Assembly: GCA_031272575.1 (NCBI GenBank) | Contig: JAISTO010000036.1 | Location: forward strand, 1 to 44,886 | Direction: 5' to 3' | Length of the DNA: 44,886 nucleotides | Source: Treponema sp. | GTDB lineage: Bacteria > Spirochaetota > Spirochaetia > Treponematales > Breznakiellaceae | Shown here: in pieces, positions 1 to 44,886 of the stretch | Numbering within the stretch: position 1 is the stretch's first letter | Layout of the letters: the number at the start of each line of letters is the position of its first letter | Program-made: the position numbers and the translations under genes | The notes under the pieces: generated by a model | Databases searched by the model: none | Told to the model about the DNA's origin: nothing | Seen by the model: the letters and a program-made list of their open reading frames with translations, nothing else

Positions 1-132
1 CGGGGGGGAGTGGCTTGCGCCTGGCTCGTAAGTCGCGCGTACTACCGGACAGTTTCACGGTAGTACGCGCATCCCACTTGCAACGCGCACCCTACTCCCC
101 ACTCCCCACTCCCTATTCCCCCCCCCGAGGAC

Positions 133-163
133 TTGACGCGGGGACCGGCCCTTGCGGTATACT
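133..163 (+). promoter_or_regulatory. candidate sigma70-type promoter in leaderless layout
   Basis: TTGACG (133-138), 19-nt spacer, TATACT (158-163). ATG 171 lies 7 nt after the -10 and there is no Shine-Dalgarno. Confidence 0.35.
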
Positions 164-170
164 AAGACTG

Positions 171-827
171 ATGAAAGCACTTGTTCCATTTGTGTTATAC
201 CTCCCGATCGCCTCCAGCCTCGCCGCCCAAGTCAGCAGCCGTTTTTCAATCGGCCCGGAATGGGGAAAAACAGCCGAGGTAAACGCAAACCATGATGAAA
301 GCACCCAAAGCGCCCTGGGAGCGGGGGCTGCCAATTACACCCTGTTCGGCGTCCAGCGAGGCGGCGGAAAGCCGAAGCCCGCCTTTGGTTTTTTTGTCCG
401 CGCGGATGCGCTCTTTCCCGGCGCAATCCCGGAGGAGAACGATCTGATAATATACGACTTTTCCCTCCAGGCGGATGTGCTGGCAGGTCTTGCCTTCGGA
501 GCGGGGCTGAGCGGCAGATTGGACTTTTACCTCGGCGCCGGCCCTGACGCGCAGGGTTTGTTCTGTCTGTATCAGACCAGCCCGCCGGGCATGGGCACGG
601 TGAAGTATGAAAGAAACGCCCTGCGTTTGGGGCTTGGCCTGGATAGCGGCATCAACTATCATCTGGCAAAGCGCTTTTTTCTTAACGCCGGAGTCGTCCT
701 TGCTTTTTATTTTTCCGAGTACGAGACCATGCGATCCCGGTTTGGCGATTATTCGGGCTTTGCGGCTTCGTATTTCGGCTTTGCCGCGAAGATCTACCTG
801 GGGCTCGGCCTGGAGCTAACGCCATGA
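171..827 (+). CDS. putative outer-membrane beta-barrel protein with signal peptide
   Basis: Part of ORF 15..827. The internal ATG at 171 yields MKALVPFVLYLPIASSLAAQ. The body is Gly/aromatic-rich with an alternating pattern. The stop overlaps the next start (ATGA at 824-827). Confidence 0.5.
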   Translation: MKALVPFVLYLPIASSLAAQVSSRFSIGPEWGKTAEVNANHDESTQSALGAGAANYTLFGVQRGGGKPKPAFGFFVRADALFPGAIPEENDLIIYDFSLQADVLAGLAFGAGLSGRLDFYLGAGPDAQGLFCLYQTSPPGMGTVKYERNALRLGLGLDSGINYHLAKRFFLNAGVVLAFYFSEYETMRSRFGDYSGFAASYFGFAAKIYLGLGLELTP

Positions 828-1798
828 ATAGCCTTGTTCGGCAGGCCGGTTGGCTGCCTCCAATCAGGCGGGTTTTTGTCTGCGCGTCCGCGCTGCTGAC
901 GGCGTCCTGTCCGCAGAATCCGCTTGACGTTTACAATTATGAAGGCAATAGTTCGGTTGTCGAAGATGCCGCGCCCCTGCATATCTTTCTGATCGGCCTG
1001 GATGGATGGGGGTCTTTCAGTCTTCCGCGGGCCGAGATGCCGGTGATAAAACGCATGATGGAAAACGGCGCATACACGCTGGCAGCCAAGGCGGTCATGC
1101 CCTCCCGAAGCGCGCCGAACTGGGTTTCCATGCTAAGCGGCGTCCCGCCGGCCCTGCACGGGTACACCCAAAACACCGCAAAGCCCCTGTTTACCCCGGC
1201 AATCACCGACGAAGACGGCCGTTATCCCAACGTCATCACGCTCCTGTCGAAATTGCGGCCCGACTGCGCGATAGGCGTTTTTTACGAGTGGGAGGGCATT
1301 GGGGATATTTTCCCTGTTTGCCGCGCCGCCGTGGAAGCGCAGCTTCCGGACCTTTCCTCAAACCGGGAAACGCTGGAACCCATTCTCAATTATATTGACG
1401 GTCTCAGGGCCAGCCTAAGTTTTACCTTTGTGCATTTTGACGGCGCGGATCACGCGGGTCATTCGGCGGGCTACGGTTCTGACGCTTACTACGATATGCT
1501 GCGCGGTCTGGACGGCTTTGTCGGCGAAATTGAACAGGCGGTGAGAGACGCGGGTCTGATGGATAACGCCGTCTTTATTATCAGCGCGGATCATGGCGGA
1601 AAAGGAAACGACCACGGCGCCGATACCATCGAAGAACGGGAAATCCCCCTGATCCTGTACGGAAAGAACATCAAAAGCGGAACCGTCATCCCCGGCCCGG
1701 TGGACATTTACGACATAGCGCCGTCAATAGCGGCCCTGTTCGGCATTTCCCCGCCCACCGTATGGACGGGGAATCGTTTGCCTCTTCAGAACCCGTAA
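824..1798 (+). CDS. alkaline-phosphatase superfamily, type I phosphodiesterase/nucleotide pyrophosphatase (NPP) family
   Basis: Motifs GLDGWGS, SAPNWVSMLSG, HFDGADHAGH and ISADHGGKGNDHG resemble the metal-ligand/nucleophile motifs of this family. Confidence 0.75.
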   Translation: MNSLVRQAGWLPPIRRVFVCASALLTASCPQNPLDVYNYEGNSSVVEDAAPLHIFLIGLDGWGSFSLPRAEMPVIKRMMENGAYTLAAKAVMPSRSAPNWVSMLSGVPPALHGYTQNTAKPLFTPAITDEDGRYPNVITLLSKLRPDCAIGVFYEWEGIGDIFPVCRAAVEAQLPDLSSNRETLEPILNYIDGLRASLSFTFVHFDGADHAGHSAGYGSDAYYDMLRGLDGFVGEIEQAVRDAGLMDNAVFIISADHGGKGNDHGADTIEEREIPLILYGKNIKSGTVIPGPVDIYDIAPSIAALFGISPPTVWTGNRLPLQNP

Positions 1799-3753
1799 CT
1801 CGCGCCCAGCGTGAACTGCGCGTCGAAGGCATTCACCCCCTTGATGTTCCCCTTGTTGGCCACGAACACGAAATCCGCCTGGCCGTAAACAGCAAGGCTT
1901 TTGACGCCGGGCATATCCCGCAGGATGTTCCACGCGCCTGAAAGGGACAGGGCCGTAAGGTAGTAGGGCGCGTTGCGGGCGGCGGCGTTTTCGTCGGCGT
2001 AGTTCCCCTGGTAGTGGTGGTCGGTGGGGGTGCTCTGGTAACCCGGGCGGTTCTGGTAATCACCCGCGGCATCTAAGCCAGCGTCCCAGCCGGCGCTGTT
2101 GTCCTCGATGTCGACCGCCGACCAGCGGGTCCACTTGTCGAAGGTGCCGTGCACCATGAACATGAGGTTGGCGCCGGCGCTCCACTTGCCGAAACTGCGG
2201 TACGCGGCGTTGGCGTTGAGCACGATGGCGTCGCCGCCCCAGCGGTAGCCGAGAAACTCCTCCACAAAGAGAAGCGGGGCGCCATCAGCGGCCGAATAGT
2301 AGCGGTTCGCCACCACATAGTTCAGTTCGCGGTTCTTTTTATTCGCGGTCATGCGCTGGGCGCGGAGGTACAGGTAGGGGTCGGTATAGGCGCCCTCAAA
2401 GGAGCCTGAAAGCATGCCGCCCCAGAGGGGGAAGGCCGTCTTTGCGCCCAGCATGAAGCCAAAGGCGTCGGGGTTGGCGTCGTCATCGGCGCCGGGCGCG
2501 GGCTCGCCGGGCAGGTGAAAGTCGTCCACCGCGATCTGGCCGTAGAGGTTGAGCGCCGGCAGGGCCGCCCAATCCACCTCCAGGCTCAAGAGGGAATTGG
2601 CATCGTAGGTGCGGTACAGGTTGTGCATGAGTATCGTGGGAAGGAAGTACTGCAAGTCCGCCTGCCCATCCTCCGGCTGGTACATGATAGCCTCGGAAAG
2701 GGCCATGTTCACCTTGTTGAATAGGCGCCATTCAAGCCGGTGGGCGATAAAAAAGTTCAGGCCATCGTGCGTCTGGCCGGCATCGTCATTCCAGACCACC
2801 GTCTCATTTTCATCGGTCGTGTAATACTCATTCGGCGAAGGAAAACCGGACACATTGAAAAGGTACTTGAACTGGTCATTGTAGGCCGTAAGGCGGACGT
2901 TGTTGTGATAGTCCACCTGGCTTCCCACCATAAAGTTGCCCGATTCCCCCGGCCCCCAGGAGAGCCGCTCCCGGCCGATTTCCAGGTTGAGGCCGGGCAC
3001 TCCCAGGGAAATAAACGTCCGGTTCGGGAAGTTGAAGTTCAGGTCGTTCAGTGTCGCGGGCGGCACCATGGGGATGTTTGTGCTGAAGGCGGAGGAGCCG
3101 AAAAAGGCCGATCCAACGGATTTTTTGCCGTTCTCGTCGAGAATGGCGTTGTACTTTTCGTTTCCCAGGGAAAACTCCCCGAAGCCGTAGGCGTAGGGCG
3201 TAAGGCGCAGTTCAAAATCCAGGGCCAGGAACGGCTTTGTCAGGTTCATGGGCCGAATGTAGTCGTCCAGGCGGGTAAAATCTTCGGGGTTGCTGTGAGC
3301 GTAGGCCTCGGCCGTCACCGCGCCTGAAAAGGTGAAGGCCCGCGCCGGCGCCTTGAGTGTCCGCTCCGCGTACTCGTAGGCGGCCCGCTCCCCGTCGGCC
3401 AGGTTCTCCGTATCAAGCCGCCCCAGCATGAGCAGCAACTCGTCTTCAGTCCAGGGCCCGGAGGTAGACGGCAGCGCCAGCCCCGCTCTGATATAGAGGG
3501 CTTTGATCGCCTGGTAGACCTCGCTGTCGATGGGGTAGACCTTCTGGTGGTTCCCCGCCTGCGCAAAAGCCGCCTGCGCACACAGCGCAAAGCAGAGCGC
3601 CGCCCCCGCGATTAACGCGCCGCGCCGCTTCCCCCCCCACGCGCCCCATGACGCGCTTTTTTGCGCCACGGGGGGGGGGGGACAAATTTTCACTTTAGAG
3701 AAACTGGACATATTATGAGCGCCCGGTCTCTCCATGTAACATACATTCTGCAT
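1786..3753 (-). CDS. large secreted/outer-membrane protein of unknown function with a C12 tract in its leader
   Basis: Part of ORF 1786..3891. AAAGGAG plus 6 nt precedes ATG 3753. The N-terminus is MQNVCYMERPGAHNMSSFSKVKICPPPPVAQKSASWGAWGGKRRGALIAGAALCFALCAQAAFAQ. The signal peptide lies 3' of the tract and the body is aromatic/Gly-rich. Confidence 0.6.
   Translation of the reverse strand: MQNVCYMERPGAHNMSSFSKVKICPPPPVAQKSASWGAWGGKRRGALIAGAALCFALCAQAAFAQAGNHQKVYPIDSEVYQAIKALYIRAGLALPSTSGPWTEDELLLMLGRLDTENLADGERAAYEYAERTLKAPARAFTFSGAVTAEAYAHSNPEDFTRLDDYIRPMNLTKPFLALDFELRLTPYAYGFGEFSLGNEKYNAILDENGKKSVGSAFFGSSAFSTNIPMVPPATLNDLNFNFPNRTFISLGVPGLNLEIGRERLSWGPGESGNFMVGSQVDYHNNVRLTAYNDQFKYLFNVSGFPSPNEYYTTDENETVVWNDDAGQTHDGLNFFIAHRLEWRLFNKVNMALSEAIMYQPEDGQADLQYFLPTILMHNLYRTYDANSLLSLEVDWAALPALNLYGQIAVDDFHLPGEPAPGADDDANPDAFGFMLGAKTAFPLWGGMLSGSFEGAYTDPYLYLRAQRMTANKKNRELNYVVANRYYSAADGAPLLFVEEFLGYRWGGDAIVLNANAAYRSFGKWSAGANLMFMVHGTFDKWTRWSAVDIEDNSAGWDAGLDAAGDYQNRPGYQSTPTDHHYQGNYADENAAARNAPYYLTALSLSGAWNILRDMPGVKSLAVYGQADFVFVANKGNIKGVNAFDAQFTLGASYGF
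3670..3681. repeat. homopolymer G12 (C12 on the coding strand)
   Basis: 12 consecutive G counted by hand. It encodes PPPP between the start codon and the signal peptide of the 1786..3753 gene and is currently in frame. Confidence 0.9.
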
Positions 3754-3772
3754 AGTATCTCCTTTGAAAAAG

Positions 3773-3801
3773 AGTATGCGGAAAAAGCGCGGGTATGTCA
3801 A
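3773..3801 (-). promoter_or_regulatory. candidate promoter for the 1786..3753 gene
   Basis: Minus strand reads TTGACA, 17 nt, CATACT, followed by AAAGGAG and ATG 3753. Confidence 0.4.
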
Positions 3802-3847
3802 TGGGGGCGCACGGGACACTGTCAACAAGTTAAGAAAAGGGACAACC

Positions 3848-3874
3848 GTCATTCCGCGGCTTGACCGCGGAATC
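3848..3874. repeat. REP-like palindromic repeat, short form
   Basis: gtcattccgcggcttgaccgcggaatc. Its reverse complement differs at 1 nt from the 27-mers at 9861 and 20261. A degenerate second copy lies at 3957-3978. Confidence 0.8.
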
Positions 3875-4009
3875 TCTACCAAAATGGCCATTTTGAGGAG
3901 TAGATTGCGTAGTTCGGTTAAAACCGAACTATGTCAAGCCCGGCAAAGTAACAATCGTCATTCCGCGTCTTGCGCAATTAACGGTGTTTCACGTGAAACA
4001 TCTGGCGCG

Positions 4010-5674
4010 TTAGACAGCCGCCGCTTCAAACAGGTCATCCATGTCGTCATCTTTTAAGGGATCGACGTTTCCCGCGCTGCGGAAGACTTTTTTGAAAAAG
4101 GCGACGATCGCCACGAGGAAGGGGAGGCTGTAGCGGAACGGGAGCGCGATGCGTACCGTGTTCAACAGTTCCTTTGGGTTCAGGTTGAAGAGTACCGGCC
4201 AGGGCGCAAGGACGCCGTCGGGGAAGAGGCGCGCGGAGACCGCGGCGCATTCCTCGCTCGCGCCGACTTCCTCGTAGACCGCCTGTAGGCGCTCGTCATC
4301 GAGGATCTGCGCAAGGAGCGGGTCTATTTGTTCCGTGTAGCGGCGGAGGAGGAGCGTCAGCGCCTCTTCTGATTCCATGGCCGCTTCTTTGCGATAGTCC
4401 CGCAGTATACGGCTCCACCGTTTTATAAGCGCGGTTTTCAGATGCGCGGCGGTTTCCAGAATGCGGCGGAGGCAGAGGACGAAAACTTTTGTTTTGCAGA
4501 CGAAGAGCGGCTCTGCCTCCGATGCCGGCGTCTGAATAACGAGCAGATCAGGCAGAGCGCCGTCCTGCGTCGTTTCAATCCGTTTGAGTATCCAGTCAGT
4601 TAAATCGTCCGTCGAATAACGGCCGAGCAGCGGAGCGCCTTTTCTATCCTGAAAAGCGCGTATGTCATCAAGGCGAAAAAGAAAGGGCGGCCTCTTGAAG
4701 CATTGTTCCAATTCCTTCAGCGCCAGTTCGCGCACCTGTTTTCGCGCCGCGATATCTTTGAAACAATGACTCAGCGCATCGATCATCAGCGCGCTTTGAA
4801 TGACGGCAAGGTCTTCACTCAAATGCACATTGCCCTCTTCGACCTCCTGCTTGAGCACGTTGCAAAAAAACGACCAGAAGGTGTACGAAGATTCTTCACC
4901 CTCAAGAAGCGCATCCCGGCAAATCCAGGGCTGCAGCACTATGCGGTTGAGTATGCCGTTCAAAAAAGGTTCGCGTCCTTTAAAAAGCGGCAAAAGTTTA
5001 AACGTGAAATAATCTTTGTTGTTGCTGTCTTCGAGACGCCCCTGCACTTTTAAGATCGCGGTCTCGAGTAACTGCCGGGGAATCATATCTGAGAGGAGAA
5101 GGATAGAGCCGAAATCGGCGGGGAGGCTAATCTTGATAATCTCAGGCTGCGGGCCGGACGCGCAGACGGCATCGTCATCTGCAGAGGGGCTTTCCGCGTT
5201 CACCGGATGCTCATCATCACTTTTGCTGTCTTGTGTTTCCGCCTGCGCCGCCGCGCGCTCCGCGTTTTTTTCCGTCAGGGTTTTGATGAAGTCGATAAAC
5301 TCATGCGCGCGATCCAGATCGAGATGCAGGATGCGTTCCGGGGGAAGGCGTATGCCGAGCGTTTCCTCGCTGGGAAAGGGCAGTTCTTTTTTGCGCATAC
5401 CCTCGCGGTACGCGGCGCGAATGCGGCGGCGGCACAGGTGGGGCAAAAAAATGCTTTCGCCGCGGCCCGTGCTTAAGAGTTCGCAGAGCCCGGTTTCCGC
5501 GAGCGCCTCGAGCGCGGCGTCCAGCGCGGCCGCATCCGCCAGTTCGGGATGTTTGCCGAAAATCCGCGCCTGTTTCCCGACATACGAAAAAAAAGTTTCC
5601 CGCTTTATCCAGACCGCGTTGTTCCGCTCCGCGCAGTCTTCAAGAAGCCGCGCCGTATCACCCTTTTGCAACAC
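4010..5674 (-). CDS. hypothetical protein (554 aa)
   Basis: Long ORF overlapping the upstream gene by 17 nt (operon layout). No motif recognised. Confidence 0.55.
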   Translation of the reverse strand: MLQKGDTARLLEDCAERNNAVWIKRETFFSYVGKQARIFGKHPELADAAALDAALEALAETGLCELLSTGRGESIFLPHLCRRRIRAAYREGMRKKELPFPSEETLGIRLPPERILHLDLDRAHEFIDFIKTLTEKNAERAAAQAETQDSKSDDEHPVNAESPSADDDAVCASGPQPEIIKISLPADFGSILLLSDMIPRQLLETAILKVQGRLEDSNNKDYFTFKLLPLFKGREPFLNGILNRIVLQPWICRDALLEGEESSYTFWSFFCNVLKQEVEEGNVHLSEDLAVIQSALMIDALSHCFKDIAARKQVRELALKELEQCFKRPPFLFRLDDIRAFQDRKGAPLLGRYSTDDLTDWILKRIETTQDGALPDLLVIQTPASEAEPLFVCKTKVFVLCLRRILETAAHLKTALIKRWSRILRDYRKEAAMESEEALTLLLRRYTEQIDPLLAQILDDERLQAVYEEVGASEECAAVSARLFPDGVLAPWPVLFNLNPKELLNTVRIALPFRYSLPFLVAIVAFFKKVFRSAGNVDPLKDDDMDDLFEAAAV

Positions 5675-7361
5675 TCAGCGCCTCTTCTCCCAAAGTGTCT
5701 ATTTCATCCAAAATCGTGTTCATGGCCCGCAGGGTATCCGCGGCCGCCTGGACCTCTTCGGCAAACTGCGCGTCTTTGTTCAGGAAAAACGTCAGGTTGG
5801 CGAGTAAGTTGTGATTCAAGATGCCGTCCAGCGTTGCCGCGACCTCTTCCGCGGCGGTCTGCGCGCTGGCAACCAGATCGGCGGCCTCTTTGGACGCCTT
5901 GTCGACAATGGACCTGATCTGCTGCATCTTGCCCCGGCCCCGTTCCACATCATCCTTCGCCTGCAGGTAGCGGGCGCCGTACTCGCCGTGCGGCGCTATG
6001 CGGCTTTCGAGAAAGCGTATGTCATCCTCTGTTTTGATTAACTCGTTGTAGCGCTCGGTAAAATCCGTGCGGTTTTCGACGCGGTAAAAGACGCCGTTCA
6101 AAATGATCGGTTCTATTATTTTGGTTATGCGCGCGAAAAACACCTCGGTGTTAAAAGTGGACAGGAACGATATGCTGAGTTCGTCTTTGAGCGGGAACCC
6201 GTCGGGGTTATGCACAGAATAGAGATTTTCGAGTAATTTGAGATTTGAGCCGTTCAGTATTTTGCTGAAAGACGCGGCAAGTTCTTTTTTCTTTTGCTCG
6301 GTTGCGCGGCGTTCCAGAGCCGCGTCAATTTGACGTTTCCAATATTCGCGATAGACGGGGAGCCAATCCTCGCCGCCGGTGATGCCGCTGGGAACGAGTT
6401 CGACGTTGCGGTTCCCGCAGCGGAGCACCTGCGTGAGCGGTACATTGCGGTTGAACTCGCGGATGACTTTGAGTGAGTCTTCCGCGCGTTCCAGCAGTAT
6501 AGCAAGTTCCCGATGCAGATCGAGATTGTCATTCATATCCGCTTTCCCCCGCAAAAGAAAAATGAAAAGCGATTCCAGGAGGGGGAGGGGGGGGACCACC
6601 GCAAGCGAGAAAAGGATATCGTTGAGAGCGGAGAGGTAGCCTGAGGTCTGCCCGAACATGGCGGTGCGGCCTTTGCTGACATTCGCGGAAGTGAAGGCGC
6701 TTATCAATTTATCAAAAGGAAAGCCGGACAGTCTTTTTAAACAAAAAAGACAGCGCACATCAAAATACATCTGCGTCCGCTGCTCTTCGGAAATTGAATC
6801 GAACGCTTCGTCGAGCGCCCGCGATGCAAGTTGATGCAGATCCGGTTCCGCGCCTTTGCCGCCGGCAATATCAAAAGTGAGTCCGCGGATTTTTTGTAAC
6901 TGCTTATGCACCGAAGGCATTTCCAGAGAACCCAAAAAACCGAAGAACGCGCCCTTGTCCCGATTGAAGCCTTCGTCCAGCGCCGTGTAAAAAAAGCGCG
7001 AGGCGTTTTTCAGGCGTTCCACCTGCACAGAAAACATACCGAGCAGCAGGTACCTTCGGTAATCGTAAATGCCGGGAAATTGCTTTTCGATAGCCTTACC
7101 CAGTTTTTTTATCTGCCGGTCAGTAAGGAGTTCCGCCTTTGAACGGCCGGTTAAGAGGCTTTTCAAAAAGAGCAAAATTCGCAAAAAAAGTGAAATTCGG
7201 TTGTACGACGTCATAGTCCCCGGATGGGCATACTCCTCCCGGGTTTCATAGAGAAGTTCGGAAGAGATAACCGACCTATCTTTTAATTTTTCGAGCAACT
7301 CCTGTCTTTCTTCGAGCGTCAAATCCGCAATGAGCGCGTCAAAAGTTCCGAACTCAGACAT
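5658..7361 (-). CDS. hypothetical protein (567 aa)
   Basis: Long ORF with an AT-rich upstream region and GGAGGAAAAATG at the start. No motif recognised. Confidence 0.55.
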   Translation of the reverse strand: MSEFGTFDALIADLTLEERQELLEKLKDRSVISSELLYETREEYAHPGTMTSYNRISLFLRILLFLKSLLTGRSKAELLTDRQIKKLGKAIEKQFPGIYDYRRYLLLGMFSVQVERLKNASRFFYTALDEGFNRDKGAFFGFLGSLEMPSVHKQLQKIRGLTFDIAGGKGAEPDLHQLASRALDEAFDSISEEQRTQMYFDVRCLFCLKRLSGFPFDKLISAFTSANVSKGRTAMFGQTSGYLSALNDILFSLAVVPPLPLLESLFIFLLRGKADMNDNLDLHRELAILLERAEDSLKVIREFNRNVPLTQVLRCGNRNVELVPSGITGGEDWLPVYREYWKRQIDAALERRATEQKKKELAASFSKILNGSNLKLLENLYSVHNPDGFPLKDELSISFLSTFNTEVFFARITKIIEPIILNGVFYRVENRTDFTERYNELIKTEDDIRFLESRIAPHGEYGARYLQAKDDVERGRGKMQQIRSIVDKASKEAADLVASAQTAAEEVAATLDGILNHNLLANLTFFLNKDAQFAEEVQAAADTLRAMNTILDEIDTLGEEALSVAKG

Positions 7362-7498
7362 TTTTCCTCCGTCATTTTAATATCGGTTTTTTGGAAATAA
7401 TATTGAGGAAAAGAGGGACTATCATTTTTCCCGCTTTGCAACCTTTTTCGCGCTTTGGTGTCTATATGACAACATTGTTTCTATTGTCAGAGGTATCT

Positions 7499-9214
7499 AT
7501 GATCAAAGAACGGAGCCCCTGGAAGGTGCTTGACGCCTATCGGGGCACGGATTTTTCGGGGCTGTGGCCCACACTGCCGGAGTTGTTCCGGATAAACGCG
7601 GGGCGCTTTGCGGAGCGCCCCTGCCTGACGATCTACGAGCCGGGCCGCATAAGCCTCAGCTACGCGGAAACGCTTGCGCGGGTCGAGGCTATAGCCCGCT
7701 GGCTTGCCGGCGCGGGCGGCGTGGCAAAGGGCGACCGCGTAGCCATTAGCGGCAAAAATTCGCCGGAGTGGGCCGCGGCCTACCTCGGCATCCTCTTCGC
7801 GGGCGCGGTGGTGGTCCCCATCGACTACCAACTCAAAAACGAGGAGACCGCCCTCCTTATCAAGGCCGCGGGCGCGAAGGTCCTCTTTGTTGACGAGGAA
7901 AAATACCCCGTGTTCCGCGACGCGCCCGCGGGGCTGCGGCATATCATCTCGCTGAAAAAGGGCCCGGGCCTCGGCGACTATGTCTACGATATAGACGGCC
8001 CCCGCAAGGCCATCCCGCAGGCTGCCGAGAGCGACCTGGCCGCTATCCTTTTCACCTCCGGTACGACCGGCGTGCCCAAGGGGGTCATGCTCACTCACCA
8101 GAACCTCGTGGCGGACTGCTACCTGGCCCAGGGGCACCTCGACCTCTTCAAAGAGGACGTGTTTTACGCGCTGCTGCCCATCCACCACTCGTACACGATG
8201 CTGGCGGTCTTTATCGAGACCCTCTCCTGCGGGGCCGAGGTGGTCTTCGGCAAGCGCATGGTCACCAAGGCCATCCTGAAAGACCTCAAAGAGGCGAAGA
8301 TCACGATGCTGCTGGGGGTACCGGTGCTCTTCAACAAGGTGCTGGCCGGCATACTGCGGGGCATACGGGAAAAAGGGCCGGTCGTGTACGGGGCCGTGCA
8401 GGTCCTCATGGGCATATCCGGGGCCATCAAAAAGATGACCGGCAAAAACCCGGGGAAAAAACTCTTTCACACTATCCTGGACAAGGCGAGCCTGACTACC
8501 CTGCGGGTCTGCATCTGCGGGGGCGGCCCCCTTGCGCCGAGCGTCTTCCGCAAGTACAACCAGATGGGCATCGACTTTATCCAGGGCTATGGCCTTACGG
8601 AGACGAGCCCGATCATCACCCTGAACCCGATCGAGCACTACAAGGAGACGAGCGTTGGGCGGGTGCTGCCGCAGACCGAAATGAAGGTGCTCTCTCCGGA
8701 CGAGCGCGGCATAGGCGAGATCGCGGTGCGCGGCCCCATGGTCATGCGCGGCTACTACGAGAACGCGGCGGAGACGGCGGCGGTCTTCACGGAGGACGGG
8801 TTCCTGAAAACCGGGGACCTGGGCTACCTGGACAGCGAGAACTACCTGTACCTCACGGGCCGCGCCAAGAACATGATCGTGACCGAGGGGGGCAAGAACG
8901 TGTACCCCGAGGAGATCGAGAATGAGTTCCAACTCTTCGAGGAGATTGACCAGATCCTGATCCGGGGCTTCGTGCAGGACAAAAAAATGAAGATCGAGGG
9001 CATAGAGGCGCTCGTGTACCCCAACCCGGAACTGAAGGACGAAGCCGGAGCCCCCCTCGCGCCCGAGGCGCTGAGAGCCCGCATCGAGGCGATTATCTCC
9101 TCGGTGAACCAGCGCCTCCTCCCCTACCAGAAGATCGCCCGCACGGTGCTGCTCACGGAGCGCATGGAGGAAACGACCACGAAAAAAATCAAGCGGGATG
9201 AGGTGCGCGCTTGA
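7499..9214 (+). CDS. AMP-dependent synthetase/ligase, long-chain acyl-CoA synthetase-like
   Basis: AMP-binding signature FTSGTTGVPKGVMLTH, plus GYGLTETSP and TGDLGYLD. Start is taken at ATG 7499 (MIKERSPW) after AGAGG. Confidence 0.85.
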   Translation: MIKERSPWKVLDAYRGTDFSGLWPTLPELFRINAGRFAERPCLTIYEPGRISLSYAETLARVEAIARWLAGAGGVAKGDRVAISGKNSPEWAAAYLGILFAGAVVVPIDYQLKNEETALLIKAAGAKVLFVDEEKYPVFRDAPAGLRHIISLKKGPGLGDYVYDIDGPRKAIPQAAESDLAAILFTSGTTGVPKGVMLTHQNLVADCYLAQGHLDLFKEDVFYALLPIHHSYTMLAVFIETLSCGAEVVFGKRMVTKAILKDLKEAKITMLLGVPVLFNKVLAGILRGIREKGPVVYGAVQVLMGISGAIKKMTGKNPGKKLFHTILDKASLTTLRVCICGGGPLAPSVFRKYNQMGIDFIQGYGLTETSPIITLNPIEHYKETSVGRVLPQTEMKVLSPDERGIGEIAVRGPMVMRGYYENAAETAAVFTEDGFLKTGDLGYLDSENYLYLTGRAKNMIVTEGGKNVYPEEIENEFQLFEEIDQILIRGFVQDKKMKIEGIEALVYPNPELKDEAGAPLAPEALRARIEAIISSVNQRLLPYQKIARTVLLTERMEETTTKKIKRDEVRA

Positions 9215-9255
9215 TGGCTTGAGTGAAGGGCGCCGCCCCGGCGGGGCGTCACCCT

Positions 9256-9441
9256 TCACCAGCCGAAATCCGCATGGCTTCCGGTGCGGGCGGCGGTCGG
9301 GTGGTCCCGATGCCTCGGCGCGAGGGGCACAAAATTTGCCAGCATATCCAGAATCTCCGTAAGTTTTTCCGGGTTCTTGCCGCGTCTGACCATTCGCTTT
9401 AAATCCTGTTTCATCCTGCCGGAGAATTCGATTTCAAGCAT
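9256..9441 (-). CDS. YafQ/RelE-family toxin remnant with an internal deletion
   Basis: IEFSGRMKQDLKRMVRRGKNPEKLTEILDMLANFVPLAPRHRDHP aligns with the N-terminal half of YafQ. It then jumps directly to the C-terminal RTGSHADF. About 30 residues of the catalytic core are absent. Confidence 0.55.
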   Translation of the reverse strand: MLEIEFSGRMKQDLKRMVRRGKNPEKLTEILDMLANFVPLAPRHRDHPTAARTGSHADFGW

Positions 9442-9681
9442 TTAATCCGCCAGCATCGCCGCGACTGCTTCTTTCGCGGTCTTGTAGGGCCCGTAGATGT
9501 CCCGGCCTGCCAGCACATCTTCCATTGCGGCGATGGTTTCCGCATTAAAGTGCTCAGTCTCCGCATCCCCCGCTTCCTCCGCATCAGCCGGAGTAATGTA
9601 GACGATCTGATCCTTGGGAAAGCGCACCGGTGAAAAAGGCACAAATACCTCGCCGTTATAGCTCGCTTTTATGGTCTGCAT
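9442..9681 (-). CDS. type II antitoxin with a DinJ/RelB-like C-terminal region
   Basis: MQTIKASYNGEVFVPFSPV is an AbrB/DUF104-like N-terminus. NAETIAAMEDVLAGRDIYGPYKTAKEAVAAMLAD resembles the toxin-binding tail of DinJ. The stop abuts the toxin start. Confidence 0.6.
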   Translation of the reverse strand: MQTIKASYNGEVFVPFSPVRFPKDQIVYITPADAEEAGDAETEHFNAETIAAMEDVLAGRDIYGPYKTAKEAVAAMLAD

Positions 9682-9775
9682 ACCAACCTCCATGCATCCC
9701 TATTTTACCACACCTCTGCGTAAAAACCAAGGCCCGCGCGCGGGGGTGGGACGGCGCGATGTAGATGACGAGTCC

Positions 9776-9847
9776 GTCACTCCGCGACTTGGAAACGGGA
9801 CCGAGCGGTGCAAGCGCCGCGAAGGTTCCCCTCTCCATCGCGGAGTC
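9776..9847. repeat. REP-like element, long form
   Basis: Arms actccgcga (9779-9787) and tcgcggagt (9838-9846). The interior cttggaaacgggaccgag...cccctctcc is shared with the element at 32800-32911. Confidence 0.65.
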
Positions 9848-9860
9848 TCGACTGCGAGCA

Positions 9861-9887
9861 GATTCCGCGGTCGAGCCGCGGAATGAC
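9861..9887. repeat. REP-like palindromic repeat, short form
   Basis: gattccgcggtcgagccgcggaatgac is identical to 20261-20287. An extra half-site ccgcggaatgac lies at 9899-9910. Confidence 0.85.
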
Positions 9888-9945
9888 GGGGGGCCAAGCC
9901 GCGGAATGACGAAGAAAATCCGTCTATGCGTTTATCGTGGCCCCC

Positions 9946-9975
9946 TTGCCGTTCTTTTCCCCTTTGCGCTATACT
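9946..9975 (+). promoter_or_regulatory. candidate promoter in leaderless layout
   Basis: TTGCCG, 18 nt, TATACT. ATG 9982 follows 6 nt later with no Shine-Dalgarno. Confidence 0.35.
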
Positions 9976-9981
9976 GTCCCC

Positions 9982-11304
9982 ATGAACGCACTCGCAAACG
10001 AACTGAACGCCATCCTCGACGGCACGGCCGCGGGGAGGCTTCTGTCGCGGAGGGGGAGGCGGCTGTACTTCCCCCGCGGGATCATCGCGCAGTCCGCCGA
10101 GGCCAAGGCAAAAGGGCATACCGCGAACGGCACGATCGGCATCGCGCAGCAGGGGGGGCATCCGCTCATCCTGCCGGCCATCGCGGAGGCCATGCCGGGC
10201 CTGCGCCCTGAGGAGGCGGTGGCCTACGCGCCCACGGCCGGGGTCGAAGAACTGCGCCGCCTCTGGAAGGAACAGATCCTCGCGAAGAACCCCGGCCTCG
10301 ACCCGGAGCGCATCTCGCTCCCTGCGGTAACGCCGGGGCTCACGGCCGGGCTCTCGTATCTCGCGGACCTCTTCCTGGACGAGGGCCAGACCATGCTGGC
10401 AAGCGACCCCTCCTGGGATAACTACCCCCTCATCTTCGAGGAGCGTATGGGCGCGCGTTTTCGCGCCATACCCTTTTTCGGCGAGGGGCAGGGGGGCGGA
10501 GGGCTCGACCTCGAGGCCATCCGCGCCGCCATTCAAGAAGAAGCGCGGACGGGCCAGGTACGCATCGCCATCAACTTTCCCAACAACCCCTCCGGCTATG
10601 CCCCTACGGAAAGCGAGGCGCGCGCAATCGCCGCCATGCTGCGCGAGGCCGCGGAGGGGGGCGCGGACGTCTTCGTCATCTGCGATGACGCGTATTTCGG
10701 TCTTTTTTACGAGGATGACGTGTGGCCGGTCTCGCTCTTCAGCCTGCTTGCCCATCTGCACGAGCGCATAGTCGCGGCCAAGGTGGATGGCCCCATCAAA
10801 GAGGATTACGCATGGGGGCTGCGCGCGGGCTTTGTCACCTTTGGGGGCGCGGGGCTGGGGCCGGAGCACTACGATGCCCTGCAAAAAAAACTGATGGGGG
10901 CGATCCGCTCCTCCGTGTCCTGCGCGAACACGCCCGCCCAGTCCTTCCTGCTGAAGGCGCTGCGCGACCCGCGCACCCCGGACGAAAAAGCGCGCTTCCA
11001 CCGCCTCATGCAGAGCCGCTACGAGGCGGTGCGCACCTTCCTCGCAGGACATCCCAATCACCCTTACCTCAAGCCGCTCCCCTTCAACTCGGGCTACTTC
11101 ATGTGCTTCCGCTGCCAGGGCATCGACGCCGAGGCGCTCCGCCGCGCCCTGCTGGACGACTACGGCATCGGCGTGGTCGCGCTCGGCAGCGATTGCCTCC
11201 GCATCGCGTACTCGGGGCTCGACCTCGAAAAAATCCCCCTCGTGTACGAGACGATCTACAAAGCGGCGCGGAGCCTGGGGGACGGTCAGGACAAAAATGT
11301 ATAA
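9982..11304 (+). CDS. class I/II pyridoxal-phosphate aminotransferase
   Basis: Part of ORF 9937..11304, starting at MNALANELN. NFPNNPSGYAPT and the overall fold-type I pattern support the call. The opposite-strand 538-aa ORF is a GC shadow. Confidence 0.8.
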   Translation: MNALANELNAILDGTAAGRLLSRRGRRLYFPRGIIAQSAEAKAKGHTANGTIGIAQQGGHPLILPAIAEAMPGLRPEEAVAYAPTAGVEELRRLWKEQILAKNPGLDPERISLPAVTPGLTAGLSYLADLFLDEGQTMLASDPSWDNYPLIFEERMGARFRAIPFFGEGQGGGGLDLEAIRAAIQEEARTGQVRIAINFPNNPSGYAPTESEARAIAAMLREAAEGGADVFVICDDAYFGLFYEDDVWPVSLFSLLAHLHERIVAAKVDGPIKEDYAWGLRAGFVTFGGAGLGPEHYDALQKKLMGAIRSSVSCANTPAQSFLLKALRDPRTPDEKARFHRLMQSRYEAVRTFLAGHPNHPYLKPLPFNSGYFMCFRCQGIDAEALRRALLDDYGIGVVALGSDCLRIAYSGLDLEKIPLVYETIYKAARSLGDGQDKNV

Positions 11305-11371
11305 ATATTTCCCCAAAAATGTAACTTTTTAGGGGATATTTTGTATTAATTACAGGTACTGGAGGTATAGT

Positions 11372-12889
11372 ATGACATTTATGCAAAGACTTTCGACCAA
11401 AAAGGTACTCATTTTCAACCTGGTGTTGATAGGGGTACTGATCGGGTTCTCGGTGGCGTTCCTGTCGTTTACCTGCGCGGCGCCCGGAGAACGAAACAGC
11501 GCACGGGCGCAGAGCGCGTCCGGCCCTGCCGAGCCCGCGCCGGTCGAGGCGCTCGCCGCGGCGGAGAGCCTGCAAAACGCGTTCCGCTATGTGGCGGACA
11601 AGGTGCTCCCCTCGGTGGTAGAAATCAAAACGGAGACGGTGCAGAAGCAGCGCCTCCCGGACTTCGAGGGTATCCCCTGGGAGTTTTTCTTTGGCCCCCG
11701 CGGCCAGGATCGGCAGCGCGGCCAGGAGCGGGAGTACCGCTCGCAGGGCCTCGGCTCCGGCATCATCGTAAAGCAGGATGGCCGTGTCTACTATGTGCTC
11801 ACGAACAACCATGTCGTAGATGGGGCTGACAGCGGCAAGATCAGTGTGGTGAGCAACGACGGCAAAGAGTACACCGCGAAAATCGTGGGCCAGGACGAGC
11901 GCCGCGACCTCGCGATGATCTCCTTTTCCACCGGGGACACCTTCCCGGTCGCAACGCTCGGCAACTCCGACGCGATCCGCGTGGGGGACTGGGCCATCGC
12001 GGTGGGCAGCCCGCTCGGCTTCATGTCCTCGGTTACCATGGGGATAGTCAGCGCGGTGGGGCGCACCGGCGGGCCCGGCGGCAACATCAACGACTTCATT
12101 CAAACTGACGCCTCGATCAACCAGGGCAACTCCGGCGGGGCCCTCGTCAACATTAAGGGTGAAGTCATCGGCATCAACACCTGGATCGCCAGCAACAATG
12201 GGAGCGGGTCCATCGGCCTGGGCTTCGCTATCCCCATCAACAACGCGAAACGCTCGATCGACTCCTTTATCAACAAAGGTGAAATCAGCTACGGCTGGCT
12301 CGGAGTCAGTTTAACTGAGCCGTCGACGGAAACGGCCGCGGCCCTGGGCCTCGAGGGGAAAAAGGGCGCCCTCGCGGTGCAGGTCTTTATGGGCTCGCCC
12401 GCGGAAAAAGGCGGCATACGCCCCGGCGACTTCATCACTCATGTTGACGGCAAAGAAGCGCGCGGCGTAAACCAGGTAACCATGATGGTAGGCGACCTCG
12501 CGCCCGGGCAGAAGGCGGTCTTCAGCGTTATCCGCGATGGCAGCAGCCGCAACTTCACGGTGACCATCGAAGCCCGCACGGACGAAGTCGCGGCCGAGAA
12601 CCGCAAACTGTGGCCCGGCGTGCAGACGACCGTCATTACCGACGGCCTCCGCTCGCGCTTCAAGACCGGCGATTCCGCGGCCGGCGTCATCGTCGTGCAG
12701 GTCATGGAGGGCAGCCCCTCCGCCGTCATCGGGATGCAGGAAGGCGATATAATCACCGAGATCAACGACAAGCCGGTCAAGGACATCGCCGCGTTCTACA
12801 AGGTCCTCCGCGAGGAAACCGCCCGCGAACTGCGCTTCGGGTTTATCCGCAGCGGGGACGAGTTGGAGTCGCTCAAATTTAAGCGGTAG
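11372..12889 (+). CDS. htrA: HtrA/DegP-family serine protease with two PDZ domains
   Basis: TM/signal N-terminus. Catalytic motifs TNNHVV, DLAMI and GNSGGALVN are present. The C-terminal half contains two PDZ-like repeats (GSPAEKGGIRPGDFI and GSPSAVIGMQEGDII). Confidence 0.9.
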   Translation: MTFMQRLSTKKVLIFNLVLIGVLIGFSVAFLSFTCAAPGERNSARAQSASGPAEPAPVEALAAAESLQNAFRYVADKVLPSVVEIKTETVQKQRLPDFEGIPWEFFFGPRGQDRQRGQEREYRSQGLGSGIIVKQDGRVYYVLTNNHVVDGADSGKISVVSNDGKEYTAKIVGQDERRDLAMISFSTGDTFPVATLGNSDAIRVGDWAIAVGSPLGFMSSVTMGIVSAVGRTGGPGGNINDFIQTDASINQGNSGGALVNIKGEVIGINTWIASNNGSGSIGLGFAIPINNAKRSIDSFINKGEISYGWLGVSLTEPSTETAAALGLEGKKGALAVQVFMGSPAEKGGIRPGDFITHVDGKEARGVNQVTMMVGDLAPGQKAVFSVIRDGSSRNFTVTIEARTDEVAAENRKLWPGVQTTVITDGLRSRFKTGDSAAGVIVVQVMEGSPSAVIGMQEGDIITEINDKPVKDIAAFYKVLREETARELRFGFIRSGDELESLKFKR

Positions 12890-12907
12890 GATAGCCGCGG
12901 CAGCAGA

Positions 12908-12932
12908 GTTAGGGGGCTTGGAGCCCCCTAAC
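12908..12932. terminator. hairpin between convergent genes
   Basis: gttagggggc-ttgga-gccccctaac, a 10-bp stem, lies between htrA (+) and the DHH gene (-). No clear U-tract. Confidence 0.45.
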
Positions 12933-14232
12933 TCCCTATGCGCCCCTTGTGGGCCAGGTAGTCCCAGCGCGTCACGATGCCGATGAGTTTGCCGTTTTCT
13001 ACTATGGGCAGGTGCCCGATGTGGTGCTCGTAAAAGATTTTCTCGATGTCGCGCAGGGTAACGGCAGGTCCGGCGCTGAGAGGCGGCCTGGACATATAGG
13101 CGGATACCGGGGCCTTCATGGCACGGGCCTTGCGCCCCTTCATGATGTCGCGGAGGCTCAGGAAGCCGGTAACTAGCCCGTCAACATTGACGACCGGGAC
13201 GCCGGTAAGGTTCACCCGTTCAAGAAACAACGATGCTTCCCTTAAGGTTGATGTCTCGTAGATCGAGCACACGTTCGGCGTCATAATGTCCGCGGCGCGC
13301 AGGGCAGGCTTAAGCGATGTTTCGAGACGGCTGCAGAGTTCCTCGATAAAAGCGGCCGCGTCCGTGCCGCGGAACTTGGCGGAGGCCGCGGCCTGGTGCC
13401 CGCCCCCGCCGTACGCGGAGAGGAGTTCGTGCAGATCGATAGCGGGCTTTTGGCTGCGGGCGATCAGCAGCATCGTTTCGTTTTTCGGGATGACAAACAC
13501 GGCGAAGTACGCGTCCGGGTTCTGCATTTCCATGACCCGCTCGACGACCGCGGCAAGGCCCTTTACCTGCGCATCGAGTTCCAGTGTGCTGAAGAGGAGG
13601 TCGTGCCCCTGAATCTTGCGGCGCTCTATGCGGGGAAAGAGGCTGTGCAGCACTTCTATTTGCTTGTCATCTTTTATTGTTTCGAGGAAGGACTTGACGA
13701 GACGGAGGGAAGCCCCCTGGCCCAAAAGCCAGGCCGCGGCCTCGAAGTCAGCGGGGCGCGTGTTTTCGTAGAGGAGCCTGCCGGTGTCCGAGTAGATGCC
13801 GGCGAGCGCTATCGTCGCCTCCTGCGGCAGCAGGGACACGCGCCGCTTCATCGCCTTTTTCGCGAGGTAACTGGTGAGTGCGCCGGTTTTGCCATCCTCG
13901 ATGGCCTCGCAGGGTATGTCGCACAACGCTGTCTGGTGATGGTCAAAGATGCTTACCCGCGGCGGGCTCCGGCCGCGTATACGGCTAAAGTATTCCTCCA
14001 CGCGGGCCGCGCGGCAGGTATCCACAATGATGATCTGTTCGATGTCCTCGGTTTCGAGGTCTTTGGGGTTTAAGAAGTCAAAATAGCCTTCGTATAAGTT
14101 GTAGAGGTTTTGCGCGGCCGGATCCACAATGCGCGAGCGCACGAGGCGGTAATCGGGGAACAACTTCTTCACGAGGATAAGGGCGCCGAGGCAGTCCATA
14201 TCCATGTTCGTGTGGCCGAAGGCGATGTTCAT
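12928..14232 (-). CDS. DHH/DHHA1 phosphoesterase with C-terminal CBS pair
   Basis: Motifs FDHHQ and GGGGHQAAASAKF (DHHA1) are followed by two CBS-like repeats. The start overlaps the upstream stop (TAATG). Confidence 0.75.
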   Translation of the reverse strand: MNIAFGHTNMDMDCLGALILVKKLFPDYRLVRSRIVDPAAQNLYNLYEGYFDFLNPKDLETEDIEQIIIVDTCRAARVEEYFSRIRGRSPPRVSIFDHHQTALCDIPCEAIEDGKTGALTSYLAKKAMKRRVSLLPQEATIALAGIYSDTGRLLYENTRPADFEAAAWLLGQGASLRLVKSFLETIKDDKQIEVLHSLFPRIERRKIQGHDLLFSTLELDAQVKGLAAVVERVMEMQNPDAYFAVFVIPKNETMLLIARSQKPAIDLHELLSAYGGGGHQAAASAKFRGTDAAAFIEELCSRLETSLKPALRAADIMTPNVCSIYETSTLREASLFLERVNLTGVPVVNVDGLVTGFLSLRDIMKGRKARAMKAPVSAYMSRPPLSAGPAVTLRDIEKIFYEHHIGHLPIVENGKLIGIVTRWDYLAHKGRIGS

Positions 14233-15776
14233 TACCAGGTCCCCGGGGTGAGCGTATTGTTCGGATCGTACATATACTCGAGGAGTTCCCGCCAGGTTTC
14301 TACCGTGCCGTTGCAGTTCGAATTCGCCGCCTCAAGATGCCCGTAATAGTAGCCCGGTTTCCATTCATTCGTATCCTCATTTGTGTAAAACCAGTGGTAG
14401 GCGTAGTGACTTTTTCTCTCGTAGATTCTATCCCCCCTGCTGAAAAAGATCGACATACCGTTAGCGATATGCGCCCCCTCGAACACCCCGGGCGAGTGTC
14501 CACTGAGATTGTCCTTCCACGCGAAGAGGACGCCCTCCGCGAGGACGTCCTTTATGTCCTGCGCGGCAGTTTGAATCGCGGTTTCGGTCGTACCTGTAAT
14601 AAACGCATCGCAGAGGCTGCCCAGGTCGTAAAAGGGAAAATGCACACTCTCTTTGTTTTCTTGGGTGTAGGAGACCTCATTTTTGAAGTAGGCAATTTCA
14701 GCCGCTTCGCGTATGGCATTTATTTGCGCCTTGCTTATGTCACTGTTTTTCAACGCCGCTCCCAGTTCCGCCGCAAGAGTATCAACCTTTTCCTTAAGGG
14801 TATCGCATACCGAGAGATCAAACGCGCTGAGACAGTGATCATACGTATCATACCACAGTTCGGTAGACAGTTGGTAGGTGCGGGCCACTTGCTCCGCAAA
14901 ATCGCGGCCTGTGCGTATTTCCATAATTTTCTGAAAAAGCGCGGAATAATTCCAGCCCTTGTACTCGAGGCCCGGCGCGGCCGCCATGTAGGACGCGCAT
15001 TTGCGGAACTGGTACGCGATTTCGTACATAGCCATGTCGCAGTCGTCGAACCCGAGGAGGTCGAGTTTGCTGCCTTCTGAATAAAACTTCTCGAGCACTT
15101 CCTGAATTTCCGCTATAAAGAGCTGCCCATCAAGGCCGTACTCCTTGCTGACCGCATCGTAATCTTCATCGTCCGTGCACACAACCGGACTGGGCCCCGG
15201 CAGGTCGACCCCCTGGGCCTCGGAGTTCCGGGTGATGGTTTTTGCTTTTATTTCCGCGGGAGCAACGCCCCCCCCATGGTTCCACAGGATAAGCGCCTGC
15301 TTCGTACACTGCGGGTACTGCTCCCGCGCCCAGCCGACAAACTGGCGGAGTGTTTCTTTGTTGCCCATGTGCTCTTCGTCATTCGCGCCCGTCCGCCAGG
15401 GGGTCCCCCCAACGCTTGCGCTCAGTATGACACGGGAGTTGATCACGCTGGTGTTGCTGTCCGCCAGCACCTCGTAAAGCCGTGTGCCCTTCCATGCGGT
15501 CCCCCGCGACACGGTACCCTCTTTTATACGGTCGTAGAGCGCGACCACGCGGCACTTTTCCCGTTCCCCCTCCGTGAGGAACGACAGCCCCAGTTCCATG
15601 TTGTTCAGGTCGACAACGCCCTCGCTTTCGAGGCTGTTCGCACCCGCCATATACACCATGATAAGCCAGGGTTCACTGTATTCTATGCTGATATCGACAA
15701 AGAGGGGCTCGCCGCAGCCCCCCGCCAGAAGCGCAAGCGCAAGACAGAGCGAAAGCCCCCCATGGGTTCGTTTCAT
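14232..15776 (-). CDS. clostripain-like (C11) cysteine peptidase lipoprotein
   Basis: Start at MKRTHGGLSLCLALALLAGGC (lipobox). The His/Cys dyad context is ILWNHGGG and LLGFDDCDMA. The longer track ORF runs through tRNA-Leu and is rejected. Confidence 0.7.
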   Translation of the reverse strand: MKRTHGGLSLCLALALLAGGCGEPLFVDISIEYSEPWLIMVYMAGANSLESEGVVDLNNMELGLSFLTEGEREKCRVVALYDRIKEGTVSRGTAWKGTRLYEVLADSNTSVINSRVILSASVGGTPWRTGANDEEHMGNKETLRQFVGWAREQYPQCTKQALILWNHGGGVAPAEIKAKTITRNSEAQGVDLPGPSPVVCTDDEDYDAVSKEYGLDGQLFIAEIQEVLEKFYSEGSKLDLLGFDDCDMAMYEIAYQFRKCASYMAAAPGLEYKGWNYSALFQKIMEIRTGRDFAEQVARTYQLSTELWYDTYDHCLSAFDLSVCDTLKEKVDTLAAELGAALKNSDISKAQINAIREAAEIAYFKNEVSYTQENKESVHFPFYDLGSLCDAFITGTTETAIQTAAQDIKDVLAEGVLFAWKDNLSGHSPGVFEGAHIANGMSIFFSRGDRIYERKSHYAYHWFYTNEDTNEWKPGYYYGHLEAANSNCNGTVETWRELLEYMYDPNNTLTPGTW

Positions 15777-15782
15777 AGGGTA

Positions 15783-15811
15783 AATATAACAAAAAAACCG
15801 CGGCATGTCAA
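15783..15811 (-). promoter_or_regulatory. consensus promoter in leaderless layout for the C11 peptidase gene
   Basis: Minus strand reads TTGACA, 17 nt, TATATT, 6 nt, ATG 15776. Confidence 0.5.
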
Positions 15812-15820
15812 GGAGACCCC

Positions 15821-15850
15821 TTGACAAAAAAAAATCAATAAGATAAGATA
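15821..15850 (+). promoter_or_regulatory. candidate promoter for the tRNA pair
   Basis: TTGACA (15821-15826), 18 nt, TAAGAT. tRNA-Leu begins 18 nt downstream. The -35 is the right arm of the palindrome 15806-15826. Confidence 0.4.
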
Positions 15851-15867
15851 AAGATGATAATAATCTT

Positions 15868-15949
15868 GCGGCCGTGGTGGAACTGGTAGACACGCTAGCT
15901 TGAGGTGCTAGTGCCGAGAGGCATGGAAGTTCAAGTCTTCTCGGCCGCA
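15868..15949 (+). tRNA. tRNA-Leu (anticodon GAG)
   Basis: Hand-folded. Acceptor GCGGCCG/CGGCCGC, anticodon arm CTAGC-TTGAGGT-GCTAG, long variable arm, TTCAAGT T-loop. No encoded CCA. Confidence 0.85.
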
Positions 15950-15967
15950 AAAGGTTTTTCCGTTTAT

Positions 15968-16041
15968 CGCAGGGTACTATCAATGGCAGATGGCCAGGCT
16001 CATAACCTGCGCGGCTGGAGGTTCGAATCCTCTCCCTGCTA
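15968..16041 (+). tRNA. tRNA with CAT anticodon (Met or Ile2), atypical fold
   Basis: Anticodon loop CTCATAA, T-arm GGAGG-TTCGAAT-CCTCT, acceptor CGCAGGG/CCCTGCT with a 1:72 C-U mismatch. The D-arm pairs only if shifted by 1 nt. Confidence 0.55.
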
Positions 16042-16180
16042 TCTCCTCTTTTCGACAGGAATGAATGTTATGCCTCAACACCGATATGCGGCGGCAGTAG
16101 TGTTGCTGCTCCTCTCCGGCGCCCCGCTTACGGGCTGCTAAAGTCCAGGGCCTGGGCTGCCGATACTTGAAAGAGGCGAT

Positions 16181-17248
16181 ATGAAAACTTTTTTATTGTG
16201 GTGCGCGGTGCTTGCAGGAGGCGTGTTATTTATACAATGCCGCTCAACGTCTGCGTCACGAGAATCCGGGAAGGAGCTGAGCAAGACCATTGCGCTTGCC
16301 TCTGCGGAGCTCCCCATAGTCGAGGAGAGCCTGCGGCAGACTCTGATACTGCCGCAGAGTTCCTACCCTGAAATCTACGGCTACGTCATGAGCGGCCGTG
16401 AGCATACTTTTCGGAAAGATATGCCGGTGTCTGATCTTTTCTACTTTGCCGCGGAACCGAATGTCTACGGCAATTTAGTAGGCGTACCCAATCGCAAAAA
16501 ATTAGCTGCCTTTCGCGGCAAAGTACACCTCGTCGTTGCGGCCGCGAGCCCGACCCTGTTTCACTTCATTCTCCGCGAGGGGAGCGAAGAACGCAGGCAG
16601 TTGGTGAAAGATATTGCCGCCGCGTCAAAAAACTTTGACGGCCTCCAGATCGATTTCGAACAGGTGCACAAACGGGACGAAAAAGCATTCGTGTCATTTC
16701 TGAAAGAAGTCCGCAGCGGCATTGGGAACAAACTCTTTTCTATCGCGATTCCCGCGCGCACCCACCGGATTGCAAACGAGGCGTACGATTACCAAACACT
16801 CGCCGCGATTGCGGACAAGATTCTCGTGATGGCGTACGACGAACACTGGTCAGGGAGCAAGCCGGGGCCCATAGCGTCGATGGAATGGTGCAGGAAAGTC
16901 GCGGAGTACTCGATACAGACCATAGGCCCGCACAAGTTGATTATGGGGCTGCCGTTCTACGGCCGCTCCTGGGGAAGTTTCAATCCGAATACCGCGTACA
17001 TATTTTCTTCGATAGAAGAAGTACAACAGGCGCAGGGCATAAAACGCGTTAACCGAACCGATGCTATTATCCCGATGTTCGAGTATGAGCGGCCGGTCAC
17101 GGTCACCGTGTATTACGAGGATGAACAGTCCATTGCCTTCAGGCTGGCAGAGTACCGCTCCCTCGGAGTGCAGTCCGTCGGTTTCTGGCGGATAGGCCAG
17201 GAGAGCCCCGGCGTCTGGCAGACGATGCGGCTCGAGAGAAACAAATGA
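16181..17248 (+). CDS. GH18-like glycoside hydrolase (YaaH/chitinase-like)
   Basis: Signal peptide plus FDGLQIDFE, a variant of the GH18 DxxDxDxE motif that retains the catalytic Glu. Confidence 0.7.
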   Translation: MKTFLLWCAVLAGGVLFIQCRSTSASRESGKELSKTIALASAELPIVEESLRQTLILPQSSYPEIYGYVMSGREHTFRKDMPVSDLFYFAAEPNVYGNLVGVPNRKKLAAFRGKVHLVVAAASPTLFHFILREGSEERRQLVKDIAAASKNFDGLQIDFEQVHKRDEKAFVSFLKEVRSGIGNKLFSIAIPARTHRIANEAYDYQTLAAIADKILVMAYDEHWSGSKPGPIASMEWCRKVAEYSIQTIGPHKLIMGLPFYGRSWGSFNPNTAYIFSSIEEVQQAQGIKRVNRTDAIIPMFEYERPVTVTVYYEDEQSIAFRLAEYRSLGVQSVGFWRIGQESPGVWQTMRLERNK

Positions 17249-18393
17249 CACAGGGCAGAAATGCAGTCAAAAAATCTATCGGCGGTCTAAAAATCGTCTG
17301 CTGGTGGATACTGTGTGTCCCCGGCCTTCTTCTCGCGCCAGCCTCTTCCGCCGACGATGGCGGGAGGCCCCTCCGCTCGGTGCAGACGCCGCAGGAGGAT
17401 CATCCCGCGGAACGGGGGGAACTGCCCGCTTTTTACGCGGATGCCGCGCCCCGCCTTCTGTCTATCGCGGGGCCGGAGGTGCTGGACGAGCCGCTCGTGC
17501 GCTCCTACCTGAGCCGCTACCTTACCCCCACCGGCCTTTCGTGGCTAAAGGCCACGAGGACTCGGGGCGCGCCGTTTATCCCCTTCATCAAAAAACAGAT
17601 CGCCGCGCGGGGACTTCCCTATGAGTTAGTTTTTCTACCGGCGGTCGAATCGGAGTTCGTCGTGAGCGCCAAAAGCAAGTCCGGCGCCGCGGGGCTCTGG
17701 CAGTTCATGCAGAACAGCATAGGGCCCTTCAACATACAGATTGACAGTTGGGTCGACGAGCGTTTCGATTTCTGGAAAGCGACTGAGGGGGCGCTCGCAA
17801 AATTGCAGGACAATTACCGCATTCTGGGAGACTGGCCTCTCGCGCTCGCGGCCTACAATGCCGGACTTGGGGGTGTGCAGCGGCTCATCCGTCAAACCGG
17901 CGAACACGACTACTGGGCGCTCTGCGCGCGCAGGCAGTTCAAAACTGAGGCCGTACATTACGTTCCCAAATTCATCGCGATTTCGTATATCCTTTCCAAC
18001 CCCCGCAGGTTCGGCCTCGACCTGTTGTGGGAGTCCGACCCGGCCTGGACGCGCCTTCCGGTGAGCCGGCAAGTCGATCTGGGCCGGCTCGCGAAAGTAT
18101 CCGGCGTCGATTACGCGCTGCTCAAAAAAGCGAATCAGGAACTGCGCTACGGCATTACGCCGCCCCGAAAGACCTATCTTTTGAAAGTACCCGCCGCGGC
18201 AGCGGAGAGCATCAGGCAGAGCATGGATCGCGCCAATATGCCGGTGCGCATGCACATCGTGCAGCAGGGCGAGACGCTCTGGGGCATCGCCCGCTCGTAC
18301 GGCCTTACGCCCGAGGCCCTGGCCGAGGCGAACAGCATCCCCCTGAACGGCATTCTGTCCATAGGAAAGGTGTTAAAGGTGCCTGTCAGGTAG
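17245..18393 (+). CDS. lytic murein transglycosylase (SLT domain) with C-terminal LysM
   Basis: ESEF...SKSGAAGLWQFM is an SLT motif. HIVQQGETLWGIARSYGLTPEALAEANSIPLNGILSIGKVLKVP is a LysM domain. ATGA overlap with the GH18 gene. Confidence 0.85.
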   Translation: MTQGRNAVKKSIGGLKIVCWWILCVPGLLLAPASSADDGGRPLRSVQTPQEDHPAERGELPAFYADAAPRLLSIAGPEVLDEPLVRSYLSRYLTPTGLSWLKATRTRGAPFIPFIKKQIAARGLPYELVFLPAVESEFVVSAKSKSGAAGLWQFMQNSIGPFNIQIDSWVDERFDFWKATEGALAKLQDNYRILGDWPLALAAYNAGLGGVQRLIRQTGEHDYWALCARRQFKTEAVHYVPKFIAISYILSNPRRFGLDLLWESDPAWTRLPVSRQVDLGRLAKVSGVDYALLKKANQELRYGITPPRKTYLLKVPAAAAESIRQSMDRANMPVRMHIVQQGETLWGIARSYGLTPEALAEANSIPLNGILSIGKVLKVPVR

Positions 18394-18399
18394 GGAGTA

Positions 18400-19308
18400 A
18401 TGAAGGGAAGTTTTCTTATGAAAAAAATGATGGTTTACTTCCTCATGCTGATGTTTGGCTCTTCTGTGCAGGGGCAGGAGGAGCATGCGCGGATTGAGAT
18501 TACGGGCAGCATTGACTGGGTAAAGGCTGAAATTAATGCGGTGGGGACTCTGAACCTTGCGCTCGCGGGGGTGAAGATGCCGGCAGGCAGGCTGCGGGGC
18601 GAGGAGATTTTGAACTCGGAGTACCCGCAGGCGCTGCGCGCTTTTTTGCTGCCCATACAGGTGGACTCCGCCTCGACGCTGGAGGAACTGGTGGGCACCG
18701 AGGCATACCCCCTGGCCGCGCTTGACGCGCTCTGCGAGCGGGGCCGCGGCGCCCCGCCCGCGCTTTCGAAAGACCTCAGTGCCCTGACAGGCCGCTATAC
18801 CGTCCCCCTGGACGCGCTGAGCGCGGAGTTCGCTTTGCACAAGCGGGCTGCCCCTATCCCCATACTGCTCGATCCGGTCCCCAGCGCGGAATATACGTCC
18901 ATCATCGTTGTGGTTGAAGAGGCGCTGCCGGTACATGGCCGGCCGCGAGGCCTAAAAAGCCTCCCCCGGCCCTGCCTCTTCCCGCGGATCTGGGACACGA
19001 ACATGGACTTGCTTTACGAGCGGGCGGTGGGCGAGCCGGGCAACAAAACCCGCATAGTCCGTTATATCAGTTTGCAGGATATTTTTTTCAACACCCCGAC
19101 CGGCCTTCGGGGTGACATTGCCGCGTTCGCGGGCGCGCGCCCGCTCCGCATTATTGCGCAAGAGGTCTTCGGCGAGACCCCAACCGACCTCGTCATCGAC
19201 GCGGAGGACGCGCGGATTATCCTTTCGAGTGAAAATAACAAGGCGCTCCTCCGTGCGCACAAGGTGATCTTCGCGTTTCCGGCGGAAGCGCTGCGGAGTT
19301 CTTTGTAA
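18400..19308 (+). CDS. hypothetical secreted protein
   Basis: Signal peptide MKKMMVYFLMLMFGSSVQGQ. No motif recognised. Start ambiguous (18400 or 18418). Confidence 0.5.
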   Translation: MKGSFLMKKMMVYFLMLMFGSSVQGQEEHARIEITGSIDWVKAEINAVGTLNLALAGVKMPAGRLRGEEILNSEYPQALRAFLLPIQVDSASTLEELVGTEAYPLAALDALCERGRGAPPALSKDLSALTGRYTVPLDALSAEFALHKRAAPIPILLDPVPSAEYTSIIVVVEEALPVHGRPRGLKSLPRPCLFPRIWDTNMDLLYERAVGEPGNKTRIVRYISLQDIFFNTPTGLRGDIAAFAGARPLRIIAQEVFGETPTDLVIDAEDARIILSSENNKALLRAHKVIFAFPAEALRSSL

Positions 19309-20246
19309 TGGAACAGCAGGTTGATTTAAGTGTTGAAATCGCGGGAGTCACTTTTTCCAACCCGGTAATTGCGGCAAGCGGGACCTTTGGTTACGGAAAA
19401 GAATACGCGGGGATGCTCGACATTGGGGCGCTCGGCGGCATCTGCACGAAGGGGCTTACACTGAGGCCCCGGCAGGGAAACGAGGGCGCCCGCATCTACG
19501 AAACCCCGGCAGGGCTTTTAAATTCGATCGGCCTTGAAAACCCCGGCATACCCGCATTCATTGAAAACGAACTGCCCGGGCTAAAAGCGCTGGGTCCTAA
19601 TGTGATAGCAAATCTCTCCGGCTCGACAGCAGCCGAATACGCGGAAGGCGCCGCGCTTCTCGCAGAGGCCGGCGTCGACATGATCGAGGTGAACATCTCC
19701 TGCCCTAACGTGAAGGCAGGGGGCCTCGCCTTCGGCATGGACTGCGAGAGTGCGGCGCTGGTAACGCGCAGTGTGCGGAAGGCTGCCCCTGCCGTTCCCC
19801 TTATGGTGAAACTTTCTCCCAACGCGCCGGACCTGTGCGGCATCGCGTTGGCCTGCGTAAACGCGGGCGCGGACGCGCTCTCGCTCGTGAACACATTCAA
19901 GGCCATGGCCATCGACATTGACACGCTGAAACCGGTCTTCGAAAACATACATGCGGGTCTCTCCGGGCCCTGCATTCACCCCATAGCGCTCCGCATGGTG
20001 TGGGAAGTGTACGAGGCGCTGGGGCGGGGTTCCCTGCCGCGCGTCCCGCTCGTGGGGATAGGGGGCATAGCCAACGCCCGCGACGCGATCGAGTTCCTCG
20101 CAGCCGGCGCCGCGGCCGTGGAGATAGGCGCCGCAACCTTCGCCCACCCCCGCGCCATGACCGAGGTCATCGCCGGCATAGCCGCGTATCTCAAAGAAAA
20201 AAATTTCTCCACTGTGCCGGACCTCACTGCCCATTGCCGCACTTGA
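19308..20246 (+). CDS. pyrD: dihydroorotate dehydrogenase, class 1 catalytic subunit
   Basis: AASGTFGYGKEY, NISCPNVK (active-site Cys) and GIGGI motifs. Confidence 0.9.
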   Translation: MEQQVDLSVEIAGVTFSNPVIAASGTFGYGKEYAGMLDIGALGGICTKGLTLRPRQGNEGARIYETPAGLLNSIGLENPGIPAFIENELPGLKALGPNVIANLSGSTAAEYAEGAALLAEAGVDMIEVNISCPNVKAGGLAFGMDCESAALVTRSVRKAAPAVPLMVKLSPNAPDLCGIALACVNAGADALSLVNTFKAMAIDIDTLKPVFENIHAGLSGPCIHPIALRMVWEVYEALGRGSLPRVPLVGIGGIANARDAIEFLAAGAAAVEIGAATFAHPRAMTEVIAGIAAYLKEKNFSTVPDLTAHCRT

Positions 20247-20260
20247 CAATGACGAGGAGA

Positions 20261-20287
20261 GATTCCGCGGTCGAGCCGCGGAATGAC
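20261..20287. repeat. REP-like palindromic repeat, short form
   Basis: gattccgcggtcgagccgcggaatgac lies between convergent pyrD and recF and is identical to 9861-9887. Confidence 0.85.
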
Positions 20288-20318
20288 GAGGGGAAATCAC
20301 TCTATGCGTTTTAGGCGC

Positions 20319-21395
20319 TCAGGCTGGTGTCAAAGCGCCGCCCTCGACCGTGTACACCACAGTGTCAGGTTTGCGGTACGCCTGATACGGTTCGCCTGGC
20401 AAAAAGGTGAAAAATGCCTGGTCGTAGGACGGCATATTTTCCAGGAAGCGCTTCCGCTTTTCGCCGTCCAGTTCGAGGAGCACATCGTCGAGCAGGAGCA
20501 CCGGGCGCTGTCCGGTCATCTCCGAAAAGCGCTGCGCCTGGGACACCCGCAGCAGCAGCGCGAGGAGCCGGCGCTGGCCCGTCGAGGCCCTGCCGGAAAA
20601 ATCAAGCCCCTTCCGCGAAAAAAGGTAGCGGTCGCGGTGGGGGCCGGACAGCGTTAGCGCGTGAAAGAGGTCCCCCTCGCGGCGCTGCGCCAGCAGGCCA
20701 ACAAGGGCCTCGAGCGAGGGCTCCTTCCAGGAGGGCGCGTAGCGGACAACCACCCCGTCGATGCCGGTGACCTCACGGAAGAGCGGCTCGAACACGAAAG
20801 AAAACTTTTCCGCGGCCTGAGAGCGTTTTTCCATTAAGAGCAGGCCGTACTGAGCGAGTTGGGGATCGATGGCATCGAGCAGCGAAAGGTTACCGCCATC
20901 TTTAAGCAGCGCGTTGCGCGTTTTCAGCACCTGCTTGTATCTGCGCAGATCGTCAACATAGAGGGGATCGTATAAACTCAAACTCTGGTCAAAAAACCAG
21001 CGCCGGCGCTCAGGGCTGCCGGAAACGAATTCCATATCTTCATGGCAGAACACGATGGCAGGACACGCGGATAGCAGTTCTTTGCGATCTTCAATTTTTT
21101 TGCCATCAATAAGAACCGTTTTTTTCCCCGCCTTGCAGGTAACGGCAATATCGCTGTGCAAAACTGAATCGCTTTTAAGAGACACTGCGCAGTCTTTTTC
21201 GCCGCTGCGGACCAACTCGCTGTCCCGCACCCCGCGAAACGACGAGGCGTAGGAACAGAAGTAGAGGGCTTCGAGAAAATTCGTTTTCCCCTGGCCGTTT
21301 TCGCCGACCAGAAAAATGTCTTTTCCCGGAGCGGCGGTTTCCGCGTCCGCAAGGTTGCGAAAACCAACCGTCCGCAGCGAAAGTACCGTACTCAA
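20319..21395 (-). CDS. recF: DNA replication/repair protein RecF
   Basis: Walker A GENGQGKTNFLEA, SMC-like signature TGQRRLLALLL, LLLDDV. 4-nt overlap with dnaN. Confidence 0.9.
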   Translation of the reverse strand: MSTVLSLRTVGFRNLADAETAAPGKDIFLVGENGQGKTNFLEALYFCSYASSFRGVRDSELVRSGEKDCAVSLKSDSVLHSDIAVTCKAGKKTVLIDGKKIEDRKELLSACPAIVFCHEDMEFVSGSPERRRWFFDQSLSLYDPLYVDDLRRYKQVLKTRNALLKDGGNLSLLDAIDPQLAQYGLLLMEKRSQAAEKFSFVFEPLFREVTGIDGVVVRYAPSWKEPSLEALVGLLAQRREGDLFHALTLSGPHRDRYLFSRKGLDFSGRASTGQRRLLALLLRVSQAQRFSEMTGQRPVLLLDDVLLELDGEKRKRFLENMPSYDQAFFTFLPGEPYQAYRKPDTVVYTVEGGALTPA

Positions 21396-22498
21396 TACTG
21401 CTGCGGCTGCATAGGCATGACGATGTGGAAGTAGTCCGACTCGGGCTCAGGCTTCATGGTGATAGCCTTGCTGTTATCCGTAAAGCGGACAACCACCTCT
21501 TCGCTTTCCATAGGCCGCAGCGGTTCGTCGATGTACCGGCAGTTGAACGATAGGGAAATGTTTTCCCCGCTGTACTCGCAGGAAATTTCTTTCCGCGCCT
21601 CGCCGATTTCGCTTTCGGTCGAGTAGACACTAATCGTGTCCTGGCTCAACTCGAAGAAGATGCGATGGGATTTCGATTCCATCATGGGTGACACCGTCTT
21701 GAGCGCGTCGAGCAGTTCCTGCCGATCTACCTTAAAGTATAAGGTTTGATCCTCAGGAATTACCCTGCGGTAGTTGGGGAAATTGCCCTCGATAAGGACG
21801 GACGACAGTTTGTACGACCCGAAAGAGATAAAAATGTTCCGCTCGGTGAGCGAAAGCGAAATTTCGCCTTCGTCGCCTGCCCGTTTCCTCACCACCTCGA
21901 GGATTTTCGGTGGGATAATGACCGGCTTGAAGTCTTTTATCCCCTGCGCCAATTCTTTTTTGATGAGGGAAAGCCTCCTGCCGTCTGTGGCCACCATGAT
22001 GAGGAAGTTTTCCTCTTTTTCGAAGAAAACGCCGTTCATAAAGTAGCGCGTTTCGTCATCTGACACAGCAAAGATGACGTTGGTGATCATGTCCTTGATT
22101 TCCGCCGCGGGAACCGCAAAGACATCCTCGCCTGCATCGGGGAAATCGGGGAACTTTTCGCTGGTGACGCTGTTCAACTGATACTTAACCCTTTTGGAGG
22201 GCATTTTGATCAGTACTTTTGAGTCAGCCTGCTCAAATTCGAGTTCTCCGTCCGGTATGGTGTTCAAAATTCCGCAGAATTTTCCACCAAGTACCGTGAC
22301 CGATCCCGGCTCGACGACCTCAACGGGCACAGTGGTCTCGAAATTGACCTTGTTGTCCGTTGCCTTGATTTTCAACGAGTCATTGGCAGCCTCCAGATAC
22401 ATGTTCGACAGTATCGAGGTCGTGTTCTGAGACCCAATGATCTCGTTGGCAATGGCGACTTCTTTAAGAAGCACGCTCCGTTCGCAAGTAAACTTCAT
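21392..22498 (-). CDS. dnaN: DNA polymerase III beta sliding clamp
   Basis: 368 aa with a typical N-terminus MKFTCERSVLLKEV. Position between dnaA and recF. Confidence 0.95.
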   Translation of the reverse strand: MKFTCERSVLLKEVAIANEIIGSQNTTSILSNMYLEAANDSLKIKATDNKVNFETTVPVEVVEPGSVTVLGGKFCGILNTIPDGELEFEQADSKVLIKMPSKRVKYQLNSVTSEKFPDFPDAGEDVFAVPAAEIKDMITNVIFAVSDDETRYFMNGVFFEKEENFLIMVATDGRRLSLIKKELAQGIKDFKPVIIPPKILEVVRKRAGDEGEISLSLTERNIFISFGSYKLSSVLIEGNFPNYRRVIPEDQTLYFKVDRQELLDALKTVSPMMESKSHRIFFELSQDTISVYSTESEIGEARKEISCEYSGENISLSFNCRYIDEPLRPMESEEVVVRFTDNSKAITMKPEPESDYFHIVMPMQPQQY

Positions 22499-22731
22499 GT
22501 TACTCTCCTATTATTGTGTTAATTAAAATAAAGAAGAAATAATAGTAGGCAAGGTGAATATGTGAATAACCTGCCTAAATGCTTATGTTAAAAGGATTTA
22601 GCATCCTGCTAACATGAGAATAAAGGCACTGTTTATTAGCACATTTTTACCTTACTTTACAATTTTTCTTCGTTATCGTCATTATTCACATAGTTTAACA
22701 TACTAGTAACATTTTTTCAAGAGGATATTGA
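22499..22731. other. AT-rich dnaA-dnaN spacer with DnaA boxes (candidate oriC part)
   Basis: TGTGAATAA (22561-22569), adjacent GGTGAATAT (22553-22561) and TTATTCACA (22682-22690). Strongly AT-rich against a GC-rich genome. Confidence 0.6.
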
Positions 22732-24153
22732 TTAGTTTCGCATGCTGTATTCTCTTGCTTTGCGTTTGCAGTTTTCCACGATTTCGTAGAAATCCGGCTC
22801 GGTTTTGAGGCGGGTGTCTACTTTTCTGCACGCAAAAATAACGGTGGCATGGTCTTTTCCGAATTCCGCGCCGATTTCGGTCGTGGAGTATTCGGTAATT
22901 TCCCGCGCCAGGTACATGGCGATATGACGGGGCGTTACCACGTTTTTGCTCTTTTTTTTGCTCCGCAGATCGTTGTGCGACAGGTGAAACTCGTCCGCGA
23001 CGGCCTTAAGGATGATGTCGATGGACATCGTTGGCTGACGCGGCGAGCCGATAAGGTCGCGCATCTGCTTTTGCGCATCGACAAGGGTGATGGGCCTGCC
23101 CGTAAGGTCCTGATACGCGATAAGGTTTTTGAAGGCCGAAAGGAGGTCCCGTACGTTGCTGGCGACATTTTTCCCCACCAGGTCGATTATTTCGGCGGGA
23201 ATATTGGCTTTTTTTGTTTCGTTGATCGAGCGCAGAATGAGGATACGGGTCTCGTACTTTAGGGGTTTTAAATCCACCTTGAGTCCGGACTCGAAGCGGG
23301 TGGTAAGCCGTTCGGGAATCTTTTTTAAATCTGAAATGAGCCGGTCGCAGGTAAATACGACCTGTTTTTTCGAGTCTGCCAGCGCGTTGAAGGTATGGAA
23401 TAACTCCTCCTGCGTTTGTTCTTTTCCTTCGAAAAATTGAATGTCGTCGAGCAAAAGCACATCGGTGGTGTAGCGAAATTTGTTTTTGAAGGAATTCATC
23501 TTTTGGGAGTTCATGGCCTCCAGAAACTCGTTTAAAAAGTTTTCCGCGGTAATATAGGTGACGCGGAGGTTAGAGTTGAAGTGAATGTAGTTCCCGATGG
23601 CCTGCATAAGGTGCGTTTTGCCCAGCCCCACGCCGCCGTAAATGAGCACCGGATTGTAGGCAGAGCCGGGATTCCGGGCAATGACATCCGCGGCTTTTGC
23701 CGCGTACTTGTTGTCCTCGCCGATAATGTAATTGTCGAAGGTGAAATCCTCGCGGAGGCTCGGCAGTTGCTTTCGCGGCGCCCTGGGGGCCTCTGTGGGG
23801 TGAATGTCTTTTGACTGCGGGGCGCTTGCCTTGTCCGGCGCTTCGGCAGGCTTCGGCTGCTGGCCGCTTGCAACGGCAGCCGCGGCTGCCGCATCTTCAT
23901 CGACCTTCAGGCTTACCGTGACTGTCGTTCCTGCCAGAGACGACAGTTTTTCCTGCAGCCGCGCTAAAAACTTGCGCTTAAACTGCGTCAAAAAGAAGGC
24001 CGAGGGAACCGAAACCTGCATTTCTTCTGGCCCGGAGGCGCTGAGAAAGCCGATCTTGCCCAGCCAGATAAAGTAATCGTCCTCTCCGCATTCAACGCGG
24101 AGTTCTTCGAGCGCCTCGTCAAAGAGAGCCTTGTAATCCCCTTTCTTAGCCAT
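22732..24153 (-). CDS. dnaA: chromosomal replication initiator DnaA
   Basis: GGVGLGKTHLMQAIGN Walker A, LLLDDIQF, and a C-terminal DNA-binding domain HIAMYLAREITEYSTTEIGAEFG..DHATV. Confidence 0.95.
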   Translation of the reverse strand: MAKKGDYKALFDEALEELRVECGEDDYFIWLGKIGFLSASGPEEMQVSVPSAFFLTQFKRKFLARLQEKLSSLAGTTVTVSLKVDEDAAAAAAVASGQQPKPAEAPDKASAPQSKDIHPTEAPRAPRKQLPSLREDFTFDNYIIGEDNKYAAKAADVIARNPGSAYNPVLIYGGVGLGKTHLMQAIGNYIHFNSNLRVTYITAENFLNEFLEAMNSQKMNSFKNKFRYTTDVLLLDDIQFFEGKEQTQEELFHTFNALADSKKQVVFTCDRLISDLKKIPERLTTRFESGLKVDLKPLKYETRILILRSINETKKANIPAEIIDLVGKNVASNVRDLLSAFKNLIAYQDLTGRPITLVDAQKQMRDLIGSPRQPTMSIDIILKAVADEFHLSHNDLRSKKKSKNVVTPRHIAMYLAREITEYSTTEIGAEFGKDHATVIFACRKVDTRLKTEPDFYEIVENCKRKAREYSMRN

Positions 24154-24500
24154 ACCGTTTCCTTGTTCCCCCTGTTTTATTCACAACCTATTCACAATTA
24201 AAAAATGAAAATACTATACACAAAATAACTCTGTTTCGTATATGAGCATTTTCATTACTAATAAATGAAAAACAAAACAATATAACTCTTTACAATGTAA
24301 CGACTTATATTGTCAAGAACGCCGTTGCGATAAACAGACTGCCGCCTTGTTGATTTTCGTGGCCCCCTCCTTCCAAAAACCCGCAAAGTTATTCACAACC
24401 TATTCACAATTGTTGGATACTTGTGAAAATCGGTGAACATCTGTTTTGTCTGCATATAATATACCATAGGTTGTTTTTTTAGTCAAGGGGCGTGGGTCAG
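24154..24500. other. AT-rich region upstream of dnaA with repeated DnaA-box pairs (candidate oriC part / dnaA promoter)
   Basis: Identical 23-mers ttattcacaacctattcacaatt at 24177-24199 and 24389-24411. Each holds TTATTCACA plus cTATTCACA. About 190 bp of very AT-rich DNA lies between them. Confidence 0.65.
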
Positions 24501-24504
24501 GATG

Positions 24505-25674
24505 TTACCTCGTGAGCAGCGTCTTCCGAACGAGGCGCTCCTGCCGGTGCAGGAATTCCTCGCGGAGGCCGCCGCTCAGGGGGGCGGGGCCGGCGAGGGC
24601 CCTGCGGGTCCAGTCGAGGGCCTGCGCGGGGTCCTGCAGGACGCGCTCGGCGCGGATGGCGAGGATGCGGCAGGCCCGTGGAGCGCCCTCTTCCGCCGCG
24701 CGATGCAGGAGTGCCTCCGCGGCGTCCTGGGTCCCGGAGGCGGCGAAGCCCCGGAAGAGGGCCTCGCGGAACCGAAGCGCAAGCGCCTCTGTGCGGCAGT
24801 GAAGGGCCGCGCCCGCTTCGAGGGGGGCGTCCGCGACCCTGCAAAGCGCGGCGAGTATGCCGGCGAGCCCCCGCAGGTCCCTTATGTTATGATCGCAGAC
24901 GGCGAGGAGCCCCTCCGTATCGCCCTCGCGGAGGAAGCGGAACCACATTTCCGGGGCAAAGGCTCCCGAGAGGTCACCGTCGCGGGCGCCTTCGAGGCCA
25001 GGGAGCAGGCTCTCGACCGTGCCCTGTGAGCAGTCGGGGAGCGTGTGCTTCCAGAGTCTGCGCGACGGGTGCAAAAGGTCGCAGTGCTGCAGGAAGGGGG
25101 GCTCGAATCCGTTCATAAGGCATCTGGTTTTCAGGAGTTGCCCGTCAAAGGCCTTGCCGTTGTAACTTACGGTGACTGGACTATCATCCTGATCGCAAAA
25201 AGAAAACTCCCTGAGCGTGTTCGTCAGGAAATCGGCCTCCCCGGGAAAGTCGAGGAGGAGGTACTGGGTAACGCGGAGGCCCCCCGCAGCGCCATTGCAG
25301 GGGGTGACGGGCCTGCCGAGCGCCGCAAGAAAGGCGATAGTACCGCTTCCTGCCGCGGAAAGGCCGGTCGTTTCGAGATCGAAAAAAAGCAGACGCTTTG
25401 AAGGAATGCCCGCACACGGGGGGCCGTCACCGTAGAACAAGGGGATAAGGTCGGGAACGAGTATTGACAGGGGCGCCTCTATGGTGACCGGTATACCCCC
25501 CGGGATGTCCACAGTTATGCTGCGCTTCAGGCACTGATACCCCGCGGGCTGCCACTCCGAAGAAAAGCCGCGCGGCACAGGGGGCTGCTCGCGGCGGGGA
25601 GGGGGCGCTTCGCTGCCTGATGCGGGCCGCAATTCCCTTATGCGCGAAAGCCGCGCCTTTAAGTTTCCTGCCAT
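24505..25674 (-). CDS. RNase H-fold (YprB-like) exonuclease domain protein
   Basis: LLFFDLETTGLS is an Exo I-type DxE motif. Arg/Ala-rich helical C-terminal half. The opposite-strand ORFs are GC shadows. Confidence 0.6.
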   Translation of the reverse strand: MAGNLKARLSRIRELRPASGSEAPPPRREQPPVPRGFSSEWQPAGYQCLKRSITVDIPGGIPVTIEAPLSILVPDLIPLFYGDGPPCAGIPSKRLLFFDLETTGLSAAGSGTIAFLAALGRPVTPCNGAAGGLRVTQYLLLDFPGEADFLTNTLREFSFCDQDDSPVTVSYNGKAFDGQLLKTRCLMNGFEPPFLQHCDLLHPSRRLWKHTLPDCSQGTVESLLPGLEGARDGDLSGAFAPEMWFRFLREGDTEGLLAVCDHNIRDLRGLAGILAALCRVADAPLEAGAALHCRTEALALRFREALFRGFAASGTQDAAEALLHRAAEEGAPRACRILAIRAERVLQDPAQALDWTRRALAGPAPLSGGLREEFLHRQERLVRKTLLTR

Positions 25675-25703
25675 GCTGTCCCGGTAAGGCTGTCACCCTT
25701 AAT

Positions 25704-27332
25704 TTAAATTTTACGCCGGAAAATGCGGTAGTTGATTTGCGGGAATATGTTGTGACTATGCTCGAGGTTCGTAAGCCACAACGCCCTAAGGCCGCGGCTT
25801 GCGAGCGCCTCGTAAATCGTTGTGAAGTTGCGCAGCGCACTTTCAACCTGCAGGCGGGCGTAGTCACGATTTTCCTGGCCTTTAAGCATACGCGCCCAAT
25901 CGGATGACATGGCGATGAGCATTTCGCGGGCCGCCTGATTCAGCGCACGTTCCTTCAGACCAGCCGCGTTGGGGAACCGCTCCGCGAGTTCCGTCATTCG
26001 CTCGAGAGACCGCATAATGTGGCGATAGATGCGGTCGTTGGCCGCGTCGAGCCAGGTCTCCGCGCTTCCCTTTACCCCCCAGGATGACCACTGAGGGGTC
26101 ACTATTTGAAAGCCAAGGGGGTCCTGTTTGTAAAGATACTCCCCCGGGTTCATAATGTTGAGCGCCCCGGGGTGGCTTTGCCCGGTACGGCGCGCGGCCT
26201 CACGGAAGAGTTGCTCGAGGAAGGTCATGCCTTCGTACCAGGACTGTCCCAGGAGGTCAGCGGGAAAGGCCGCGAGGCAGATGGGGGGGCCATCCATAAA
26301 ACGGGAGGCCTGTGCGAGACGCGCTTCCCCGCTGTCCAGGAAGGCCGCTGCCTGCGCCGCGGCGAGCGACTTTGCGGCATCCGCGTCGTAAGGGGGTGTC
26401 CCCGGGGCATCGGTGCAGCACTGGTACACGTAGCCGGTGGGTCTGCGGGTCCCGTTTGGGCCGAGGAATGCCCTTACCGCCTCTGCGGGCAGTTCATAAC
26501 CCGCATCCAGGGTGCGGCTTCGGTAGCGGTGATCCCGCGAAAAGTTCTGAATCGTCTGTGCTGCGTAAAAATCCCTGCCCAGGATGAAAGTACCGCGCGG
26601 GGTCCGCACCGGATAAAATGACCCCTTTTTGGCGCAGGGGTGCCCGAAGACGAGCGCATGGCTTTCGACAATCGTGTAGCCTATATTGTACGCGCGGAGC
26701 CAGGGGTCGCATTGTTGATCCCAACCGAGTTCCGGGAACCAGAACCCGAGCGGAAAGGCGCCGAAGGTTTGGTTATGGTCTGCTATTGCGGTCTCAAACT
26801 GCGCCTGAATCGCCTCTGGATATTCAACATAAAAGGGCAGAAACGCGCGGGTCGCGGCGGTGACAAGCAGTTCGATGCGCCCCCGCTCCTGCAGGGCCGA
26901 GAAAACCCCTGGCAGGCTCTTGTACTCGAGGAGCAGTTTTTGCAGGAGTTCCTTTTTCGCGACAGCCTCGTTTCGGTACCGTTTTGCGAGCGCCTCCATA
27001 GCCGCGTCTGCTTTATGCCGTTCAATTTCCGCAAGGCCGAAATCAGTCTGCCTGTCAAGATAGTCGATGAAGGCGCGTATCCAGGATTTTTCTGAAAGGA
27101 GGCGGCAGAAGAAGGGCGACAGAGAGAGGCCAAGGTGAAAGGGAACATGATCCCGCTCGAGCGACTCTATCATGGCAAAGAAGGGCAGCCAGGTGCAGGA
27201 GAGGCTTTCGAAGAAGGCGGTTTGCTCGCGGGGGTCAGGATTTTTTAAATCGGGGATAAAGGGAAAATGCGCTTGAAGGACTATCGAAAATACCGGCCCT
27301 TCTATGGGATTGATGACGGAACCGGGGGTCAT
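25704..27332 (-). CDS. GH57-family alpha-glucan branching enzyme-like protein
   Basis: N-terminal FSIVLQAHFPFI resembles the GH57 start. Length and C-terminal helical region are as in GH57/DUF1957 proteins (recollection, not searched). Confidence 0.7.
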   Translation of the reverse strand: MTPGSVINPIEGPVFSIVLQAHFPFIPDLKNPDPREQTAFFESLSCTWLPFFAMIESLERDHVPFHLGLSLSPFFCRLLSEKSWIRAFIDYLDRQTDFGLAEIERHKADAAMEALAKRYRNEAVAKKELLQKLLLEYKSLPGVFSALQERGRIELLVTAATRAFLPFYVEYPEAIQAQFETAIADHNQTFGAFPLGFWFPELGWDQQCDPWLRAYNIGYTIVESHALVFGHPCAKKGSFYPVRTPRGTFILGRDFYAAQTIQNFSRDHRYRSRTLDAGYELPAEAVRAFLGPNGTRRPTGYVYQCCTDAPGTPPYDADAAKSLAAAQAAAFLDSGEARLAQASRFMDGPPICLAAFPADLLGQSWYEGMTFLEQLFREAARRTGQSHPGALNIMNPGEYLYKQDPLGFQIVTPQWSSWGVKGSAETWLDAANDRIYRHIMRSLERMTELAERFPNAAGLKERALNQAAREMLIAMSSDWARMLKGQENRDYARLQVESALRNFTTIYEALASRGLRALWLTNLEHSHNIFPQINYRIFRRKI

Positions 27333-28144
27333 TTCAGGTCCTCCTGAGGCTTTGACTTGCGCGTACGGGGCGCGCCATGGTCTGCGCAGTACACGAGATC
27401 GTAATCCGCAAGGCCGGAGAGGGCCGCGAGCGGGCTGCAGTAAGGCTCTGCTGTTTTATCAGCCCAGGCGGGGGACGCATGAAGCGGGGGCGGCGTGAAG
27501 GGCTTCGATACCGCGAGGGCAGTGCGGGTCTTGCCGCAGAGTACGCCGATTTCCACCGTGCAGCGCAGATTCGTGCCGCGCTCCCCGTCGTCGTGCCACG
27601 AGGCGGGCAGCCCCAGATAGCGGGACTCATCGTGCACCTCCACCGGTATGATGAAACTCTCGTCCACCTTTTTCGTGCCCTCCGCTGCCGGGGGCGGGGG
27701 GCGCGAGGCGTCCTTATATGGACACAGCCGCAGGTAGTAGCCCGAAAAGTTGTTCATACGCTCGTATAAGTCCCGCTCACTGCCGCGAATTTCCCAAAAA
27801 ACGAAGGCCCACAGCGGGTCACGGATCATCACTTCTATAAAAGTGATATTATACCGTAGCGGCAGTGGAACAGATTCCACCGCCACGTGCGCCTCATACA
27901 GTTCTTCGTCATCGTTCCCTGCTTGCTTCGGCTCATTCGGCTCCGGCCATTCTATGTCCGGCTCCAGTTCCGGTTCTTCCGCGGATTCGAGCAATGCCTC
28001 GATGATAAAGACTCTCTCCAGATCAGGAGGCATATCGATCCCTTCGGAGACAGCGAGCGCGAATAACTCCGCCGTAGAGCAGGCTTCGAGGAAGGCACGA
28101 TATGTGCGGTCAAATTTTCCCTGAGTCACCAGATTATTTTGCAA
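27329..28144 (-). CDS. DUF4912-like protein, partner of the GH57 gene
   Basis: The stop overlaps the GH57 start (ATGA). Motif IRDPLWAFVFWEI. The family name is from memory only. Confidence 0.5.
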   Translation of the reverse strand: MQNNLVTQGKFDRTYRAFLEACSTAELFALAVSEGIDMPPDLERVFIIEALLESAEEPELEPDIEWPEPNEPKQAGNDDEELYEAHVAVESVPLPLRYNITFIEVMIRDPLWAFVFWEIRGSERDLYERMNNFSGYYLRLCPYKDASRPPPPAAEGTKKVDESFIIPVEVHDESRYLGLPASWHDDGERGTNLRCTVEIGVLCGKTRTALAVSKPFTPPPLHASPAWADKTAEPYCSPLAALSGLADYDLVYCADHGAPRTRKSKPQEDLK

Positions 28145-28201
28145 TAAGAGAGGTTTTTAATCAAGAGGGGTGATATAGATCAACCCGTTATCCGCATTTT
28201 T

Positions 28202-28275
28202 TGGGCGATGGGGGACTTGAACCCACGACCCCTAGCATGTCAAGCTAGTGCTCTCACCAACTGAGCTAACCGCCC
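28202..28275 (-). tRNA. tRNA-Val (anticodon GAC)
   Basis: The reverse complement folds as GGGCGGT..GCTCAGTTGGTGAGAGC..CTAGC-TTGACAT-GCTAG..TTCAAGT..ATCGCCC-A. Confidence 0.85.
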
Positions 28276-28321
28276 AAAACGCACTGCGGAAGTGCACAAT
28301 CATTCTAACATAACTATTTTT

Positions 28322-28924
28322 TTATGTCAAGCCCCCATTCCCAAGCCCGCGCAACTTTTCAAACACCGCCTTCGTGTTGAGTATGTCCTTCATGGCGCTG
28401 TGAGCGCCAAAGAGGTCGAGGCCGAAGTGGGCGCAGATGGTTTCGAGGCGCAGGCTGGGCAGGGGGAGCAGGCCCGCGATGCGGCAGCCCTGGGCGAATT
28501 GCAGCACATCGAAGGGGAGGCCGTCGAAGTACCGGTAATAGTCGCCGCACACGTGTTTTGAGTCCGCGGCTTTGTTCCGGTAAAAAAGCCCCTTGAGAAA
28601 GCGGATGTCGAATTCGACATTGTAGCCCGCGACGGTGAGGCGGTTTTGACCGAACTCGGCGAGATCGGCAAGCAGCTCGGGGTACCGCTCCGATTCGGGG
28701 GGCAGGCCCAGTATGCGCTCGCGCGTCCAGCCGTGCACTTCTTCCGCCCTTTTGGAAAACTCGAAGGGGCCATAAGGGCCGCAGTGGTCCGGCCGCATTT
28801 CGAGGCTGCGCTGCGCGAGGACGCTGCCATTTTCTTCGATAAGGTAGGCGATCTGAAACGCGAAGTGGTTGCGCGAATCGAAGCCGGTCGTTTCCGTGTC
28901 GACCCAAAAAAGGCGGGTGTGCAT
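28322..28924 (-). CDS. DEDDh 3'-5' exonuclease (DnaQ/epsilon-like)
   Basis: Start at MHTRLFWVDTETTGF (Exo I), GYNVEFDIRFL (Exo II), HSAMKD (Exo III). The start overlaps the AKR stop (TAATG). Confidence 0.8.
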   Translation of the reverse strand: MHTRLFWVDTETTGFDSRNHFAFQIAYLIEENGSVLAQRSLEMRPDHCGPYGPFEFSKRAEEVHGWTRERILGLPPESERYPELLADLAEFGQNRLTVAGYNVEFDIRFLKGLFYRNKAADSKHVCGDYYRYFDGLPFDVLQFAQGCRIAGLLPLPSLRLETICAHFGLDLFGAHSAMKDILNTKAVFEKLRGLGNGGLT

Positions 28925-30084
28925 TACGCGAAAAACCTCCGGGCAACCGCCAGCCCCAGCCGGAGCGGCGGGGCCTCGAAACGCCCCGTCACCTTTTTCA
29001 GGCCCCCGCGGATGGGGATATGCTGCGGGCAGTGGCTTTCGCATTTGCCGCACCCGACGCAGAGCCGCGGCCGCCGGGGGTTTTTGCCCACCGCCGCGGT
29101 CGTGGTAACATACTGCTGCATACCGGTGACAAAGCCCTGCGCGTAACTCGTGTTGTACGCGGCGAAGCAGCCGGGGATATTGATACCCCTGGGGCAGGGC
29201 ATACAGTAGTTGCAGCCCGTGCAGGGAATACGGTACGACTTGTTGAAAACAGATACCACCCCGGCATAGACCGCGCGCTCCTCCGCTGACAGGGGGCGGG
29301 CGTTTTCCGCGGCGCGGATGTTTTCCCGCATCTGAGCGGCCGTGCTTGTGCCGCTGAGGACGCAGGTGACCTCGCGCTGGTCCCAGAGCCAGAGGAAGCC
29401 CCATTCCGCCGGGGAGCGCGCGGGGGCCGCCTTCGCGAAGAGCCGCAGCGCCTCCTTCGGCAGCCCCGCCGCCAGTTTCCCCCCGAGCAGCGGCTCCATG
29501 ATCATCACCGCGATGCCCCTGGCCGCCGCCGCCTTAAGGCCCTCCCTGCCGGCCTGGTAGTTTTCGTTCGAGTAGTTGTACTGGATCTGGCAAAACTCCC
29601 AGGGGTAGGCGGCGAGCACCTTCATAAACTCCTCGCGGGTACCGTGAAACGAAAACCCCAGCCGCAGGATTTTCCCCTCCCGCTTTTTGCGCGCGATCCA
29701 GTCCTCGATGCCCCATTCGCAAAAAAGCGCCCATTGCTCCATGCAGGTGATCATGTGCATGAGGTAGTAGTCAACATGATCGGTTTTTAGCCGCGCCAGT
29801 TCCGCGTCGAAAAAAGTGTCGAAATCGGCCGGGCCGCGGCACATGATCAGCGGCAGTTTCGTGGCGATGTGCACCGCGTTCCGCTTGCCGTGCTTTGCGA
29901 GTATTTGCCCCACCGTCTCCTCGCTGTGCGGGTAGATGTAGGCCGTGTCAAAATAATTGACCCCCCCGTCGATGGCGGCAAGCAGCATGCGCTCGGTCTC
30001 GGCCCGGTTCGCGGAAAACCGCATACACCCAAGCCCCAGTATGGACAGGTCCTTCCCCGAAACGGGGTCCCTCCGGTATTGCAT
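28924..30084 (-). CDS. aldo/keto reductase with C-terminal 4Fe-4S ferredoxin-type motifs
   Basis: AKR N-terminus LGLGCMRF and DTAYIY. C-terminal CTGCNYCMPCP and CVGCGKCESHCP. Confidence 0.85.
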   Translation of the reverse strand: MQYRRDPVSGKDLSILGLGCMRFSANRAETERMLLAAIDGGVNYFDTAYIYPHSEETVGQILAKHGKRNAVHIATKLPLIMCRGPADFDTFFDAELARLKTDHVDYYLMHMITCMEQWALFCEWGIEDWIARKKREGKILRLGFSFHGTREEFMKVLAAYPWEFCQIQYNYSNENYQAGREGLKAAAARGIAVMIMEPLLGGKLAAGLPKEALRLFAKAAPARSPAEWGFLWLWDQREVTCVLSGTSTAAQMRENIRAAENARPLSAEERAVYAGVVSVFNKSYRIPCTGCNYCMPCPRGINIPGCFAAYNTSYAQGFVTGMQQYVTTTAAVGKNPRRPRLCVGCGKCESHCPQHIPIRGGLKKVTGRFEAPPLRLGLAVARRFFA

Positions 30085-30186
30085 ATAATGATGATGGCAG
30101 TTTTTCGGAAAAAAAGCAAGGGGGAATCATACCGCGGCTTGACCATCTCTTTTTTATGTGCTATCATGACAAAGACAGGAGGGAAT

Positions 30187-31029
30187 ATGAAAGCGGGAAA
30201 AATACGGCTGCTTGCGCTCGATCTGGATGATACGCTGCTACGGTCGGACCTCTCGATCTCGTTCCGCACACGGTGGGCCGTGCGGCGCGCGGCGGCGGCG
30301 GGGATCACCATAGTGCTCGCGTCGGGGCGCTCGCCCGCGGCAATGGCGCGTTTTTCCCGGGCGCTGCGCCTCCACCGCAAGGGTGGCTACCTTATTTGCA
30401 ACAACGGCTCTCTCGTCATAGAAAGCCGCACGGGCCGCGTACTTTACGAGGCGCGCATCGAAACGAAGAGCGCGCTCGCCGCCTTCGACCTGGCTGCCGC
30501 CGAGGGTTTCCCCGTGCAGATATACGAGGATGATGTACTGTATGTCTCGCGGGCGAATGAGTACGCCGATTACGATCAGAGATTGACGGGGCTGCGCCAG
30601 GTCGTACCCGCGGATTTCCGCGGCATGGTAGAGCGGGGCTGCTACAAACTGCTTATCCCCGGGGACCCCATGCTCCTCGCCCCGCTGCAAAGCCTCCTCA
30701 GCGCGTACCTGGGGGACGATGTGACGCTCTTCACGAGCAAGCCGTACTATTTGGAGATACTCCCCAAGGACTGCAACAAGGGCGCGTCCCTCGAGCGGAT
30801 CGCGGGGCTGCTGGGCATTGGCCGCGAGGCCGCCGCCGCGGTGGGCGACTCGATGAACGACGAGGCTATGCTTCGCTGGGCCGGCCTCGGCATCGCCATG
30901 CAGAACGCGGACGAGCGGATAAAACAGATCGCGGCCTATGTGACGCGCTCCCCCAACGACGACGACGGCGTCGCCGAGGCCGTGGAGCGGGTGCTGGCGG
31001 AGGGACGGGGGACTCTGTCATTCCAGTGA
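30187..31029 (+). CDS. Cof-type HAD-IIB hydrolase
   Basis: AGGAGGG precedes ATG 30187. Motifs LLALDLDDTLL and GDSMNDEAML. Confidence 0.85.
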   Translation: MKAGKIRLLALDLDDTLLRSDLSISFRTRWAVRRAAAAGITIVLASGRSPAAMARFSRALRLHRKGGYLICNNGSLVIESRTGRVLYEARIETKSALAAFDLAAAEGFPVQIYEDDVLYVSRANEYADYDQRLTGLRQVVPADFRGMVERGCYKLLIPGDPMLLAPLQSLLSAYLGDDVTLFTSKPYYLEILPKDCNKGASLERIAGLLGIGREAAAAVGDSMNDEAMLRWAGLGIAMQNADERIKQIAAYVTRSPNDDDGVAEAVERVLAEGRGTLSFQ

Positions 31030-31069
31030 CGGGGGGGATTCCGCTCAGTCCCCAAGTCCAATTCCAAAC

Positions 31070-32767
31070 GTGCAACCGCGGCGCTTGCGGCGTGTCAATA
31101 CTAGTGTGCTATATCTTGAAAAGGATACGCTTGCGGCGCTGGTGACGGGGGCCGCGCGGAAGTATGGGGCGCTCCCCGCACTGCAAATCTACCGGGATGG
31201 CGGCGTCTACGGCGCGGTGACCTACGCGGCCTTTGCCCGCCGCGCCGCGCAGTTCGCGCTCCTCCTGCGCGGCCTGGGCTGCGGGCGGGGCGCGAAGGTA
31301 CTCATCCTGTCAGAGAACCGGCCGGAGTGGGCCTTCGCGTTTTTCGGGGCCGCGCTTGCCGGGGCCGTGGCGGTGCCCCTGCTGACGGGCTTCAGCGCGG
31401 CGCAGGTGGAAACGATTGCGGCGCACTGCGGGGCAAAGGCCATCTGCTGCGGGGCCGCGGGCCTCGAGAAGGCAATGGCTGTCGGGCTTAGTCCCATAAT
31501 CAAACTGGATTCGCTTGAGGGGGACCGCGTCTCTGTCATCCTGCATGGGGCTGAAGAGACCATGCCGCTCGCGAATGAGCCCCAGGCCCTGGAGACCGCG
31601 CTCCGTGAGGGGGATGCGTCCTGCGCGCCCGAGGACAGCGCGTCCATCATTTATACCTCCGGGACAACCGGCCGGAGCAAGGGGGTCTGCCTTTCCCACC
31701 GCAATATCCTTTTTGTGGCGCGCACGAGCCGCGCCCTCATGAAGATATACCCCCGCGACCGGCTTCTTTCGCTTATCCCCCTCGCGCACGCGTACGAGTG
31801 CAGCCTGGGCCTTGCCGCGCCGCTCCTCAGCGGGGCGTCGATTTCGTACCTCGACCGCGCCCCCGCCCCCGCCGCGCTCCTCCAGGCAATGCAGGCGCTG
31901 CGCCCCACCGCGCTCGTCAGCGTCCCGCTCTTTATCGAAAAACTCTGCCGCGCGCGCATATTCCCCCGGCTCGAAAAAAACCCGCTCTACCGCTGCCCCC
32001 TTACCCGCATCTTGGCGATCAAACTGGCGGGCTTCAGGCTCATCGGGGCGCTCGGCGGGGCCCTGCGTTTTTTCGGCGTGGGGGGCGCGCCTCTTGCCGA
32101 GGATGTGGAGCGCTTCCTGCGCACCGCGGGCTTCCCCTACTCGCCGGGCTACGGGCTCACGGAGGCCGCCCCGCTCGTGGCGGGCACCGCCCCCTACCGC
32201 TTCACGCGGGGCTCCGCCGGCCGCATCCTGGACGGCGTACAGATCCGTTTCGTCAAGGGTGATGGTCAGGCTTTCGACCTGGCGGATGGAGAGATTCAGG
32301 TGAAGGGCCCCAATGTCATGCAGGGCTACTACCATGCGGAGGAAATGACGCGCGAGGCGTTCACCAGCGACGGGTGGCTGCGCACCGGGGACACGGGTTT
32401 TATTGACAAGAAAGGCTGCCTGCACATACGCGGCCGCGTCAAGGACATTATCCTGGGGCCTTCCGGGGAAAACATTTACCCCGCGGATATCGAGTGCATC
32501 CTCAGCGCGTCCACGCTGGTCGAGGACGCGCTGGTGGTACCCGGCCCGCGCGGGGAACTGGTCGCGCTCATCGTCCTCAGCGAAAAAGCGCAGACCGCGG
32601 CCGCCGCCCTGAGCGACCGCCTCGAGGAACTGCGCCGCAAAGTGAACCAGAACCTCGCATCCTTTTCGCGCCTCGCCCGCATCGAGGTGCGCGACGCCCC
32701 CTTCGAAAAAACTCCCACGCAGAAAATCCGCCGCTTTCTGTACCGGCCCGCGGAGGCGGGCATCTGA
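31070..32767 (+). CDS. AMP-dependent synthetase/ligase (second acyl-CoA ligase paralogue)
   Basis: IYTSGTTGRSKGVCLSHRN, GYGLTEAAP, TGDTGFID. Start uncertain (GTG 31070 or GTG 31106). Confidence 0.8.
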   Translation: MQPRRLRRVNTSVLYLEKDTLAALVTGAARKYGALPALQIYRDGGVYGAVTYAAFARRAAQFALLLRGLGCGRGAKVLILSENRPEWAFAFFGAALAGAVAVPLLTGFSAAQVETIAAHCGAKAICCGAAGLEKAMAVGLSPIIKLDSLEGDRVSVILHGAEETMPLANEPQALETALREGDASCAPEDSASIIYTSGTTGRSKGVCLSHRNILFVARTSRALMKIYPRDRLLSLIPLAHAYECSLGLAAPLLSGASISYLDRAPAPAALLQAMQALRPTALVSVPLFIEKLCRARIFPRLEKNPLYRCPLTRILAIKLAGFRLIGALGGALRFFGVGGAPLAEDVERFLRTAGFPYSPGYGLTEAAPLVAGTAPYRFTRGSAGRILDGVQIRFVKGDGQAFDLADGEIQVKGPNVMQGYYHAEEMTREAFTSDGWLRTGDTGFIDKKGCLHIRGRVKDIILGPSGENIYPADIECILSASTLVEDALVVPGPRGELVALIVLSEKAQTAAAALSDRLEELRRKVNQNLASFSRLARIEVRDAPFEKTPTQKIRRFLYRPAEAGI

Positions 32768-32799
32768 AGCGGGGGGGCCGGGGGCACAGAGGATGCCCC

Positions 32800-32911
32800 G
32801 TCATTCCGCGGCCTGGAAACGGGACCTGAGTGCCATAGGCGCGTCAGTTCGTAGAACTGCGTGCGCGGTGAACGCGCCGCGTTCAACGCGCCCCCTCTCC
32901 CCCGCGGAATC
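32800..32911. repeat. REP-like element, long form, at the core/accessory boundary
   Basis: gtcattccgcgg (32800-32811) and ccgcggaatc (32902-32911) are inverted termini. The interior begins cctggaaacgggacctgag and ends ccccctctccc, as in 9776-9847. Confidence 0.65.
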
Positions 32912-32971
32912 TGCCCGCCGCTGTGATCCCCGAAGATGATAACTTGCGATAGCCAATCACCATGTTGTCCA

Positions 32972-33382
32972 TTATCTTTGTGGCGCATAGATTCCATTTG
33001 AAAAGGTGACAAGAGCAGGTTTGTCTTTCGTCACAAGTTCAAGATTGAAAAACAATTCTTTCAGAGTATCAAGAAGGACAGTATTCACTGTCAGCATATT
33101 GATTTTTTGACCGTCTAACTTTTTCAAACGGTCAGCATTATTCAAGAGTGATTTTTCAAATACTGAAAAATCACTCAACCGTGCGCCCCTGCTGTTCATG
33201 TTCCATGCAGACAGAGTCACATAGACCAATTCAATAAACTCATATGAGAGTTTATCCCCAGTGAAATGGAACACCTGACGATACAGGTACCAGCCTGGAT
33301 CAAGCGGTCGATACTCCTTCGCCGTAATTTCCAGAGTTTTTGCGCGAAGATCAGCATTTTCAAAAATGCTTAAATCTTTCAT
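32972..33382 (-). CDS. hypothetical protein (136 aa), last gene of the small-ORF cluster
   Basis: ORF preceded by the conserved leader element and AAGGAG. No motif recognised. Confidence 0.5.
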   Translation of the reverse strand: MKDLSIFENADLRAKTLEITAKEYRPLDPGWYLYRQVFHFTGDKLSYEFIELVYVTLSAWNMNSRGARLSDFSVFEKSLLNNADRLKKLDGQKINMLTVNTVLLDTLKELFFNLELVTKDKPALVTFSNGIYAPQR

Positions 33383-33388
33383 TCCATT

Positions 33389-33424
33389 CTCCTTTCCGGC
33401 GCATAAGCCCGCGCCGGTGGGCTT
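33389..33424 (-). repeat. conserved structured leader element, copy 1
   Basis: Minus strand AAGCCCACCGGCGCGGGCTTATGCGCCGGAAAGGAG ends in the SD of the 32972..33382 gene. Confidence 0.8.
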
Positions 33425-33478
33425 AGTTCCGCTGCCCCGACCTTTCGGTCGGGAGCAGTTGCCATCCTCCCCCAGCGG

Positions 33479-33904
33479 CTACGCTCCAGCGGCCAGTTGC
33501 TCTTTGAGCCACTGCATGGTTTTGCCCTGGTTTTTCCCCTGCAGCGATAACTCGTACTTCAATGCTGGCAGTAAGTACTCGTTATACTTCTTGCCGGTGA
33601 GAAAGATAAACACGTCTTTTTCGGTGTTTGTTACCTTTGCCAGTTGGGCAAGCACTTTCTGTGCCCAGTCCCGCCGTTCAGCCGCCTTTTTGGTATTGAG
33701 CGTCTCGTCATACGGCTCAATGACCTTGTCCAGCGACAGCAGACCATGCTTCGCGGAAAGCACGAAAATGCGCGAGTCATCCCCTTTGGTTTGCTTCCGC
33801 GCATACGCCAGCGCCATCTTGAAGCGCGGACTGGTGTACATATCCGCCGCTTTCACCTTCTTGCCGCATTTCTGCTTACCGCAAGAAATGAGAAACTGTT
33901 TCAT
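33479..33904 (-). CDS. DUF6884-like protein (141 aa)
   Basis: The pattern ISCGKQK ... FVLSAKHGLLSLDKVIEPYDETL matches my recollection of the DUF6884 family. Not verified. Confidence 0.5.
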   Translation of the reverse strand: MKQFLISCGKQKCGKKVKAADMYTSPRFKMALAYARKQTKGDDSRIFVLSAKHGLLSLDKVIEPYDETLNTKKAAERRDWAQKVLAQLAKVTNTEKDVFIFLTGKKYNEYLLPALKYELSLQGKNQGKTMQWLKEQLAAGA

Positions 33905-33910
33905 ACGAAA

Positions 33911-33946
33911 CTCCTTTCCGGCGCTTAAGCCCGCGCCGGTGGGCTT
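33911..33946 (-). repeat. conserved structured leader element, copy 2
   Basis: Minus strand AAGCCCACCGGCGCGGGCTTAAGCGCCGGAAAGGAG. Confidence 0.8.
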
Positions 33947-33958
33947 TGGCTTTGCCGA

Positions 33959-34690
33959 TCAAATGACCTTATCGCAGCCACTGCGCATTGCACAGTGTTC
34001 ACAGTCAGGCTTGGTCGGATGGCAGCATTCCCTGCCAATCTCAAAACAGGCAAAATCTATAAGCCCGGGAAATTCAGGCGAAATTTCGCGGGCTTTATGG
34101 ATGACGGTTTCAATCTTCGCCCCCTTTGGAACGCACCCAAGCCGCGTCATAACACGCCGTACATGAGTGTCCACCGATATGTCGATGGAGTAATAATCAG
34201 AAAGAGGCACCTTGAAATGCCTGACAAGCAGATTCGCCGCCATTGTGGCGATTTTGGGACCAGCCCCTTTGAACTCAAGAAACCTGCCGACAAGAGCCGC
34301 GCTGCTTGGTGTGTTTGCCCATATCTTTGCGGCGTTACCGTCGTACTTGTTCTTGATGTCCTGAACACCGCAGTAAAAGATGTCAGCCATCTTTTCGTTA
34401 AACCTGTGCAGGCTGTTTTCAACAAAAAGGCGGACATATTCATCCTTGCTTATCGAAGACAATTCAGCAATTGTCTCCTTGCCAGTCAGAGAAGATACCC
34501 GGTAAGGTATTTCCCACGCTTTCTCGTACTTGATCTGCCTGTCCATAAGACAAGCGAGAACAAAACGATGCGGAAAGTGTTCAAGGTCAGAGACGAAAGC
34601 ATCCGCCGCTTCGTCCTTCGTGAACGGTTCGAGCAGAGCGTCATTTTTGAAACGCTCTCGTCCAATTTTGAGCAGTAACTCAGTGTTCAT
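33959..34690 (-). CDS. HhH-GPD / endonuclease III-superfamily Fe-S DNA glycosylase-like protein
   Basis: HhH motif FKGAGPKIATMAANLL with Lys, catalytic-Asp context VDTHVRRV, and an exact EndoIII/MutY cluster spacing C-x6-C-x2-C-x5-C (CHPTKPDCEHCAMRSGC). Start ATG 34690 lies 7 nt after AAGGAG. Confidence 0.8.
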   Translation of the reverse strand: MNTELLLKIGRERFKNDALLEPFTKDEAADAFVSDLEHFPHRFVLACLMDRQIKYEKAWEIPYRVSSLTGKETIAELSSISKDEYVRLFVENSLHRFNEKMADIFYCGVQDIKNKYDGNAAKIWANTPSSAALVGRFLEFKGAGPKIATMAANLLVRHFKVPLSDYYSIDISVDTHVRRVMTRLGCVPKGAKIETVIHKAREISPEFPGLIDFACFEIGRECCHPTKPDCEHCAMRSGCDKVI

Positions 34691-34697
34691 GTGCATA

Positions 34698-34733
34698 CTC
34701 CTTTCCGGCGCATCAAGCCCGTACCGGTGGCTT
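34698..34733 (-). repeat. conserved structured leader element, copy 3 (most diverged)
   Basis: Minus strand AAGCCACCGGTACGGGCTTGATGCGCCGGAAAGGAG. Confidence 0.75.
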
Positions 34734-34770
34734 TGCTTTCCGCCGCCGCTATGGACGGCGGAAATACCCC

Positions 34771-35148
34771 TCAACTGAAGGGCTTCTCGATTGCGTCGTA
34801 AATTCCTGGCCATGTCCAGATGACGCCGCGTTCGAGGTCTTCGGGAAGAGTCGGAACGTGTTCTGGCCCTCCGCTTGCGTTAGGATCAACAAGCCCGCTC
34901 CCGCATCGTCCGGTGTTCTTGTCCACACAGAGCGCATTGAGACAAGGTACTTTTTGCTCGTTGCACTTTTTGCCGATCTCACCAGCAATATGTCCAACAC
35001 CACGGCCTTGTCCATGTTGTCCTTTCGGAGATCCCACGCCAATCTGATCGCCAAGTTCACTGTAGGTGATCACTTTTTTAGCGTGAGCCGTCTTCACCAG
35101 AATCTCCCACGCCTTGTTGAGGACATTCGGGTCTTCTGTTTTGTTCAT
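34771..35148 (-). CDS. MGMT/ATL-like DNA-binding (winged-helix) domain protein, 125 aa
   Basis: ITYSELGDQIG...GRGVGHIAGEI...VPCLNAL parallels the TYGELA...ARAVG...PCHRV layout of alkyltransferase DNA-binding domains. The His-Arg of PCHR is replaced by Leu-Asn. Weak call. Confidence 0.45.
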   Translation of the reverse strand: MNKTEDPNVLNKAWEILVKTAHAKKVITYSELGDQIGVGSPKGQHGQGRGVGHIAGEIGKKCNEQKVPCLNALCVDKNTGRCGSGLVDPNASGGPEHVPTLPEDLERGVIWTWPGIYDAIEKPFS

Positions 35149-35154
35149 CACGAA

Positions 35155-35191
35155 CTCCTTTCCGGCACCTCAAGCCCGCGCCGGTGGGCTT
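35155..35191 (-). repeat. conserved structured leader element, copy 4
   Basis: Minus strand AAGCCCACCGGCGCGGGCTTGAGGTGCCGGAAAGGAG. Confidence 0.8.
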
Positions 35192-35524
35192 TACCTTACA
35201 GGAAACGCCGCAAGCCCCATGCCTGCGTGCCCGTCTCCTGTCCCGCTTTGCATACCCGCGTCCAATCCCCTGTCGTGTTGCCGCGCGGTTCAATGGCCGT
35301 TCCTGAAAGAAGGCGAGCAGCCTGTCGGTCTTGTTGATTTTTGCGACAAACCGCAAAAATCTCTATTGCCGGGGCTGCTTTCGGCATGGCAGGGAATGGC
35401 GCGGTTATGCAAACTCCTTTGCAAGTTTAACCTCTTTGCGGAGGAATGGTGTTTTGTCCGCACACCTTGAGCTGCGAACCGCTCCCATCATCATTTTTAC
35501 CGTATCACCTCCTTTCCCTCCCTC

Positions 35525-38500
35525 TCAAAACGCCCGCACAGGCCGAACCTGACCAGGAATGTCCTTCATGATGTAAGACAAGATCAGGTCATTCGAACTG
35601 CCATCGGAATTCAGACACCATGCATAGCTTCTGTTGCTCTCGGATGAAGACGCGTATATGGGCCAAATATTCGTAAAGTTTCCAGCCCCCTGCTGTTTCA
35701 GATTGATGTTCATCTGATTTATCTCATCCTTGCTCGGCAGGAACCAGTCATCGTAACCGCCGTACTCGTAATCCGCACAGGCCTGCGCCGCAAGGTGTAA
35801 GCCAGAACCTAACTGAGGTGTGCCATGATTATGCGTTACCAATGCAGCTGTGTTTGTTGCGCCTGTACCGATATCTGTCCCGGTACCGCCACACAATGTG
35901 CCATATCCACCCCACTGGTATGCTGTTGCCAAATCGGCAGGCGCGGCTTCGAGGTAATGGCAAGTAATGCTGTCAGAAACAAAACCGGTGGTGTCGGCAT
36001 AGAATATCCATCCTCCCGCAGGACCAGTATCCCCTATCTGGTATGCCAGGGTTGTCTGACTCACAGCAGCACTCAATGCGCCTTCTCCTTCCGCGTTCAC
36101 CGCGCTTACCTTGTAGTAATAAGTTGTTTCTTTTGTAAGACCAGTGTCGGTATACGAAGTTTCAGTAATGCCTGAAGTAATAGGAGTAGTGTAGGGACCA
36201 TCAACGCTGTCTGCCCGATAGACCGTGTAGGTGTCTGCACCAGTCACCGCATTCCAGTTAAGTACTAATATGCTGCTCAGGGATTGCGCGGCCGCGGTTA
36301 ATCCATCAGGCGCGCCAGGTTTTGTGATTGTGTTCACTACGGTACTGTAATCGGTGACCACTGTATCGTGCCATGCCTTCACCCACACATAGTAAGTCGT
36401 TCCGTTTGAAAGACCGGTAAGCGTATGCGGACTGGTCACCACGCTCAGCCTCACCGCCGCACTAGAGATATTTGCGGTGTGATAATACAGGTCATACGCG
36501 GCGGCGCCGTCCGTGCTGTCCCACGAAACCTGTATGCTCTCGTCAGATAAAGTAACCGCGTTTACCCCGGTGGGCGCGGCAGGAGCGGGAACTCCGCTTG
36601 CGCTTGCGCTCAATGGGCTTTCCCCCAGAGCGTTCTTCGCTTTCAACCACACATAGTACAGCGTCCCGATGTTAAGATCGGCAATGACATGGGGTATCGT
36701 GACATCGCTTTCCTTCGTTGCGGCAGTGCTGTCATTCGTTGTACTGTAATAGAGATCATATCCTGTCGCGCCATCAACCTCTGTCCATGTTACCATGAGT
36801 CCACCCACACCCGCTGGGGTTACCTCGATCGCGGTTGGTGCATTTACGCGAGTCTTCCCGCTCGCGCTCGCGAACGCGCCGGTTATCGCGCCGTGCAGTG
36901 CCCGCACCCACACCGAGTAAGTCGTGTTCGCGGCGAGGCCGCTGAGCGTCGCGTTTATTGCCGCGGCCTCGACGCTCTGCGCCGTGTCGGGGCTGCTTCC
37001 GGTGCTGTAACGCACCTCGTACTTTTCCGCGCCGGCTATGGCGTCCCACGAGACCGCGAGTGAGGTATTGCTGAGCGGCGCGGCCTGCACGTTGGCGGGC
37101 GCGGGCGCGGTTGTGGTCACCTCTATCGTGTCCGTCCACAGCGCGCCCCCGTTGTTGAACGTGAGCGTGAGCGGCAGCACGGTTCCCATGGGGCAGCCGG
37201 CGCTTGCGCTAAAGGTGAAGGTTCCATATAGGCTTCCCCCGTAAAAGAACACTATATTCGCGTTCGTGCTCTGCGTGCTGTTGAGCGTTTTATAGTAACC
37301 GCCGGACAGATTTCCGACCGACAGTATAGTATTTTGACCGATGGTAATATACTCACTCTCTGACGAAAGCGTCACCTGGGCGCTGGAGATAGTGGTCGTT
37401 GTATTGTTCTTTATACGAATGTCCAAATACGCTGACGCGCCGGGAGTCACATTAACGATATTCTTATCGATGAGCTCCTTCAAAGCAAAACCGGTTATCG
37501 ACAGGGGATAGGGCGCGGTGTTTCCCAGCGTTACGGTGCAGCAGTCAATATCGTTTTCATGGATGTCCGCCATAATCTGCCCGTCAAGAAGAGTCGCGTC
37601 CGCCTCGGTATCATTGGGTTCATTGATCTTGAACGCGCTAAACGAGGAGAAGTTCGTCTGCGGCATCGTGTTTATGCCGAGTGAATAGATCGCCTCGCTG
37701 GATTCGGCGGTGCCGGAAATTACGGCAAGGTAAGGCGCTGACGACCAGGGCATGGTCACGCTTGAACGATAGACCGTCCCGTCATGCGCGGTGCTGAACC
37801 GACACGCGCCGGAGAGCGGGCTCAGAATAAGGCCCGCCACGGGGTACTGTGACGCGGCGTTGAAAGTTACCGGCGTTTTGAAAAAGCGCACGGACACCGA
37901 GTCCGTCCAGGTTTTGGGATGCTGCGGATCGGTCGTGGCATCGGTTATCGTAATGGAGATTTTTTTGAAGACCGCATCCGCGTCAACCGGCGTACAGCCG
38001 ATGGTTATTTCGCTGGTGGACACGGTCTCGCCCGGCTTAAGGGTCCCGGTGCAGAGCCGATTCGATATGCCGGACTGCGTTTGCGTTGCAAGTCCGTCCT
38101 CAAACGCAAGCGTGTAACTCGGCGCGTAGCAGCCCGCGTTTCCCGTGTTGGTCACGTTGATGGTGAAGGTGAACGTGTCGGCCCCCGCGTACCCATACCG
38201 CGCGTTGACCGACGTGCCTGCCGGCGCGATGCGCGCTGGCGCGATGCGCGCCTTGAAGTTAACGCCCCCGCCCGTGAGGTGGAGCGTCCCGAGGTGGTCA
38301 CCGTTCGCGCCGGGCGTTACGCGCGCGGTGTCACCTGCGGCGCGCAGTTCGTACTCGTCCCCCGGGATAAGGCCCTGCGCGGTAAAGGTGCCGTCGCTTG
38401 CGGTTGTTGCCGTCACCGTGTTGGCCGCGTCGTTCAGGTTGACCAGAGTCACCTCGAGGCCTGCGACGCTCCGCCCCGCGCCGGCGTCAGCGAGTGTGCC

Positions 38501-38806
38501 GCTCACCTGCGCGTTGGCGACCCGCGAGGCGTAGAGGAAGCACGCGCTGCCCGCATTCGTCACCCTGATGACCCGCGCGGACTGCTTTTCGAGGCGCGGC
38601 GTCCCGGGGTAGGATTCGCCGTTTACGGTGATGGTATTGCTGGTAATGTACCACGCTTCGTCCGCGTCTATGCGGAGCCATTCACCCCAAAACTCGCTCC
38701 CGTAGCGGGGGCCGGTTTCGGAGCCGGTAGGGGTTTTACACGCCGCCCCGCAGAGGACGGCGAGCGCGAGGAGGAGTCCCCGTTTTACGCGATTTTTTGC
38801 AGGACG
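35525..38806 (-). CDS. giant surface lipoprotein: CarboxypepD_reg-like domain, four Fn3 repeats, C-terminal DUF1566-like domain; 5' end interrupted by C11 tract
   Basis: The track ORF 35525..38563 starts at GTG. The frame stays open upstream to the tract and there encodes RPAKNRVKRGLLLALAVLCGAACK (lipoprotein signal). Four repeats of about 90 aa have the Fn3 pattern (L.V.W....GA..Y.+YY....Y.V.V.A). The tail YDDWFLPSKDEINQM resembles DUF1566. Confidence 0.8.
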   Translation of the reverse strand, partial: RPAKNRVKRGLLLALAVLCGAACKTPTGSETGPRYGSEFWGEWLRIDADEAWYITSNTITVNGESYPGTPRLEKQSARVIRVTNAGSACFLYASRVANAQVSGTLADAGAGRSVAGLEVTLVNLNDAANTVTATTASDGTFTAQGLIPGDEYELRAAGDTARVTPGANGDHLGTLHLTGGGVNFKARIAPARIAPAGTSVNARYGYAGADTFTFTINVTNTGNAGCYAPSYTLAFEDGLATQTQSGISNRLCTGTLKPGETVSTSEITIGCTPVDADAVFKKISITITDATTDPQHPKTWTDSVSVRFFKTPVTFNAASQYPVAGLILSPLSGACRFSTAHDGTVYRSSVTMPWSSAPYLAVISGTAESSEAIYSLGINTMPQTNFSSFSAFKINEPNDTEADATLLDGQIMADIHENDIDCCTVTLGNTAPYPLSITGFALKELIDKNIVNVTPGASAYLDIRIKNNTTTTISSAQVTLSSESEYITIGQNTILSVGNLSGGYYKTLNSTQSTNANIVFFYGGSLYGTFTFSASAGCPMGTVLPLTLTFNNGGALWTDTIEVTTTAPAPANVQAAPLSNTSLAVSWDAIAGAEKYEVRYSTGSSPDTAQSVEAAAINATLSGLAANTTYSVWVRALHGAITGAFASASGKTRVNAPTAIEVTPAGVGGLMVTWTEVDGATGYDLYYSTTNDSTAATKESDVTIPHVIADLNIGTLYYVWLKAKNALGESPLSASASGVPAPAAPTGVNAVTLSDESIQVSWDSTDGAAAYDLYYHTANISSAAVRLSVVTSPHTLTGLSNGTTYYVWVKAWHDTVVTDYSTVVNTITKPGAPDGLTAAAQSLSSILVLNWNAVTGADTYTVYRADSVDGPYTTPITSGITETSYTDTGLTKETTYYYKVSAVNAEGEGALSAAVSQTTLAYQIGDTGPAGGWIFYADTTGFVSDSITCHYLEAAPADLATAYQWGGYGTLCGGTGTDIGTGATNTAALVTHNHGTPQLGSGLHLAAQACADYEYGGYDDWFLPSKDEINQMNINLKQQGAGNFTNIWPIYASSSESNRSYAWCLNSDGSSNDLILSYIMKDIPGQVRPVRAF

Positions 38807-38816
38807 GGGGGGGGGG
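38806..38816. repeat. homopolymer G11 (C11 on the coding strand)
   Basis: Counted by hand: 5 G ending line 38801-38810 plus 6 G starting 38811. It lies between the candidate start codons and the lipoprotein signal peptide. Confidence 0.9.
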
Positions 38817-39003
38817 CAAATTGATTCAGTTGTTGCTCTGACGCTGGAGATTTTCGAGAAAATGCCCGCCGCGCCGTCTCAGCGGGAGGGACCGCGAGAC
38901 AGGCAAAAAGAGCGCCGCCTGCCGCGAAGCGGGGGGCGCGGGCAGTCCGAGGGACTGCGACAGCCGCCAAGGCTGCCAAGGAAAAGATATTTTTCATATT
39001 GGA

Positions 39004-39032
39004 AGTATAGCGGGGTTTTGGGGGAAAGTCAA
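39004..39032 (-). promoter_or_regulatory. consensus promoter in leaderless layout, reading toward the lipoprotein gene
   Basis: Minus strand reads TTGACT, 17 nt, TATACT, 6 nt, ATG 38997. Confidence 0.5.
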
Positions 39033-39054
39033 GAGGGCACGATGCCCTCTTGAC
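39028..39054. promoter_or_regulatory. perfect 12-3-12 palindrome carrying back-to-back -35 hexamers
   Basis: gtcaagagggca-cga-tgccctcttgac. The left arm supplies TTGACT on the minus strand and the right arm supplies TTGACA on the plus strand. Confidence 0.6.
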
Positions 39055-39140
39055 ACTAATCTGCTTTTTAGTGCAAAATAAAGAGACATCGCGATGCTGC
39101 GCAGGCAGCACTAATCTTGAATGGCGCTCAAGGAGCATAT

Positions 39141-40495
39141 ATGGCTAATTTTAGGCAAGGGCAAGTTATCCCCCTGGCGGGGGGGGGGGCGAGGCAGAAA
39201 TTGTTCGCACTTTGGGGGAGGGCGGACAAGGCACGGTGTATGAGGTTCGCGTTGGCGGTAAGCCTTATGCGCTGAAATGGTACCACGCGGGAAAACTGAA
39301 GGACAAAGCGGCCTTTCGCGAAAACCTTCGATGCAATATCGAAGAGCCGGAGCGGAGCATGGCGGATTGTCCCATGTTTCTGTGGCCCAAGTTCCTGACT
39401 GAGGAACAGGACGGCAGTTTCGGGTATGTGATGGACCTGCGGCCGCCGGACTACACTGATTTTCCGGCGATTCTGAATCGCAAGGACCGAAAGGGGCAGC
39501 GGGTGGAGTTTGCCTCCACCGAAACAATGATCGCTGCCGCCTTGAATCTGGTGAACGCTTTCCGCGCGCTGCATCGCAAGGGGCTTTCCTACCAGGATTT
39601 AAACGACGGAAACTTCTTCATCAATATTGATACAGGAGCCGTGCTGATTTGTGACAACGACAATGTCACGCCGGACGGCGACGTAAACTCAGGCGGCATA
39701 GGGGGCAAACCCGGGTACATGGCGCCGGAAATTGTCACAGGCAAGGCGCAGCCTTCCGAGCGTACCGATTGCCATTCACTCGCGGTTGTTCTTTTCAAAT
39801 TATTCTTTCGTCATAGTCCGCTGCAAGGGGCGGCTTACGAAAAACTTCCCTGCATGACCGAAAAGCGCGAGATGGAACTGTTCGGGACGAATCCGGTATT
39901 TGTCTACGATCCGGATGATGATACAAACCGGCCGGTCAACGGCGTACACAACAATGTGATAAAACTCTGGCCGCTCTTCCCCGCGTTTTTCAAAGACGCG
40001 TTTGTTCTCTCGTTTGCTCAAGGGATGAAAGCCCCGCAGCGCCGCATCGTCGAAAACGAGTGGCAAAAAATCCTCGTGCGTCTCCGCGACGAATGGTATG
40101 TTACCTGCGTGTCCTGCGGGCGCGCCATTTTTCTGCACCCGGAAAACAAAGAGGCGGGGCTTCGCTGCGGCGGCTGCGGGTCACAGTCTACCTATCCGCG
40201 AAGCCTTTCTATCAAGAAGGGCGCACTCGTGTACACGGTGCCGCTCTTCCCCGCAAAAAAACTCTACGACTGGCACACCACCGAGTCGAGTGAAGACTTC
40301 ATCACCATAACGGGCGAAGTGGTGATGAATAAAAACAATCCCTCGCTTTGGGGAATCAAGAATTGCTCAAACGAGGCGTGGCGCATGGTCACCCCCGACG
40401 GCACAGCAAAAGAAGTGCCCGCCGAGGGCGCTGTTCCTATCGGGGCGGGCGTTAAGGTCATCTTTAACGGCCTTGACGGAATAATAACTCAGTAA
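39141..40495 (+). CDS. Ser/Thr protein kinase with C-terminal zinc ribbon; frameshifted at G11 tract (track ORF 39212..40495)
   Basis: AGGAG plus 5 nt precedes ATG 39141. After the tract a different frame encodes GEAEIVRTLGEGGQGTVYEVRVGGKPYALKWY (Gly-rich loop and Lys), HRKGLSYQDLNDGN, GKPGYMAPE and CVSC...CGGC. A +1 change in the tract joins the two frames. Confidence 0.8.
39179..39189. repeat. homopolymer G11
   Basis: Counted by hand: 2 G ending 39171-39180 plus 9 G starting 39181. It begins in codon 13 of the kinase reading frame that starts at ATG 39141. Confidence 0.9.
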
Positions 40496-40510
40496 AGGAG
40501 AATCTCAAAA

Positions 40511-41242
40511 ATGAGTGACGCAATTTACGGCAATGTGGAGGGCATCATACGCAGGCAGATGGTGCTGTTCTTTTTAATTGACACCTCCGGCAGTATGCAG
40601 GGGCAGAAAATCAGCGCGGTCAATACGGCCATCCGCGAAGTGGTACCGGAACTGGCGGACATCGGGGGCGCGGACATCGATCTGAAGATCGCGGTGCTTG
40701 AGTTTTCGATGGGCTGCAAATGGCAGAACCCCGCGGGGCCCGTATCGGTGGACGATTTCATGTGGAACAACCTCAGCGCGGAAGGCGGCACCGATATGGG
40801 AACGGCCTTTCGGGAATTGAACGAGCGCCTCTCGCGCAACTCGTTTCTAAAAGCGCCGTCGGCATCGGTCGCGCCGGTGATACTGCTCCTTTCGGACGGC
40901 CAGCCGAGTGACGATTACCAAAGCGCGCTTGCCGCCCTCAAAAACAACAACTGGTTTAAGAGCGCGGTAAAAGTCGCGCTCGCTATTGGCAGTGACGCTG
41001 ACTGCAATGTACTCGCGGAATTCACCGGCACCAGCGAAACCGTGCTTAGCGCCTATACGCCGGATATCCTGCGCAAGATGATACGCACCGTGTCGATTAC
41101 CTCCGCGCAGATCGGTTCCCGCAGCCAGCCCTTACAGGAAGGGGATATTGTGAGCAAGCAGGACACCATGGCAGCGGAGATCAAAAATCTCAAGCAGACG
41201 GATCCGGATTACAATTCCGCGGATACGCTGGAAGGCTGGTAA
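40511..41242 (+). CDS. von Willebrand factor A domain protein (TerY-like)
   Basis: MIDAS motif in FFLIDTSGSMQG, later GGTDMG and LLSDGQPSD. AAAGGAG SD. Confidence 0.85.
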   Translation: MSDAIYGNVEGIIRRQMVLFFLIDTSGSMQGQKISAVNTAIREVVPELADIGGADIDLKIAVLEFSMGCKWQNPAGPVSVDDFMWNNLSAEGGTDMGTAFRELNERLSRNSFLKAPSASVAPVILLLSDGQPSDDYQSALAALKNNNWFKSAVKVALAIGSDADCNVLAEFTGTSETVLSAYTPDILRKMIRTVSITSAQIGSRSQPLQEGDIVSKQDTMAAEIKNLKQTDPDYNSADTLEGW

Positions 41243-42105
41243 TGTACCTCAGTTTTAGCGCCCGCGCACAGGGGGACAGCCACAAGGAAAAGGACATCCC
41301 CTGCCAGGATGCGGTCTTCACGTACGTCGATCAAAAGACCGGCGGCCTCGCGATTGTGGCAGACGGCCATGGAAGCGAAAAACACTTTCGCAGCGACGTG
41401 GGATCTGCACTTGCGGTTACTGTTGCGCATACGACAATCGTGGAGTTCCTTCATATATTGAATGATGGCTCCATGCGCCGCGGTGCATTTGACCAGCGCT
41501 ATACCGATGAAATCACCATGATGCAGGAGCAACTGGCGCAGCTTGAACGGACGATTATTACGCGGTGGCGTTCCGCGGTACTGCAGCATTTTGCGGCACA
41601 CCCGCTCAGCGAGCGTGAACAGGCACTCTGTACGCGGGAAAACCTTACGCTCACCGATGAGGATGCACAGGTCCGTGTGTACGGTACGACTCTTATTGCC
41701 GCACTCGCGCATAGCAAGTTGTGGTTTGTCATTCAGATCGGGGACGGCAAATGCGTAGTGCTTGATGACGAAGGCACTCCGTATTTCCCGCCGGAACTCG
41801 ACGATGAAAGTCTTGCCGGAGGCCAGACGACTTCCCTGTGCGACTCGGATGCGGCAGGTCATTTTCGCTGTGATTTCGGCTTCGAGCGCATTAAGGGCAT
41901 TACCGTGGCCACCGACGGCGTAAGCGACTCTTTTTTGCCCGAGGAGTATCTCAAACTGAATGCCCGTCTCTTTGCCGATTTTCTCGCTAACCACAAGAAG
42001 GCGCAAAAGGGGGTGGAGCAGTCTATTGCGGTATGGTCAACAAAAGGCTCCCGCGATGATGTATCCATGGCGGGAGTCTTTTACAAAAATGGTTTATTGG
42101 AGTGA
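41242..42105 (+). CDS. PP2C-family protein phosphatase
   Basis: IPCQDAV, LAIVADGHGS and VATDGVSD motifs. The start overlaps the vWA stop (TAATG). Confidence 0.8.
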   Translation: MYLSFSARAQGDSHKEKDIPCQDAVFTYVDQKTGGLAIVADGHGSEKHFRSDVGSALAVTVAHTTIVEFLHILNDGSMRRGAFDQRYTDEITMMQEQLAQLERTIITRWRSAVLQHFAAHPLSEREQALCTRENLTLTDEDAQVRVYGTTLIAALAHSKLWFVIQIGDGKCVVLDDEGTPYFPPELDDESLAGGQTTSLCDSDAAGHFRCDFGFERIKGITVATDGVSDSFLPEEYLKLNARLFADFLANHKKAQKGVEQSIAVWSTKGSRDDVSMAGVFYKNGLLE

Positions 42106-42120
42106 AAGGAGAAGTATAGC

Positions 42121-43368
42121 ATGAACACGAATTTGTTAACCGCGATAAAGGCGTTGGCGGCGAAGGGCGCTGATGTGTTTAGTGACCTGAAGCGCGTTGA
42201 CGAAAGTCTGCCGGTGTTTGCCAACAAGGAGGCTGCGGCAGAGCGCAGGGCTTTTCTTGCGGTGCTGGCATCGGGGCTTCCCGCGAAGTTGCGCGAGACC
42301 AAGGATACCGCGGCGCGCGCAAGTCTGGTCAACCGGGCCGCGCATTCGCTTTCCGGCGCGAACGAGGCGCCGCCAGCGCTGGCGCGGGAAATCGCCGCGC
42401 TCGTCGAGGCCCTCTGTCCCGCAAAAAGCGCCGCTGCCTCGCCCCCCGCGCCGCCGGTACCGCCGCGGCAGGTTCCGGCCGCGGGGGCGCCGCTGCCGCA
42501 AAGTCCCGAGGCGGCCAAGCCGCCAGCGCGGGCCCTGCGGCTGAGCCGAAAAACGGTGTTTTTCGCTCTTGCGGCAACGGGAGGTGGGCTCGTTACCGAA
42601 AGTATCTGTGAGTGCATACCGTGGTTTAACCAGCATGGGGGGACTTTTTGGTCGGTCATTGTTGAGACTGCCGTATGGTTTGGGGTGATTGCACTGGGCT
42701 TAATCGCGTGTCTTCTCGCGGCCCAGAGTGGGTATCTGAAAAAGCCGCCGAGCGCCCCCACTGTGGTAAAGGCGGTGCTTTTGGGAGTCCTTTCCGGCGC
42801 GGCCGCTGGCGGGCTTGCACAAGCGGTGTTTGCATACACTTCGCAGATTTCAACGGCAGTAGAAATCGTCAGCCGCATACTCTGCTGGGGCTTTGCGGGC
42901 GCGGGGGTAGGGCTTGGTACGAGTTTCTTCGTTCCCAACTATCCGATAAAGCGCTCCCTGCCCGCCGGACTCGTTGGGGGGCTTTTGGGGGGCGTGCTGT
43001 TCCGCGCCTCATTCGGCATTATGCCGGAAGGCATCGCCCGGGTAGTGAGCATCGCCATTCTGGGGCTGTGCATAGGCGCGACTATCGCCATAGCCGAGGA
43101 AATCCTCCGTGAAGCATGGATCACGGTTGACTGGGGGCACAACGAACGCGTGAATGTCACGCTCGGTACCAGGCCGGTGGTACTTGGTTCCGCGCCGGAA
43201 GCGGACATCTTTCTTTCGCGGCAGAACTATCCTGCGGTTGCGCTTGTCGTCAGTATAGACGGACAAAAAGTGATTGTCGACAACAAACTGAACGGCCAAC
43301 GAACCGAAATGGCAAACGGCAGCGAGTTGAGTTTGGGGACAGTCAAAGTTACCGTACACAAACGGTAA
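42121..43368 (+). CDS. membrane protein: shared N-terminal domain, Pro/Ala linker, multi-TM region, C-terminal FHA domain
   Basis: Hydrophobic segments between about residues 150 and 330. The C-terminus VVLGSAPEADIFLSRQNYPAVALVVSIDGQKVIVDNKLNGQRTEMANGSEL has the FHA pattern. SD AAAGGAG. Confidence 0.75.
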   Translation: MNTNLLTAIKALAAKGADVFSDLKRVDESLPVFANKEAAAERRAFLAVLASGLPAKLRETKDTAARASLVNRAAHSLSGANEAPPALAREIAALVEALCPAKSAAASPPAPPVPPRQVPAAGAPLPQSPEAAKPPARALRLSRKTVFFALAATGGGLVTESICECIPWFNQHGGTFWSVIVETAVWFGVIALGLIACLLAAQSGYLKKPPSAPTVVKAVLLGVLSGAAAGGLAQAVFAYTSQISTAVEIVSRILCWGFAGAGVGLGTSFFVPNYPIKRSLPAGLVGGLLGGVLFRASFGIMPEGIARVVSIAILGLCIGATIAIAEEILREAWITVDWGHNERVNVTLGTRPVVLGSAPEADIFLSRQNYPAVALVVSIDGQKVIVDNKLNGQRTEMANGSELSLGTVKVTVHKR

Positions 43369-43383
43369 CAAAAGGAGCATACT

Positions 43384-44745
43384 ATGAACACAGTGTTATT
43401 GACCGTCATTCAAAAAATGGTCGCTGAGTCAGGCGAATCGGTACTTGCTGACTCGCGGCGTGTTGCAGGTTACCTTGCGGATTTTGCCGCCAGGGAGCCG
43501 AAGGCGCAGCGGAACACGCTGGTGAAGTGCCTGGAACAGGGGGCTTACGCCGCGCTGAAAAGGGCTGCTCCCCATGAGCGCGGCGCGGTGAAGGAGCGGC
43601 TGGCGCGCAGGCTGCATACCGATGAGGGGTTTGATCGGTCTCTCTGTGAAGACAGCGTCAACCTGCTGGCCGTTGTGTTGTTCGGTCACGGCGAAGCGGC
43701 TGCGGGGGAAACCGCGGCGGCAATTCCGTCTACGGGGGACGAGTGGGTAACGGTACCGGAAGCGCGGAAGGCGGCGTTGGCGCAGGGGGATGCGGGCAAC
43801 AGGCCAATACCGCAAACTGCCGTGGCGAGGAAGGAACGGAAACGGTACTTGTCAGTGGGGATAGCGGCTTCCGTGCTTGTGCTTGGACTGGGTGTTGTCT
43901 TTTGGATGAACCGATACAACAATGCGGGCAACGCATCCCACCTTGGTCCAACTTTGGACATGGTGCGCATACAGGGTGGCACGTTCACGATGGGGAGCCC
44001 GTCGTCGGAGCCGGATCGTGAGGACGATGAGGTGCAGCATCGGGTGACGCTGAGTTCGTTTTACATGGGGAAGTACGAGGTCACTCAGAAGGAGTGGCAG
44101 GCGCTCATGGGGACGAATCCCAGTTCCTTCAAGGGTGACAACTTGCCGGTGGAGTGCGTGAGTTGGTACGATGCGGTGGAGTACTGTAACGCGCGTAGCA
44201 AAAAAGAAGGGCTTACGCCTGCGTACACGATAAATAAGACTCGACAGGATCCAAACAACACCAGCAGTTATGACAGTCTCAAGTGGACGGTGACCTGGAA
44301 CCGGAAGGCGAACGGGTACCGGTTGCCGACGGAGGCGGAGTGGGAGTACGCCTGCCGCGCCGGGACGACGGGGCCGTTCAACACGGGGAACAACATTACG
44401 ACGAGCCAGGCGAACTATAACGGGAACTATCCCTACAACGGGAACGCGAAGGGGCAGTATCGGGAGAAGACGACGGCGGTGGGGAGTTTCCAGCCCAATG
44501 CCTGGGGCTTGTACGATATGCATGGCAATGTCTGGGAGTGGTGCTGGGACTGGTACGGGAATTACTCAAGCGGCGCCCAGACGGACCCCGAAGGCCCAAC
44601 GGGCCCCGCCTCTTCGTGGTCGCGCCGCGTTCGCCGGGGCGGCAGTTGGTACAACAGCGGCCAGTACCTGCGTTCGGCCAACCGGGGCTACTACAGCCCG
44701 GGCAACCGGCTCTACTACCTCGGTTTTCGGCTGGTGCGTCCCTGA
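43384..44745 (+). CDS. membrane-anchored FGE-sulfatase (SUMF1/C-type-lectin fold) domain protein with DGR-VR-like C-terminus
   Basis: Shared N-terminal domain, one TM (YLSVGIAASVLVLGLGVVFWM), then GGTFTMGSP, YRLPTEAEWEYACRAG, GNVWEWCWDWY and RGGSW...GFRLVRP. Confidence 0.85.
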   Translation: MNTVLLTVIQKMVAESGESVLADSRRVAGYLADFAAREPKAQRNTLVKCLEQGAYAALKRAAPHERGAVKERLARRLHTDEGFDRSLCEDSVNLLAVVLFGHGEAAAGETAAAIPSTGDEWVTVPEARKAALAQGDAGNRPIPQTAVARKERKRYLSVGIAASVLVLGLGVVFWMNRYNNAGNASHLGPTLDMVRIQGGTFTMGSPSSEPDREDDEVQHRVTLSSFYMGKYEVTQKEWQALMGTNPSSFKGDNLPVECVSWYDAVEYCNARSKKEGLTPAYTINKTRQDPNNTSSYDSLKWTVTWNRKANGYRLPTEAEWEYACRAGTTGPFNTGNNITTSQANYNGNYPYNGNAKGQYREKTTAVGSFQPNAWGLYDMHGNVWEWCWDWYGNYSSGAQTDPEGPTGPASSWSRRVRRGGSWYNSGQYLRSANRGYYSPGNRLYYLGFRLVRP

Positions 44746-44782
44746 GTTCCGCAACAAAAAACAGGGGCTATAGTGGAACAAC

Positions 44783-44811
44783 TTGACAAGCAGTTGCTAT
44801 TATAGTATAGT
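44783..44811 (+). promoter_or_regulatory. consensus promoter in leaderless layout
   Basis: TTGACA, 17 nt, TATAGT, 6 nt, ATG 44818. Confidence 0.5.
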
Positions 44812-44817
44812 GTCTAT

Positions 44818-44886
44818 ATGGCATACTCAATCGATACACGGGAGATAGCCCTGCGGTACTTGGAAACGCACACCTATCAGAATACA
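44818..44886 (+). mobile_element. 5' end of an IS630-family-like transposase gene (truncated by the window edge)
   Basis: MAYSIDTREIALRYLETHTYQNT resembles the MxYSxDLRxxV HTH N-terminus typical of IS630-type transposases. Only 23 codons are visible. Confidence 0.45.

Follow-up and report, generated by a model that had tools for sequence, protein, structure and literature searches.

Four small, mutually unrelated open reading frames (ORFs) in an acquired island of the chromosome of an uncultured termite-gut Treponema are each preceded by a near-identical element of 36–37 nt, which can fold into a GC-rich hairpin and ends in a Shine–Dalgarno (SD) sequence with an ATG 6–7 nt further on. Its edges are sharp and its geometry relative to the start codon is fixed, the ORFs behind it form a mosaic of differing origin, and it is missing from a homologous gene pair elsewhere and recurs before other ORFs. 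With a probability of roughly 0.4, we read it as a portable structured ribosome-binding leader that would mark the boundaries of cassettes and supply short homology for gene exchange, with putative roles in translation, RNA stability and recombination.

How acquired promoterless genes become expressible in bacteria is an open question of practical interest, whether in integrons, in defence islands or in the accessory regions of phages, and the array described here is a compact natural example, with one module of hairpin, strong SD and fixed spacing standing before genes of different origin. One copy sits between ORF1 and ORF2, which are directly adjacent genes in a relative. If the element is an insulating translation leader, nature would here have its own version of the standardised ribosome-binding-site parts of synthetic operons; should genes also be exchanged at it, the idea that regulatory repeats serve as recombination handles, as in the PeSLs of T4-type phages, would extend to a bacterial chromosome.

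Copies, edges and folding of the element

The window, that is, the whole 44,886-nt (45-kb) stretch of DNA analysed, holds four direct copies, all on the minus strand and 86–97% identical to each other, at the positions where a sequence-only reading had placed them. They are given here with the scores of a covariance model (CM) built from the four copies.

35155–35191, minus strand: leader copy 4, 37 nt, before ORF1; AAGCCCACCGGCGCGGGCTTGAGGTGCCGGAAAGGAG, then TTCGTG and ATG; 77.7 bits
34698–34733, minus strand: leader copy 3, 36 nt, before ORF2; then TATGCAC and ATG; 69.2 bits
33911–33946, minus strand: leader copy 2, 36 nt, before ORF3; then TTTCGT and ATG; 74.4 bits
33389–33424, minus strand: leader copy 1, 36 nt, before ORF4; then AATGGA and ATG; 76.6 bits

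Pairwise identity inside the element is 0.86–0.97 (mean 0.91), and in the adjoining 36 nt on each side it is 0.53, which is background; the edges of the repeat are therefore sharp, and coding sequence lies outside it. The 12-mer GCCGGAAAGGAG has 4 exact occurrences in the window, solely at the four copies, and 6 matches against 0.48 expected when one mismatch is allowed; the 36-mer element has 0 matches in shuffles of the sequence. Copies 1 and 2, which are neighbours, are one base apart, and copy 3 is the most diverged: the 5′ arm of its hairpin A has lost a C, and that of its hairpin B carries a CG>TA change. A linker of 2–3 nt is different in every copy (AT, AA, GAT and GAG), at least 30 other positions are fixed, and perfect identity between most copies spans just 20–21 nt. 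The copies are spaced 522, 787 and 458 nt from start to start and the intervals are protein-coding genes, as opposed to the non-coding spacers of ~30–40 nt in a CRISPR array, which rules out such an array.

All 4 copies end at their 3′ side in AAAGGAG, and the ATG follows after 6, 6, 7 and 6 nt in copies 1–4. The ATG starts of ORF1–3 are backed by full-length homologues. AAGGAG at 6–7 nt is the strongest SD class among the ~30 genes of the window, where many host genes have a weak SD or none.

Two hairpins can be drawn from each copy and, as the sequence-only reading had proposed, they are mutually exclusive: hairpin A pairs AAGCCC with GGGCTT, hairpin B pairs CCGGCGC with GCGCCGG, and their arms follow the order X–Y–X′–Y′. 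Hairpin B is the more stable by 4–7 kcal/mol, at −13.4 to −16.1 kcal/mol as against −9.2 kcal/mol for hairpin A in copies 1, 2 and 4. Both are weak in copy 3 (B −6.5, A −4.9 kcal/mol), where hairpin B carries one mismatch and one U–G pair; copy 4 retains hairpin B via a G–U pair. The weakening of B in copy 3 and the G–U pair in copy 4 had been read correctly from the letters. That hairpin B touches the SD is true only of an extended fold: B proper has its 3′ end 3 nt before AGGAG, but the minimum-free-energy fold adds two C–G pairs across a 1×3 internal loop and so reaches the GG of the SD. The fold thus amounts to one 7-bp stem plus 2 outer pairs, with just the GG of AGGAG paired and a mean unpaired probability of 0.38–0.75 over that motif. 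No compensatory change is present in helix A or B across the four copies. Given the energy gap, the marginally paired SD and this lack of compensatory change, the two-state translational switch suggested earlier is not supported by these computations. The loop of hairpin B, GGGCTT, and the loop of hairpin A, ACCGGCGC, are both conserved across the copies.

The GC-rich stems of the element have no T-run after them on the sense strand, and a reading as terminator or attenuator was dropped for lack of a U-tract; a terminator on the antisense strand was likewise dropped, with a mere TTT after hairpin A. An H-type pseudoknot is permitted on paper by the arm order, but the third loop of 2–3 nt, judged by eye, seems too short for a 6-bp stem, and this reading too was set aside.

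Genes and non-coding DNA of the island

The array lies in an island at ~32.93–35.52 kb, a lower-GC mosaic in the host chromosome near dnaA. Its features, in the direction of reading, are as follows.

35192–35524, minus strand: non-coding head, 333 nt between an FN3/Lcl_C gene and copy 4
35268–35311, minus strand: 44-nt block in the head, recurring with 4–6 mismatches on contigs of 1139 nt (run X2), 996 nt and 168 nt (both run X1)
34771–35148, minus strand: ORF1, 125 aa, uncharacterised, a conserved pair with ORF2
34737–34764, minus strand: stable spacer hairpin after the ORF1 stop, TTTCCGCCG...CGGCGGCGGAAA
33959–34690, minus strand: ORF2, 243 aa, like HhH-GPD / endonuclease III–MutY DNA glycosylases, with a C-terminal Cys cluster
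33479–33904, minus strand: ORF3, 141 aa, DUF6884, YaaA-like; PADLOC candidate PDC-M57A
33432–33458, minus strand: spacer hairpin after the ORF3 stop, CTGC-T-CCCGACC GAAA GGTCGGG-GCAG
32934–33382, minus strand: ORF4, pseudogene of a 210–220-aa all-alpha family

ORF1 has no match in Pfam, NCBIfam, PADLOC or PHROG, and its AF2 model is poor (pLDDT 60). In a locus from another metagenome, a homologue with 79% identity immediately precedes an ORF2 homologue (56% identical at the amino acid level), and the two genes are adjacent across a 4-nt gap from which the element is absent. ORF2 itself matches TIGR03252 (1e-12) and endonuclease III in the PDB (1e-6), with nth and mutY models under their cut-offs; viral contigs contain no relatives of ORF1 or ORF2. 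ORF3 matches Pfam PF21818 (2e-39) and PDLC04712 (7e-44), and its homologues are found in other operon types, with WYL regulators and GIY-YIG proteins. ORF4 is intact over residues 1–132 (32972–33382 reads as 136 aa) and has decayed beyond them through the loss of ~58 codons and a frameshift, leaving a C-terminal remnant at 32934–32996. The model of its family is confident (pLDDT 96) and has no structural neighbour in the PDB; one homologue stands alone in its locus beside a tyrosine recombinase, bounded by ~190-nt repeats with the ends TAAC...GTTAGGC. GC3 also differs along the array, at 0.39 in ORF4, 0.68 in ORF3 and 0.55 in the long reading frame containing ORF2, with host genes mostly higher (0.61–0.83). 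The island brings together a glycosylase-like HhH-GPD protein and its conserved partner with a DUF6884 protein and an uncharacterised all-alpha family, a content that suggests a set of DNA-base-recognition functions.

The differing origins and GC3 of the ORFs and the element-free junction between the ORF1 and ORF2 homologues back modular cassette assembly, one of the interpretations first offered for the repeat. Extra stable hairpins in two spacers had also been pointed out and are present; the 96-nt leader that includes the hairpin at 33432–33458 folds at −42 kcal/mol (z = −3.8).

No consensus sigma-70 promoter is found in the head, and no −35/−10 match in or beside any copy. Since the intergenic spacers of the array are free of promoter-like and terminator-like sites on the sense strand, it is plausible, as judged from the sequence, that the array is read as one transcript. 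Among the ORFs of the window there is no match to a recombinase (Phage_integrase or IntI), no RAYT or other transposase and no phage gene, nor does the window match phage DNA. Further multi-copy short repeats flank the island at 32755–32919 and 35415–35489.

Occurrence outside the window

Beyond the window, the leader is carried by at least three further contigs in X1 and X2, the two metagenome runs that hold the host genome (~3 such contigs in a metagenome where the depth of the host genome is ~11x), with small indels in the linker. Two downstream flanks are readable, TTTTCG-ATG and TTTTTG-ATG, before different ORFs; these extra contexts are known from 30-nt flanks of short contigs, one of them a low-agreement (0.58) consensus. 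All six readable contexts thus have the same orientation and 6–7 nt to the ATG. The contigs with extra copies measure 1666, 996 and 468 nt in X1 and 1139, 350 and 241 nt in X2. On one of the contigs that share the 44-nt head block, a leader copy lies 38 nt downstream of the block. A strain variant on one X2 contig keeps the upstream flank of copy 4 and the element as far as CCGGAAA and then diverges. Both this breakpoint within the element and the same leader before other ORFs of the same metagenomes add to the case for modular assembly. The flanks of the extra contigs have no match in the window or in the fetched loci, and no leader-to-leader joint of the kind left by deletion or circle formation is seen in the X1 and X2 contigs, which can hide rare forms.

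Four other termite-gut runs lack the element. Scans of GTDB genomes, IMG/VR and JGI metagenomes with exact and degenerate patterns return no true copy: scattered single matches occur in about the number expected by chance, and those inspected lie in coding sequence (for example K-P-T-G-A-G-F codons) or in unrelated organisms. Phage and plasmid DNA give no match to the element. The CM, which had been called for as a check, recovers just the four copies in the window; a 15.5-bit match at 42774–42824 is antisense within a gene and was judged to be chance. The CM has no match at E ≤ 1 among 33 spirochaete loci, and in the homologue loci the window's own copies are its only matches better than E = 1. 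Rfam 15 has no match at E ≤ 1 in 32000–36500, and at the gathering score the window gives 3 tRNAs, 0 of them in the island. The thought that the element might occur nowhere else is therefore right for the large reference collections and wrong for X1 and X2, where it recurs at other loci; its distribution points to a lineage-specific element.

Readings of the element and known systems

As a portable leader, the element would be a GC-rich hairpin 3 nt upstream of a maximal SD, AAAGGAG, 6–7 nt from the ATG, placed before every gene of a small accessory-gene array that was probably assembled horizontally in the chromosome. The array would be read as a single transcript starting in the head region, and each leader would turn its downstream ORF into an independent translation unit. 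The self-contained hairpin would stop the strong SD from pairing with foreign upstream sequence, and could also shield RNA ends after processing. Near-identical 36-nt copies that bracket ORFs would further act as short, portable DNA homology through which ORFs may be gained, lost or swapped, with a precedent in the PeSLs of T4-type phages. Against the leader reading, the X1 and X2 contigs show no joint between two copies, a perfect identity of 20–21 nt is marginal for homologous recombination, and a plain role as hairpin and SD leaves unaccounted for the conserved loops next to a variable linker and the exact 6–7-nt placement before genes of different origin, even between the prior neighbours ORF1 and ORF2.

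The element has its closest analogues in the PeSLs and in two motifs of cluster K mycobacteriophages, the start-associated sequences (SAS) and their extended form (ESAS). For SAS/ESAS, a role in translation initiation or as a binding site has been proposed (Pope et al. 2011, PMC3203893). Like the element, they are a conserved asymmetric motif that contains AGGAG and lies, in a single orientation, 3–7 bp before the start codons (for the most part ATG) of genes unrelated to each other. The extended form has inverted repeats immediately upstream, and the motifs belong to a single lineage and are missing from the wider host genome (PMC3203893). The matching feature here, AAAGGAG 6–7 nt before ATG, is present in 4/4 copies and in the 2 readable extra contexts (one at 0.58 agreement). 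The sequence itself is unlike the SAS consensus 5′-GGGATAGGAGCCC, and the setting is a bacterial chromosomal island with 4 copies and a few elsewhere, as opposed to the non-structural half of temperate cluster K phage genomes with 11–19 copies; the inverted repeats of ESAS are of 17 bp without RNA-pairing support, whereas those here are of 6–7 bp, perfect and in two overlapping pairs. PeSLs are short conserved intergenic stem-loop modules before each small non-essential ORF of a variable region, with copies that bracket ORFs of different origin, and recombination between them has been shown to delete, insert and circularise ORFs, for which the authors liken them to integrons (Arbiol et al. 2010, PMC2839356). 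Unlike the element, which has neither promoter nor U-tract, PeSLs combine a functional terminator with a strong early promoter of the sigma-70 type; they are phage elements served by a phage recombination system, and their recombination products are known, whereas none is seen for the element in the X1 and X2 contigs.

In another reading, the element would be a shared binding site or translational switch through which one trans-acting factor co-regulates all its carriers, be it a small RNA, an RNA-binding protein or a repressor that recognises the 7-8-7 inverted repeat in DNA. Conservation does exceed the needs of a hairpin, GGGCTT and the hairpin A loop being kept where the linker varies; the arm order gives two exclusive folds; leader and conserved 44-nt upstream block recur together at other loci, as in a regulon; and the geometry, an AGGAG motif 3–7 bp from the start with inverted repeats just upstream, is that of SAS/ESAS (PMC3203893). 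We nevertheless consider this reading unlikely, because hairpin B exceeds A by too much for a balanced switch, the SD is partly paired at most, neither helix has a compensatory change, no candidate factor was found, and ORF1 is not tied to the element, since it pairs with ORF2 elsewhere without it. More doubtful still is a recombination site of an unrecognised integron-like system, in which a cassette would be an ORF plus one element, the recombinase would be encoded elsewhere and the site would also provide the ribosome-binding site. The architecture fits, with promoterless small ORFs of mixed origin separated by similar imperfect palindromes as direct repeats, one per ORF and in one orientation, and CCGGCGC-N8-GCGCCGG and AAGCCC-N8-GGGCTT have the arm–spacer–arm form of recombinase core sites; the strain-variant breakpoint falls inside the element, a head block shared with another locus would suit an attI-like platform, and an ORF4 homologue does lie between ~190-nt repeats beside a tyrosine recombinase. 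[quoted passage not shown] An attC site proper is ruled out by the 36–37-nt length of the element, by the lack of AAC and GTT on either strand of 4/4 copies and by the lack of an integrase in the window, and the element also differs in lying at the 5′ end of the ORF with the SD included. Termite-gut treponemes are, moreover, reported to be integron-free (PMC3607928), the element stands between ORF1 and ORF2, a pair that stays together elsewhere, central regions vary between copies, and the X1 and X2 contigs have no excision or deletion joints. The variant in which a miniature cassette-capture system of termite-gut treponemes, integron-like in action but unrelated, uses the element as its attachment site, with an unlinked recombinase and the head as platform, is a long shot; if true, a perfect SD at a fixed distance would make captured ORFs translatable at once, unlike with a classical attC.

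It is improbable, too, that the element is a REP- or MITE-like intergenic repeat, whether selfish or neutral, which spread in the lineage and came to lie upstream of genes by accident. It shares with REPs and REPINs an imperfect palindrome of ~35 nt, an extragenic or intercistronic location and lineage specificity (PMC3116915, PMC3337134); it is short and sharp-edged, a single lineage has it at several loci while it is lacking elsewhere, and other multi-copy short repeats do lie beside the island. But REPs are high-copy, commonly form inverted pairs, have no tie to start codons and no SD, and go with a RAYT gene (PMC3116915, PMC3337134), whereas the window has 4 copies, all direct, with at most a handful beyond them where REPs number tens to hundreds, inverted pairs are never seen, the SD looks functional, and orientation and distance to the ATG are the same in six contexts (one from the 0.58-agreement consensus). 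The element is unlikely to be a REP element, and it belongs to no Rfam family. The idea that a recent local duplication or gene conversion left the copies behind, functionless in themselves, is largely refuted: copies 1 and 2, adjacent and one base apart, would suit it, but the flanks, coding sequences included, are unrelated at background identity, which excludes a duplication that took flanking coding sequence along; the linker has diverged in all four copies with at least 30 other positions fixed, and the element also occurs at unlinked loci.

Another upstream box in a spirochaete host is that of the Borrelia erp/ospE-ospF-elp genes, which has been linked to recombination and has strongly diverged coding sequences behind it. 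It is a promoter/operator region, longer than the element, that prophage plasmids carry once for each operon, whereas the 36-nt element recurs as a leader between cistrons of what is probably a single operon. A variable series of Borrelia genes related to ospE and ospF is described as a family with a shared upstream homology box (Marconi et al. 1996, PMC178399, cited in PMC10016077).

A repeated leader before four start codons

The leader, a 36–37-nt element ending in the Shine–Dalgarno (SD) sequence AAAGGAG, is confirmed in the sequence as four direct copies on the minus strand, placed where the sequence-only reading had put them.

Leader copies in the window, with evaluated energies of hairpins A and B
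33389-33424, minus strand: copy 1, before ORF4, AAGCCCACCGGCGCGGGCTTATGCGCCGGAAAGGAG; B −15.3 kcal/mol, A −9.2 kcal/mol
33911-33946, minus strand: copy 2, before ORF3, as copy 1 except that AA replaces AT; B −16.1 kcal/mol, A −9.2 kcal/mol
34698-34733, minus strand: copy 3, before ORF2, AAGCCACCGGTACGGGCTTGATGCGCCGGAAAGGAG; B −6.5 kcal/mol, A −4.9 kcal/mol
35155-35191, minus strand: copy 4, before ORF1, AAGCCCACCGGCGCGGGCTTGAGGTGCCGGAAAGGAG; B −13.4 kcal/mol, A −9.2 kcal/mol

The 3′ dodecamer, GCCGGAAAGGAG, occurs exactly 4 times in 44.9 kb, always within a leader copy, and 6 times in the window with one mismatch allowed (0.48 expected); the full leader pattern has zero occurrences in shuffled sequence. 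Pairwise identity is 0.86–0.97 inside the leader and ~0.53 in the 36 nt on each side, the background level for the aligner used, so the leader is sharp-edged and no part of a larger duplication. An ORF's ATG follows 6, 6, 7 and 6 nt after the four copies, and the ATG starts of ORF1–3 agree with homologues. A range of 1–8 nt had been proposed; the ATGs at 6–7 nt stand, and in-frame starts 1 nt past the SD are judged too close for use. SD and spacing lie at the strong end of usage in the window genome.

Hairpins A (AAGCCC with GGGCTT, arms X and X′) and B (CCGGCGC with GCGCCGG, arms Y and Y′) can both be drawn, and they are mutually exclusive because the arms follow the order X–Y–X′–Y′; this part of the earlier proposal holds, as do the spacer hairpins that it named, at 33432-33458 and 34737-34764. 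A two-state switch is not supported, with B well below A in energy and no covariation. In the minimum-free-energy fold, B is extended by two C–G pairs touching the GG of AGGAG over a 1×3 internal loop; because just that GG is paired, the SD is only partly occluded, and the mean unpaired probability of AGGAG, computed in context, is 0.38–0.75. Across the four copies, helix B carries two one-sided changes (U–G, G–U) and one mismatch, helix A is affected only by the single-base deletion in copy 3, and neither has a two-sided pair change. Shuffles score as well as the observed leader structure in a covariation test, which four near-identical copies make uninformative in either direction. The X′–Y′ linker (2–3 nt) is different in every copy (AT, AA, GAT, GAG), and both ‘loops’, each an arm of the other hairpin, are conserved. 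On this pattern, either the two pairings or the bases as such would matter, unless the linker is a special site.

Origins of the four small genes

Among the four genes of the island (~32.93-35.52 kb), ORF1 (125 aa) has no family match, and ORF2 (243 aa) resembles HhH-GPD/endonuclease III–MutY DNA glycosylases, with a Cys cluster at the C terminus. ORF3 (33479-33904, minus strand) is a DUF6884/PADLOC PDC-M57A protein, of a YaaA-related family for which lesion binding and base flipping in DNA have been proposed (PMC11701544). ORF4 (32934-33382, minus strand) is from an uncharacterised family of 210–220 aa; it keeps residues 1–132, has lost ~133–190 with a frameshift and retains its last ~20 residues in another frame (32934-32996), so it is a pseudogene. 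The AF2 model of this family (P0006, 47 homologues; pLDDT 96, pTM 0.92) is all-helical, with no significant PDB neighbour (best Foldseek E = 1.8), and the invariant residues include Y24, R25, W60-N61-M62-N63, R65, H131, D142, K197 and D200-N201.

The sole close homologue of ORF1 (79%) lies on L008, a termite metagenome contig of 40% GC, where an ORF2 homologue (56% identical) starts 4 nt after it (L008 379-1516) with its SD within the last ORF1 codons; the two are translationally coupled. No trace of the leader was found in L008, and this adjacency without a leader makes ORF1–ORF2 an already existing two-gene module; in the window, ~80 nt lie between ORF1 and ORF2, made up of spacer hairpin, leader and 7 nt. 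ORF3 homologues (≤50% identity) occur in other operons, with WYL regulators and GIY-YIG proteins, and one ORF4 homologue stands isolated at the edge of a prophage, next to a tyrosine recombinase. The island is thus a mosaic built from three or more modules, and every ORF, the second gene of a module included, has been given the same leader with an equal distance to the ATG. Modular cassette assembly, raised as one explanation of the repeat, finds support in these mosaic origins and in the leader-free ORF1–ORF2 junction of L008; the earlier interpretation as a whole is partly supported, in its cassette-like assembly.

The two-gene module pairs an uncharacterised 125–133-aa protein with an HhH-GPD/Fe–S glycosylase-like protein. 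L008 also holds AAGGAGTAAACAAAT twice, at 772, right before the start of the ORF2 homologue, and between genes at 2154, where it precedes ATA, not ATG. In loci L012–L015, the DUF6884 gene is accompanied by a WYL regulator, a 194-aa protein, a GIY-YIG_3 protein and a 198-aa protein, usual partners from which the window gene is separated. In locus L010 (187-3053), ~190-nt repeats sharing 89% identity, with attC-like ends (...TAACAGGATTGTAAACG ... CGTTTACAACCGGAACGTTAGGC), lie on both sides of each of two genes, an ORF4 homologue and a GH28 gene; beside them is a 486-aa tyrosine recombinase that is no canonical IntI (TIGR02249 just 19 bits), and the locus may be an unusual cassette system of another termite-gut bacterium.

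Leader copies beyond the window

The possibility that the element occurs nowhere else is borne out for reference collections and fails for X1 and X2, a pair of termite-gut sequencing runs in which the window sequence is itself found. Degenerate patterns spanning the two halves of the leader, or its 3′ half, gave nothing credible in 185,579 GTDB genomes, IMG/VR and JGI metagenomes; scattered single matches, mostly in coding sequence of unrelated phyla and at about the chance number, were rejected. Rfam has no match to the leader. A covariance model of the four copies, a check proposed earlier, found zero further copies in the window, related spirochaete loci and homologue loci; the only sub-threshold match (42774-42824, minus strand; 15.5 bits, E = 0.05; CAAGCCCGCCAGCGGCCGCGCCGGAAAGGAC) is antisense in a gene and was judged to be chance. 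The X1 and X2 contigs were compared with 48–53-nt stretches around leader copies.

Further leader carriers and their readable downstream flanks
1666-nt contig of X1, with a 350-nt counterpart in X2
1139-nt contig of X2, with a 996-nt counterpart in X1
468-nt contig of X1
Flank: GGAG-TTTTCG-ATGAAACGCAAC...
Flank: GGAG-TTTTTG-ATGATGCAT... (mixed consensus, 0.58 agreement)

Depths of the carriers in X1 (7.7–10.9×) are near the ~11× of the window genome. In the two with a readable downstream flank, the leader is followed by 6 nt and then by ATG and a different coding sequence; the carriers' flanks have no match in the window or any other locus compared, and relative to the window copies their leaders carry small indels, affecting both the linker and arm X at its outer end. 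The 1139/996-nt locus shares a 44-nt block (35268-35311, minus strand) with the head, the 333-nt non-coding stretch preceding copy 4, and the block lies 38 nt upstream of the leader there versus 76 nt in the window. A 241-nt contig of X2 matches 35159-35223, which takes in a 32-nt upstream flank and the 5′ portion of copy 4 as far as CCGGAAA; beyond that point the contig continues into unrelated sequence instead of the SD and ORF1. Four other termite-gut runs of the same two studies have no leader copy at 80% likeness. The leader thus forms a family of few copies, specific to one lineage and tied to start codons, and in at least two cases it is accompanied by a common upstream block. This block contains GGAACGGCCATTGAA (35289-35303), a weak lead whose GG-N10-G spacing is presumably that of a sigma-54 −24/−12 promoter, but with GA not GC at −12.

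Readings of the leader and setting of the array

A looser analogue of the leader is the upstream homology box described for Borrelia erp genes. The nearest described elements in function and form are the SAS/ESAS of cluster K mycobacteriophages, read as binding sites or switches (PMC3203893), and the PeSLs of T4-type phages, whose short shared sequences serve for the exchange of ORFs (PMC2839356). The leader is no member of any of the three, differing in sequence, in having no promoter, in its non-phage context and in being intercistronic rather than one per operon. Also rejected as an attC site, REP element, CRISPR repeat or Rfam family, it belongs among lineage-specific, start-associated repeats on unrelated genes, an already known kind. 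From a non-exhaustive literature survey, we know of no description of a hairpin-plus-SD leader that recurs between the cistrons of a single chromosomal array, nor of one between two genes directly adjacent in a relative. The finding is real and unusual, a low-copy element of an uncultured organism.

We favour, at a rough probability of 0.4, a portable structured ribosome-binding leader that marks gene-cassette boundaries in a mosaic accessory array. The array would be transcribed as one unit, with a self-contained GC hairpin shielding each strong SD from arbitrary foreign upstream sequence; the hairpin could also protect processed RNA ends, and the identical 36-nt sequences flanking each ORF may, by analogy, provide short homology for ORF exchange. 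Behind this stand the observed repeat, its geometry and sharp edges, the mosaic ORFs, the element-free ORF1–ORF2 junction and the further start-associated copies. Its weak points are that no copy-to-copy joints were seen in the X1 and X2 contigs, and that the reading accounts neither for the conserved loop sequences nor for the exact 6–7-nt placement before unrelated starts.

The way the leader is conserved, and the head block that recurs at another locus, would also fit a shared site that a trans factor binds or uses as a switch, as for SAS/ESAS, a reading that we think unlikely, coming as it does without a balanced switch, covariation or a candidate factor. More doubtful is a recombination site of an integron-like system: the array architecture, the arm–spacer–arm form and the breakpoint inside the element in the 241-nt contig agree with one, but the leader shows none of the attC hallmarks, a recombinase was not found nearby and termite treponemes are reported to be without integrons (PMC3607928). 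Constant orientation, constant ATG distance and low copy number contradict a REP- or MITE-like selfish repeat, which we hold improbable. These three are not strictly exclusive of the portable leader. Least credible is a functionless local duplication, excluded by unrelated flanks and unlinked copies, which dispose equally of a recent duplication including flanking coding sequence.

The four small ORFs sit between a convergent AMP-binding gene (end 32767), whose closest relatives are in termite-gut Treponema MAGs (55–60% identity), and an FN3/Lcl_C gene. GC is 49–53% across this region versus ~55–67% around it; GC3 is 0.39 in ORF4, 0.68 in ORF3 and 0.55 in the long frame including ORF2, and mostly higher in host genes (0.61–0.83). 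No promoter-like or terminator-like sites were found in the spacers on the sense strand. The remaining window genes are ordinary chromosomal ones, and no integrase, transposase or phage genes were found in the window.

Features around the array
20.3-24.2 kb (20319-24504 with upstream gap), minus strand: recF-dnaN-dnaA
24154-24504: 350-nt gap 5′ of dnaA
32755-32919: palindromic MITE-like element between the AMP-binding gene and ORF4
35525-38563, minus strand: FN3/Lcl_C protein gene, 1012 aa, four FN3 domains and a C-terminal Lcl_C/DUF1566-like domain
39212-44745, plus strand: cluster of protein kinase, VWA protein, PP2C phosphatase, unknown protein and FGE-sulfatase-domain protein

The 350-nt gap is likely the replication origin, and the island lies merely ~9–11 kb from it. 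The MITE-like element has imperfect inverted arms of 29 nt (32755-32783 and 32891-32919) and a DNA fold of −55 kcal/mol (z = −3.7); in X1 its region is covered ~10× as deeply as the surroundings, and some variants have a shorter centre, which makes the element multi-copy in the community. DNA for the C-terminal domain of the 1012-aa protein (~35732-35915) exceeds 100× depth in X1 and X2, which makes the Lcl_C-type domain highly multi-copy in the community. Two ~30-nt segments of the head (35415-35489, minus strand) stand at 5–9× genome depth in both runs and are therefore short multi-copy motifs; they lie within a possible 28-aa ORF (ATG near 35494) with its own SD, AAAGGAGG.

Follow-up and report, generated by a model that had tools for sequence, protein, structure and literature searches.

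The signal-peptide end of a large lipoprotein gene on the minus strand of the window (the whole stretch of 44,886 nt of Treponema sp. DNA that was analysed) is separated from its candidate start codons by a run of 11 C on the coding strand, and at this length the run throws it out of frame with them. We suggest, with a probability of about 0.6, that the gene is a slipped-strand translational contingency locus that was assembled in its OFF state. This appears to be the best reading because two more long tracts lie at the 5′ ends of genes in the window, one of them also out of frame. The anatomy of the locus, its frame arithmetic, its single lesion, and the surplus of long tracts and their position at 5′ ends, all of which can be read directly from the window, support in part the slipped-strand phase variation that a sequence-only reading had proposed, whereas the comparison with Treponema pallidum tpr genes made in that reading proves to be the weaker analogy.

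The tract occupies positions 38806..38816 (C11 on the minus, coding strand and G11 on the plus strand), supplies Pro codons in every frame and is a candidate hypermutable tract. The lipoprotein frame (RPAKNRVKRGLLLALAVLCGAACKTP) is open between stops at 38881-38879 and 35525, and from the upstream stop 38881-38879 to GTG 38563 it contains no ATG, GTG or TTG. The frame of ATG 38997, on the other hand, runs for 60 codons, continues as A-P-P-P-V-L-Q-K-I-A and ends at the stop 38787-38785. The tract, the promoter, ATG 38997, the 60-codon frame and the stop all lie where the sequence-only reading had placed them, and our recomputation of the effects of tract length agrees with it as well. In silico, tracts of 9 and 12 give products of 1156 and 1157 aa from ATG 38997 (which is in the lipoprotein frame with 9, 12 or 15 G), tracts of 10 and 13 give 1097 and 1098 aa from TTG 38819, and a tract of 11 gives dead ends only, of 70 aa and 27 aa. 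Between the two candidate starts, ATG 38997 and TTG 38819, and the signal peptide there is a G/C repeat of contingency-locus length (at least ~8), and a change of one unit toggles in silico between a full-length product (1,097-1,157 aa) and truncated ones (70 and 27 aa).

Directly before the tract, the motif ATTTG (38817..38821, minus strand) holds two overlapping candidate starts, of which ATT 38821-38819 fits G11/14 and TTG 38819-38817 fits G10/13; it has no Shine-Dalgarno (SD) sequence, whereas most genes in the window have one of the AGGAG type. The near-cognate starts of translation table 11 that stand in the lipoprotein frame are ATT 38863, ATC 38851 and ATT 38821, the last of which abuts the tract. 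Because of these codons, the earlier claim that the signal peptide cannot be translated as assembled stands for canonical starts but not for near-cognate ones, and since ATT 38821 is in frame at G11, the OFF state may be leaky. The interval from the tract to the signal peptide, when scanned for starts, contained no ATG, GTG or TTG and no near-cognate codon.

Beyond the tract, the gene is otherwise intact. The open frame spans 35525..38806 on the minus strand, and the frameshift at the tract is its only lesion, its 1,093 codons being otherwise free of stops and frameshifts. The encoded protein has an N-terminal family domain, a CarboxypepD_reg-like domain, four FN3 domains and an Lcl_C-like C-terminus; a sequence search against the PDB matched the FN3 domains only. 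Annotators call only a version of 1,012 aa from GTG 38563. The coding score in the lipoprotein frame is 0.44-0.46 directly 3′ of the tract. The predicted signal-peptide coding sequence lies at 38738..38805 on the minus strand (PAKNRVKRG-LLLALAVL-CGAAC); from KNRVKRG onward it shows a basic n-region, then a hydrophobic core and finally a Cys, at a distance from the N-terminus that depends on the start used.

Eight homologues open on M-K-K/R, followed by a hydrophobic stretch and [AGS]-C and, past a linker, by EFWGEW[LI]RMDTG-WYI, all of which aligns with the stranded VKRGLLLALAVLCGAAC...EFWGEWLRIDADEAWYI of the window; homologues of ~40% identity and the window lipoprotein have the motif EFWGEWLR in common. 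Since the homologues open with a lipoprotein signal at the aligned position followed by EFWGEWLR, the stranded signal peptide is the true 5′ end of the gene, which bears out the earlier assignment of the lipoprotein signal 3′ of the tract to this gene. In these alignments, the signal peptide shows itself as the ancestral N-terminus. Where it aligns, the homologues have clear [AGS]-C lipoboxes; the Cys at -4 in the window sequence deviates from the strict PROSITE-type pattern. The Met of the homologues aligns with GTA 38788-38786 or AAA 38785-38783, which are non-start codons here, so that the gene may have lost its original start. Homologues in other spirochaete contigs have an SD and an ATG and carry no tract. 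The annotation of the closest relative (P0002/P0065, MDR1788179.1) starts without the first ~130 residues; P0065 is also mosaic in structure, its hypervariable region spanning residues 200-550. The lipoprotein locus of this organism occurs once across every collection searched, and a protein-guided scan of metagenome_contigs and genome_contigs (the project of the window is absent from both) with the first 424 residues gave no match.

Upstream of the tract, a predicted sigma-70-like promoter of the lipoprotein gene (TTGACT-N17-TATACT, 10/12 positions matching) lies at 39004..39032 on the minus strand, and two sites of such quality are found in the region vs 0.2 expected. Its -35 box lies within one arm of a 12-nt palindrome (39028-39039 / 39043-39054) that is common to this promoter and that of a divergent kinase gene. 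An ATG of the leaderless type (38995..38997, minus strand) follows 6 nt past the -10 box; an ATG has the same offset in 3/7 strict promoter matches in the window, and at a fourth, looser promoter the offset is 7. Because the geometry of -10 box, 6-7 nt and ATG is also seen at three other, real genes of the window, starting at 171(+), 15776(-) and 44818(+), ATG 38997 appears to be a genuine start of the leaderless type. A scan of the minus strand for a second promoter near the tract returned the site at 39032-39004 alone, and the tract lies 188 nt downstream of the -10 box of this only promoter-like site on the strand.

The leader from ATG 38997 to the tract (38817..38994, minus strand) is open in the frame of the ATG and has a coding signature in no frame. 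Its coding score is -0.17, vs 0.51 ± 0.18 in true frames, and only 1 of 320 true-frame windows (0.3%) is that low. Two terminator-like hairpins (38932-38915 and 38886-38865) lie in the leader, whose predicted fold is modestly stable (z = -2.26), and Rfam gave no match near threshold for a riboswitch or known RNA. Searched as a 183-aa G12-fused query, the leader and/or in-frame N-terminus had no protein match at E ≤ 0.01, and this query found neither an in-frame variant nor a conserved leader peptide on record.

A second tract of the same length lies across the divergent promoter region, in a Ser/Thr kinase gene (39141..40495, plus strand; SD 39130-39135, ATG 39141) that is the first of a kinase-VWA-PP2C operon and is likewise frameshifted as assembled. 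This G11 (39179..39189, plus strand) lies within kinase codons 13-16; its length of 11 breaks the kinase frame, which lengths of 9 or 12 would keep. Relatives (70% identity) encode the same Gly-Gly-Gly by GGC GGC GGG/GGT in intact genes without a tract; on this comparison, the kinase tract is one that arose within this lineage. An independent Logan k-mer assembly (L001, run SRR14710912) reproduced the kinase G11, with 0 mismatches over 3,611 nt, so the modal read length there is 11 and the count is not an assembler glitch. The same contig ends 31 nt short of the lipoprotein tract and thus bears on the kinase tract alone. Against PADLOC and NCBIfam, the kinase operon and the lipoprotein gave only sub-threshold generic kinase matches and a weak TerY match.

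The third tract, C12 on the coding strand (3670..3681, minus strand), lies in the 5′ end of gene 1786..3753, which is outer-membrane-like, and is in frame with SD-ATG 3753 as assembled. It is followed by a G8 tract (3638-3631) that precedes the signal peptide of this gene, and the homologues start only with the signal peptide, ~40 residues past ATG 3753. A cassette of ~45 nt, AAsTGAA..AATTTG-Cn-GTnnnGCAAAAAAnCGCGT, spans the lipoprotein tract (38787..38831, minus strand) and is also present at the 5′ end of gene 1786..3753; its pattern has 2 matches vs 0 expected. A metagenome scan for the cassette gave 5 matches, all of them unrelated chance matches in different GC contexts, and a stricter pattern gave 0 matches against GTDB genomes. 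A GTG directly after the tract was considered as a start and rejected for the focal gene, which has GTC there in another frame; it is possible in gene 1786..3753.

These tracts are far in excess of expectation. There are 3 runs of at least 11 G/C in the window, vs 0.07 expected from run-length extrapolation or 0.28 from a third-order Markov model, and this number was reached in 0/300 simulations. Run lengths show a gap at 10, and runs of 8 nt (6587-6594 and 15268-15275) are mid-gene and in frame. All three long tracts lie 12-60 codons past a strong start (SD-ATG 39141, SD-ATG 3753 and the leaderless-type ATG 38997), and all three are in frame at 12, with the two OFF loci one step off, at 11. 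Within the 45 kb sampled, long repeats are over-represented and 5′-biased, in genes for a lipoprotein, an outer-membrane-like protein and a TerY-P-like kinase.

We propose that the G11/C11 run of the lipoprotein gene is a slipped-strand-hypermutable tract in the part of the transcript that would be read before the signal peptide. Whenever replication added or dropped a single G, the frame of the upstream start codons would come to match, or cease to match, that of the signal peptide and of the mature protein of 1,070 residues, so that switching would be a heritable and reversible translational phase variation, with the assembled length of 11 as the OFF class and tract length presumably varying in the population. 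The 3n ON class (9, 12) would use ATG 38997, probably at the 5′ end of a leaderless mRNA, and the 3n+1 ON class (10, 13) would use TTG 38819, which abuts the tract; either start or both may be used. Both ON classes would give the same mature protein, as residues upstream of the lipobox Cys would leave with the signal peptide, and this removal of the upstream part would explain a leader that has no need for coding-like composition. The extended n-region would have to be tolerated, and the lipoprotein is probably surface-exposed. However, several points argue against this proposal: a start at ATG 38997 would leave ~75 residues ahead of the hydrophobic core, TTG 38819 lacks an SD in an organism that mostly uses one, and the codon score of the leader is non-coding-like (-0.17).

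Judged by analogy, pilC and opa of Neisseria and licA of Haemophilus are closer to the lipoprotein locus than tpr of T. pallidum. In pilC1/pilC2 of Neisseria gonorrhoeae, frameshifts at a poly-G in the signal-peptide-coding sequence switch a surface protein on and off (PMC13017665), and the window gene shares with them a homopolymeric G run near the 5′ end, where the export signal of a surface protein is encoded. Unlike in pilC, however, the tract precedes the start of the homologues, within an extended n-region, the gene is without a canonical start and has two alternative upstream starts in different frames, and the host is an uncultured Treponema in which switching is proposed. The opa genes of Neisseria carry slipped-strand-driven CTCTT repeats in the leader-peptide region (PMC3960869), and like these repeats the window tract would lie in a cleaved leader peptide and change the frame while leaving the mature protein unaltered; the opa repeat, however, is a pentanucleotide in the hydrophobic core of the leader, in a multigene family of ~11 copies, whereas the window has a mononucleotide run before the core and a cassette of ~45 nt in two unrelated genes. 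Haemophilus influenzae licA, with CAAT repeats and initiation codons in two of the three frames (PMC2212159), resembles the locus in that starts in two of three frames upstream of a repeat make two ON classes and one OFF class. It differs in that its repeat is a tetranucleotide, its product a cytoplasmic enzyme and its starts ATG codons with ordinary leaders, whereas the starts in the window are one of the leaderless type and one TTG without an SD.

The T. pallidum genes tprE/G/J/L and tp0126 also combine G runs, of 7-12 nt, with envelope proteins, and the lengths vary within isolates; these runs lie in promoters (in the -35/-10 interval or just upstream of the transcription start site) and act on transcription (PMC7864442). 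The likeness is that of the same genus and of a G run at an envelope-type gene, but the window tract lies ~180 nt downstream of the predicted transcription start site and would act on the reading frame. The sequence-only reading itself places the tpr control at the promoter; the analogy is the weaker one, because the window tract is ~190 nt downstream of the only promoter-like site. Measured against promoter poly-G control of the tpr/tp0126 and N. meningitidis porA/opc type, the tract is not in or near the -35/-10 region or the transcription start site, and downstream of it there is no in-frame start that is independent of the tract.

An artefact of counting is the most probable of the alternatives, although we consider it unlikely. 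The true tract would then have 12 (or 10) G, the gene would be intact in the sampled population and its split would stem from sequencing or assembly; the tract would keep its mutability, with nothing to point to OFF cells. Short-read platforms are prone to errors in long G runs, and the two tracts that are out of frame (38806-38816 and 39179-39189) each fall exactly one short of 12, at which length the best start of either gene is in frame; the third tract has 12 and is in frame. Two of the three long tracts being one short of 12 is also what is expected from a systematic undercall of homopolymers by one. The Logan contig, moreover, stops 31 nt before the focal tract. On the other hand, the kinase G11 is the same in the independent assembly of SRR14710912, and the tract at 3670-3681 was assembled at the in-frame length of 12 in the very same contig. 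It could also be argued that the assembled sequence yields the lipoprotein at a low level and that tract length sets this level rather than an on or off state, be it by initiation at AUU 38821-38819, by +1 slippage of tRNA-Pro on CCC-C after TTG or by slippage of RNA polymerase, all of which are possible routes. At G11, the ATT at 38821, directly next to the tract, shares the frame of the lipoprotein, the cassette of gene 1786..3753 has an ATT in the signal-peptide frame as assembled as well, together with ATG 38997 and TTG 38819 each frame has some start upstream of the tract, and CCC-C is a known context for +1 frameshifting. Nevertheless, we hold this to be improbable, since AUU starts are very rare and weak, ATT 38821 has no SD, and an ATT would be in frame in both cassettes by chance in ~1 of 9 cases.

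Decay of the gene, with loss of its own start and/or a frameshift, lost expression and an incidental tract, seems less probable still. It would agree with the non-start codons GTA 38788-38786 and AAA 38785-38783 at the position of the homologues' Met, with the lack of an SD near the signal peptide and with the annotation of the closest relative, P0002/P0065, minus its first ~130 residues. However, a frame of 1,093 codons without a further stop or frameshift and with a full coding signature up to the tract is hardly that of a pseudogene, the pattern of a single lesion at the tract is repeated in the neighbouring, conserved kinase gene, and long tracts are enriched specifically at 5′ ends. We regard as very improbable a control of the T. 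pallidum type, in which a tract in or next to the promoter tunes transcription and not the frame. There is treponemal precedent in the promoter poly-G of tprE/G/J/L and tp0126 (PMC7864442), and in the window a C9 run with CCCCACT repeats (90-126) lies directly upstream of the -35 box of another gene; yet the only promoter-like site of the lipoprotein gene is ~190 nt upstream of the tract, and with no canonical start from the tract to the signal peptide, a transcript beginning at the tract could not give rise to the signal peptide.

Returning to slipped-strand switching, it would be tempting to go further and regard the window as part of an organised phasome, in which tract length would be a three-level dial of expression on exported proteins rather than an on/off switch. 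We offer this as speculation with little probability. Three G tracts of 11-12 nt would each lie a few dozen unconstrained codons past a strong start, all being ON at 12, with two of them in a portable cassette of ~45 nt (AATTTG-Cn-GT...GCAAAAAA.CGCGT). The overlapping ATT/TTG, together with an upstream AUG that is leaderless or SD-driven, would offer a start of different strength in each frame, and the lipoprotein switch would be paired in divergent orientation with a TerY-P-like kinase operon under tract control, the two sharing a palindromic operator. Campylobacter and Helicobacter phasomes have several G/C tracts of 8-13 nt per genome, enriched at the 5′ coding ends of genes for surface structures, and assemblies capture mixed ON and OFF lengths (PMC6321876, PMC2823697); those genomes are AT-rich and experimentally validated, whereas the window has 58% G+C and represents 45 kb of a genome.

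The slippage-driven on/off layout is familiar, and the locus adds a case to a known mechanism; as this mechanism is textbook, the gain lies in scope and annotation rather than in principle. If the tract varies, translational phase variation by homopolymers, whose prior range was cultured mucosal pathogens and T. pallidum, would reach an uncultured and relatively GC-rich Treponema known only from a metagenome. The lipoprotein would then probably be under fluctuating selection, for example by the host, phage or predators, and a kinase/VWA/PP2C module of the TerY-P type might switch stochastically. Annotation pipelines silently drop signal peptides and catalytic loops at such tracts, so that counts of exported and surface proteins in MAGs come out too low: in the window, both genes are mis-annotated by truncation at the N-terminus, the lipoprotein with 1,012 aa vs ~1,097-1,157 aa and the kinase with 427 aa vs ~451 aa.

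The arrangement at the 5' end of the lipoprotein gene suggests that this locus of the window, a complete contig of 44,886 bp (58% G+C), is a translational contingency switch, a reading to which we give a probability of roughly 0.6. On the minus strand a promoter (TTGACT-N17-TATACT, 39032-39004, 10 of 12 consensus positions) is followed, 6 nt 3' of its -10 box, by ATG 38997, whose 60 codons lead into a C11 tract at 38816-38806; promoter-like sites number two around this 5' region, against 0.2 expected. The ATG 38997 frame passes through the tract as A-P-P-P-V-L-Q-K-I-A and stops at 38787-38785, and a signal peptide (RPAKNRVKRGLLLALAVLCGAACKTP) is stranded in a different frame immediately after the tract, in a frame that runs unbroken for 1,093 codons to stop 35525. 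The promoter, start, tract and stranded signal peptide had been described in the sequence-only reading and were recovered as described, as were the lack of ATG, GTG or TTG in the lipoprotein frame from stop 38881-38879 to GTG 38563 and the presence of TTG 38819-38817 in the third frame, adjoining the tract. Its further claim that the signal peptide is untranslatable as assembled holds for canonical starts but not for near-cognate table-11 starts, three of which lie in frame (ATT 38863, ATC 38851 and, adjoining the tract, ATT 38821). When the tract was rebuilt in silico at lengths 9-13, lengths 9 and 12 gave 1156 and 1157 aa from ATG 38997, lengths 10 and 13 gave 1097 and 1098 aa from TTG 38819 (MPPPRPAKNRVKRG...), and length 11 gave 70-aa and 27-aa products only; the earlier tract-length arithmetic was therefore exact. 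Under the proposed mechanism, slippage of the G tract at replication would bring the sequence for signal peptide and mature protein in and out of register with the upstream starts, the gene being ON at 3n through leaderless ATG 38997, possibly ON at 3n+1 through TTG 38819, and OFF or nearly so at 3n+2, the assembled length of 11.

The window's proteins are recorded by NCBI and JGI/IMG, and their nearest named relatives are from Treponema and Spirochaetaceae MAGs. The 1,093-aa translation contains a CarboxypepD_reg-like domain, four FN3 domains and an Lcl_C-like C-terminus, and its homologues, drawn from JGI, ENA and NCBI assemblies (two carry NCBI names, a Treponema sp. MAG and a Leptospirales MAG), are ~40% identical across the N-terminal half. 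In eight of the 10 homologues fetched, the N-terminus is a classical lipoprotein signal (M-K-K/R, then a hydrophobic segment and [AGS]-C); a short linker separates it from the motif EFWGEW[LI]RMDTG-WYI, and signal and motif match VKRGLLLALAVLCGAAC...GSEFWGEWLRIDADEAWYI of the window column by column. Scored for codon usage with the window's own genes as the training set, the 60-80 codons directly 3' of the tract reach 0.44-0.46 in the lipoprotein frame, whereas both alternative frames give -0.4 to -0.55. Alignment and coding score together therefore mark the 1,012-aa protein on record (from GTG 38563) as an N-terminally truncated call, and, judged by the same comparisons, the stranded signal peptide belongs to the lipoprotein gene. 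The homologues' Met position corresponds to GTA 38788-38786 or AAA 38785-38783; the ancestral start thus appears lost, in which case translation must enter from upstream, across the tract. The closest relative, MDR1788179.1 (Treponema sp. MAG, 26,912-bp contig), is mosaic relative to window 35525-38806, with identity at 80-92% across residues ~100-200, dropping to 26-56% across ~200-550 and recovering to 65-90% across ~550-1050. Its annotated form lacks the first ~130 residues and with them the signal peptide; together these features hint that an exposed region is hypervariable and that this 5' end, too, is disrupted. The window gene also contains an exact 15-nt tandem duplication (38223-38251) encoding ARIAP-ARIAP.

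A strict promoter scan of the window (TTGACN-N16-18-TAnnnT) returned seven matches, three with an ATG exactly 6 nt past the -10 box: 38997 (-), 15776 (-, a clostripain-like lipoprotein gene) and 44818 (+). A looser promoter adds a fourth case, ATG 171 (+) at 7 nt, which opens a signal-peptide ORF; the genes at ATG 171 and ATG 15776, both of leaderless-type geometry, encode signal-peptide proteins. Since the chance of an ATG at any given offset is 1 in 64, this recurrence suggests that leaderless initiation is a habit of the organism, which ATG 38997 seems to fit. Only the frame of ATG 38997, moreover, stays open as far as the tract (estimated chance ~0.12 for 60 codons at this composition). 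Against this start, its 60 codons score -0.17, compared with 0.51 +/- 0.18 for true frames (a value as low is seen in 1 of 320 true-frame windows) and 0.25-0.78 for the N-terminal 60 codons of 13 real window genes; the leader looks non-coding in all three frames, and its peptide had no match among 5.8 billion proteins. Signal peptidase II would, however, remove all residues upstream of the lipobox Cys, so that nothing would constrain the sequence of an n-region extension, and the mature protein would be identical from either ON frame. TTG 38819 would give a conventional 14-residue n-region and lacks a Shine-Dalgarno sequence, whereas AGGAG-type sites occur at most window genes. By analogy with Haemophilus influenzae licA, where initiation codons lie upstream of the repeat in two of three frames, leaving one OFF class (PMC2212159), both ATG 38997 and TTG 38819 can plausibly operate as starts. 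Between ATG 38997 and the tract, the leader contains two terminator-like hairpins with U-rich tails (38932-38915 and 38886-38865, within 38865-38932, minus strand); its fold has z = -2.26, and it matched no Rfam family.

The focal tract is one of three G/C runs of at least 11 in the window, where 0.07 (run-length decay) or 0.28 (third-order Markov model) would be expected; none of 300 simulations gave three, and length 10 is absent from the run-length distribution. The second, G11 at 39179-39189 (+), lies in the divergent Ser/Thr kinase gene 39141-40495, which starts at AAGGAG-N5-ATG 39141, reads MANFRQGQVIPLAGGG and, after codon 16, departs from the kinase frame (...EAEIVRTLGEGGQGTVYEV...). 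More than 100 homologues of 430-458 aa span 96-100% of the G12-repaired protein, and the closest (66-70% identity) begin M-x-E-F-Q-x-G-x-R-I-x-L-x-G-G-G-E-A. The gene is broken at tract length 11 and in frame at 12, or at 9, the ancestral spacing; relatives write the three Gly codons as GGC GGC GGG or GGT, without a tract, and the kinase tract therefore arose in this lineage. The third, C12 on the coding strand at 3681-3670 (-), occupies the 5' end of gene 1786..3753, in which AAGGAG-N5-ATG 3753 precedes, in order, 24 codons, PPPP, 11 codons, G8 (3638-3631) and KRRGALIAGAALCFALCAQA, with ATG, both tracts and signal peptide sharing one frame as assembled. Homologues of its ~600-aa outer-membrane-like product (590-630 aa) have the C-terminus ...LGLSYSF, in which they resemble outer-membrane beta-barrel proteins, and start at the signal peptide, ~40 residues downstream of ATG 3753. 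ATG 3649 of this gene would be in frame only at G7 or G10. All three long tracts lie 12-60 codons past a strong start and are in frame at length 12; the two out-of-frame tracts, at 11, are a single step away from it. The focal and third tracts further share a homologous ~45-nt cassette (38787-38831 and 3651-3695, both minus; consensus AAsTGAA(..)AATTTG(T)-Cn-GTnnnGCAAAAAAkCGCGT), matched twice in the window against 0.00 expected; the signal peptides downstream are also alike (KRGLLLALAVLCGAAC vs KRRGALIAGAALCFALCA), and a scan of metagenome and GTDB collections for the cassette pattern gave no true copies. Two 8-nt runs (15268-15275 and 6587-6594), both mid-gene and in frame, can serve as internal controls for homopolymer error; the HGGG motif of the clostripain-like (Peptidase_C11) lipoprotein is encoded by one of them, and part of VVPPLPLL in a DUF5312 protein by the other.

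Both broken tracts fall exactly one short of 12, which agrees with a single slippage step away from an ON length and equally well with a systematic -1 undercall. A homopolymer miscount of the focal tract nevertheless seems rather unlikely to us, as an independent Logan assembly of run SRR14710912 contains a 3,611-nt contig identical to window 38847-42457 (0 mismatches) with the same out-of-frame G11 in the kinase gene; coming from two different assemblers, this is therefore the dominant read-supported length there. The contig ends 31 nt (one k-mer) before the focal tract, which could reflect branching of the assembly graph or a fall in coverage at the tract, and the focal length, with the OFF call made from it, comes from a single assembly; the organism's kinase and lipoprotein were found in no other sample of the collections searched. 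Even with a miscount, the tract would still be prone to slippage and would still lie where the reading frame depends on its length.

It is also conceivable, at low probability, that G11 is leaky or graded, through initiation at AUU 38821, +1 tRNA-Pro slippage on CCC-C or slippage of RNA polymerase. Decay into a pseudogene after start loss is harder still to credit, given that the 1,093-codon frame is intact and that the conserved kinase gene repeats the single-lesion pattern. Promoter-level control, as in Treponema pallidum, is very improbable, as the only promoter-like site is 188 nt upstream of the tract and no start codon follows it. Slipped-strand translational phase variation of a putative surface lipoprotein, as the sequence-only reading had it, is still the best reading and is strengthened by the neighbouring tracts. 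That interpretation is partly supported: its layout was right, and four of the five defining features of contingency loci were found in silico, the fifth, tract-length variation, being one that we infer.

This class of mechanism is a classical one. It is matched most closely by Neisseria pilC, whose signal-peptide sequence contains a poly-G tract (PMC13017665), by Neisseria opa, with CTCTT repeats in the leader-peptide region (PMC3960869), by H. influenzae licA, and by T. pallidum, whose poly-G tracts vary in length in vivo. As had been noted earlier, the T. pallidum tracts act in promoters (PMC7864442), unlike the focal tract, so the two are not classed together: the genus is the same but the mechanism differs. 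The host here is an uncultured, GC-rich Treponema, and what is distinctive is the leaderless-type start, the cassette common to two tracts and, on a kinase-VWA-PP2C operon with the composition of a TerY-P triad, a putative companion switch.

Between the divergent genes, a perfect 12-nt inverted repeat at 39028-39054 (GTCAAGAGGGCA-cga-TGCCCTCTTGAC) holds the -35 boxes of both the lipoprotein and the kinase-operon promoters and may serve the two as a common operator. Elsewhere, at 90-126 (+), lies what may be a variable element acting at promoter level: there (CCCCACT) x 4.6 leads into a C9 tract abutting the -35 box TTGACG of gene 171-827, which encodes a secreted protein. The operon (39141-44745, +) encodes the kinase, a VWA protein (weak TerY match), a PP2C phosphatase, an unknown protein and an FGE-sulfatase-domain protein, and its first three genes fit the composition of the 'TerY-P triad' (PMC4978471). 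In three contigs of relatives (L002-L004) this kinase-VWA-PP2C core is kept while the neighbours differ.

Follow-up and report, generated by a model that had tools for sequence, protein, structure and literature searches.

A putative poly-G switch at the 5′ end of a Ser/Thr kinase gene in a TerY-P-like module of Treponema

The first gene of a kinase, von Willebrand factor A (vWA) and PP2C phosphatase triad in a Treponema genome is interrupted, 38 nt inside its open reading frame, by a homopolymer of exactly 11 G (39179-39189, forward strand) that leaves the kinase out of frame with its own start codon. We propose, with a probability of roughly 0.55, that this run is a hypermutable slipped-strand tract that switches the kinase of a TerY-P-like module. 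A broader proposal is more tentative, and falls somewhat short of even odds: that among termite-gut treponemes, G tracts have been gained independently at least twice at this site, turning the kinase arm of a conflict module into a switch that flips at random, is inherited and stands mostly at OFF in natural populations, beside phase-variable surface lipoproteins. All positions refer to the window, meaning the whole stretch of 44,886 nt that was analysed.

The gene opens in an orthodox manner. A Shine-Dalgarno sequence (AGGAG, 39131-39135, +) lies 5 nt upstream of ATG 39141, from which 13 conserved codons encode the peptide MANFRQGQVIPLA before the G11 run, itself spanning codons 13-17. At 11 G this frame (39141-39275, +) comprises 44 codons and ends at TGA 39273-39275. 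The kinase frame (39155-40495, +) is open from 39155 and reads ...GGGGGEAEIVRTLGEGGQGTVYEVRVGGKPYALKWY downstream of the run. It encodes a Pkinase domain, a CxxC...CxxC zinc ribbon with invariant cysteines C323, C326, C343 and C346, and a beta-rich C-terminal domain, and its first ATG, GTG or TTG codon is TTG 39212. The initial annotation had placed the Shine-Dalgarno sequence, ATG, G11 run, TGA, kinase frame and TTG at these same coordinates, all of which hold on the sequence.

The frame arithmetic is simple. Twelve G gives MANFRQGQVIPLAGGGGEAEIVRTLGEGGQG (LAGGGGEAE) and restores the frame, while nine G gives LAGGGEAE, which is also in frame and has exactly the length of the closest homologues (e.g. 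LSGGGEA). The in-frame lengths are 9, 12 and 15, and changes of one unit toggle the product between full-length and truncated: 9 or 12 G yields a kinase of 450 or 451 aa that matches homologues from end to end, and 11 G yields 44 codons. The earlier suggestion that a twelfth G gives a normal kinase N-terminus thus agrees with the homologues, with 9 G an equally good ON length.

Homologues identify the true start. Relatives of the repaired protein number in the thousands; most come from Treponema and Spirochaetaceae, many from termite-gut MAGs, and the closest are about 70% identical at 100% query coverage. More than 100 of them start M-x-E/N-F-x-x-G-x-x-I-x-L-x-GG(G)-x-A...LGEGGQG, position 3 being written E/D in the fuller consensus M-x-E/D-F-x-x-G-x-x-I-x-L-x-G-G-(G)-x-A-x-x-V-x-x-L-G-E-G-G-Q-G. 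The N-terminal peptide of the OFF frame, MANFRQGQVIPL, agrees with the consensus MxEFxxGxxIxL. In the window, this motif begins in the frame of ATG 39141 and continues in the kinase frame, half in each, with the junction exactly at the G run. Because the N-termini of homologues are conserved, ATG 39141 is the true kinase start, and because the motif is split across the run, the frames on either side of it both belong to the conserved protein.

To place the run within the fold, an AlphaFold2 model was computed from 30 homologues. In the repaired protein, the match to Pfam Pkinase starts at residue 21, at profile position 3 (E 1.1e-15), and the family profile aligns to solved eukaryotic kinases in the PDB from positions 14-22. 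In the model, residues 9-12 form strand beta0, residues 13-17 the turn encoded by the tract (AGGGG) and residues 18-27 beta1 (pLDDT 84-89). As modelled, the conserved Gly turn that joins beta0 to beta1 is where the tract lies. On the best reading, this turn tolerates three to five glycines and is therefore a natural site for such a tract.

Gene callers have dealt with the interrupted frame by choosing internal starts (39212-39238, +): TTG 39212 in the JGI and NCBI annotations (427 aa) and GTG 39236 in Logan (419 aa). That the cell relies on one of these products, with the ATG frame upstream playing no part, is extremely improbable. Beyond the gene calls themselves, that reading can draw on a GGAGG at 39217-39221, 14 nt before GTG 39236. 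Yet the two codons stand for Leu25 and Val33 of the repaired protein and lie within or beyond beta1 and the Gly-rich loop. In the AlphaFold2 model the TTG product lacks beta0 and most of beta1, and the GTG product also lacks the Gly-rich (GxGxxG) loop. Further, TTG 39212 has no Shine-Dalgarno sequence, and every full-length homologue reaches about 24 residues further upstream, over a conserved stretch that the window encodes in its ATG frame. Internal initiation was rejected on these grounds of structure and conservation. The initial annotation had warned that the TTG start would delete beta1 and lacked a Shine-Dalgarno sequence, and had asked whether it might nevertheless be the conserved N-terminus; model and homologues bear out the warning, and the conserved N-terminus is that of ATG 39141. 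JGI, NCBI and Logan callers all annotated a truncated kinase as normal, and the kinase of a second locus described below (L163) was given a spurious N-terminus. Because truncated calls pass as normal, such switches are invisible in current MAG annotation.

Long G runs are over-represented in the window. The 11-G word has four matches, which resolve into three tracts (G12 at 3670-3681, G11 at 38806-38816 and G11 at 39179-39189), all situated at the 5′ ends of genes; the next longest runs are G8 and C9. Dinucleotide-preserving shuffles contained 0.11 matches on average, and none of 100 reached four. Related loci present a different picture. The comparison covered 80 metagenomic loci and 80 loci of species-representative genomes, together about 1.1 Mb. 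Outside the window's own copy (contig L001) and the further homologous locus L163, runs of 9 or more G or C do not occur in this material. At the kinase site itself, the Gly motif of about 165 homologous loci is written in mixed codons (e.g. GGCGGCGGG or GGCGGA), with a longest G run of 6 and L163 as the one exception. Run lengths at the site therefore reach 6 and then pass straight to 11, with none between. Absence of the tract from about 165 other homologues means that it is neither ancestral nor a conserved regulatory feature of the family. One truncated homologue, P0026, was considered as a possible frameshift and set aside, its truncation being a contig edge.

Homopolymers of 11 bases are error-prone, and a one-base error is possible in the window tract. 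The true tract might then be in frame, at 12 or 9 G, with the frameshift an artefact of sequencing or assembly. We consider this unlikely. A second assembly, Logan contig L001 (run SRR14710912, 3611 nt), is 100% identical to window positions 38847-42457 and also carries G11, so that two different assemblers give the same count. This excludes an assembler quirk and nothing more, since the two assemblies probably derive from the same reads and a read bias could be common to both. Both G11 tracts of the window are one base below 12, as a consistent miscount would have it; the lipoprotein tract discussed below, however, probably needs one base fewer rather than one more. Other homopolymers of the window (A8, T8, G8 and C8, within the range of 7-9 bases, and the G12 tract at 3670-3681) lie inside uninterrupted reading frames, which indicates that the assembly is not generally error-prone at homopolymers. 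In addition, the G11 of L163 requires the opposite correction, so no single miscount bias repairs both kinases. Even if the true length were 12, a coding G12 would still be hypermutable.

Other tract lengths were sought in the available collections. The species is represented in two reachable assemblies only, which are of the same strain (100% over 3611 nt), possibly from the same reads, and both G11. An exact scan of JGI metagenome contigs with the 25-nt left flank gave no matches, and exact searches with the vWA and PP2C proteins led to the same Logan contig and one contig of 20-50 kb, presumably the window itself. The protein collection held no in-frame version of this kinase: its 90% cluster consists of three frameshifted calls, and the next match is 70% identical. 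Phase variation, as put forward in the initial annotation, is still the best explanation of the tract and has been strengthened by L163, although both assemblies of the one strain have the same G11.

The most interesting new fact is this convergent second instance. Locus L163 (JGI sample 3300042619) was noticed through the odd-looking predicted N-terminus of its kinase, P0021, which is 71% identical to the window kinase. The locus reads ATG GCT GAT TTT CAA AAA GGA GAC CAA ATT GCC CAA ATT, then G11, then TACTTACCCGCAAACTTGGCGAGGGCGG. A GGAG lies 5 nt upstream of the ATG, the same spacing as in the window, and is followed by the conserved MADFQKGDQIAQI. The run (1401-1411 of L163) occupies the same codon position as the window tract, and the kinase frame (..GGGVLTRKLGEGGQG) is again out of register with the ATG. 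Here the in-frame lengths are 10 or 13 G, a correction of -1 or +2, opposite to the +1 or -2 of the window.

Closer relatives of both genes lack the tract. The L163 kinase is 84% identical to P0015, 82% to P0014, 77% to P0018 (loci L164-L166) and 76% to P0024 (locus L007), which have GGAGGGGGT, GGCGGGGGT, GGCGGGGGT and AGCGGCCAT, respectively, at the site. Likewise, the nearest relatives of the window, L002 and L024, have GGGGCGGCGGGG and GGGCGGCGGGG. The sequences flanking the two tracts are unrelated. Since the closer relatives of L163 and of the window are without a tract, the most economical history suggested by these comparisons is that a long G run arose twice, independently, at the same Gly turn.

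The two known instances are each OFF, which is compatible with two quite different histories. An OFF assembled state fits a costly module that is silent in most cells; it fits equally well a gene caught just after its death. In the second case, synonymous C-to-G changes in a GGN-GGN-GGN stretch would have made the run, which slipped and killed the kinase, with decay still ahead and no adaptive role. The lineage-specific occurrence of the tract suits this history, as does codon usage: with 28% of Gly codons being GGG, drift can produce runs, and the L002 motif GGGGCGGCGGGG is two substitutions away from G12. We nevertheless doubt that recent, non-adaptive inactivation is the explanation. Of 136 alignment columns without variation among 29 intact homologues, 132 are preserved in the window kinase, whose four changes (P to V, S to T, D to E and Y to F) are conservative, and 134 in the L163 kinase, with both mismatches in the mis-called N-terminus. 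Both kinase reading frames run uninterrupted for about 430 codons, and the genes downstream of the window kinase are intact. This preservation argues against old pseudogenes, though a very recent loss would leave the same picture. Catching two independent lineages just after loss at the same site would be a coincidence, and run lengths at the site jump from at most 6 to 11 with no intermediates.

A further alternative is that the frameshift is corrected during expression, by RNA polymerase slippage or by -1 ribosomal frameshifting on G GGG GGG, giving a steady, low level of full-length kinase. On the G run, re-pairing of both tRNA-Gly in the -1 frame would be possible, and the window needs exactly this shift; the RNA downstream of the tract folds better than shuffled sequences (z = -3.2), with a hairpin starting 11 nt past the tract. 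The usual spacing between slippery site and hairpin is 5-9 nt, however, and that of the window exceeds it. For L163 the shift would have to go the other way, which excludes -1 frameshifting as a mechanism shared by the two loci. The absence of the tract from about 165 homologues leaves no conserved recoding signal, and a programmed -1 frameshift site was rejected because the homologues share no conserved slippery site with structure. A search for known RNA elements and riboswitches around the tract gave no Rfam match that reached the gathering threshold. Recoding thus seems very unlikely as the main explanation; transcriptional slippage could add leaky expression, and may coexist with DNA slippage rather than replace it.

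The kinase heads a group of genes on the forward strand. A candidate sigma-70-like promoter of the operon, identified by consensus match (TTGACA, 18 nt spacer, CAAAAT; 39050-39079, +), precedes it, and the -35 box of this candidate lies inside a perfect 12-bp palindrome (39028-39054). After the kinase comes a stand-alone vWA gene, tentatively TerY-like, with its own AGGAG (40511-41242, +; VWA E 2.5e-9), which matches the PADLOC TerY model weakly (E 3.6e-4, with no stretch passing alone). The PP2C gene (41242-42105, +; PP2C_2 E 6.8e-33) overlaps the vWA stop with its start. Genes for two membrane proteins follow this kinase-vWA-PP2C order. The first (42121-43368, +), again with its own AGGAG, has a weak FHA-like match to Yop-YscD_cpl at its C-terminus (E 0.0035), sub-threshold at 18 bits against a Pfam cut-off of 33.2. 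The second (43384-44745, +) ends in an FGE-sulfatase (FGS) domain of C-type-lectin fold (E 1.2e-58). The N-terminal 59 aa or so are similar between these two membrane proteins. No template repeat of a diversity-generating retroelement (DGR) for the FGS gene was found in the window.

What the tract would control within this operon is narrower than first thought. All four downstream genes have ribosome-binding sites of their own, AGGAG or GGAAGG in the case of vWA, PP2C and the FHA-like gene, so the certain effect is loss of the kinase only. The earlier description of the tract as gating the operon was for this reason overstated; for the tract to govern every gene of the operon, Rho-type polarity would be required.

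The kinase with its C-terminal zinc ribbon and the adjacent PP2C gene are features of the TerY-P triad. In PADLOC and NCBIfam, apart from the weak TerY match, only generic kinase models (in PADLOC, mad6 and PD-T4-6) matched, and no PADLOC model matched the PP2C protein. Assignment to curated antiphage TerY-P (the type of Gao et al. 2020, with a kinase-OB fold) was rejected, as PADLOC matches did not cover all three components. With generic kinase and weak TerY matches only, the module is TerY-P-like rather than a member of a validated defence system. The kinase family also occurs in Ruminococcus, Alistipes and an archaeal MAG at 45-53% identity, and this spread across phyla suggests that it is mobile.

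A second tract lies close by, outside the kinase switch. At the 5′ end of a divergent, Fn3-rich lipoprotein gene is a C11 run (38806-38816, -), which is OFF both from ATG 38997 and from TTG 38819-38817, a codon that adjoins the tract. From ATG 38997 the gene needs C12 or C9, and here the initial claim that the same +1 change repairs lipoprotein and kinase holds. From the TTG, C10 gives a clean lipoprotein precursor, MPPPRPAKNRVKRGLLLALAVLCGAAC. In 29 lipoprotein homologues the signal peptide (MKK...C) stands at the very N-terminus, and conservation does not extend to the 60-residue leader that ATG 38997 would add; this favours the TTG start with a -1 change. The tract therefore probably needs C10 rather than C12, and the direction of repair is uncertain. 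The Logan contig L001 begins 31 nt past this tract; this was weighed as a sign of heterogeneity there and set aside.

Under our preferred reading of a slipped-strand switch, mispairing during replication would change the G run one base at a time, at a rate that we infer to be that of a hypermutable tract. Cells with 9, 12 or 15 G would make full-length kinase. With 10, 11, 13 or 14 G, ribosomes starting at ATG 39141 would stop after about 44 codons, and any re-initiation at TTG 39212 or GTG 39236 would yield a kinase without beta0/beta1 or, from the GTG, also without the Gly-rich loop. The assembled state, presumably that of the majority, is OFF, which would leave a minority of cells kinase-ON. 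Such heterogeneity could be a form of bet-hedging in a module presumed to take part in signalling under stress or conflict. The switch would mainly remove the kinase arm of a kinase/phosphatase pair, with any further downstream effect exerted via transcriptional polarity.

Homopolymeric G or C contingency loci in 5′ coding regions are familiar from Neisseria, Campylobacter and Helicobacter, for example the poly-G tracts of meningococcal hmbR and hpuA (PMC3786947). The window shares with them a long G run within the first 20 or so codons, toggling by single bases, and over-represented tracts clustered at gene 5′ ends. It has a 5′ coding tract longer than the approximately 8 nt expected of a contingency gene, together with signs of purifying selection in the invariant columns it keeps. 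It differs in its target, a cytoplasmic Ser/Thr kinase rather than a surface protein or modification enzyme, in its host, an uncultured gut spirochaete, and in that switching is here deduced. Poly-G phase variation is also established in a related genus, in Treponema pallidum, where tracts control tpr genes and tp0126 (PMC7864442, on TprL). There too, poly-G length acts as an expression switch. The T. pallidum tracts, however, lie in promoter or upstream regions and affect transcription of outer-membrane protein genes, whereas the present tract lies 38 nt inside an open reading frame and affects the frame. A promoter switch of the T. pallidum type was rejected for the window, where the tract is downstream of the conserved ATG and the promoter-like site is at 39050-39079.

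Phase variation can also reach regulators, as with the poly-C tract of Bordetella bvgS and with Campylobacter flgR and flgS. In the Pgl/BREX system of Streptomyces, a G tract lies in the methyltransferase gene pglX, and the system also contains a kinase, PglW. A poly-G tract in Klebsiella rmpA has recently been described in a preprint (10.1101/2025.09.12.675794). In all of these, as proposed here, the component under homopolymer control is cytoplasmic and belongs to signalling or defence, and a costly programme becomes heterogeneous across the population. None is a Hanks-type kinase of a TerY-P-like triad, and the Pgl tract is in the methyltransferase, not the kinase.

The TerY-P triad, as relayed by later papers (Anantharaman et al. 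2012, via PMC11090510 and PMC4978471), comprises a kinase with a zinc ribbon (kinase-ZnR), a PP2C phosphatase and a TerY-like vWA protein, and these sources present it as a proposed phosphorylation switch linked to stress or conflict systems. A related arrangement of a kinase with Zn ribbon and beta-rich domain, PP2C and stand-alone vWA has been described (PMC7159879), as has the E. coli pair YegI/PphC (10.1101/819920). The Treponema module resembles TerY-P in its three adjacent genes, for a Ser/Thr kinase with C-terminal zinc ribbon, a PP2C and a stand-alone vWA protein, and in belonging to a family spread widely across phyla. It departs from TerY-P in its order, kinase-vWA-PP2C followed by two membrane proteins (FHA-like and FGS), and in having no curated defence match beyond generic kinase and weak TerY models. 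In the papers that were searched we found no homopolymer switch described for a TerY-P-like module, and nothing relevant on phase-variable Ser/Thr kinases or on phase variation in termite Treponema.

The mechanism proposed is thus of a kind already known, namely homopolymer phase variation, and it is the kinase target that is new. If the proposal is correct, phase variation would extend beyond surface antigens and restriction-modification to a Hanks-type kinase at the head of a widely transferred kinase/PP2C/vWA module, and to eukaryote-like kinase signalling in a commensal. It would also supply a natural ON/OFF genetic handle, in that differences between ON and OFF subpopulations could show which signals the triad senses and how costly it is.

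A second kinase gene, on a metagenome contig (JGI 3300042619, Ga0466726_021507) whose kinase is 71% identical to that of the window, also carries a G11 tract (contig positions 1401-1411), at a codon position identical to that of the window's kinase tract (39179-39189). This kinase has been wrongly annotated from a spurious upstream TTG start (LESEWLIFKKETKLPKLGGG...), while its true frame, read from the ATG preceded by a Shine-Dalgarno sequence, reaches a stop after 31 codons. Shortly 3′ of the tract in the window, two RNA hairpins are predicted (39201-39274), and the 100-nt segment containing them has a z-score of -3.2 relative to shuffled sequences.

The divergent, Fn3-rich lipoprotein gene neighbouring the kinase gene has an ambiguous start region on the minus strand, comprising its own tract (38806-38816) and the adjacent 38817-38997, with two candidate starts. 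Translation from ATG 38997 is in frame at C12 or C9, and translation from the TTG adjoining the tract (38819-38817) is in frame at C10 or C13. The TTG reading yields a canonical N-terminal lipoprotein signal. Because homologues of the lipoprotein begin at the signal peptide, sequence comparison favours the TTG over ATG 38997 as the start. An independently assembled Logan contig of the same strain (run SRR14710912) corresponds to window 38847-42457. Unbroken across the kinase tract, this contig starts exactly 31 nt past the final base of the lipoprotein tract, a distance equal to the k-mer size of Logan. A break in the assembly graph, or heterogeneity at the lipoprotein tract, may account for this starting point. 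The region between the lipoprotein and kinase genes contains an inverted repeat with perfectly matching arms of 12 bp, GTCAAGAGGGCA-3 nt-TGCCCTCTTGAC (39028-39054), each arm of which holds one -35-like box from the two promoter-like sites. This repeat may be an operator common to the lipoprotein and kinase promoters.

The third long tract of the window is a G12 (3670-3681), read as C12 in the coding direction, and lies within the 5′ part of a minus-strand gene (1786-3891), which is in frame at the assembled tract length. Its 701-aa product has no match in Pfam, and a signal-peptide-like segment lies a short way 3′ of the tract. This tract and that of the lipoprotein gene have in common a flank motif of approximately 30 nt, AATTTG(T)-C(n)-GTnnnGCAAAAAAnCGCGT.

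Members of the kinase family also occur, at 45-53% identity, on genome contigs (loci L005-L081) of Ruminococcus, Oscillospiraceae, Alistipes, Prolixibacteraceae and a Bathyarchaeia MAG (Candidatus Bathycorpusculum). This taxonomic range points to wide horizontal spread of the family among gut anaerobes. All these members share the N-terminal beta0-GG-beta1 motif.

Two membrane-protein genes (42121-43368 and 43384-44745) lie 3′ of the kinase, vWA and PP2C genes, and their products have an N-terminal region of approximately 59 aa in common (E 1e-6). No template repeat of a diversity-generating retroelement is present in the window, which stops 141 nt past the second of these genes. The product of this second gene ends in a C-terminal FGE-sulfatase/FGS domain, the same kind of domain as is found in the targets of diversity-generating retroelements in Treponema.

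Follow-up and report, generated by a model that had tools for sequence, protein, structure and literature searches.

A five-gene locus in a 44,886-nucleotide stretch of DNA from Treponema sp. (contig JAISTO010000036.1; the whole stretch is called the window) probably encodes a phospho-switch of TerY-P-like type, to which interchangeable partner proteins are recruited by an adaptor domain that they share, named Ndom here. The best explanation of the data is a widespread, horizontally spread system of four parts, in which a triad of Ser/Thr kinase (K), stand-alone vWA protein (V) and PP2C-type phosphatase (P) is accompanied by one or more Ndom partners. The linkage of the triad to Ndom partners is new here and the kinase-vWA-PP2C type of triad is already known. 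An earlier note on this DNA missed Ndom, which is the actual link of the fourth and fifth gene products (F and S) to the triad.

Analysis of sequence and frames confirmed five + strand open reading frames (ORFs) at 39141-44745, encoding K, V, P, F and S (Table 1). V, F and S are each preceded by a 15-nt gap with a Shine-Dalgarno sequence of the AAGGAG type and the stop codon of V overlaps the start codon of P (TAATG), so that the tight coupling of the genes described in the earlier note was verified in coordinates, gaps and overlap. The predicted promoter candidate is located about 60 nt upstream of the ATG at 39141. Homologues with E values from 1e-80 to 0 were found for all five products, indicating that these are not chance ORFs. 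Ten ORFs upstream of the operon comprise dnaA, glycogen, AMP-binding, HAD, exonuclease and FN3 surface genes, and S is followed by only some 140 nt of the window. No Ter genes and no DNA-processing or restriction modules are present among these ten ORFs, and the region upstream of the operon is one of housekeeping and surface genes rather than a defence island.

Table 1. Positions of the genes and other features of the five-gene locus, in window coordinates.
Feature	Position	Strand	Evidence or description
Promoter candidate, sigma-70-like, putative	39050..39079	+	TTGACA-18-CAAAAT; consensus scan only, 10/12 matches
K, Ser/Thr kinase with zinc ribbon and beta-rich C-terminal domain	39141..40495	+	Pkinase, E 1.1e-15
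11-G homopolymer, kinase codons 13-16	39179..39189	+	sequence and frames
V, stand-alone cytoplasmic vWA	40511..41242	+	VWA 2.5e-9; VWA_2 5.6e-9
P, PP2C-type phosphatase	41242..42105	+	PP2C_2 6.8e-33
F	42121..43368	+	Ndom, Pro-rich linker, six TM helices, C-terminal FHA-like beta domain
F, shared N-terminal domain (Ndom)	42121-42450	+	Ndom HMM 2e-26
F, six glycine-rich TM helices (predicted)	~42547-43110	+	TM prediction
F, FHA-like beta domain	~43120-43365	+	Yop-YscD_cpl, E 3.5e-3
S	43384..44745	+	Ndom, one TM segment, FGE-sulfatase domain
S, shared N-terminal domain (Ndom)	43384-43728	+	Ndom HMM 1e-32
S, TM segment, single, strong	~43849-43917	+	TM prediction; RKERKR on N-side
S, FGE-sulfatase (C-lectin-like) domain	~43957-44739	+	1.2e-58

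Domain searches bore out the earlier identification of the kinase, vWA, PP2C and FGE-sulfatase genes, including the zinc ribbon and beta-rich tail of K and the intact MIDAS of V, whereas the FHA assignment for gene 4 stayed below threshold. More than 3,497 homologues of K were found; the full-length alignment reaches the repaired N-terminus described below and reveals no variation in the catalytic Lys, the D-x4-N loop, DND or APE, and the C-terminal CxxC...CxxC zinc ribbon is conserved. An AF2 model of K (pLDDT 93) displays a kinase fold, the zinc ribbon and a C-terminal beta domain of about 10 strands, which adds some 100 residues. Foldseek searches with this model retrieved kinase domains only (E 1e-10) and no match for the beta domain, a profile of which also gave nothing significant against the PDB (best NifT/FixU, E 0.089) and showed no similarity to the C-terminal domain of F. 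V contains all MIDAS residues (DTSGS...T...D), has no predicted TM segment, shares 30% identity with YegL from E. coli (BLASTP, E 2e-9) and matches the PADLOC TerY model weakly (3.6e-4). P matches PphC from E. coli weakly (E 2e-5).

In the assembly K is frameshifted, with an intact frame from 39155 onwards and a start placed by the annotators at TTG 39212. At 12 G (GGGG) the homopolymer within the gene brings the ATG at 39141 into frame with the kinase and restores an N-terminus that is conserved in all orthologues. At 11 G the kinase is out of frame and the switch off unless slippage to 12 G occurs, and the locus is possibly phase-variable here. As the run lies inside kinase codons and Shine-Dalgarno sites of their own precede the other genes, it would gate the kinase directly and not the whole operon, which leaves standing only the part of the earlier claim of a homopolymer-gated operon that concerns the broken kinase frame. 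Relatives carry interrupted GGC/GGG codons at this site, showing that the run is lineage-specific. An independent Logan contig also contains 11 G, and this off form, on record in two assemblies, is the only run length observed, which may mean that K is simply a pseudogene or that an assembly error affects the length of the run. Proteins with restored frame were absent from a collection of 15 billion proteins. These data and the lineage-specific run would agree with a decaying or silent locus, in which the 11-G run reflects either a sequencing artefact or a fixed frameshift that inactivates K and, if it is real, the operon currently has no function. We consider this distinctly unlikely, as the four downstream genes and the rest of the kinase ORF, in which the catalytic residues are conserved, show no damage and as three G/C runs of at least 11 nucleotides occur within the window (0.055 expected), the other two also being located at 5' coding ends of window genes, which is the pattern of contingency loci.

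To place the locus among its relatives, 80 genome loci of the K family were examined, and a scan of a collection with one genome per species yielded 592 relatives. The order K-V-P is found in essentially all 80 loci, where flanks allow, and likewise in viral and plasmid examples, so that the kinase-first order is not new as the earlier note had it. Loci with this order are spread over Treponema, Ruminococcus, Oscillospiraceae, Alistipes, Bacteroidota and Bathyarchaeia. In the window K, V and P are directly adjacent, with the Ndom genes F and S beside them. The exact five-gene set was found at no other locus among the 80 examined and the genes beside the triad form an array that varies between loci, in contrast to the earlier view of FHA and FGE proteins hard-wired into the operon.

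What F and S have in common is Ndom, an all-alpha N-terminal domain of about 110 residues for which Pfam, NCBIfam and PADLOC contain no model. The triad is flanked by Ndom genes in 66 of the 80 loci; in 52 of these they lie immediately upstream of K, in 12 downstream and in 2 on both sides. The other 14 have no Ndom at the HMM threshold, in some cases because the contig ends there or the copy is divergent, as on a Prevotella plasmid. In close relatives (loci L002, L007, L023 and L083-L090) arrays of 2-7 Ndom genes occur, some of them between K and V. Finding the family required an exhaustive profile search, which gave 448 cluster representatives: a word-index search with Ndom alone gave 0 matches and with a 21-sequence alignment 5 proteins. 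A metagenome scan with a closer Ndom alignment detected 4 short contigs, and one with F no matches. Among the modules fused to Ndom are LRR_5, TPR, Sel1, WD40, ankyrin, WG repeats, beta-helix, FGE, LysM, transglutaminase core, TM2, DUF805, DUF975, GYF and zinc ribbons, and the partners at most other loci are soluble repeat proteins. In many gut microbes, a large and variable group of proteins next to the triad carries this domain. Near-invariant positions of Ndom are a Gly and an Asp only, and without a conserved Ser or Thr the domain is probably not itself a conserved phospho-acceptor. For at least one Ndom gene, in L100, no triad lies within 9 kb. Two other candidate matches were set aside: PADLOC PDC-M72A matches to Ndom-ankyrin proteins were ankyrin-repeat matches with no system match, and a marginal Ndom-ferritin match (E 1.7e-4) was judged to reflect helical-bundle composition.

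In F, Ndom is joined to a membrane protein. L083 and L086 contain full-length orthologues of it (E 1e-83 and 3e-88). The earlier description of gene 4 as a multi-TM protein ending in an FHA domain agrees with the six predicted TM helices, but the C-terminal domain shows only a sub-threshold, YscD-like match, Yop-YscD_cpl (FHA clan) being reached at 3.5e-3 by F and at 7e-3 and 1.6e-2 by two orthologues, all below the Pfam cut-off of 33 bits. Top PDB profile matches of this domain were weak (EscD FHA-like domain, E 0.077; YscD, E 1.4), and a single-sequence AF2 model of F was of low confidence (pLDDT 46.6), with 9 strands, and too poor for a fold search. FHA domains bind phosphothreonine (pThr) via conserved Gly-Arg, Ser-x-x-His and Asn-Gly residues. 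In an alignment of four orthologues, the canonical Gly-Arg and Ser-x-x-His are absent from F, G-S-S replacing G-R, and only N-G is kept. Lacking these binding residues, the domain does not support the earlier idea of a reader of the kinase/PP2C mark, and the best reading of its sequence is a cytoplasmic, phospho-independent FHA-like domain.

The FGE-sulfatase domain of S covers model positions 4-255 of 255 of PF03781 (1.2e-58) and follows one strong TM segment, in agreement with the single-TM protein described earlier. In formylglycine-generating enzymes a catalytic cysteine pair follows the RGGS motif. S has no Cys after its RGGSW motif (sequence RGGSWYNSGQYLRSANR) and its best NCBIfam matches are GldK/PorK and PvdO, which are non-FGE members; judging from these residues, the domain is predicted to be non-catalytic. 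Its extracytoplasmic location, proposed earlier, agrees with the positive-inside topology of the TM segment of S but not with orthologues in L090 and L056, which have no TM segment, indicating that the domain is cytoplasmic in those loci. FGE-type partners recur in L090, L056, L093 and the Prevotella plasmid pE2-28. A candidate DGR at the C-terminus of the FGE domain was dropped, as no template repeat is present within the window.

The earlier note had combined these features into a fixed five-gene receptor module, in which an external FGE domain senses a ligand, kinase and PP2C write and erase a pThr mark and the FHA domain of F reads it. All five domain types, namely kinase, vWA (on PpkA), PP2C, FHA and TagR, cooperate in the TagQRST-PpkA-PppA-Fha1 threonine-phosphorylation pathway of type VI secretion systems (T6SS), TagR being a periplasmic protein of the FGE family (COG1262). 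Together with the topology of S and the FHA-clan matches of F, this speaks for such a module. It also makes the logic of FGE sensor, kinase/PP2C, FHA and vWA no novelty, and the same holds for Deinococcus radiodurans DRA0331-DRA0334, an operon with similar domain content in which an FHA gene accompanies vWA, STK and PP2C and for which a push-pull kinase/phosphatase scheme was proposed by its authors (bioRxiv 10.64898/2026.01.23.701218). Differing from the T6SS pathway, the window shows no T6SS genes, its vWA is separate and cytoplasmic whereas that of PpkA is extracellular, the FHA-like domain is devoid of pThr-binding residues and partners are interchangeable between loci. In the Deinococcus operon, in turn, the FHA protein is canonical and soluble and the PP2C carries a KI-FHA domain of its own, while membrane partners, FGE and Ndom are missing. 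As the five-gene set recurs at no other locus examined, F lacks the residues with which FHA domains bind pThr, FGE orthologues exist without TM segment, the vWA is cytoplasmic and most partners elsewhere are soluble repeat proteins, a fixed receptor module appears very improbable.

The trio itself corresponds to the TerY-P triad, as the earlier note had recognized: V, P and K match its published definition (Anantharaman, Iyer and Aravind, 2012, as summarized in PMC11090510). In both cases a single operon encodes a stand-alone TerY-like vWA, PP2C and STK with C-terminal zinc ribbon and all three proteins are predicted to be active. Differences are the order (V-P-K there, K-V-P here), the additional beta domain in K (some 100 residues), the weak match to the PADLOC TerY model with TerY-P kinase and phosphatase models unmatched, and the genes nearby, which here are Ndom partner genes and not Ter, McrBC/CoCoNuT or restriction genes. 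E. coli possesses the same three protein types in yegL-pphC-(yegJ)-yegI, and YegL, PphC and YegI are similar to V, P and K (E 2e-9, 2e-5 and 5e-8). YegI kinase and PphC phosphatase have been biochemically characterised, and YegI, with 648 residues, is membrane-associated (bioRxiv 10.1101/819920, 10.1101/303594), unlike K. Identities to the E. coli proteins are 25-38% over partial lengths, the gene order differs from that of the window, and the yeg locus has no Ndom partner. By description, an identical trio and kinase architecture (zinc ribbon and beta-strand-rich domain, alongside PP2C and stand-alone vWA) accompanies actinobacterial GAP1-N2 GTPase systems (PMC7159879). In the EAD principle a small shared domain ties changing effectors or sensors to a core, and FGS/FGE domains serve as non-enzymatic binders (Kaur et al., 2020; PMC7159879), as S would. 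However, the present locus has neither a GTPase nor MoxR nor a STAND NTPase, Ndom matched none of the EAD-type domains compared, and, as Ndom is not found on core proteins save for one PP2C-Ndom fusion in L090, a homotypic contact of the EAD type is not evident.

TerY-P-like modules have been validated as stand-alone defence (Gao et al., 2020, cited in PMC11090510). This argues for an anti-phage system of the TerY-P class, abortive-infection type, in which Ndom-repeat proteins would sense phage components by pattern recognition, with K and membrane partners such as F as effectors. The kinase domain of K matches the PADLOC defence kinases PD-T4-6 and mad6 (about 1e-11 to 1e-14), variable LRR, WD40, TPR, ankyrin and FGE binders on a common adaptor resemble EAD/FGS conflict-system logic, the distribution is patchy across phyla and includes archaeal MAGs and plasmids, and L090 has toxin-antitoxin and transposase neighbours, while GmrSD/PIN adjoin an Ndom gene in L101. 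We regard this function as possible but somewhat unlikely: PADLOC models match TerY only, weakly, and nothing in P, F, S or Ndom, with the same result in relative L015, no effector of nuclease or NADase type is found, the locus lies among housekeeping genes in the window and in L087, and the system occurs in no sequenced phage. Defence and envelope signalling are both candidate physiological roles of the locus.

The adaptor reading thus accounts best for the locus. We infer docking by Ndom, which would bring each partner to the triad, and who phosphorylates whom: at the triad, phosphorylation would be controlled reversibly by kinase and PP2C, with vWA serving as a metal-dependent clamp, and partner modules would supply input (ligand or protein binding) or output (membrane action). 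In the window, S may be a membrane-anchored, non-catalytic FGE/lectin-like domain facing outward and F a six-helix, glycine-rich membrane protein with its FHA-like domain in the cytoplasm. The presence of the system in cultivable rumen Ruminococcus strains, for example of R. flavefaciens, makes experiments feasible. The poly-G runs suggest that this spirochaete of the termite-gut type stochastically toggles surface proteins together with a signalling kinase. Triads of the TerY-P type occur commonly, with one form validated as anti-phage; one large branch of them is almost always linked to Ndom genes, with Ndom fused to dozens of binding or membrane modules, and Ndom therefore gives a testable handle on their input and output. 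That Ndom represents an undescribed adaptor family plugging a large and diversifying set of modules of pattern-recognition type (LRR, WD40, TPR/Sel1, ankyrin, WG, beta-helix, FGE-lectin, LysM) and membrane effectors into a kinase/vWA/PP2C hub, phase-variable here, is rather doubtful as a whole; if true, such a hub would be a kinase-centred counterpart of the NTPase-centred immune receptors of prokaryotes.

The operon comprises five open reading frames, all on the plus strand between 39141 and 44745, which encode a kinase (K), a vWA protein (V), a PP2C phosphatase (P), an FHA-like membrane protein (F) and an FGE-domain membrane protein (S). V, F and S are each preceded by a 15-nt gap containing AAGGAG and V overlaps P at a TAATG, so that the junctions described in the earlier note match the ORF coordinates. 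The kinase, vWA, PP2C and FGE assignments were also borne out by domain searches, in which K matched Pkinase (1.1e-15), V matched VWA (2.5e-9) and contained the DTSGS, Thr and Asp of an intact MIDAS, P matched PP2C_2 (6.8e-33) and S matched FGE-sulfatase (1.2e-58). A structure model of K, obtained from a 69-sequence alignment (pLDDT 93.2, pTM 0.91), resembles eukaryotic-type kinases in a fold search (E 1e-10), and homologues invariably retain the catalytic Lys, the D-x4-N loop, DND and APE. [quoted passage not shown] By their sequences, K and P present as an active-looking kinase/PP2C pair and V as a MIDAS-competent vWA protein, all three predicted to be cytoplasmic. The observation of a five-gene operon as a whole is largely confirmed, its FHA part being weak.

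Coordinates of the operon genes and of features in their surroundings (window numbering)
Feature	Position	Strand	Remark
ORF with C12 run	1786..3891	-	secreted protein of ~650 residues
C8 on plus strand (G8 on coding strand)	3631-3638	-	~30 nt after C12 run
C12 run	3670-3681	-	in frame; PPPP in leader, before signal peptide
Lowest-GC kilobase of window	22000-23000		GC 0.445; beside dnaA
dnaA	22732-24153		Bac_DnaA 2.4e-62
FN3/Lcl_C gene	35525-38996	-	divergent from operon; 1012-residue surface protein
Second 11-nt G run (C11 on minus strand)	38806-38816	-	before lipoprotein-type signal peptide KRGLLLALAVLCGAAC
Promoter-like site	39032-39004	-	
Palindrome AGAGGGCA-cga-TGCCCTCT	39031-39049		
Promoter-like site	39050-39079	+	
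Sigma-70-like site (plus-strand promoter-like site above)	~60 nt upstream of first ATG of operon		candidate promoter
K	39141..40495	+	ORF
11-G run	39179-39189	+	within K coding sequence
V	40511..41242	+	ORF
P	41242..42105	+	ORF
F	42121..43368	+	ORF
S	43384..44745	+	ORF
Sigma-70-like promoter followed by truncated ORF	44783-44886		candidate; TTGACA-17-TATAGT, 11/12 matches

More than 3,497 homologues of K were found, and a one-genome-per-species scan yielded 592 relatives, the best 80 of which were used for the comparison of loci. These best 80 of 592 belong to Treponema and Spirochaetaceae, many of them termite-gut MAGs, and to Ruminococcus, Oscillospiraceae, Alistipes, Bacteroidota and Bathyarchaeia. 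Since the order kinase, vWA, PP2C was present in every one of these loci with enough flank, a few having extra genes inserted within it, a kinase-first order is the rule of this kinase family and not, as had been thought, a new arrangement. The same K-V-P order was detected in nine IMG/VR contigs and one Prevotella plasmid, and none of the sequenced phages carried the system. Ruminococcus flavefaciens MC2020 and SAb67 have systems of 4-5 genes. Archaeal (Bathyarchaeia) MAGs (L006, Candidatus Bathycorpusculum soli; P0065) contain a K-V-P triad 52-55% identical to that of Treponema, owing to a transfer between domains or to misbinned contigs. The exact set K-V-P-F-S occurred in no other locus; V, P and F are also adjacent on two metagenome contigs, K is directly followed by an S orthologue in the related locus L090, and the remainder of the gene array varies from locus to locus. 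The locus is therefore not the hard-wired five-gene module that had been proposed. In Ruminococcus and Oscillospiraceae, L025:13402-14646, L029:13231-14466 and 31 similar loci possess a different, lineage-specific accessory gene after that for PP2C. Its product begins with a conserved domain of ~120 residues, continues with an extended low-complexity PQQGGY repeat and ends in a basic tail; Pfam gave no match.

The first ~110 residues of F and of S form a common domain, here called Ndom. With an HMM iterated on the compared loci, Ndom was detected in genes flanking the triad in 66 of the 80 genome loci (best 80 of 592 relatives), being located immediately upstream of the kinase in 52, downstream of the triad in 12 and on both sides in 2. 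The upstream gene in Ruminococcus and relatives typically encodes zinc ribbon-Ndom-LRR_5, and close relatives of the window have arrays of two to seven Ndom genes. Ndom is fused, among other modules, to TPR, Sel1, WD40, LRR_5, ankyrin and WG repeats, beta-helix and FGE-sulfatase, and also to LysM, transglutaminase core, GYF, TM2, DUF805, DUF975 and zinc ribbons. In L090 (10251-11432), the triad PP2C itself has a partial Ndom at its C-terminus (HMM 4e-06), a Rosetta-stone link between phosphatase and partner domain. An exhaustive profile search gave 448 cluster representatives, most of which begin with Ndom at residue 1, and no model in Pfam, NCBIfam or PADLOC covers the domain. Secondary-structure prediction suggests six helices at low confidence, and only one Gly and one Asp are nearly invariant. 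The linkage to the triad is not absolute: the Ndom gene L100:9001-9576, with no triad within 9 kb, adjoins CsgG/LpoB-like genes, and L101:233-556, away from any triad, adjoins GmrSD/HNH and PIN genes. Divergent copies are missed by the HMM, for example on the Prevotella sp. E2-28 plasmid pE2-28 (L102, locus 6558-14319), annotated as encoding an HTH regulator, a "TerY-C metal binding domain" protein, kinase, vWA, PP2C, three hypothetical proteins, an FGE-family protein and a 3'-5' exonuclease; two of the encoded proteins begin with what looks like a divergent Ndom, below the threshold used.

S contains one strong TM segment with RKERKR on its N-side, and therefore its FGE domain, which is without the two cysteines that true FGEs have and gives its top-scoring matches with GldK/PorK and PvdO, is predicted to face outward. 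However, FGE-type partners in four other loci include two without a TM segment, so that an extracytoplasmic FGE domain, as suggested earlier for the system, is a local feature and not a system property. In F, six TM helices with many small-xxx-small motifs are predicted, and the protein ends in a beta domain. Yop-YscD_cpl, a family of the FHA clan, matched F and two full-length orthologues below threshold (E 3.5e-3, 7e-3 and 1.6e-2), and with a four-sequence profile of the C-terminal domain the FHA-like domains of EscD and YscD topped the PDB list at non-significant values (0.077 and 1.4). In the alignment, G-S-S replaces the G-R of FHA domains and Ser-x-x-His is absent. A YscD-type, FHA-like fold is therefore probable for this domain, and the phosphothreonine reading ascribed to it is unlikely.

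As assembled, the frame of K from ATG 39141 stops at 39275. Addition of one G to the 11-G run fuses this frame with the kinase frame and regenerates MANFRQGQVIPLAGGGGEAEIVRTLGEGGQG, an N-terminus that aligns position by position with every orthologue and includes four invariant positions upstream of the annotated TTG start. The run is also 11 G long in an independent Logan contig, and a search of 15 billion catalogued proteins found neither repaired protein. Relatives have the same glycines but interrupted codons. The window contains three G/C runs of at least 11, with 0.055 expected, all in 5' coding ends of genes, and therefore slipped-strand switching is favoured, the 11-G form being the only one on record; the two others lie just before signal peptides of large surface proteins. 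In the FN3/Lcl_C gene the C11 run leaves neither candidate start in frame; ATG 38996 would be joined by 12 C and TTG 38819 by 10 C. Logan contig L001 starts immediately after this run. The idea that a homopolymer gates the operon thus holds for K, whose frame 11 G breaks and 12 G mends and which is gated directly, but not for V, P, F and S, which have ribosome-binding sites of their own.

With dnaA in the window, the locus is probably ~15 kb from the replication origin. The palindrome, placed between the two divergent promoter-like sites, may serve both as an operator. Beyond S, the strong promoter-like site is followed by an ORF, MAYSIDTREIALRYLETHTYQNT, cut by the window end, which may resemble the N-terminus of IS630-type transposases.

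The trio corresponds to the TerY-P triad as its definition is relayed in PMC11090510, in agreement with the earlier assignment. The E. coli proteins YegL, PphC and YegI, to which the members of the trio are weakly similar, are encoded in the order V-P-K in contrast to K-V-P. Beside actinobacterial GTPase systems, a kinase of this architecture has been described together with PP2C and a vWA protein that stands alone (Kaur et al., 2020, PMC7159879), a vWA-STK-FHA-PP2C operon has been studied in Deinococcus (bioRxiv 10.64898/2026.01.23.701218), and the T6SS threonine-phosphorylation pathway combines all five domain types. Because of these precedents the proposed signalling logic is not new. The interpretation in the earlier note is partly supported. 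What is new is the family of proposed Ndom adaptors, the near-constant association of Ndom with this triad branch, the combinatorial partners and the placement of poly-G in the kinase.

The genomic link of the triad to Ndom-tagged proteins is conserved. We propose that Ndom docks partner proteins onto the triad, that kinase and PP2C would set a reversible state, and that the vWA may use its metal site to bind the partner, a candidate ligand being Ndom's invariant Asp; variable modules would supply recognition and membrane forms such as F output. The partners are mostly non-enzymatic binders. They could thus act in sensing or as neutralising binders, by analogy with the FGS domains and EAD-linked effectors of conflict systems, for which such functions have been proposed (PMC7159879). 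A role in phage defence would agree with the validation of TerY-P-like modules, as relayed in PMC11090510, with the resemblance of K to PD-T4-6 and mad6 kinases and with the patchy, partly mobile distribution, although PADLOC matched no system, no classical effector is present and the neighbours in the window and in the related locus L087 are housekeeping genes. Alternatively, the system may serve envelope and host-interaction signalling. The locus is a solid comparative-genomics lead on which experiments are feasible.

Follow-up and report, generated by a model that had tools for sequence, protein, structure and literature searches.

We propose that the 3′-terminal ~125 bp of the gene at positions 43384 to 44745 (+ strand; 453 aa, protein end RGGSWYNSGQYLRSANRGYYSPGNRLYYLGFRLVRP) form a genuine DGR variable repeat (VR), probably written from an AAC-rich template repeat (TR) that would lie, together with its reverse transcriptase (RT), elsewhere in the genome. 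The window analyzed here is an entire contig of 44.9 kb from a termite-gut spirochete. With the TR and RT elsewhere in that genome, the gene would be a remote target served in trans, as in Treponema denticola. The VR-like 3′ end is real, and the interpretation placed on it by the original prediction is, overall, partly supported.

The putative VR covers aa 413 to 453 (approximately 44620 to 44742, + strand) and contains 18 NNC codons, from 44623 (R414) to 44721 (L446), set in a scaffold nearly free of adenine. Sixteen non-framework codons had been listed as uniformly NNC, and translation of the open reading frame (ORF) at 43384 to 44745 confirmed the list. All 16 of these variable codons end in C, versus 1/13 scaffold codons interleaved with them (Fisher p = 2.5e-7); adding two upstream CGC codons (R414 and R417) gave 18/18 variable versus 5/25 scaffold codons (p = 1e-7). 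With the amino acids held fixed, the probability of all 16 codons as observed was 5e-5 by the codon usage of the window and 2e-6 by that of the upstream part of the target gene, which prefers GGG and TTG/CTG codons. Adenine was depleted from the scaffold (2/69 nt versus 24% upstream, P = 1.4e-6): every 69-nt window upstream of the VR holds at least 8 adenines, and both scaffold adenines fall in codons that vary among homologs. The NNC purity of this VR was the highest among the 156 VR-type motifs compared, with 4 to 13 of 16 codons being NNC in the motifs that have a verified TR. As a negative control, the Lcl_C/DUF1566-type lectin-like C-terminus of a 1012-aa protein (35525 to 35750) carried no VR signature and was rejected as a second DGR target in the window. 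These AAC-type codons in an adenine-poor scaffold have the form expected of an adenine-specific mutagenesis footprint at the 3′ end of the target gene.

The choice of VR positions is not merely post hoc, since they coincide both with AAC codons of authentic TRs and with high-entropy columns of the homologs. Across 13 examined loci having authentic TR/VR pairs, the window NNC codons align exactly with the TR AAC codons; in one such pair, at locus L017, TR and VR differ by 16 to 18 A-to-N mismatches and 0 non-A mismatches. Among 91 homologs, entropy was 3.06 bits at the 18 variable positions versus 0.71 bits at the scaffold (p = 2e-7). Comparison of the target with its ortholog at L166 gave a similar picture, the scaffold being identical at 22/23 positions and the variable positions at 1/18. 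A further termite-gut contig, L001, carries two VRs whose scaffold codons are identical, synonymous sites included, except at one GGA/GGG site, and which otherwise differ at variable (AAC-type) positions alone. Both look as if they had been written from one template; no RT was present in the ~10 kb of L001 examined. At 90% identity, the cluster of the target protein has a single member. Separately, the sequence upstream of homolog P0095 matches the window exactly; look-ups of P0095 and of the window protein by exact sequence returned no record.

The protein that carries this 3′ end resembles a known DGR target. The FGE-sulfatase family (PF03781) matched aa 192 to 452 (Pfam, E = 1.2e-58), and the top PDB match was TvpA (2Y3C, 3.2e-42), in an alignment running through the VR to the last residue, whereas true FGEs scored about 1e-24. 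When the protein was aligned to human FGE (2AFT) and its relatives, the catalytic Cys pair of the C-terminal active-site motif, which marks a catalytic FGE (SUMF1/FGE), was missing, the Cys-bearing segment being replaced by YNSGQY-LRSANR. By homology, the C-terminus would adopt the C-type-lectin/FGE fold expected of a DGR target; such targets have their VR in this fold or in an Ig fold, mostly at the C-terminal end. NNC purity, the adenine-free scaffold, agreement with TR AAC codons, hypervariability within the family, and homology to TvpA all bear out the original reading of this end as a C-terminal DGR-type VR on a TvpA-like FGE/C-type lectin.

Upstream of this domain, aa 1 to 105 (43384 to 43698, + strand) are predicted to form an all-alpha domain of 6 to 7 helices (AF2 pLDDT >90), probably on the cytoplasmic side. 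A transmembrane (TM) helix is predicted at aa 156 to 174 (43849 to 43905, + strand; Kyte-Doolittle mean 2.28 over 19 aa). Given this single TM helix, the FGE/VR domain would sit outside the cytoplasm, and the target appears to be a single-pass membrane protein in which the helical domain at the N-terminus is followed by the TM helix and then by the TvpA-like FGE/C-type-lectin domain. The N-terminal domain resembles aa 1 to 58 of the neighboring ORF at 42121 (BLASTP 3e-8) and is common to the proteins of L166 and L168, both L006 copies, and all triad-linked FGE proteins. Pfam gave no match to it, and a PDB fold search found no significant neighbor (best E = 0.87); the domain is previously undescribed.

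A DGR target is defined by a cognate TR that differs from it only at adenines and by a DGR-clade reverse transcriptase, usually accompanied by Avd, in the same genome. Within the window, blastn (word size 7) returned only chance matches for a second VR copy (E > 0.2), an adenine-aware sliding scan of both strands of the 44.9-kb contig found no TR, and Pfam searches of all large ORFs in the contig found no RT or Avd. These three approaches agree with the earlier report that the window holds no second copy, RT, or Avd. None of the 168 examined loci contained a TR for the window VR, the best candidate having 26 non-A mismatches. A masked-VR pattern (variable positions as N) gave 0 matches in genome, metagenome, and viral contig collections; because these collections failed to return the window itself, this result reflects missing data and is no sign that a TR is lacking. 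RTs were likewise not found adjoining the close homologs P0040, P0049, P0059, P0045, P0086, and P0054, nor within 10 kb of the examined termite-gut spirochete FGE loci. One locus, L117, combines a TR and an RT with a remote FGE gene, but it was rejected as a proxy for a spirochete DGR on the basis of its 37% GC content and Bacteroidales-type RT. L117 was the sole RT locus followed and is assigned to Bacteroidales, and a DGR RT was demonstrated in none of the termite-gut spirochetes.

From established DGR biology, we infer the following course. RNA from a TR, with the predicted sequence TCGTGGTCGAACCGCGTTAACCGGGGCGGCAGTTGGAACAACAACAACCAGAACCTGCGTTCGGCCAACCGGAACAACAACAACCCGAACAACCGGAACAACAACAACGGTTTTCGGCTGGTGCGTCCC, TCGTGGTCGAACCGCGTTAACCGGGGCGGCAGTTGGAACAACAACAACCAGAACCTGCGTTCGGCCAACCGGAACAACAACAACCCGAACAACCGGAACAACAACAACGGTTTTCGGCTGGTGCGTCCCTGAGTTCCGCAAC, would be reverse transcribed with adenine-specific errors, and the cDNA would replace the VR under the guidance of its constant 3′ end. 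At its 3′ end, a DGR variable repeat has a constant homing element (IMH), which a hairpin often follows. Here the candidate is the conserved 22-nt element GTGCGTCCCTGAGTTCCGCAAC (44734 to 44755, + strand), which reaches from the end of the VR across the stop codon into 10 nt of noncoding flank. It differs from the ortholog at L166/L167 at two places (one substitution and one 1-nt indel); protein identity between the target and this ortholog is only about 49%, yet the 3′ element is shared. Most of it is also shared with L099, across the stop codon. An IMH-like homing function of 44734 to 44755 is suggested by this conservation. The element had 0 matches in viral contigs, no significant hairpin follows the VR (z = −0.2), and neither a terminator nor an Rfam element was found 3′ of it. 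The VR may still be diversifying.

A rather unlikely alternative is that the VR is a fossil, left by past DGR activity and now fixed as an ordinary C-terminus, its TR and RT having since been lost or inactivated. The contig is without TR or RT, and members of the family commonly have decayed VR-like ends to which no TR corresponds, as in the remote gene of L117 (about 10 non-A mismatches), copy 1 of L003, and L006; such decayed members indicate that orphan or fossil VRs exist. Doré et al. (2024) also describe TR-matching remote targets that do not diversify, as well as transposon-disrupted DGR loci. However, 18/18 variable codons keep their final C and the scaffold is adenine free, with no synonymous decay visible. 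This signature is the purest of the 156 motifs, which argues for a recent last retrohoming, although the time is bounded only loosely.

It is also improbable, and in our judgment distinctly so, that the TR and RT lie or lay directly downstream and were cut off from the VR by insertion of a mobile element, by an assembly break, or by both. The contig stops 141 bp beyond the target stop codon, inside a terminal ORF (MAYSIDTREIALRYLETHTYQNT, 44820 to 44886, + strand) whose ATG lies 74 nt past that stop and which runs off the contig end. A promoter-like site precedes this ORF (TTGACA-17-TATAGT, 44783 to 44811, + strand; 11/12 matches, with 0.1 expected in shuffles). The ORF is possibly a transposase: its start, MAYSxDxR, presumably resembles IS630-type N-termini, and members of the IS630 family are recognized by a transposase with HTH and DDE_3 domains, by duplication of a TA target, and by inverted repeats at their termini. 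Assemblies are typically interrupted at repeats, IS copies among them, and in a canonical cassette TR and VR are no more than about 1 kb apart (0.2 to 2 kb in the authentic loci). Nonetheless, the transposase identity is only putative, the 22 codons having no match in Pfam, NCBIfam, plasmid tblastn, the examined loci, or viral contigs. The orthologous operons also lack a downstream RT, being followed by a YafQ toxin-antitoxin pair in L166/L167 and by TerY-C and the triad in L006, and the examined termite-gut spirochete FGE loci have no RT within 10 kb. The weakest alternative, that NNC codons and richness in Tyr/Asn/Ser/Gly arose from chance, from ordinary selection on the binding loop of a lectin, or from the codon bias that the original prediction had itself raised against its reading, is effectively refuted: the genome is GC rich with C as the commonest third base (0.39), and Tyr/Ser/Gly/Asn-rich binding surfaces also arise without DGRs, but the codon-usage probabilities (5e-5 to 2e-6), the avoidance of C by scaffold codons and their adenine depletion, the exact positional match to real-TR AAC codons, the negative Lcl_C control, and the inability of amino acid selection to fix synonymous third positions all stand against it.

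The preferred reading, a remote target diversified in trans, corresponds to one of three scenarios originally offered, the others placing the TR and RT just beyond the contig edge or beyond an inserted IS; Treponema DGRs and the related loci fit it best. The T. denticola DGR is credited with seven nonadjacent targets, and Treponema DGRs as a rule serve remote targets. The window protein shares with T. denticola TvpA a spirochete lineage, the FGE-subtype C-type-lectin fold, a VR at the extreme C-terminus, and AAC-type codons; the T. denticola targets are dispersed and do not adjoin the RT, and the candidate likewise has no RT in its contig. In contrast to TvpA, which is a lipoprotein without appended signaling context, the window protein is predicted to have a cytoplasmic helical domain and a TM helix and is encoded in a kinase/vWA/PP2C operon. 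The window organism is also distant from T. denticola, its DnaA being ≤59% identical to anything known.

VR-bearing FGE/CLec sensors of conflict and signaling systems in other lineages always place the VR at the C-terminus and other domains at the N-terminus (Kaur et al. 2020, eLife; Doré et al. 2024, PNAS). In these systems the TR is in some cases encoded at another genomic site and acts in trans, and transposons break up loci (Kaur 2020; Doré 2024). They resemble the window in their TvpA-related subtype and in occurring alongside vWA, kinase, and peptidase components. They differ in that their cores are MoxR-vWA-VMAP or STAND NTPases and their hosts are cyanobacteria, Chromatiales, and the like, whereas in the window a TerY-P-like triad takes the partner role, an NTPase is absent, and the sensor stands apart as a membrane protein of its own. 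Because TvpA/FGE-type DGR proteins, remote targets served in trans, and DGR lectin sensors on signaling or defense modules are all already documented, the window VR is a further example and not a new principle. What the case does suggest is that one contig without TR or RT can suffice to recognize a remote DGR target, by its NNC purity, adenine-free scaffold, and match to the TRs of the family. Metagenome surveys are presently unable to recognize such targets (Roux et al. 2021).

The target belongs to a conserved operon, and the four genes considered here lie upstream of it, all on the + strand. The first (39212 to 40495) encodes a Ser/Thr kinase (PF00069, 2.4e-14) with the catalytic motifs ALK, YQDLNDGN, DND, and GYMAPE, a C-terminal zinc ribbon (CxxC...CxxC), and a beta-rich tail; its orthologs are 40 to 42% identical. 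A stand-alone, TerY-like vWA protein (40511 to 41242; PF00092, 2.5e-9) follows, with orthologs of 46 to 51% identity in L006 and L166, and then a PP2C phosphatase (41242 to 42105; PF13672, 6.8e-33), also with orthologs in L006 and L166. The last gene (42121 to 43368) encodes a membrane protein with the N-terminal domain shared with the target, a Pro-rich linker, about 4 to 5 TM helices, and, at the C-terminus, a putative FHA-like (YscD-type) domain. This domain matched Pfam Yop-YscD_cpl at E = 0.0035 (18 bits, below the curated cut-off of 33.2) and weakly matched PDB 6UID (EscD/YscD, E = 0.026). The gene order of the triad is conserved in L166/L167 and L006, which are termite-gut spirochetes. 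Conservation of the operon in these other organisms upholds the proposed link between the receptor and a kinase/PP2C module.

The TerY-P triad is described as a TerY-like vWA protein, a PP2C phosphatase, and a zinc-ribbon Ser/Thr kinase (Anantharaman et al. 2012, as cited by Bell et al. 2024; PMC11090510), and by their domain content the genes from 39212 to 42105 appear to fit this definition. The target would then be a membrane receptor with a hypervariable lectin face that is probably extracytoplasmic, and its presumably cytoplasmic N-terminal helical domain, shared with the FHA-like membrane protein, would couple ligand binding to the TerY-P-like kinase/PP2C/vWA phospho-switch. More specifically, a TerY-P-type phospho-switch could have the DGR-diversified membrane lectin as a receptor dedicated to its input, with ligand binding outside the cell relayed by the ~100-aa all-alpha adaptor, a possibility that we offer tentatively. 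If so, TerY-P triads would gain a programmable antigen-type sensor, and a spirochete would have a receptor-kinase pathway with somatic-style hypervariation. The shared adaptor domain ties the target to a conserved TerY-P-like operon and makes it a testable candidate input to TerY-P triads. In the part of the literature consulted, the described triads accompany DNA-processing/restriction modules or genes for tellurite resistance, and none is linked to an FGE lectin receptor. The triad here also differs in its weak sequence-level support: PADLOC identified TerY at 3.6e-4 for the vWA protein, matched the kinase to generic kinase models only, and gave no match for the PP2C phosphatase. It resembles the described triads in having the same three components in one operon and the CxxC...CxxC zinc ribbon in the kinase, and in L006 a TerY-C protein adjoins the triad.

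The open reading frame at 43384-44745 (+) encodes a 453-amino-acid protein that ends in RGGSWYNSGQYLRSANRGYYSPGNRLYYLGFRLVRP and carries an FGE-sulfatase domain at residues 192 to 452 (Pfam, 1.2e-58). Its best match among solved structures is TvpA (2Y3C), the DGR variable protein of T. denticola (3.2e-42), in an alignment that runs through the variable repeat (VR, ~44620-44742), whereas true FGEs match more weakly (~1e-24). The target protein lacks the pair of catalytic cysteines found in true FGEs; its FGE domain is a binding scaffold and not an enzyme. The N-terminal domain (residues 1 to 105) is all-alpha with a confidently predicted fold (AF2, pLDDT >90), and it matches nothing in Pfam and lacks a significant neighbor in the PDB (best E = 0.87). 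Because the FGE/VR domain lies C-terminal to the sole predicted transmembrane helix (residues 156 to 174), which separates it from the N-terminal domain, the variable face is probably extracytoplasmic.

The 16 VR codons singled out in the original prediction all end in C (NNC) in this reading frame. Given the encoded amino acids, the chance of this outcome is 5e-5 with the codon usage of the window and 2e-6 with that of the upstream part of the gene, where GGG and TTG/CTG are preferred. Along the ~125 nt of the VR, C is the third base of 16/16 variable codons versus 1/13 scaffold codons (Fisher p = 2.5e-7). These values rule out chance or codon bias, the latter named in the original prediction as a possible source of the pattern. 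The adenine-poor scaffold is a second hallmark, independent of the NNC pattern: adenines make up 2 of 69 scaffold nucleotides versus 24% upstream (P = 1.4e-6), where every 69-nt window contains at least 8. Each of the two scaffold adenines belongs to a codon that differs among homologues (S421 and Q427). Protein-level selection cannot account for synonymous third positions or for adenine avoidance. The neighboring 1,012-amino-acid surface-type protein (35525-38563, minus strand; four fn3 repeats and a C-terminal Lcl_C, former DUF1566), divergent from the kinase operon, provides a negative control within the same window, since its lectin-like Lcl_C C terminus has neither the NNC nor the adenine-free signature.

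In 160 fetched loci that encode relatives, we searched with a purpose-written detector for pairs of repeats mismatched at the adenines of one copy. Authentic pairs of template repeat (TR) and VR were detected in 13 loci, most of which contain DGR-type reverse transcriptase (RT) motifs; at L017, a single TR serves two VRs, from which it differs by 16 to 18 A-to-N mismatches and 0 non-A mismatches. The AAC codons of authentic TRs sit at S[N]RV[N]RGG.W[N][N][N]..[N].RSA[N]R[N].[N].P.[N]R[N][N][N].GFRL, and these are the NNC positions of the window VR. This mapping brings in two upstream CGC codons (R414 and R417) as variable positions, with which NNC rises to 18/18 versus 5/25 (p = 1e-7). In 91 homologues that share this spacing, mean entropy is 3.06 bits for the 18 variable positions versus 0.71 bits for the scaffold (p = 2e-7). 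Compared with the true orthologue at L166, the VR is identical at 22/23 scaffold positions but at 1/18 variable positions. Among the 156 VR-type motifs examined, only the window VR has 16/16 NNC. The VR segment was very probably written by a DGR. One codon upstream of the VR, W412 (TGG, 44617-44619) stands where homologues nearly always have Gly (SSGS versus SSWS in the window), and the homologue P0095 exactly matches the 20 residues preceding it; W412 may mark one more adenine of the TR (AGG to TGG), making the VR one codon longer.

As originally noted, neither a TR nor an RT or Avd gene is present on the contig, all 44,886 bp of which are in the window. Masked-VR scans of genome, metagenome, and viral collections gave 0 matches; the window itself was not returned, so its source genome lies outside these collections. 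No sequence among the fetched loci could serve as TR for the window VR. The reading of the C terminus as a DGR VR is nevertheless largely right: the signature, the TvpA-type fold, and the match to TR positions uphold it, while proof at the TR/RT level is not possible. No hairpin or Rfam element was found 3′ of the VR. A 22-nt element, GTGCGTCCCTGAGTTCCGCAAC (44734-44755), takes in the end of the VR, the stop codon, and 10 nt of adjoining noncoding sequence; it is conserved with L166, where the protein is only ~49% identical, and largely also with L099, and is a candidate homing element.

A lone VR is expected in this lineage. The window is chromosomal (dnaA-dnaN-recF at 20.3-24.2 kb), and DnaA, although its best match is only 59% identical, places the host among termite-gut-type spirochaetes, with named relatives including Treponema sp. 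MAGs, Termitinemataceae, and Breznakiella. The recF-dnaN-dnaA cluster (20319-24153) contains a local GC minimum of 0.49 at 22-24 kb and is probably the chromosomal replication origin region. The T. denticola DGR is credited with seven nonadjacent targets, more than any other DGR in the survey, and remote targets were seen solely among nonphage DGRs (Wu et al. 2018). Such targets are invisible to contig-based surveys (Roux et al. 2021); targets served in trans are documented, as are DGR loci disrupted by transposons (Doré et al. 2024). In the termite-gut locus L001 (JGI Ga0268262_10001707), the scaffold codons of two VRs (429-566 and 3391-3525) are identical, synonymous sites included, except at one GGA/GGG site, and the remaining differences fall only at variable (AAC-type) positions. 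One of these VRs belongs to a caspase(C14)-FGE gene adjoining a ribosomal protein operon. The matching VRs, with no RT in the ~10 kb fetched, imply a trans-acting DGR. We regard the target gene as a TvpA-like remote DGR target, another case of an already known kind, and consider it reasonably probable that it is still active.

A spirochaete RT was not directly demonstrated among the fetched loci. The one promising TR-RT locus, L117 (204-6429; noncoding TR at 222-350, RT at 530-1534, beside Abi_2 and HEPN genes), is not spirochaetal but Bacteroidales, having 37% GC and a Bacteroidales-type RT. The VR of its Sel1-FGE gene, 5 kb away, mismatches the TR at ~10 nonadenine sites and may be drifting or have a different template. 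L003 (JGI Ga0596927_0000093, 3103-9048) holds three paralogous 288-amino-acid secreted FGE genes on one contig, with no RT seen in 15 kb; the VRs of copies 2 and 3 are clean, NNC-type, and unlike each other, and copy 1 is apparently decayed.

That the window VR is a fossil, once DGR-written but no longer served, seems doubtful. VR-like ends that have decayed and match no TR do occur in the family (the remote gene of L117, copy 1 of L003, and L006), but none of the window's 18 codons shows synonymous decay, which argues for recent writing. A cis cassette just past the contig break is quite improbable; no RT lies within 10 kb in any termite-gut spirochaete locus that was fetched. The contig ends within a 22-codon reading frame opened by an ATG at 44820, 74 nt past the stop; its MAYSxDxR start resembles IS630-type N termini, and it may be a transposase. 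Directly upstream of this frame, a near-consensus sigma-70 promoter-like site (TTGACA-17-TATAGT, 44783-44811, 11/12 matches) would stand out for its strength among the intergenic regions of the contig.

Four operon genes lie upstream of the remote target: a Ser/Thr kinase (39212-40495) whose catalytic motifs are intact and which carries a C-terminal zinc ribbon, a stand-alone vWA protein (40511-41242), a PP2C (41242-42105), and a multipass membrane protein (42121-43368) that shares the N-terminal domain of the target (3e-8) and has a marginal FHA/YscD-like C terminus. The kinase-zinc ribbon, vWA, and PP2C unit has TerY-P triad architecture, with weak support at the sequence level. The proposed link to a kinase/PP2C/FHA module holds in that the operon is conserved at L166/L167 and the triad recurs at L006, but its FHA component is marginal. 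The ~100-amino-acid N-terminal domain (MNT.LL..I....G..L.....R.KA...D.A..E.K..R) is common to the FGE protein (43384-43698), the FHA-like membrane protein (42121-42435), and every triad-linked FGE protein (L166, 3855-4170; L168, 2306-2600; both L006 copies, 346-650 and 4984-5280). The domain may be an adaptor, and we infer that the hypervariable receptor could feed a phospho-switch. It is this connection of the target with a TerY-P-like triad, by way of a new putative adaptor domain, that merits further study. In L006 (346-6060, MAG Treponema sp. Po218_bin31), the order is FGE, TerY-C, kinase, vWA, PP2C, FGE, and the VR-like ends of the two flanking FGE proteins are partly decayed (TTT, GGA, AAA, AGT, and CTT). 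Neither protein has an obvious transmembrane helix by eye, and the lectin domains of both may thus lie in the cytoplasm, in contrast to the membrane-anchored proteins of the window, L166, and L168.
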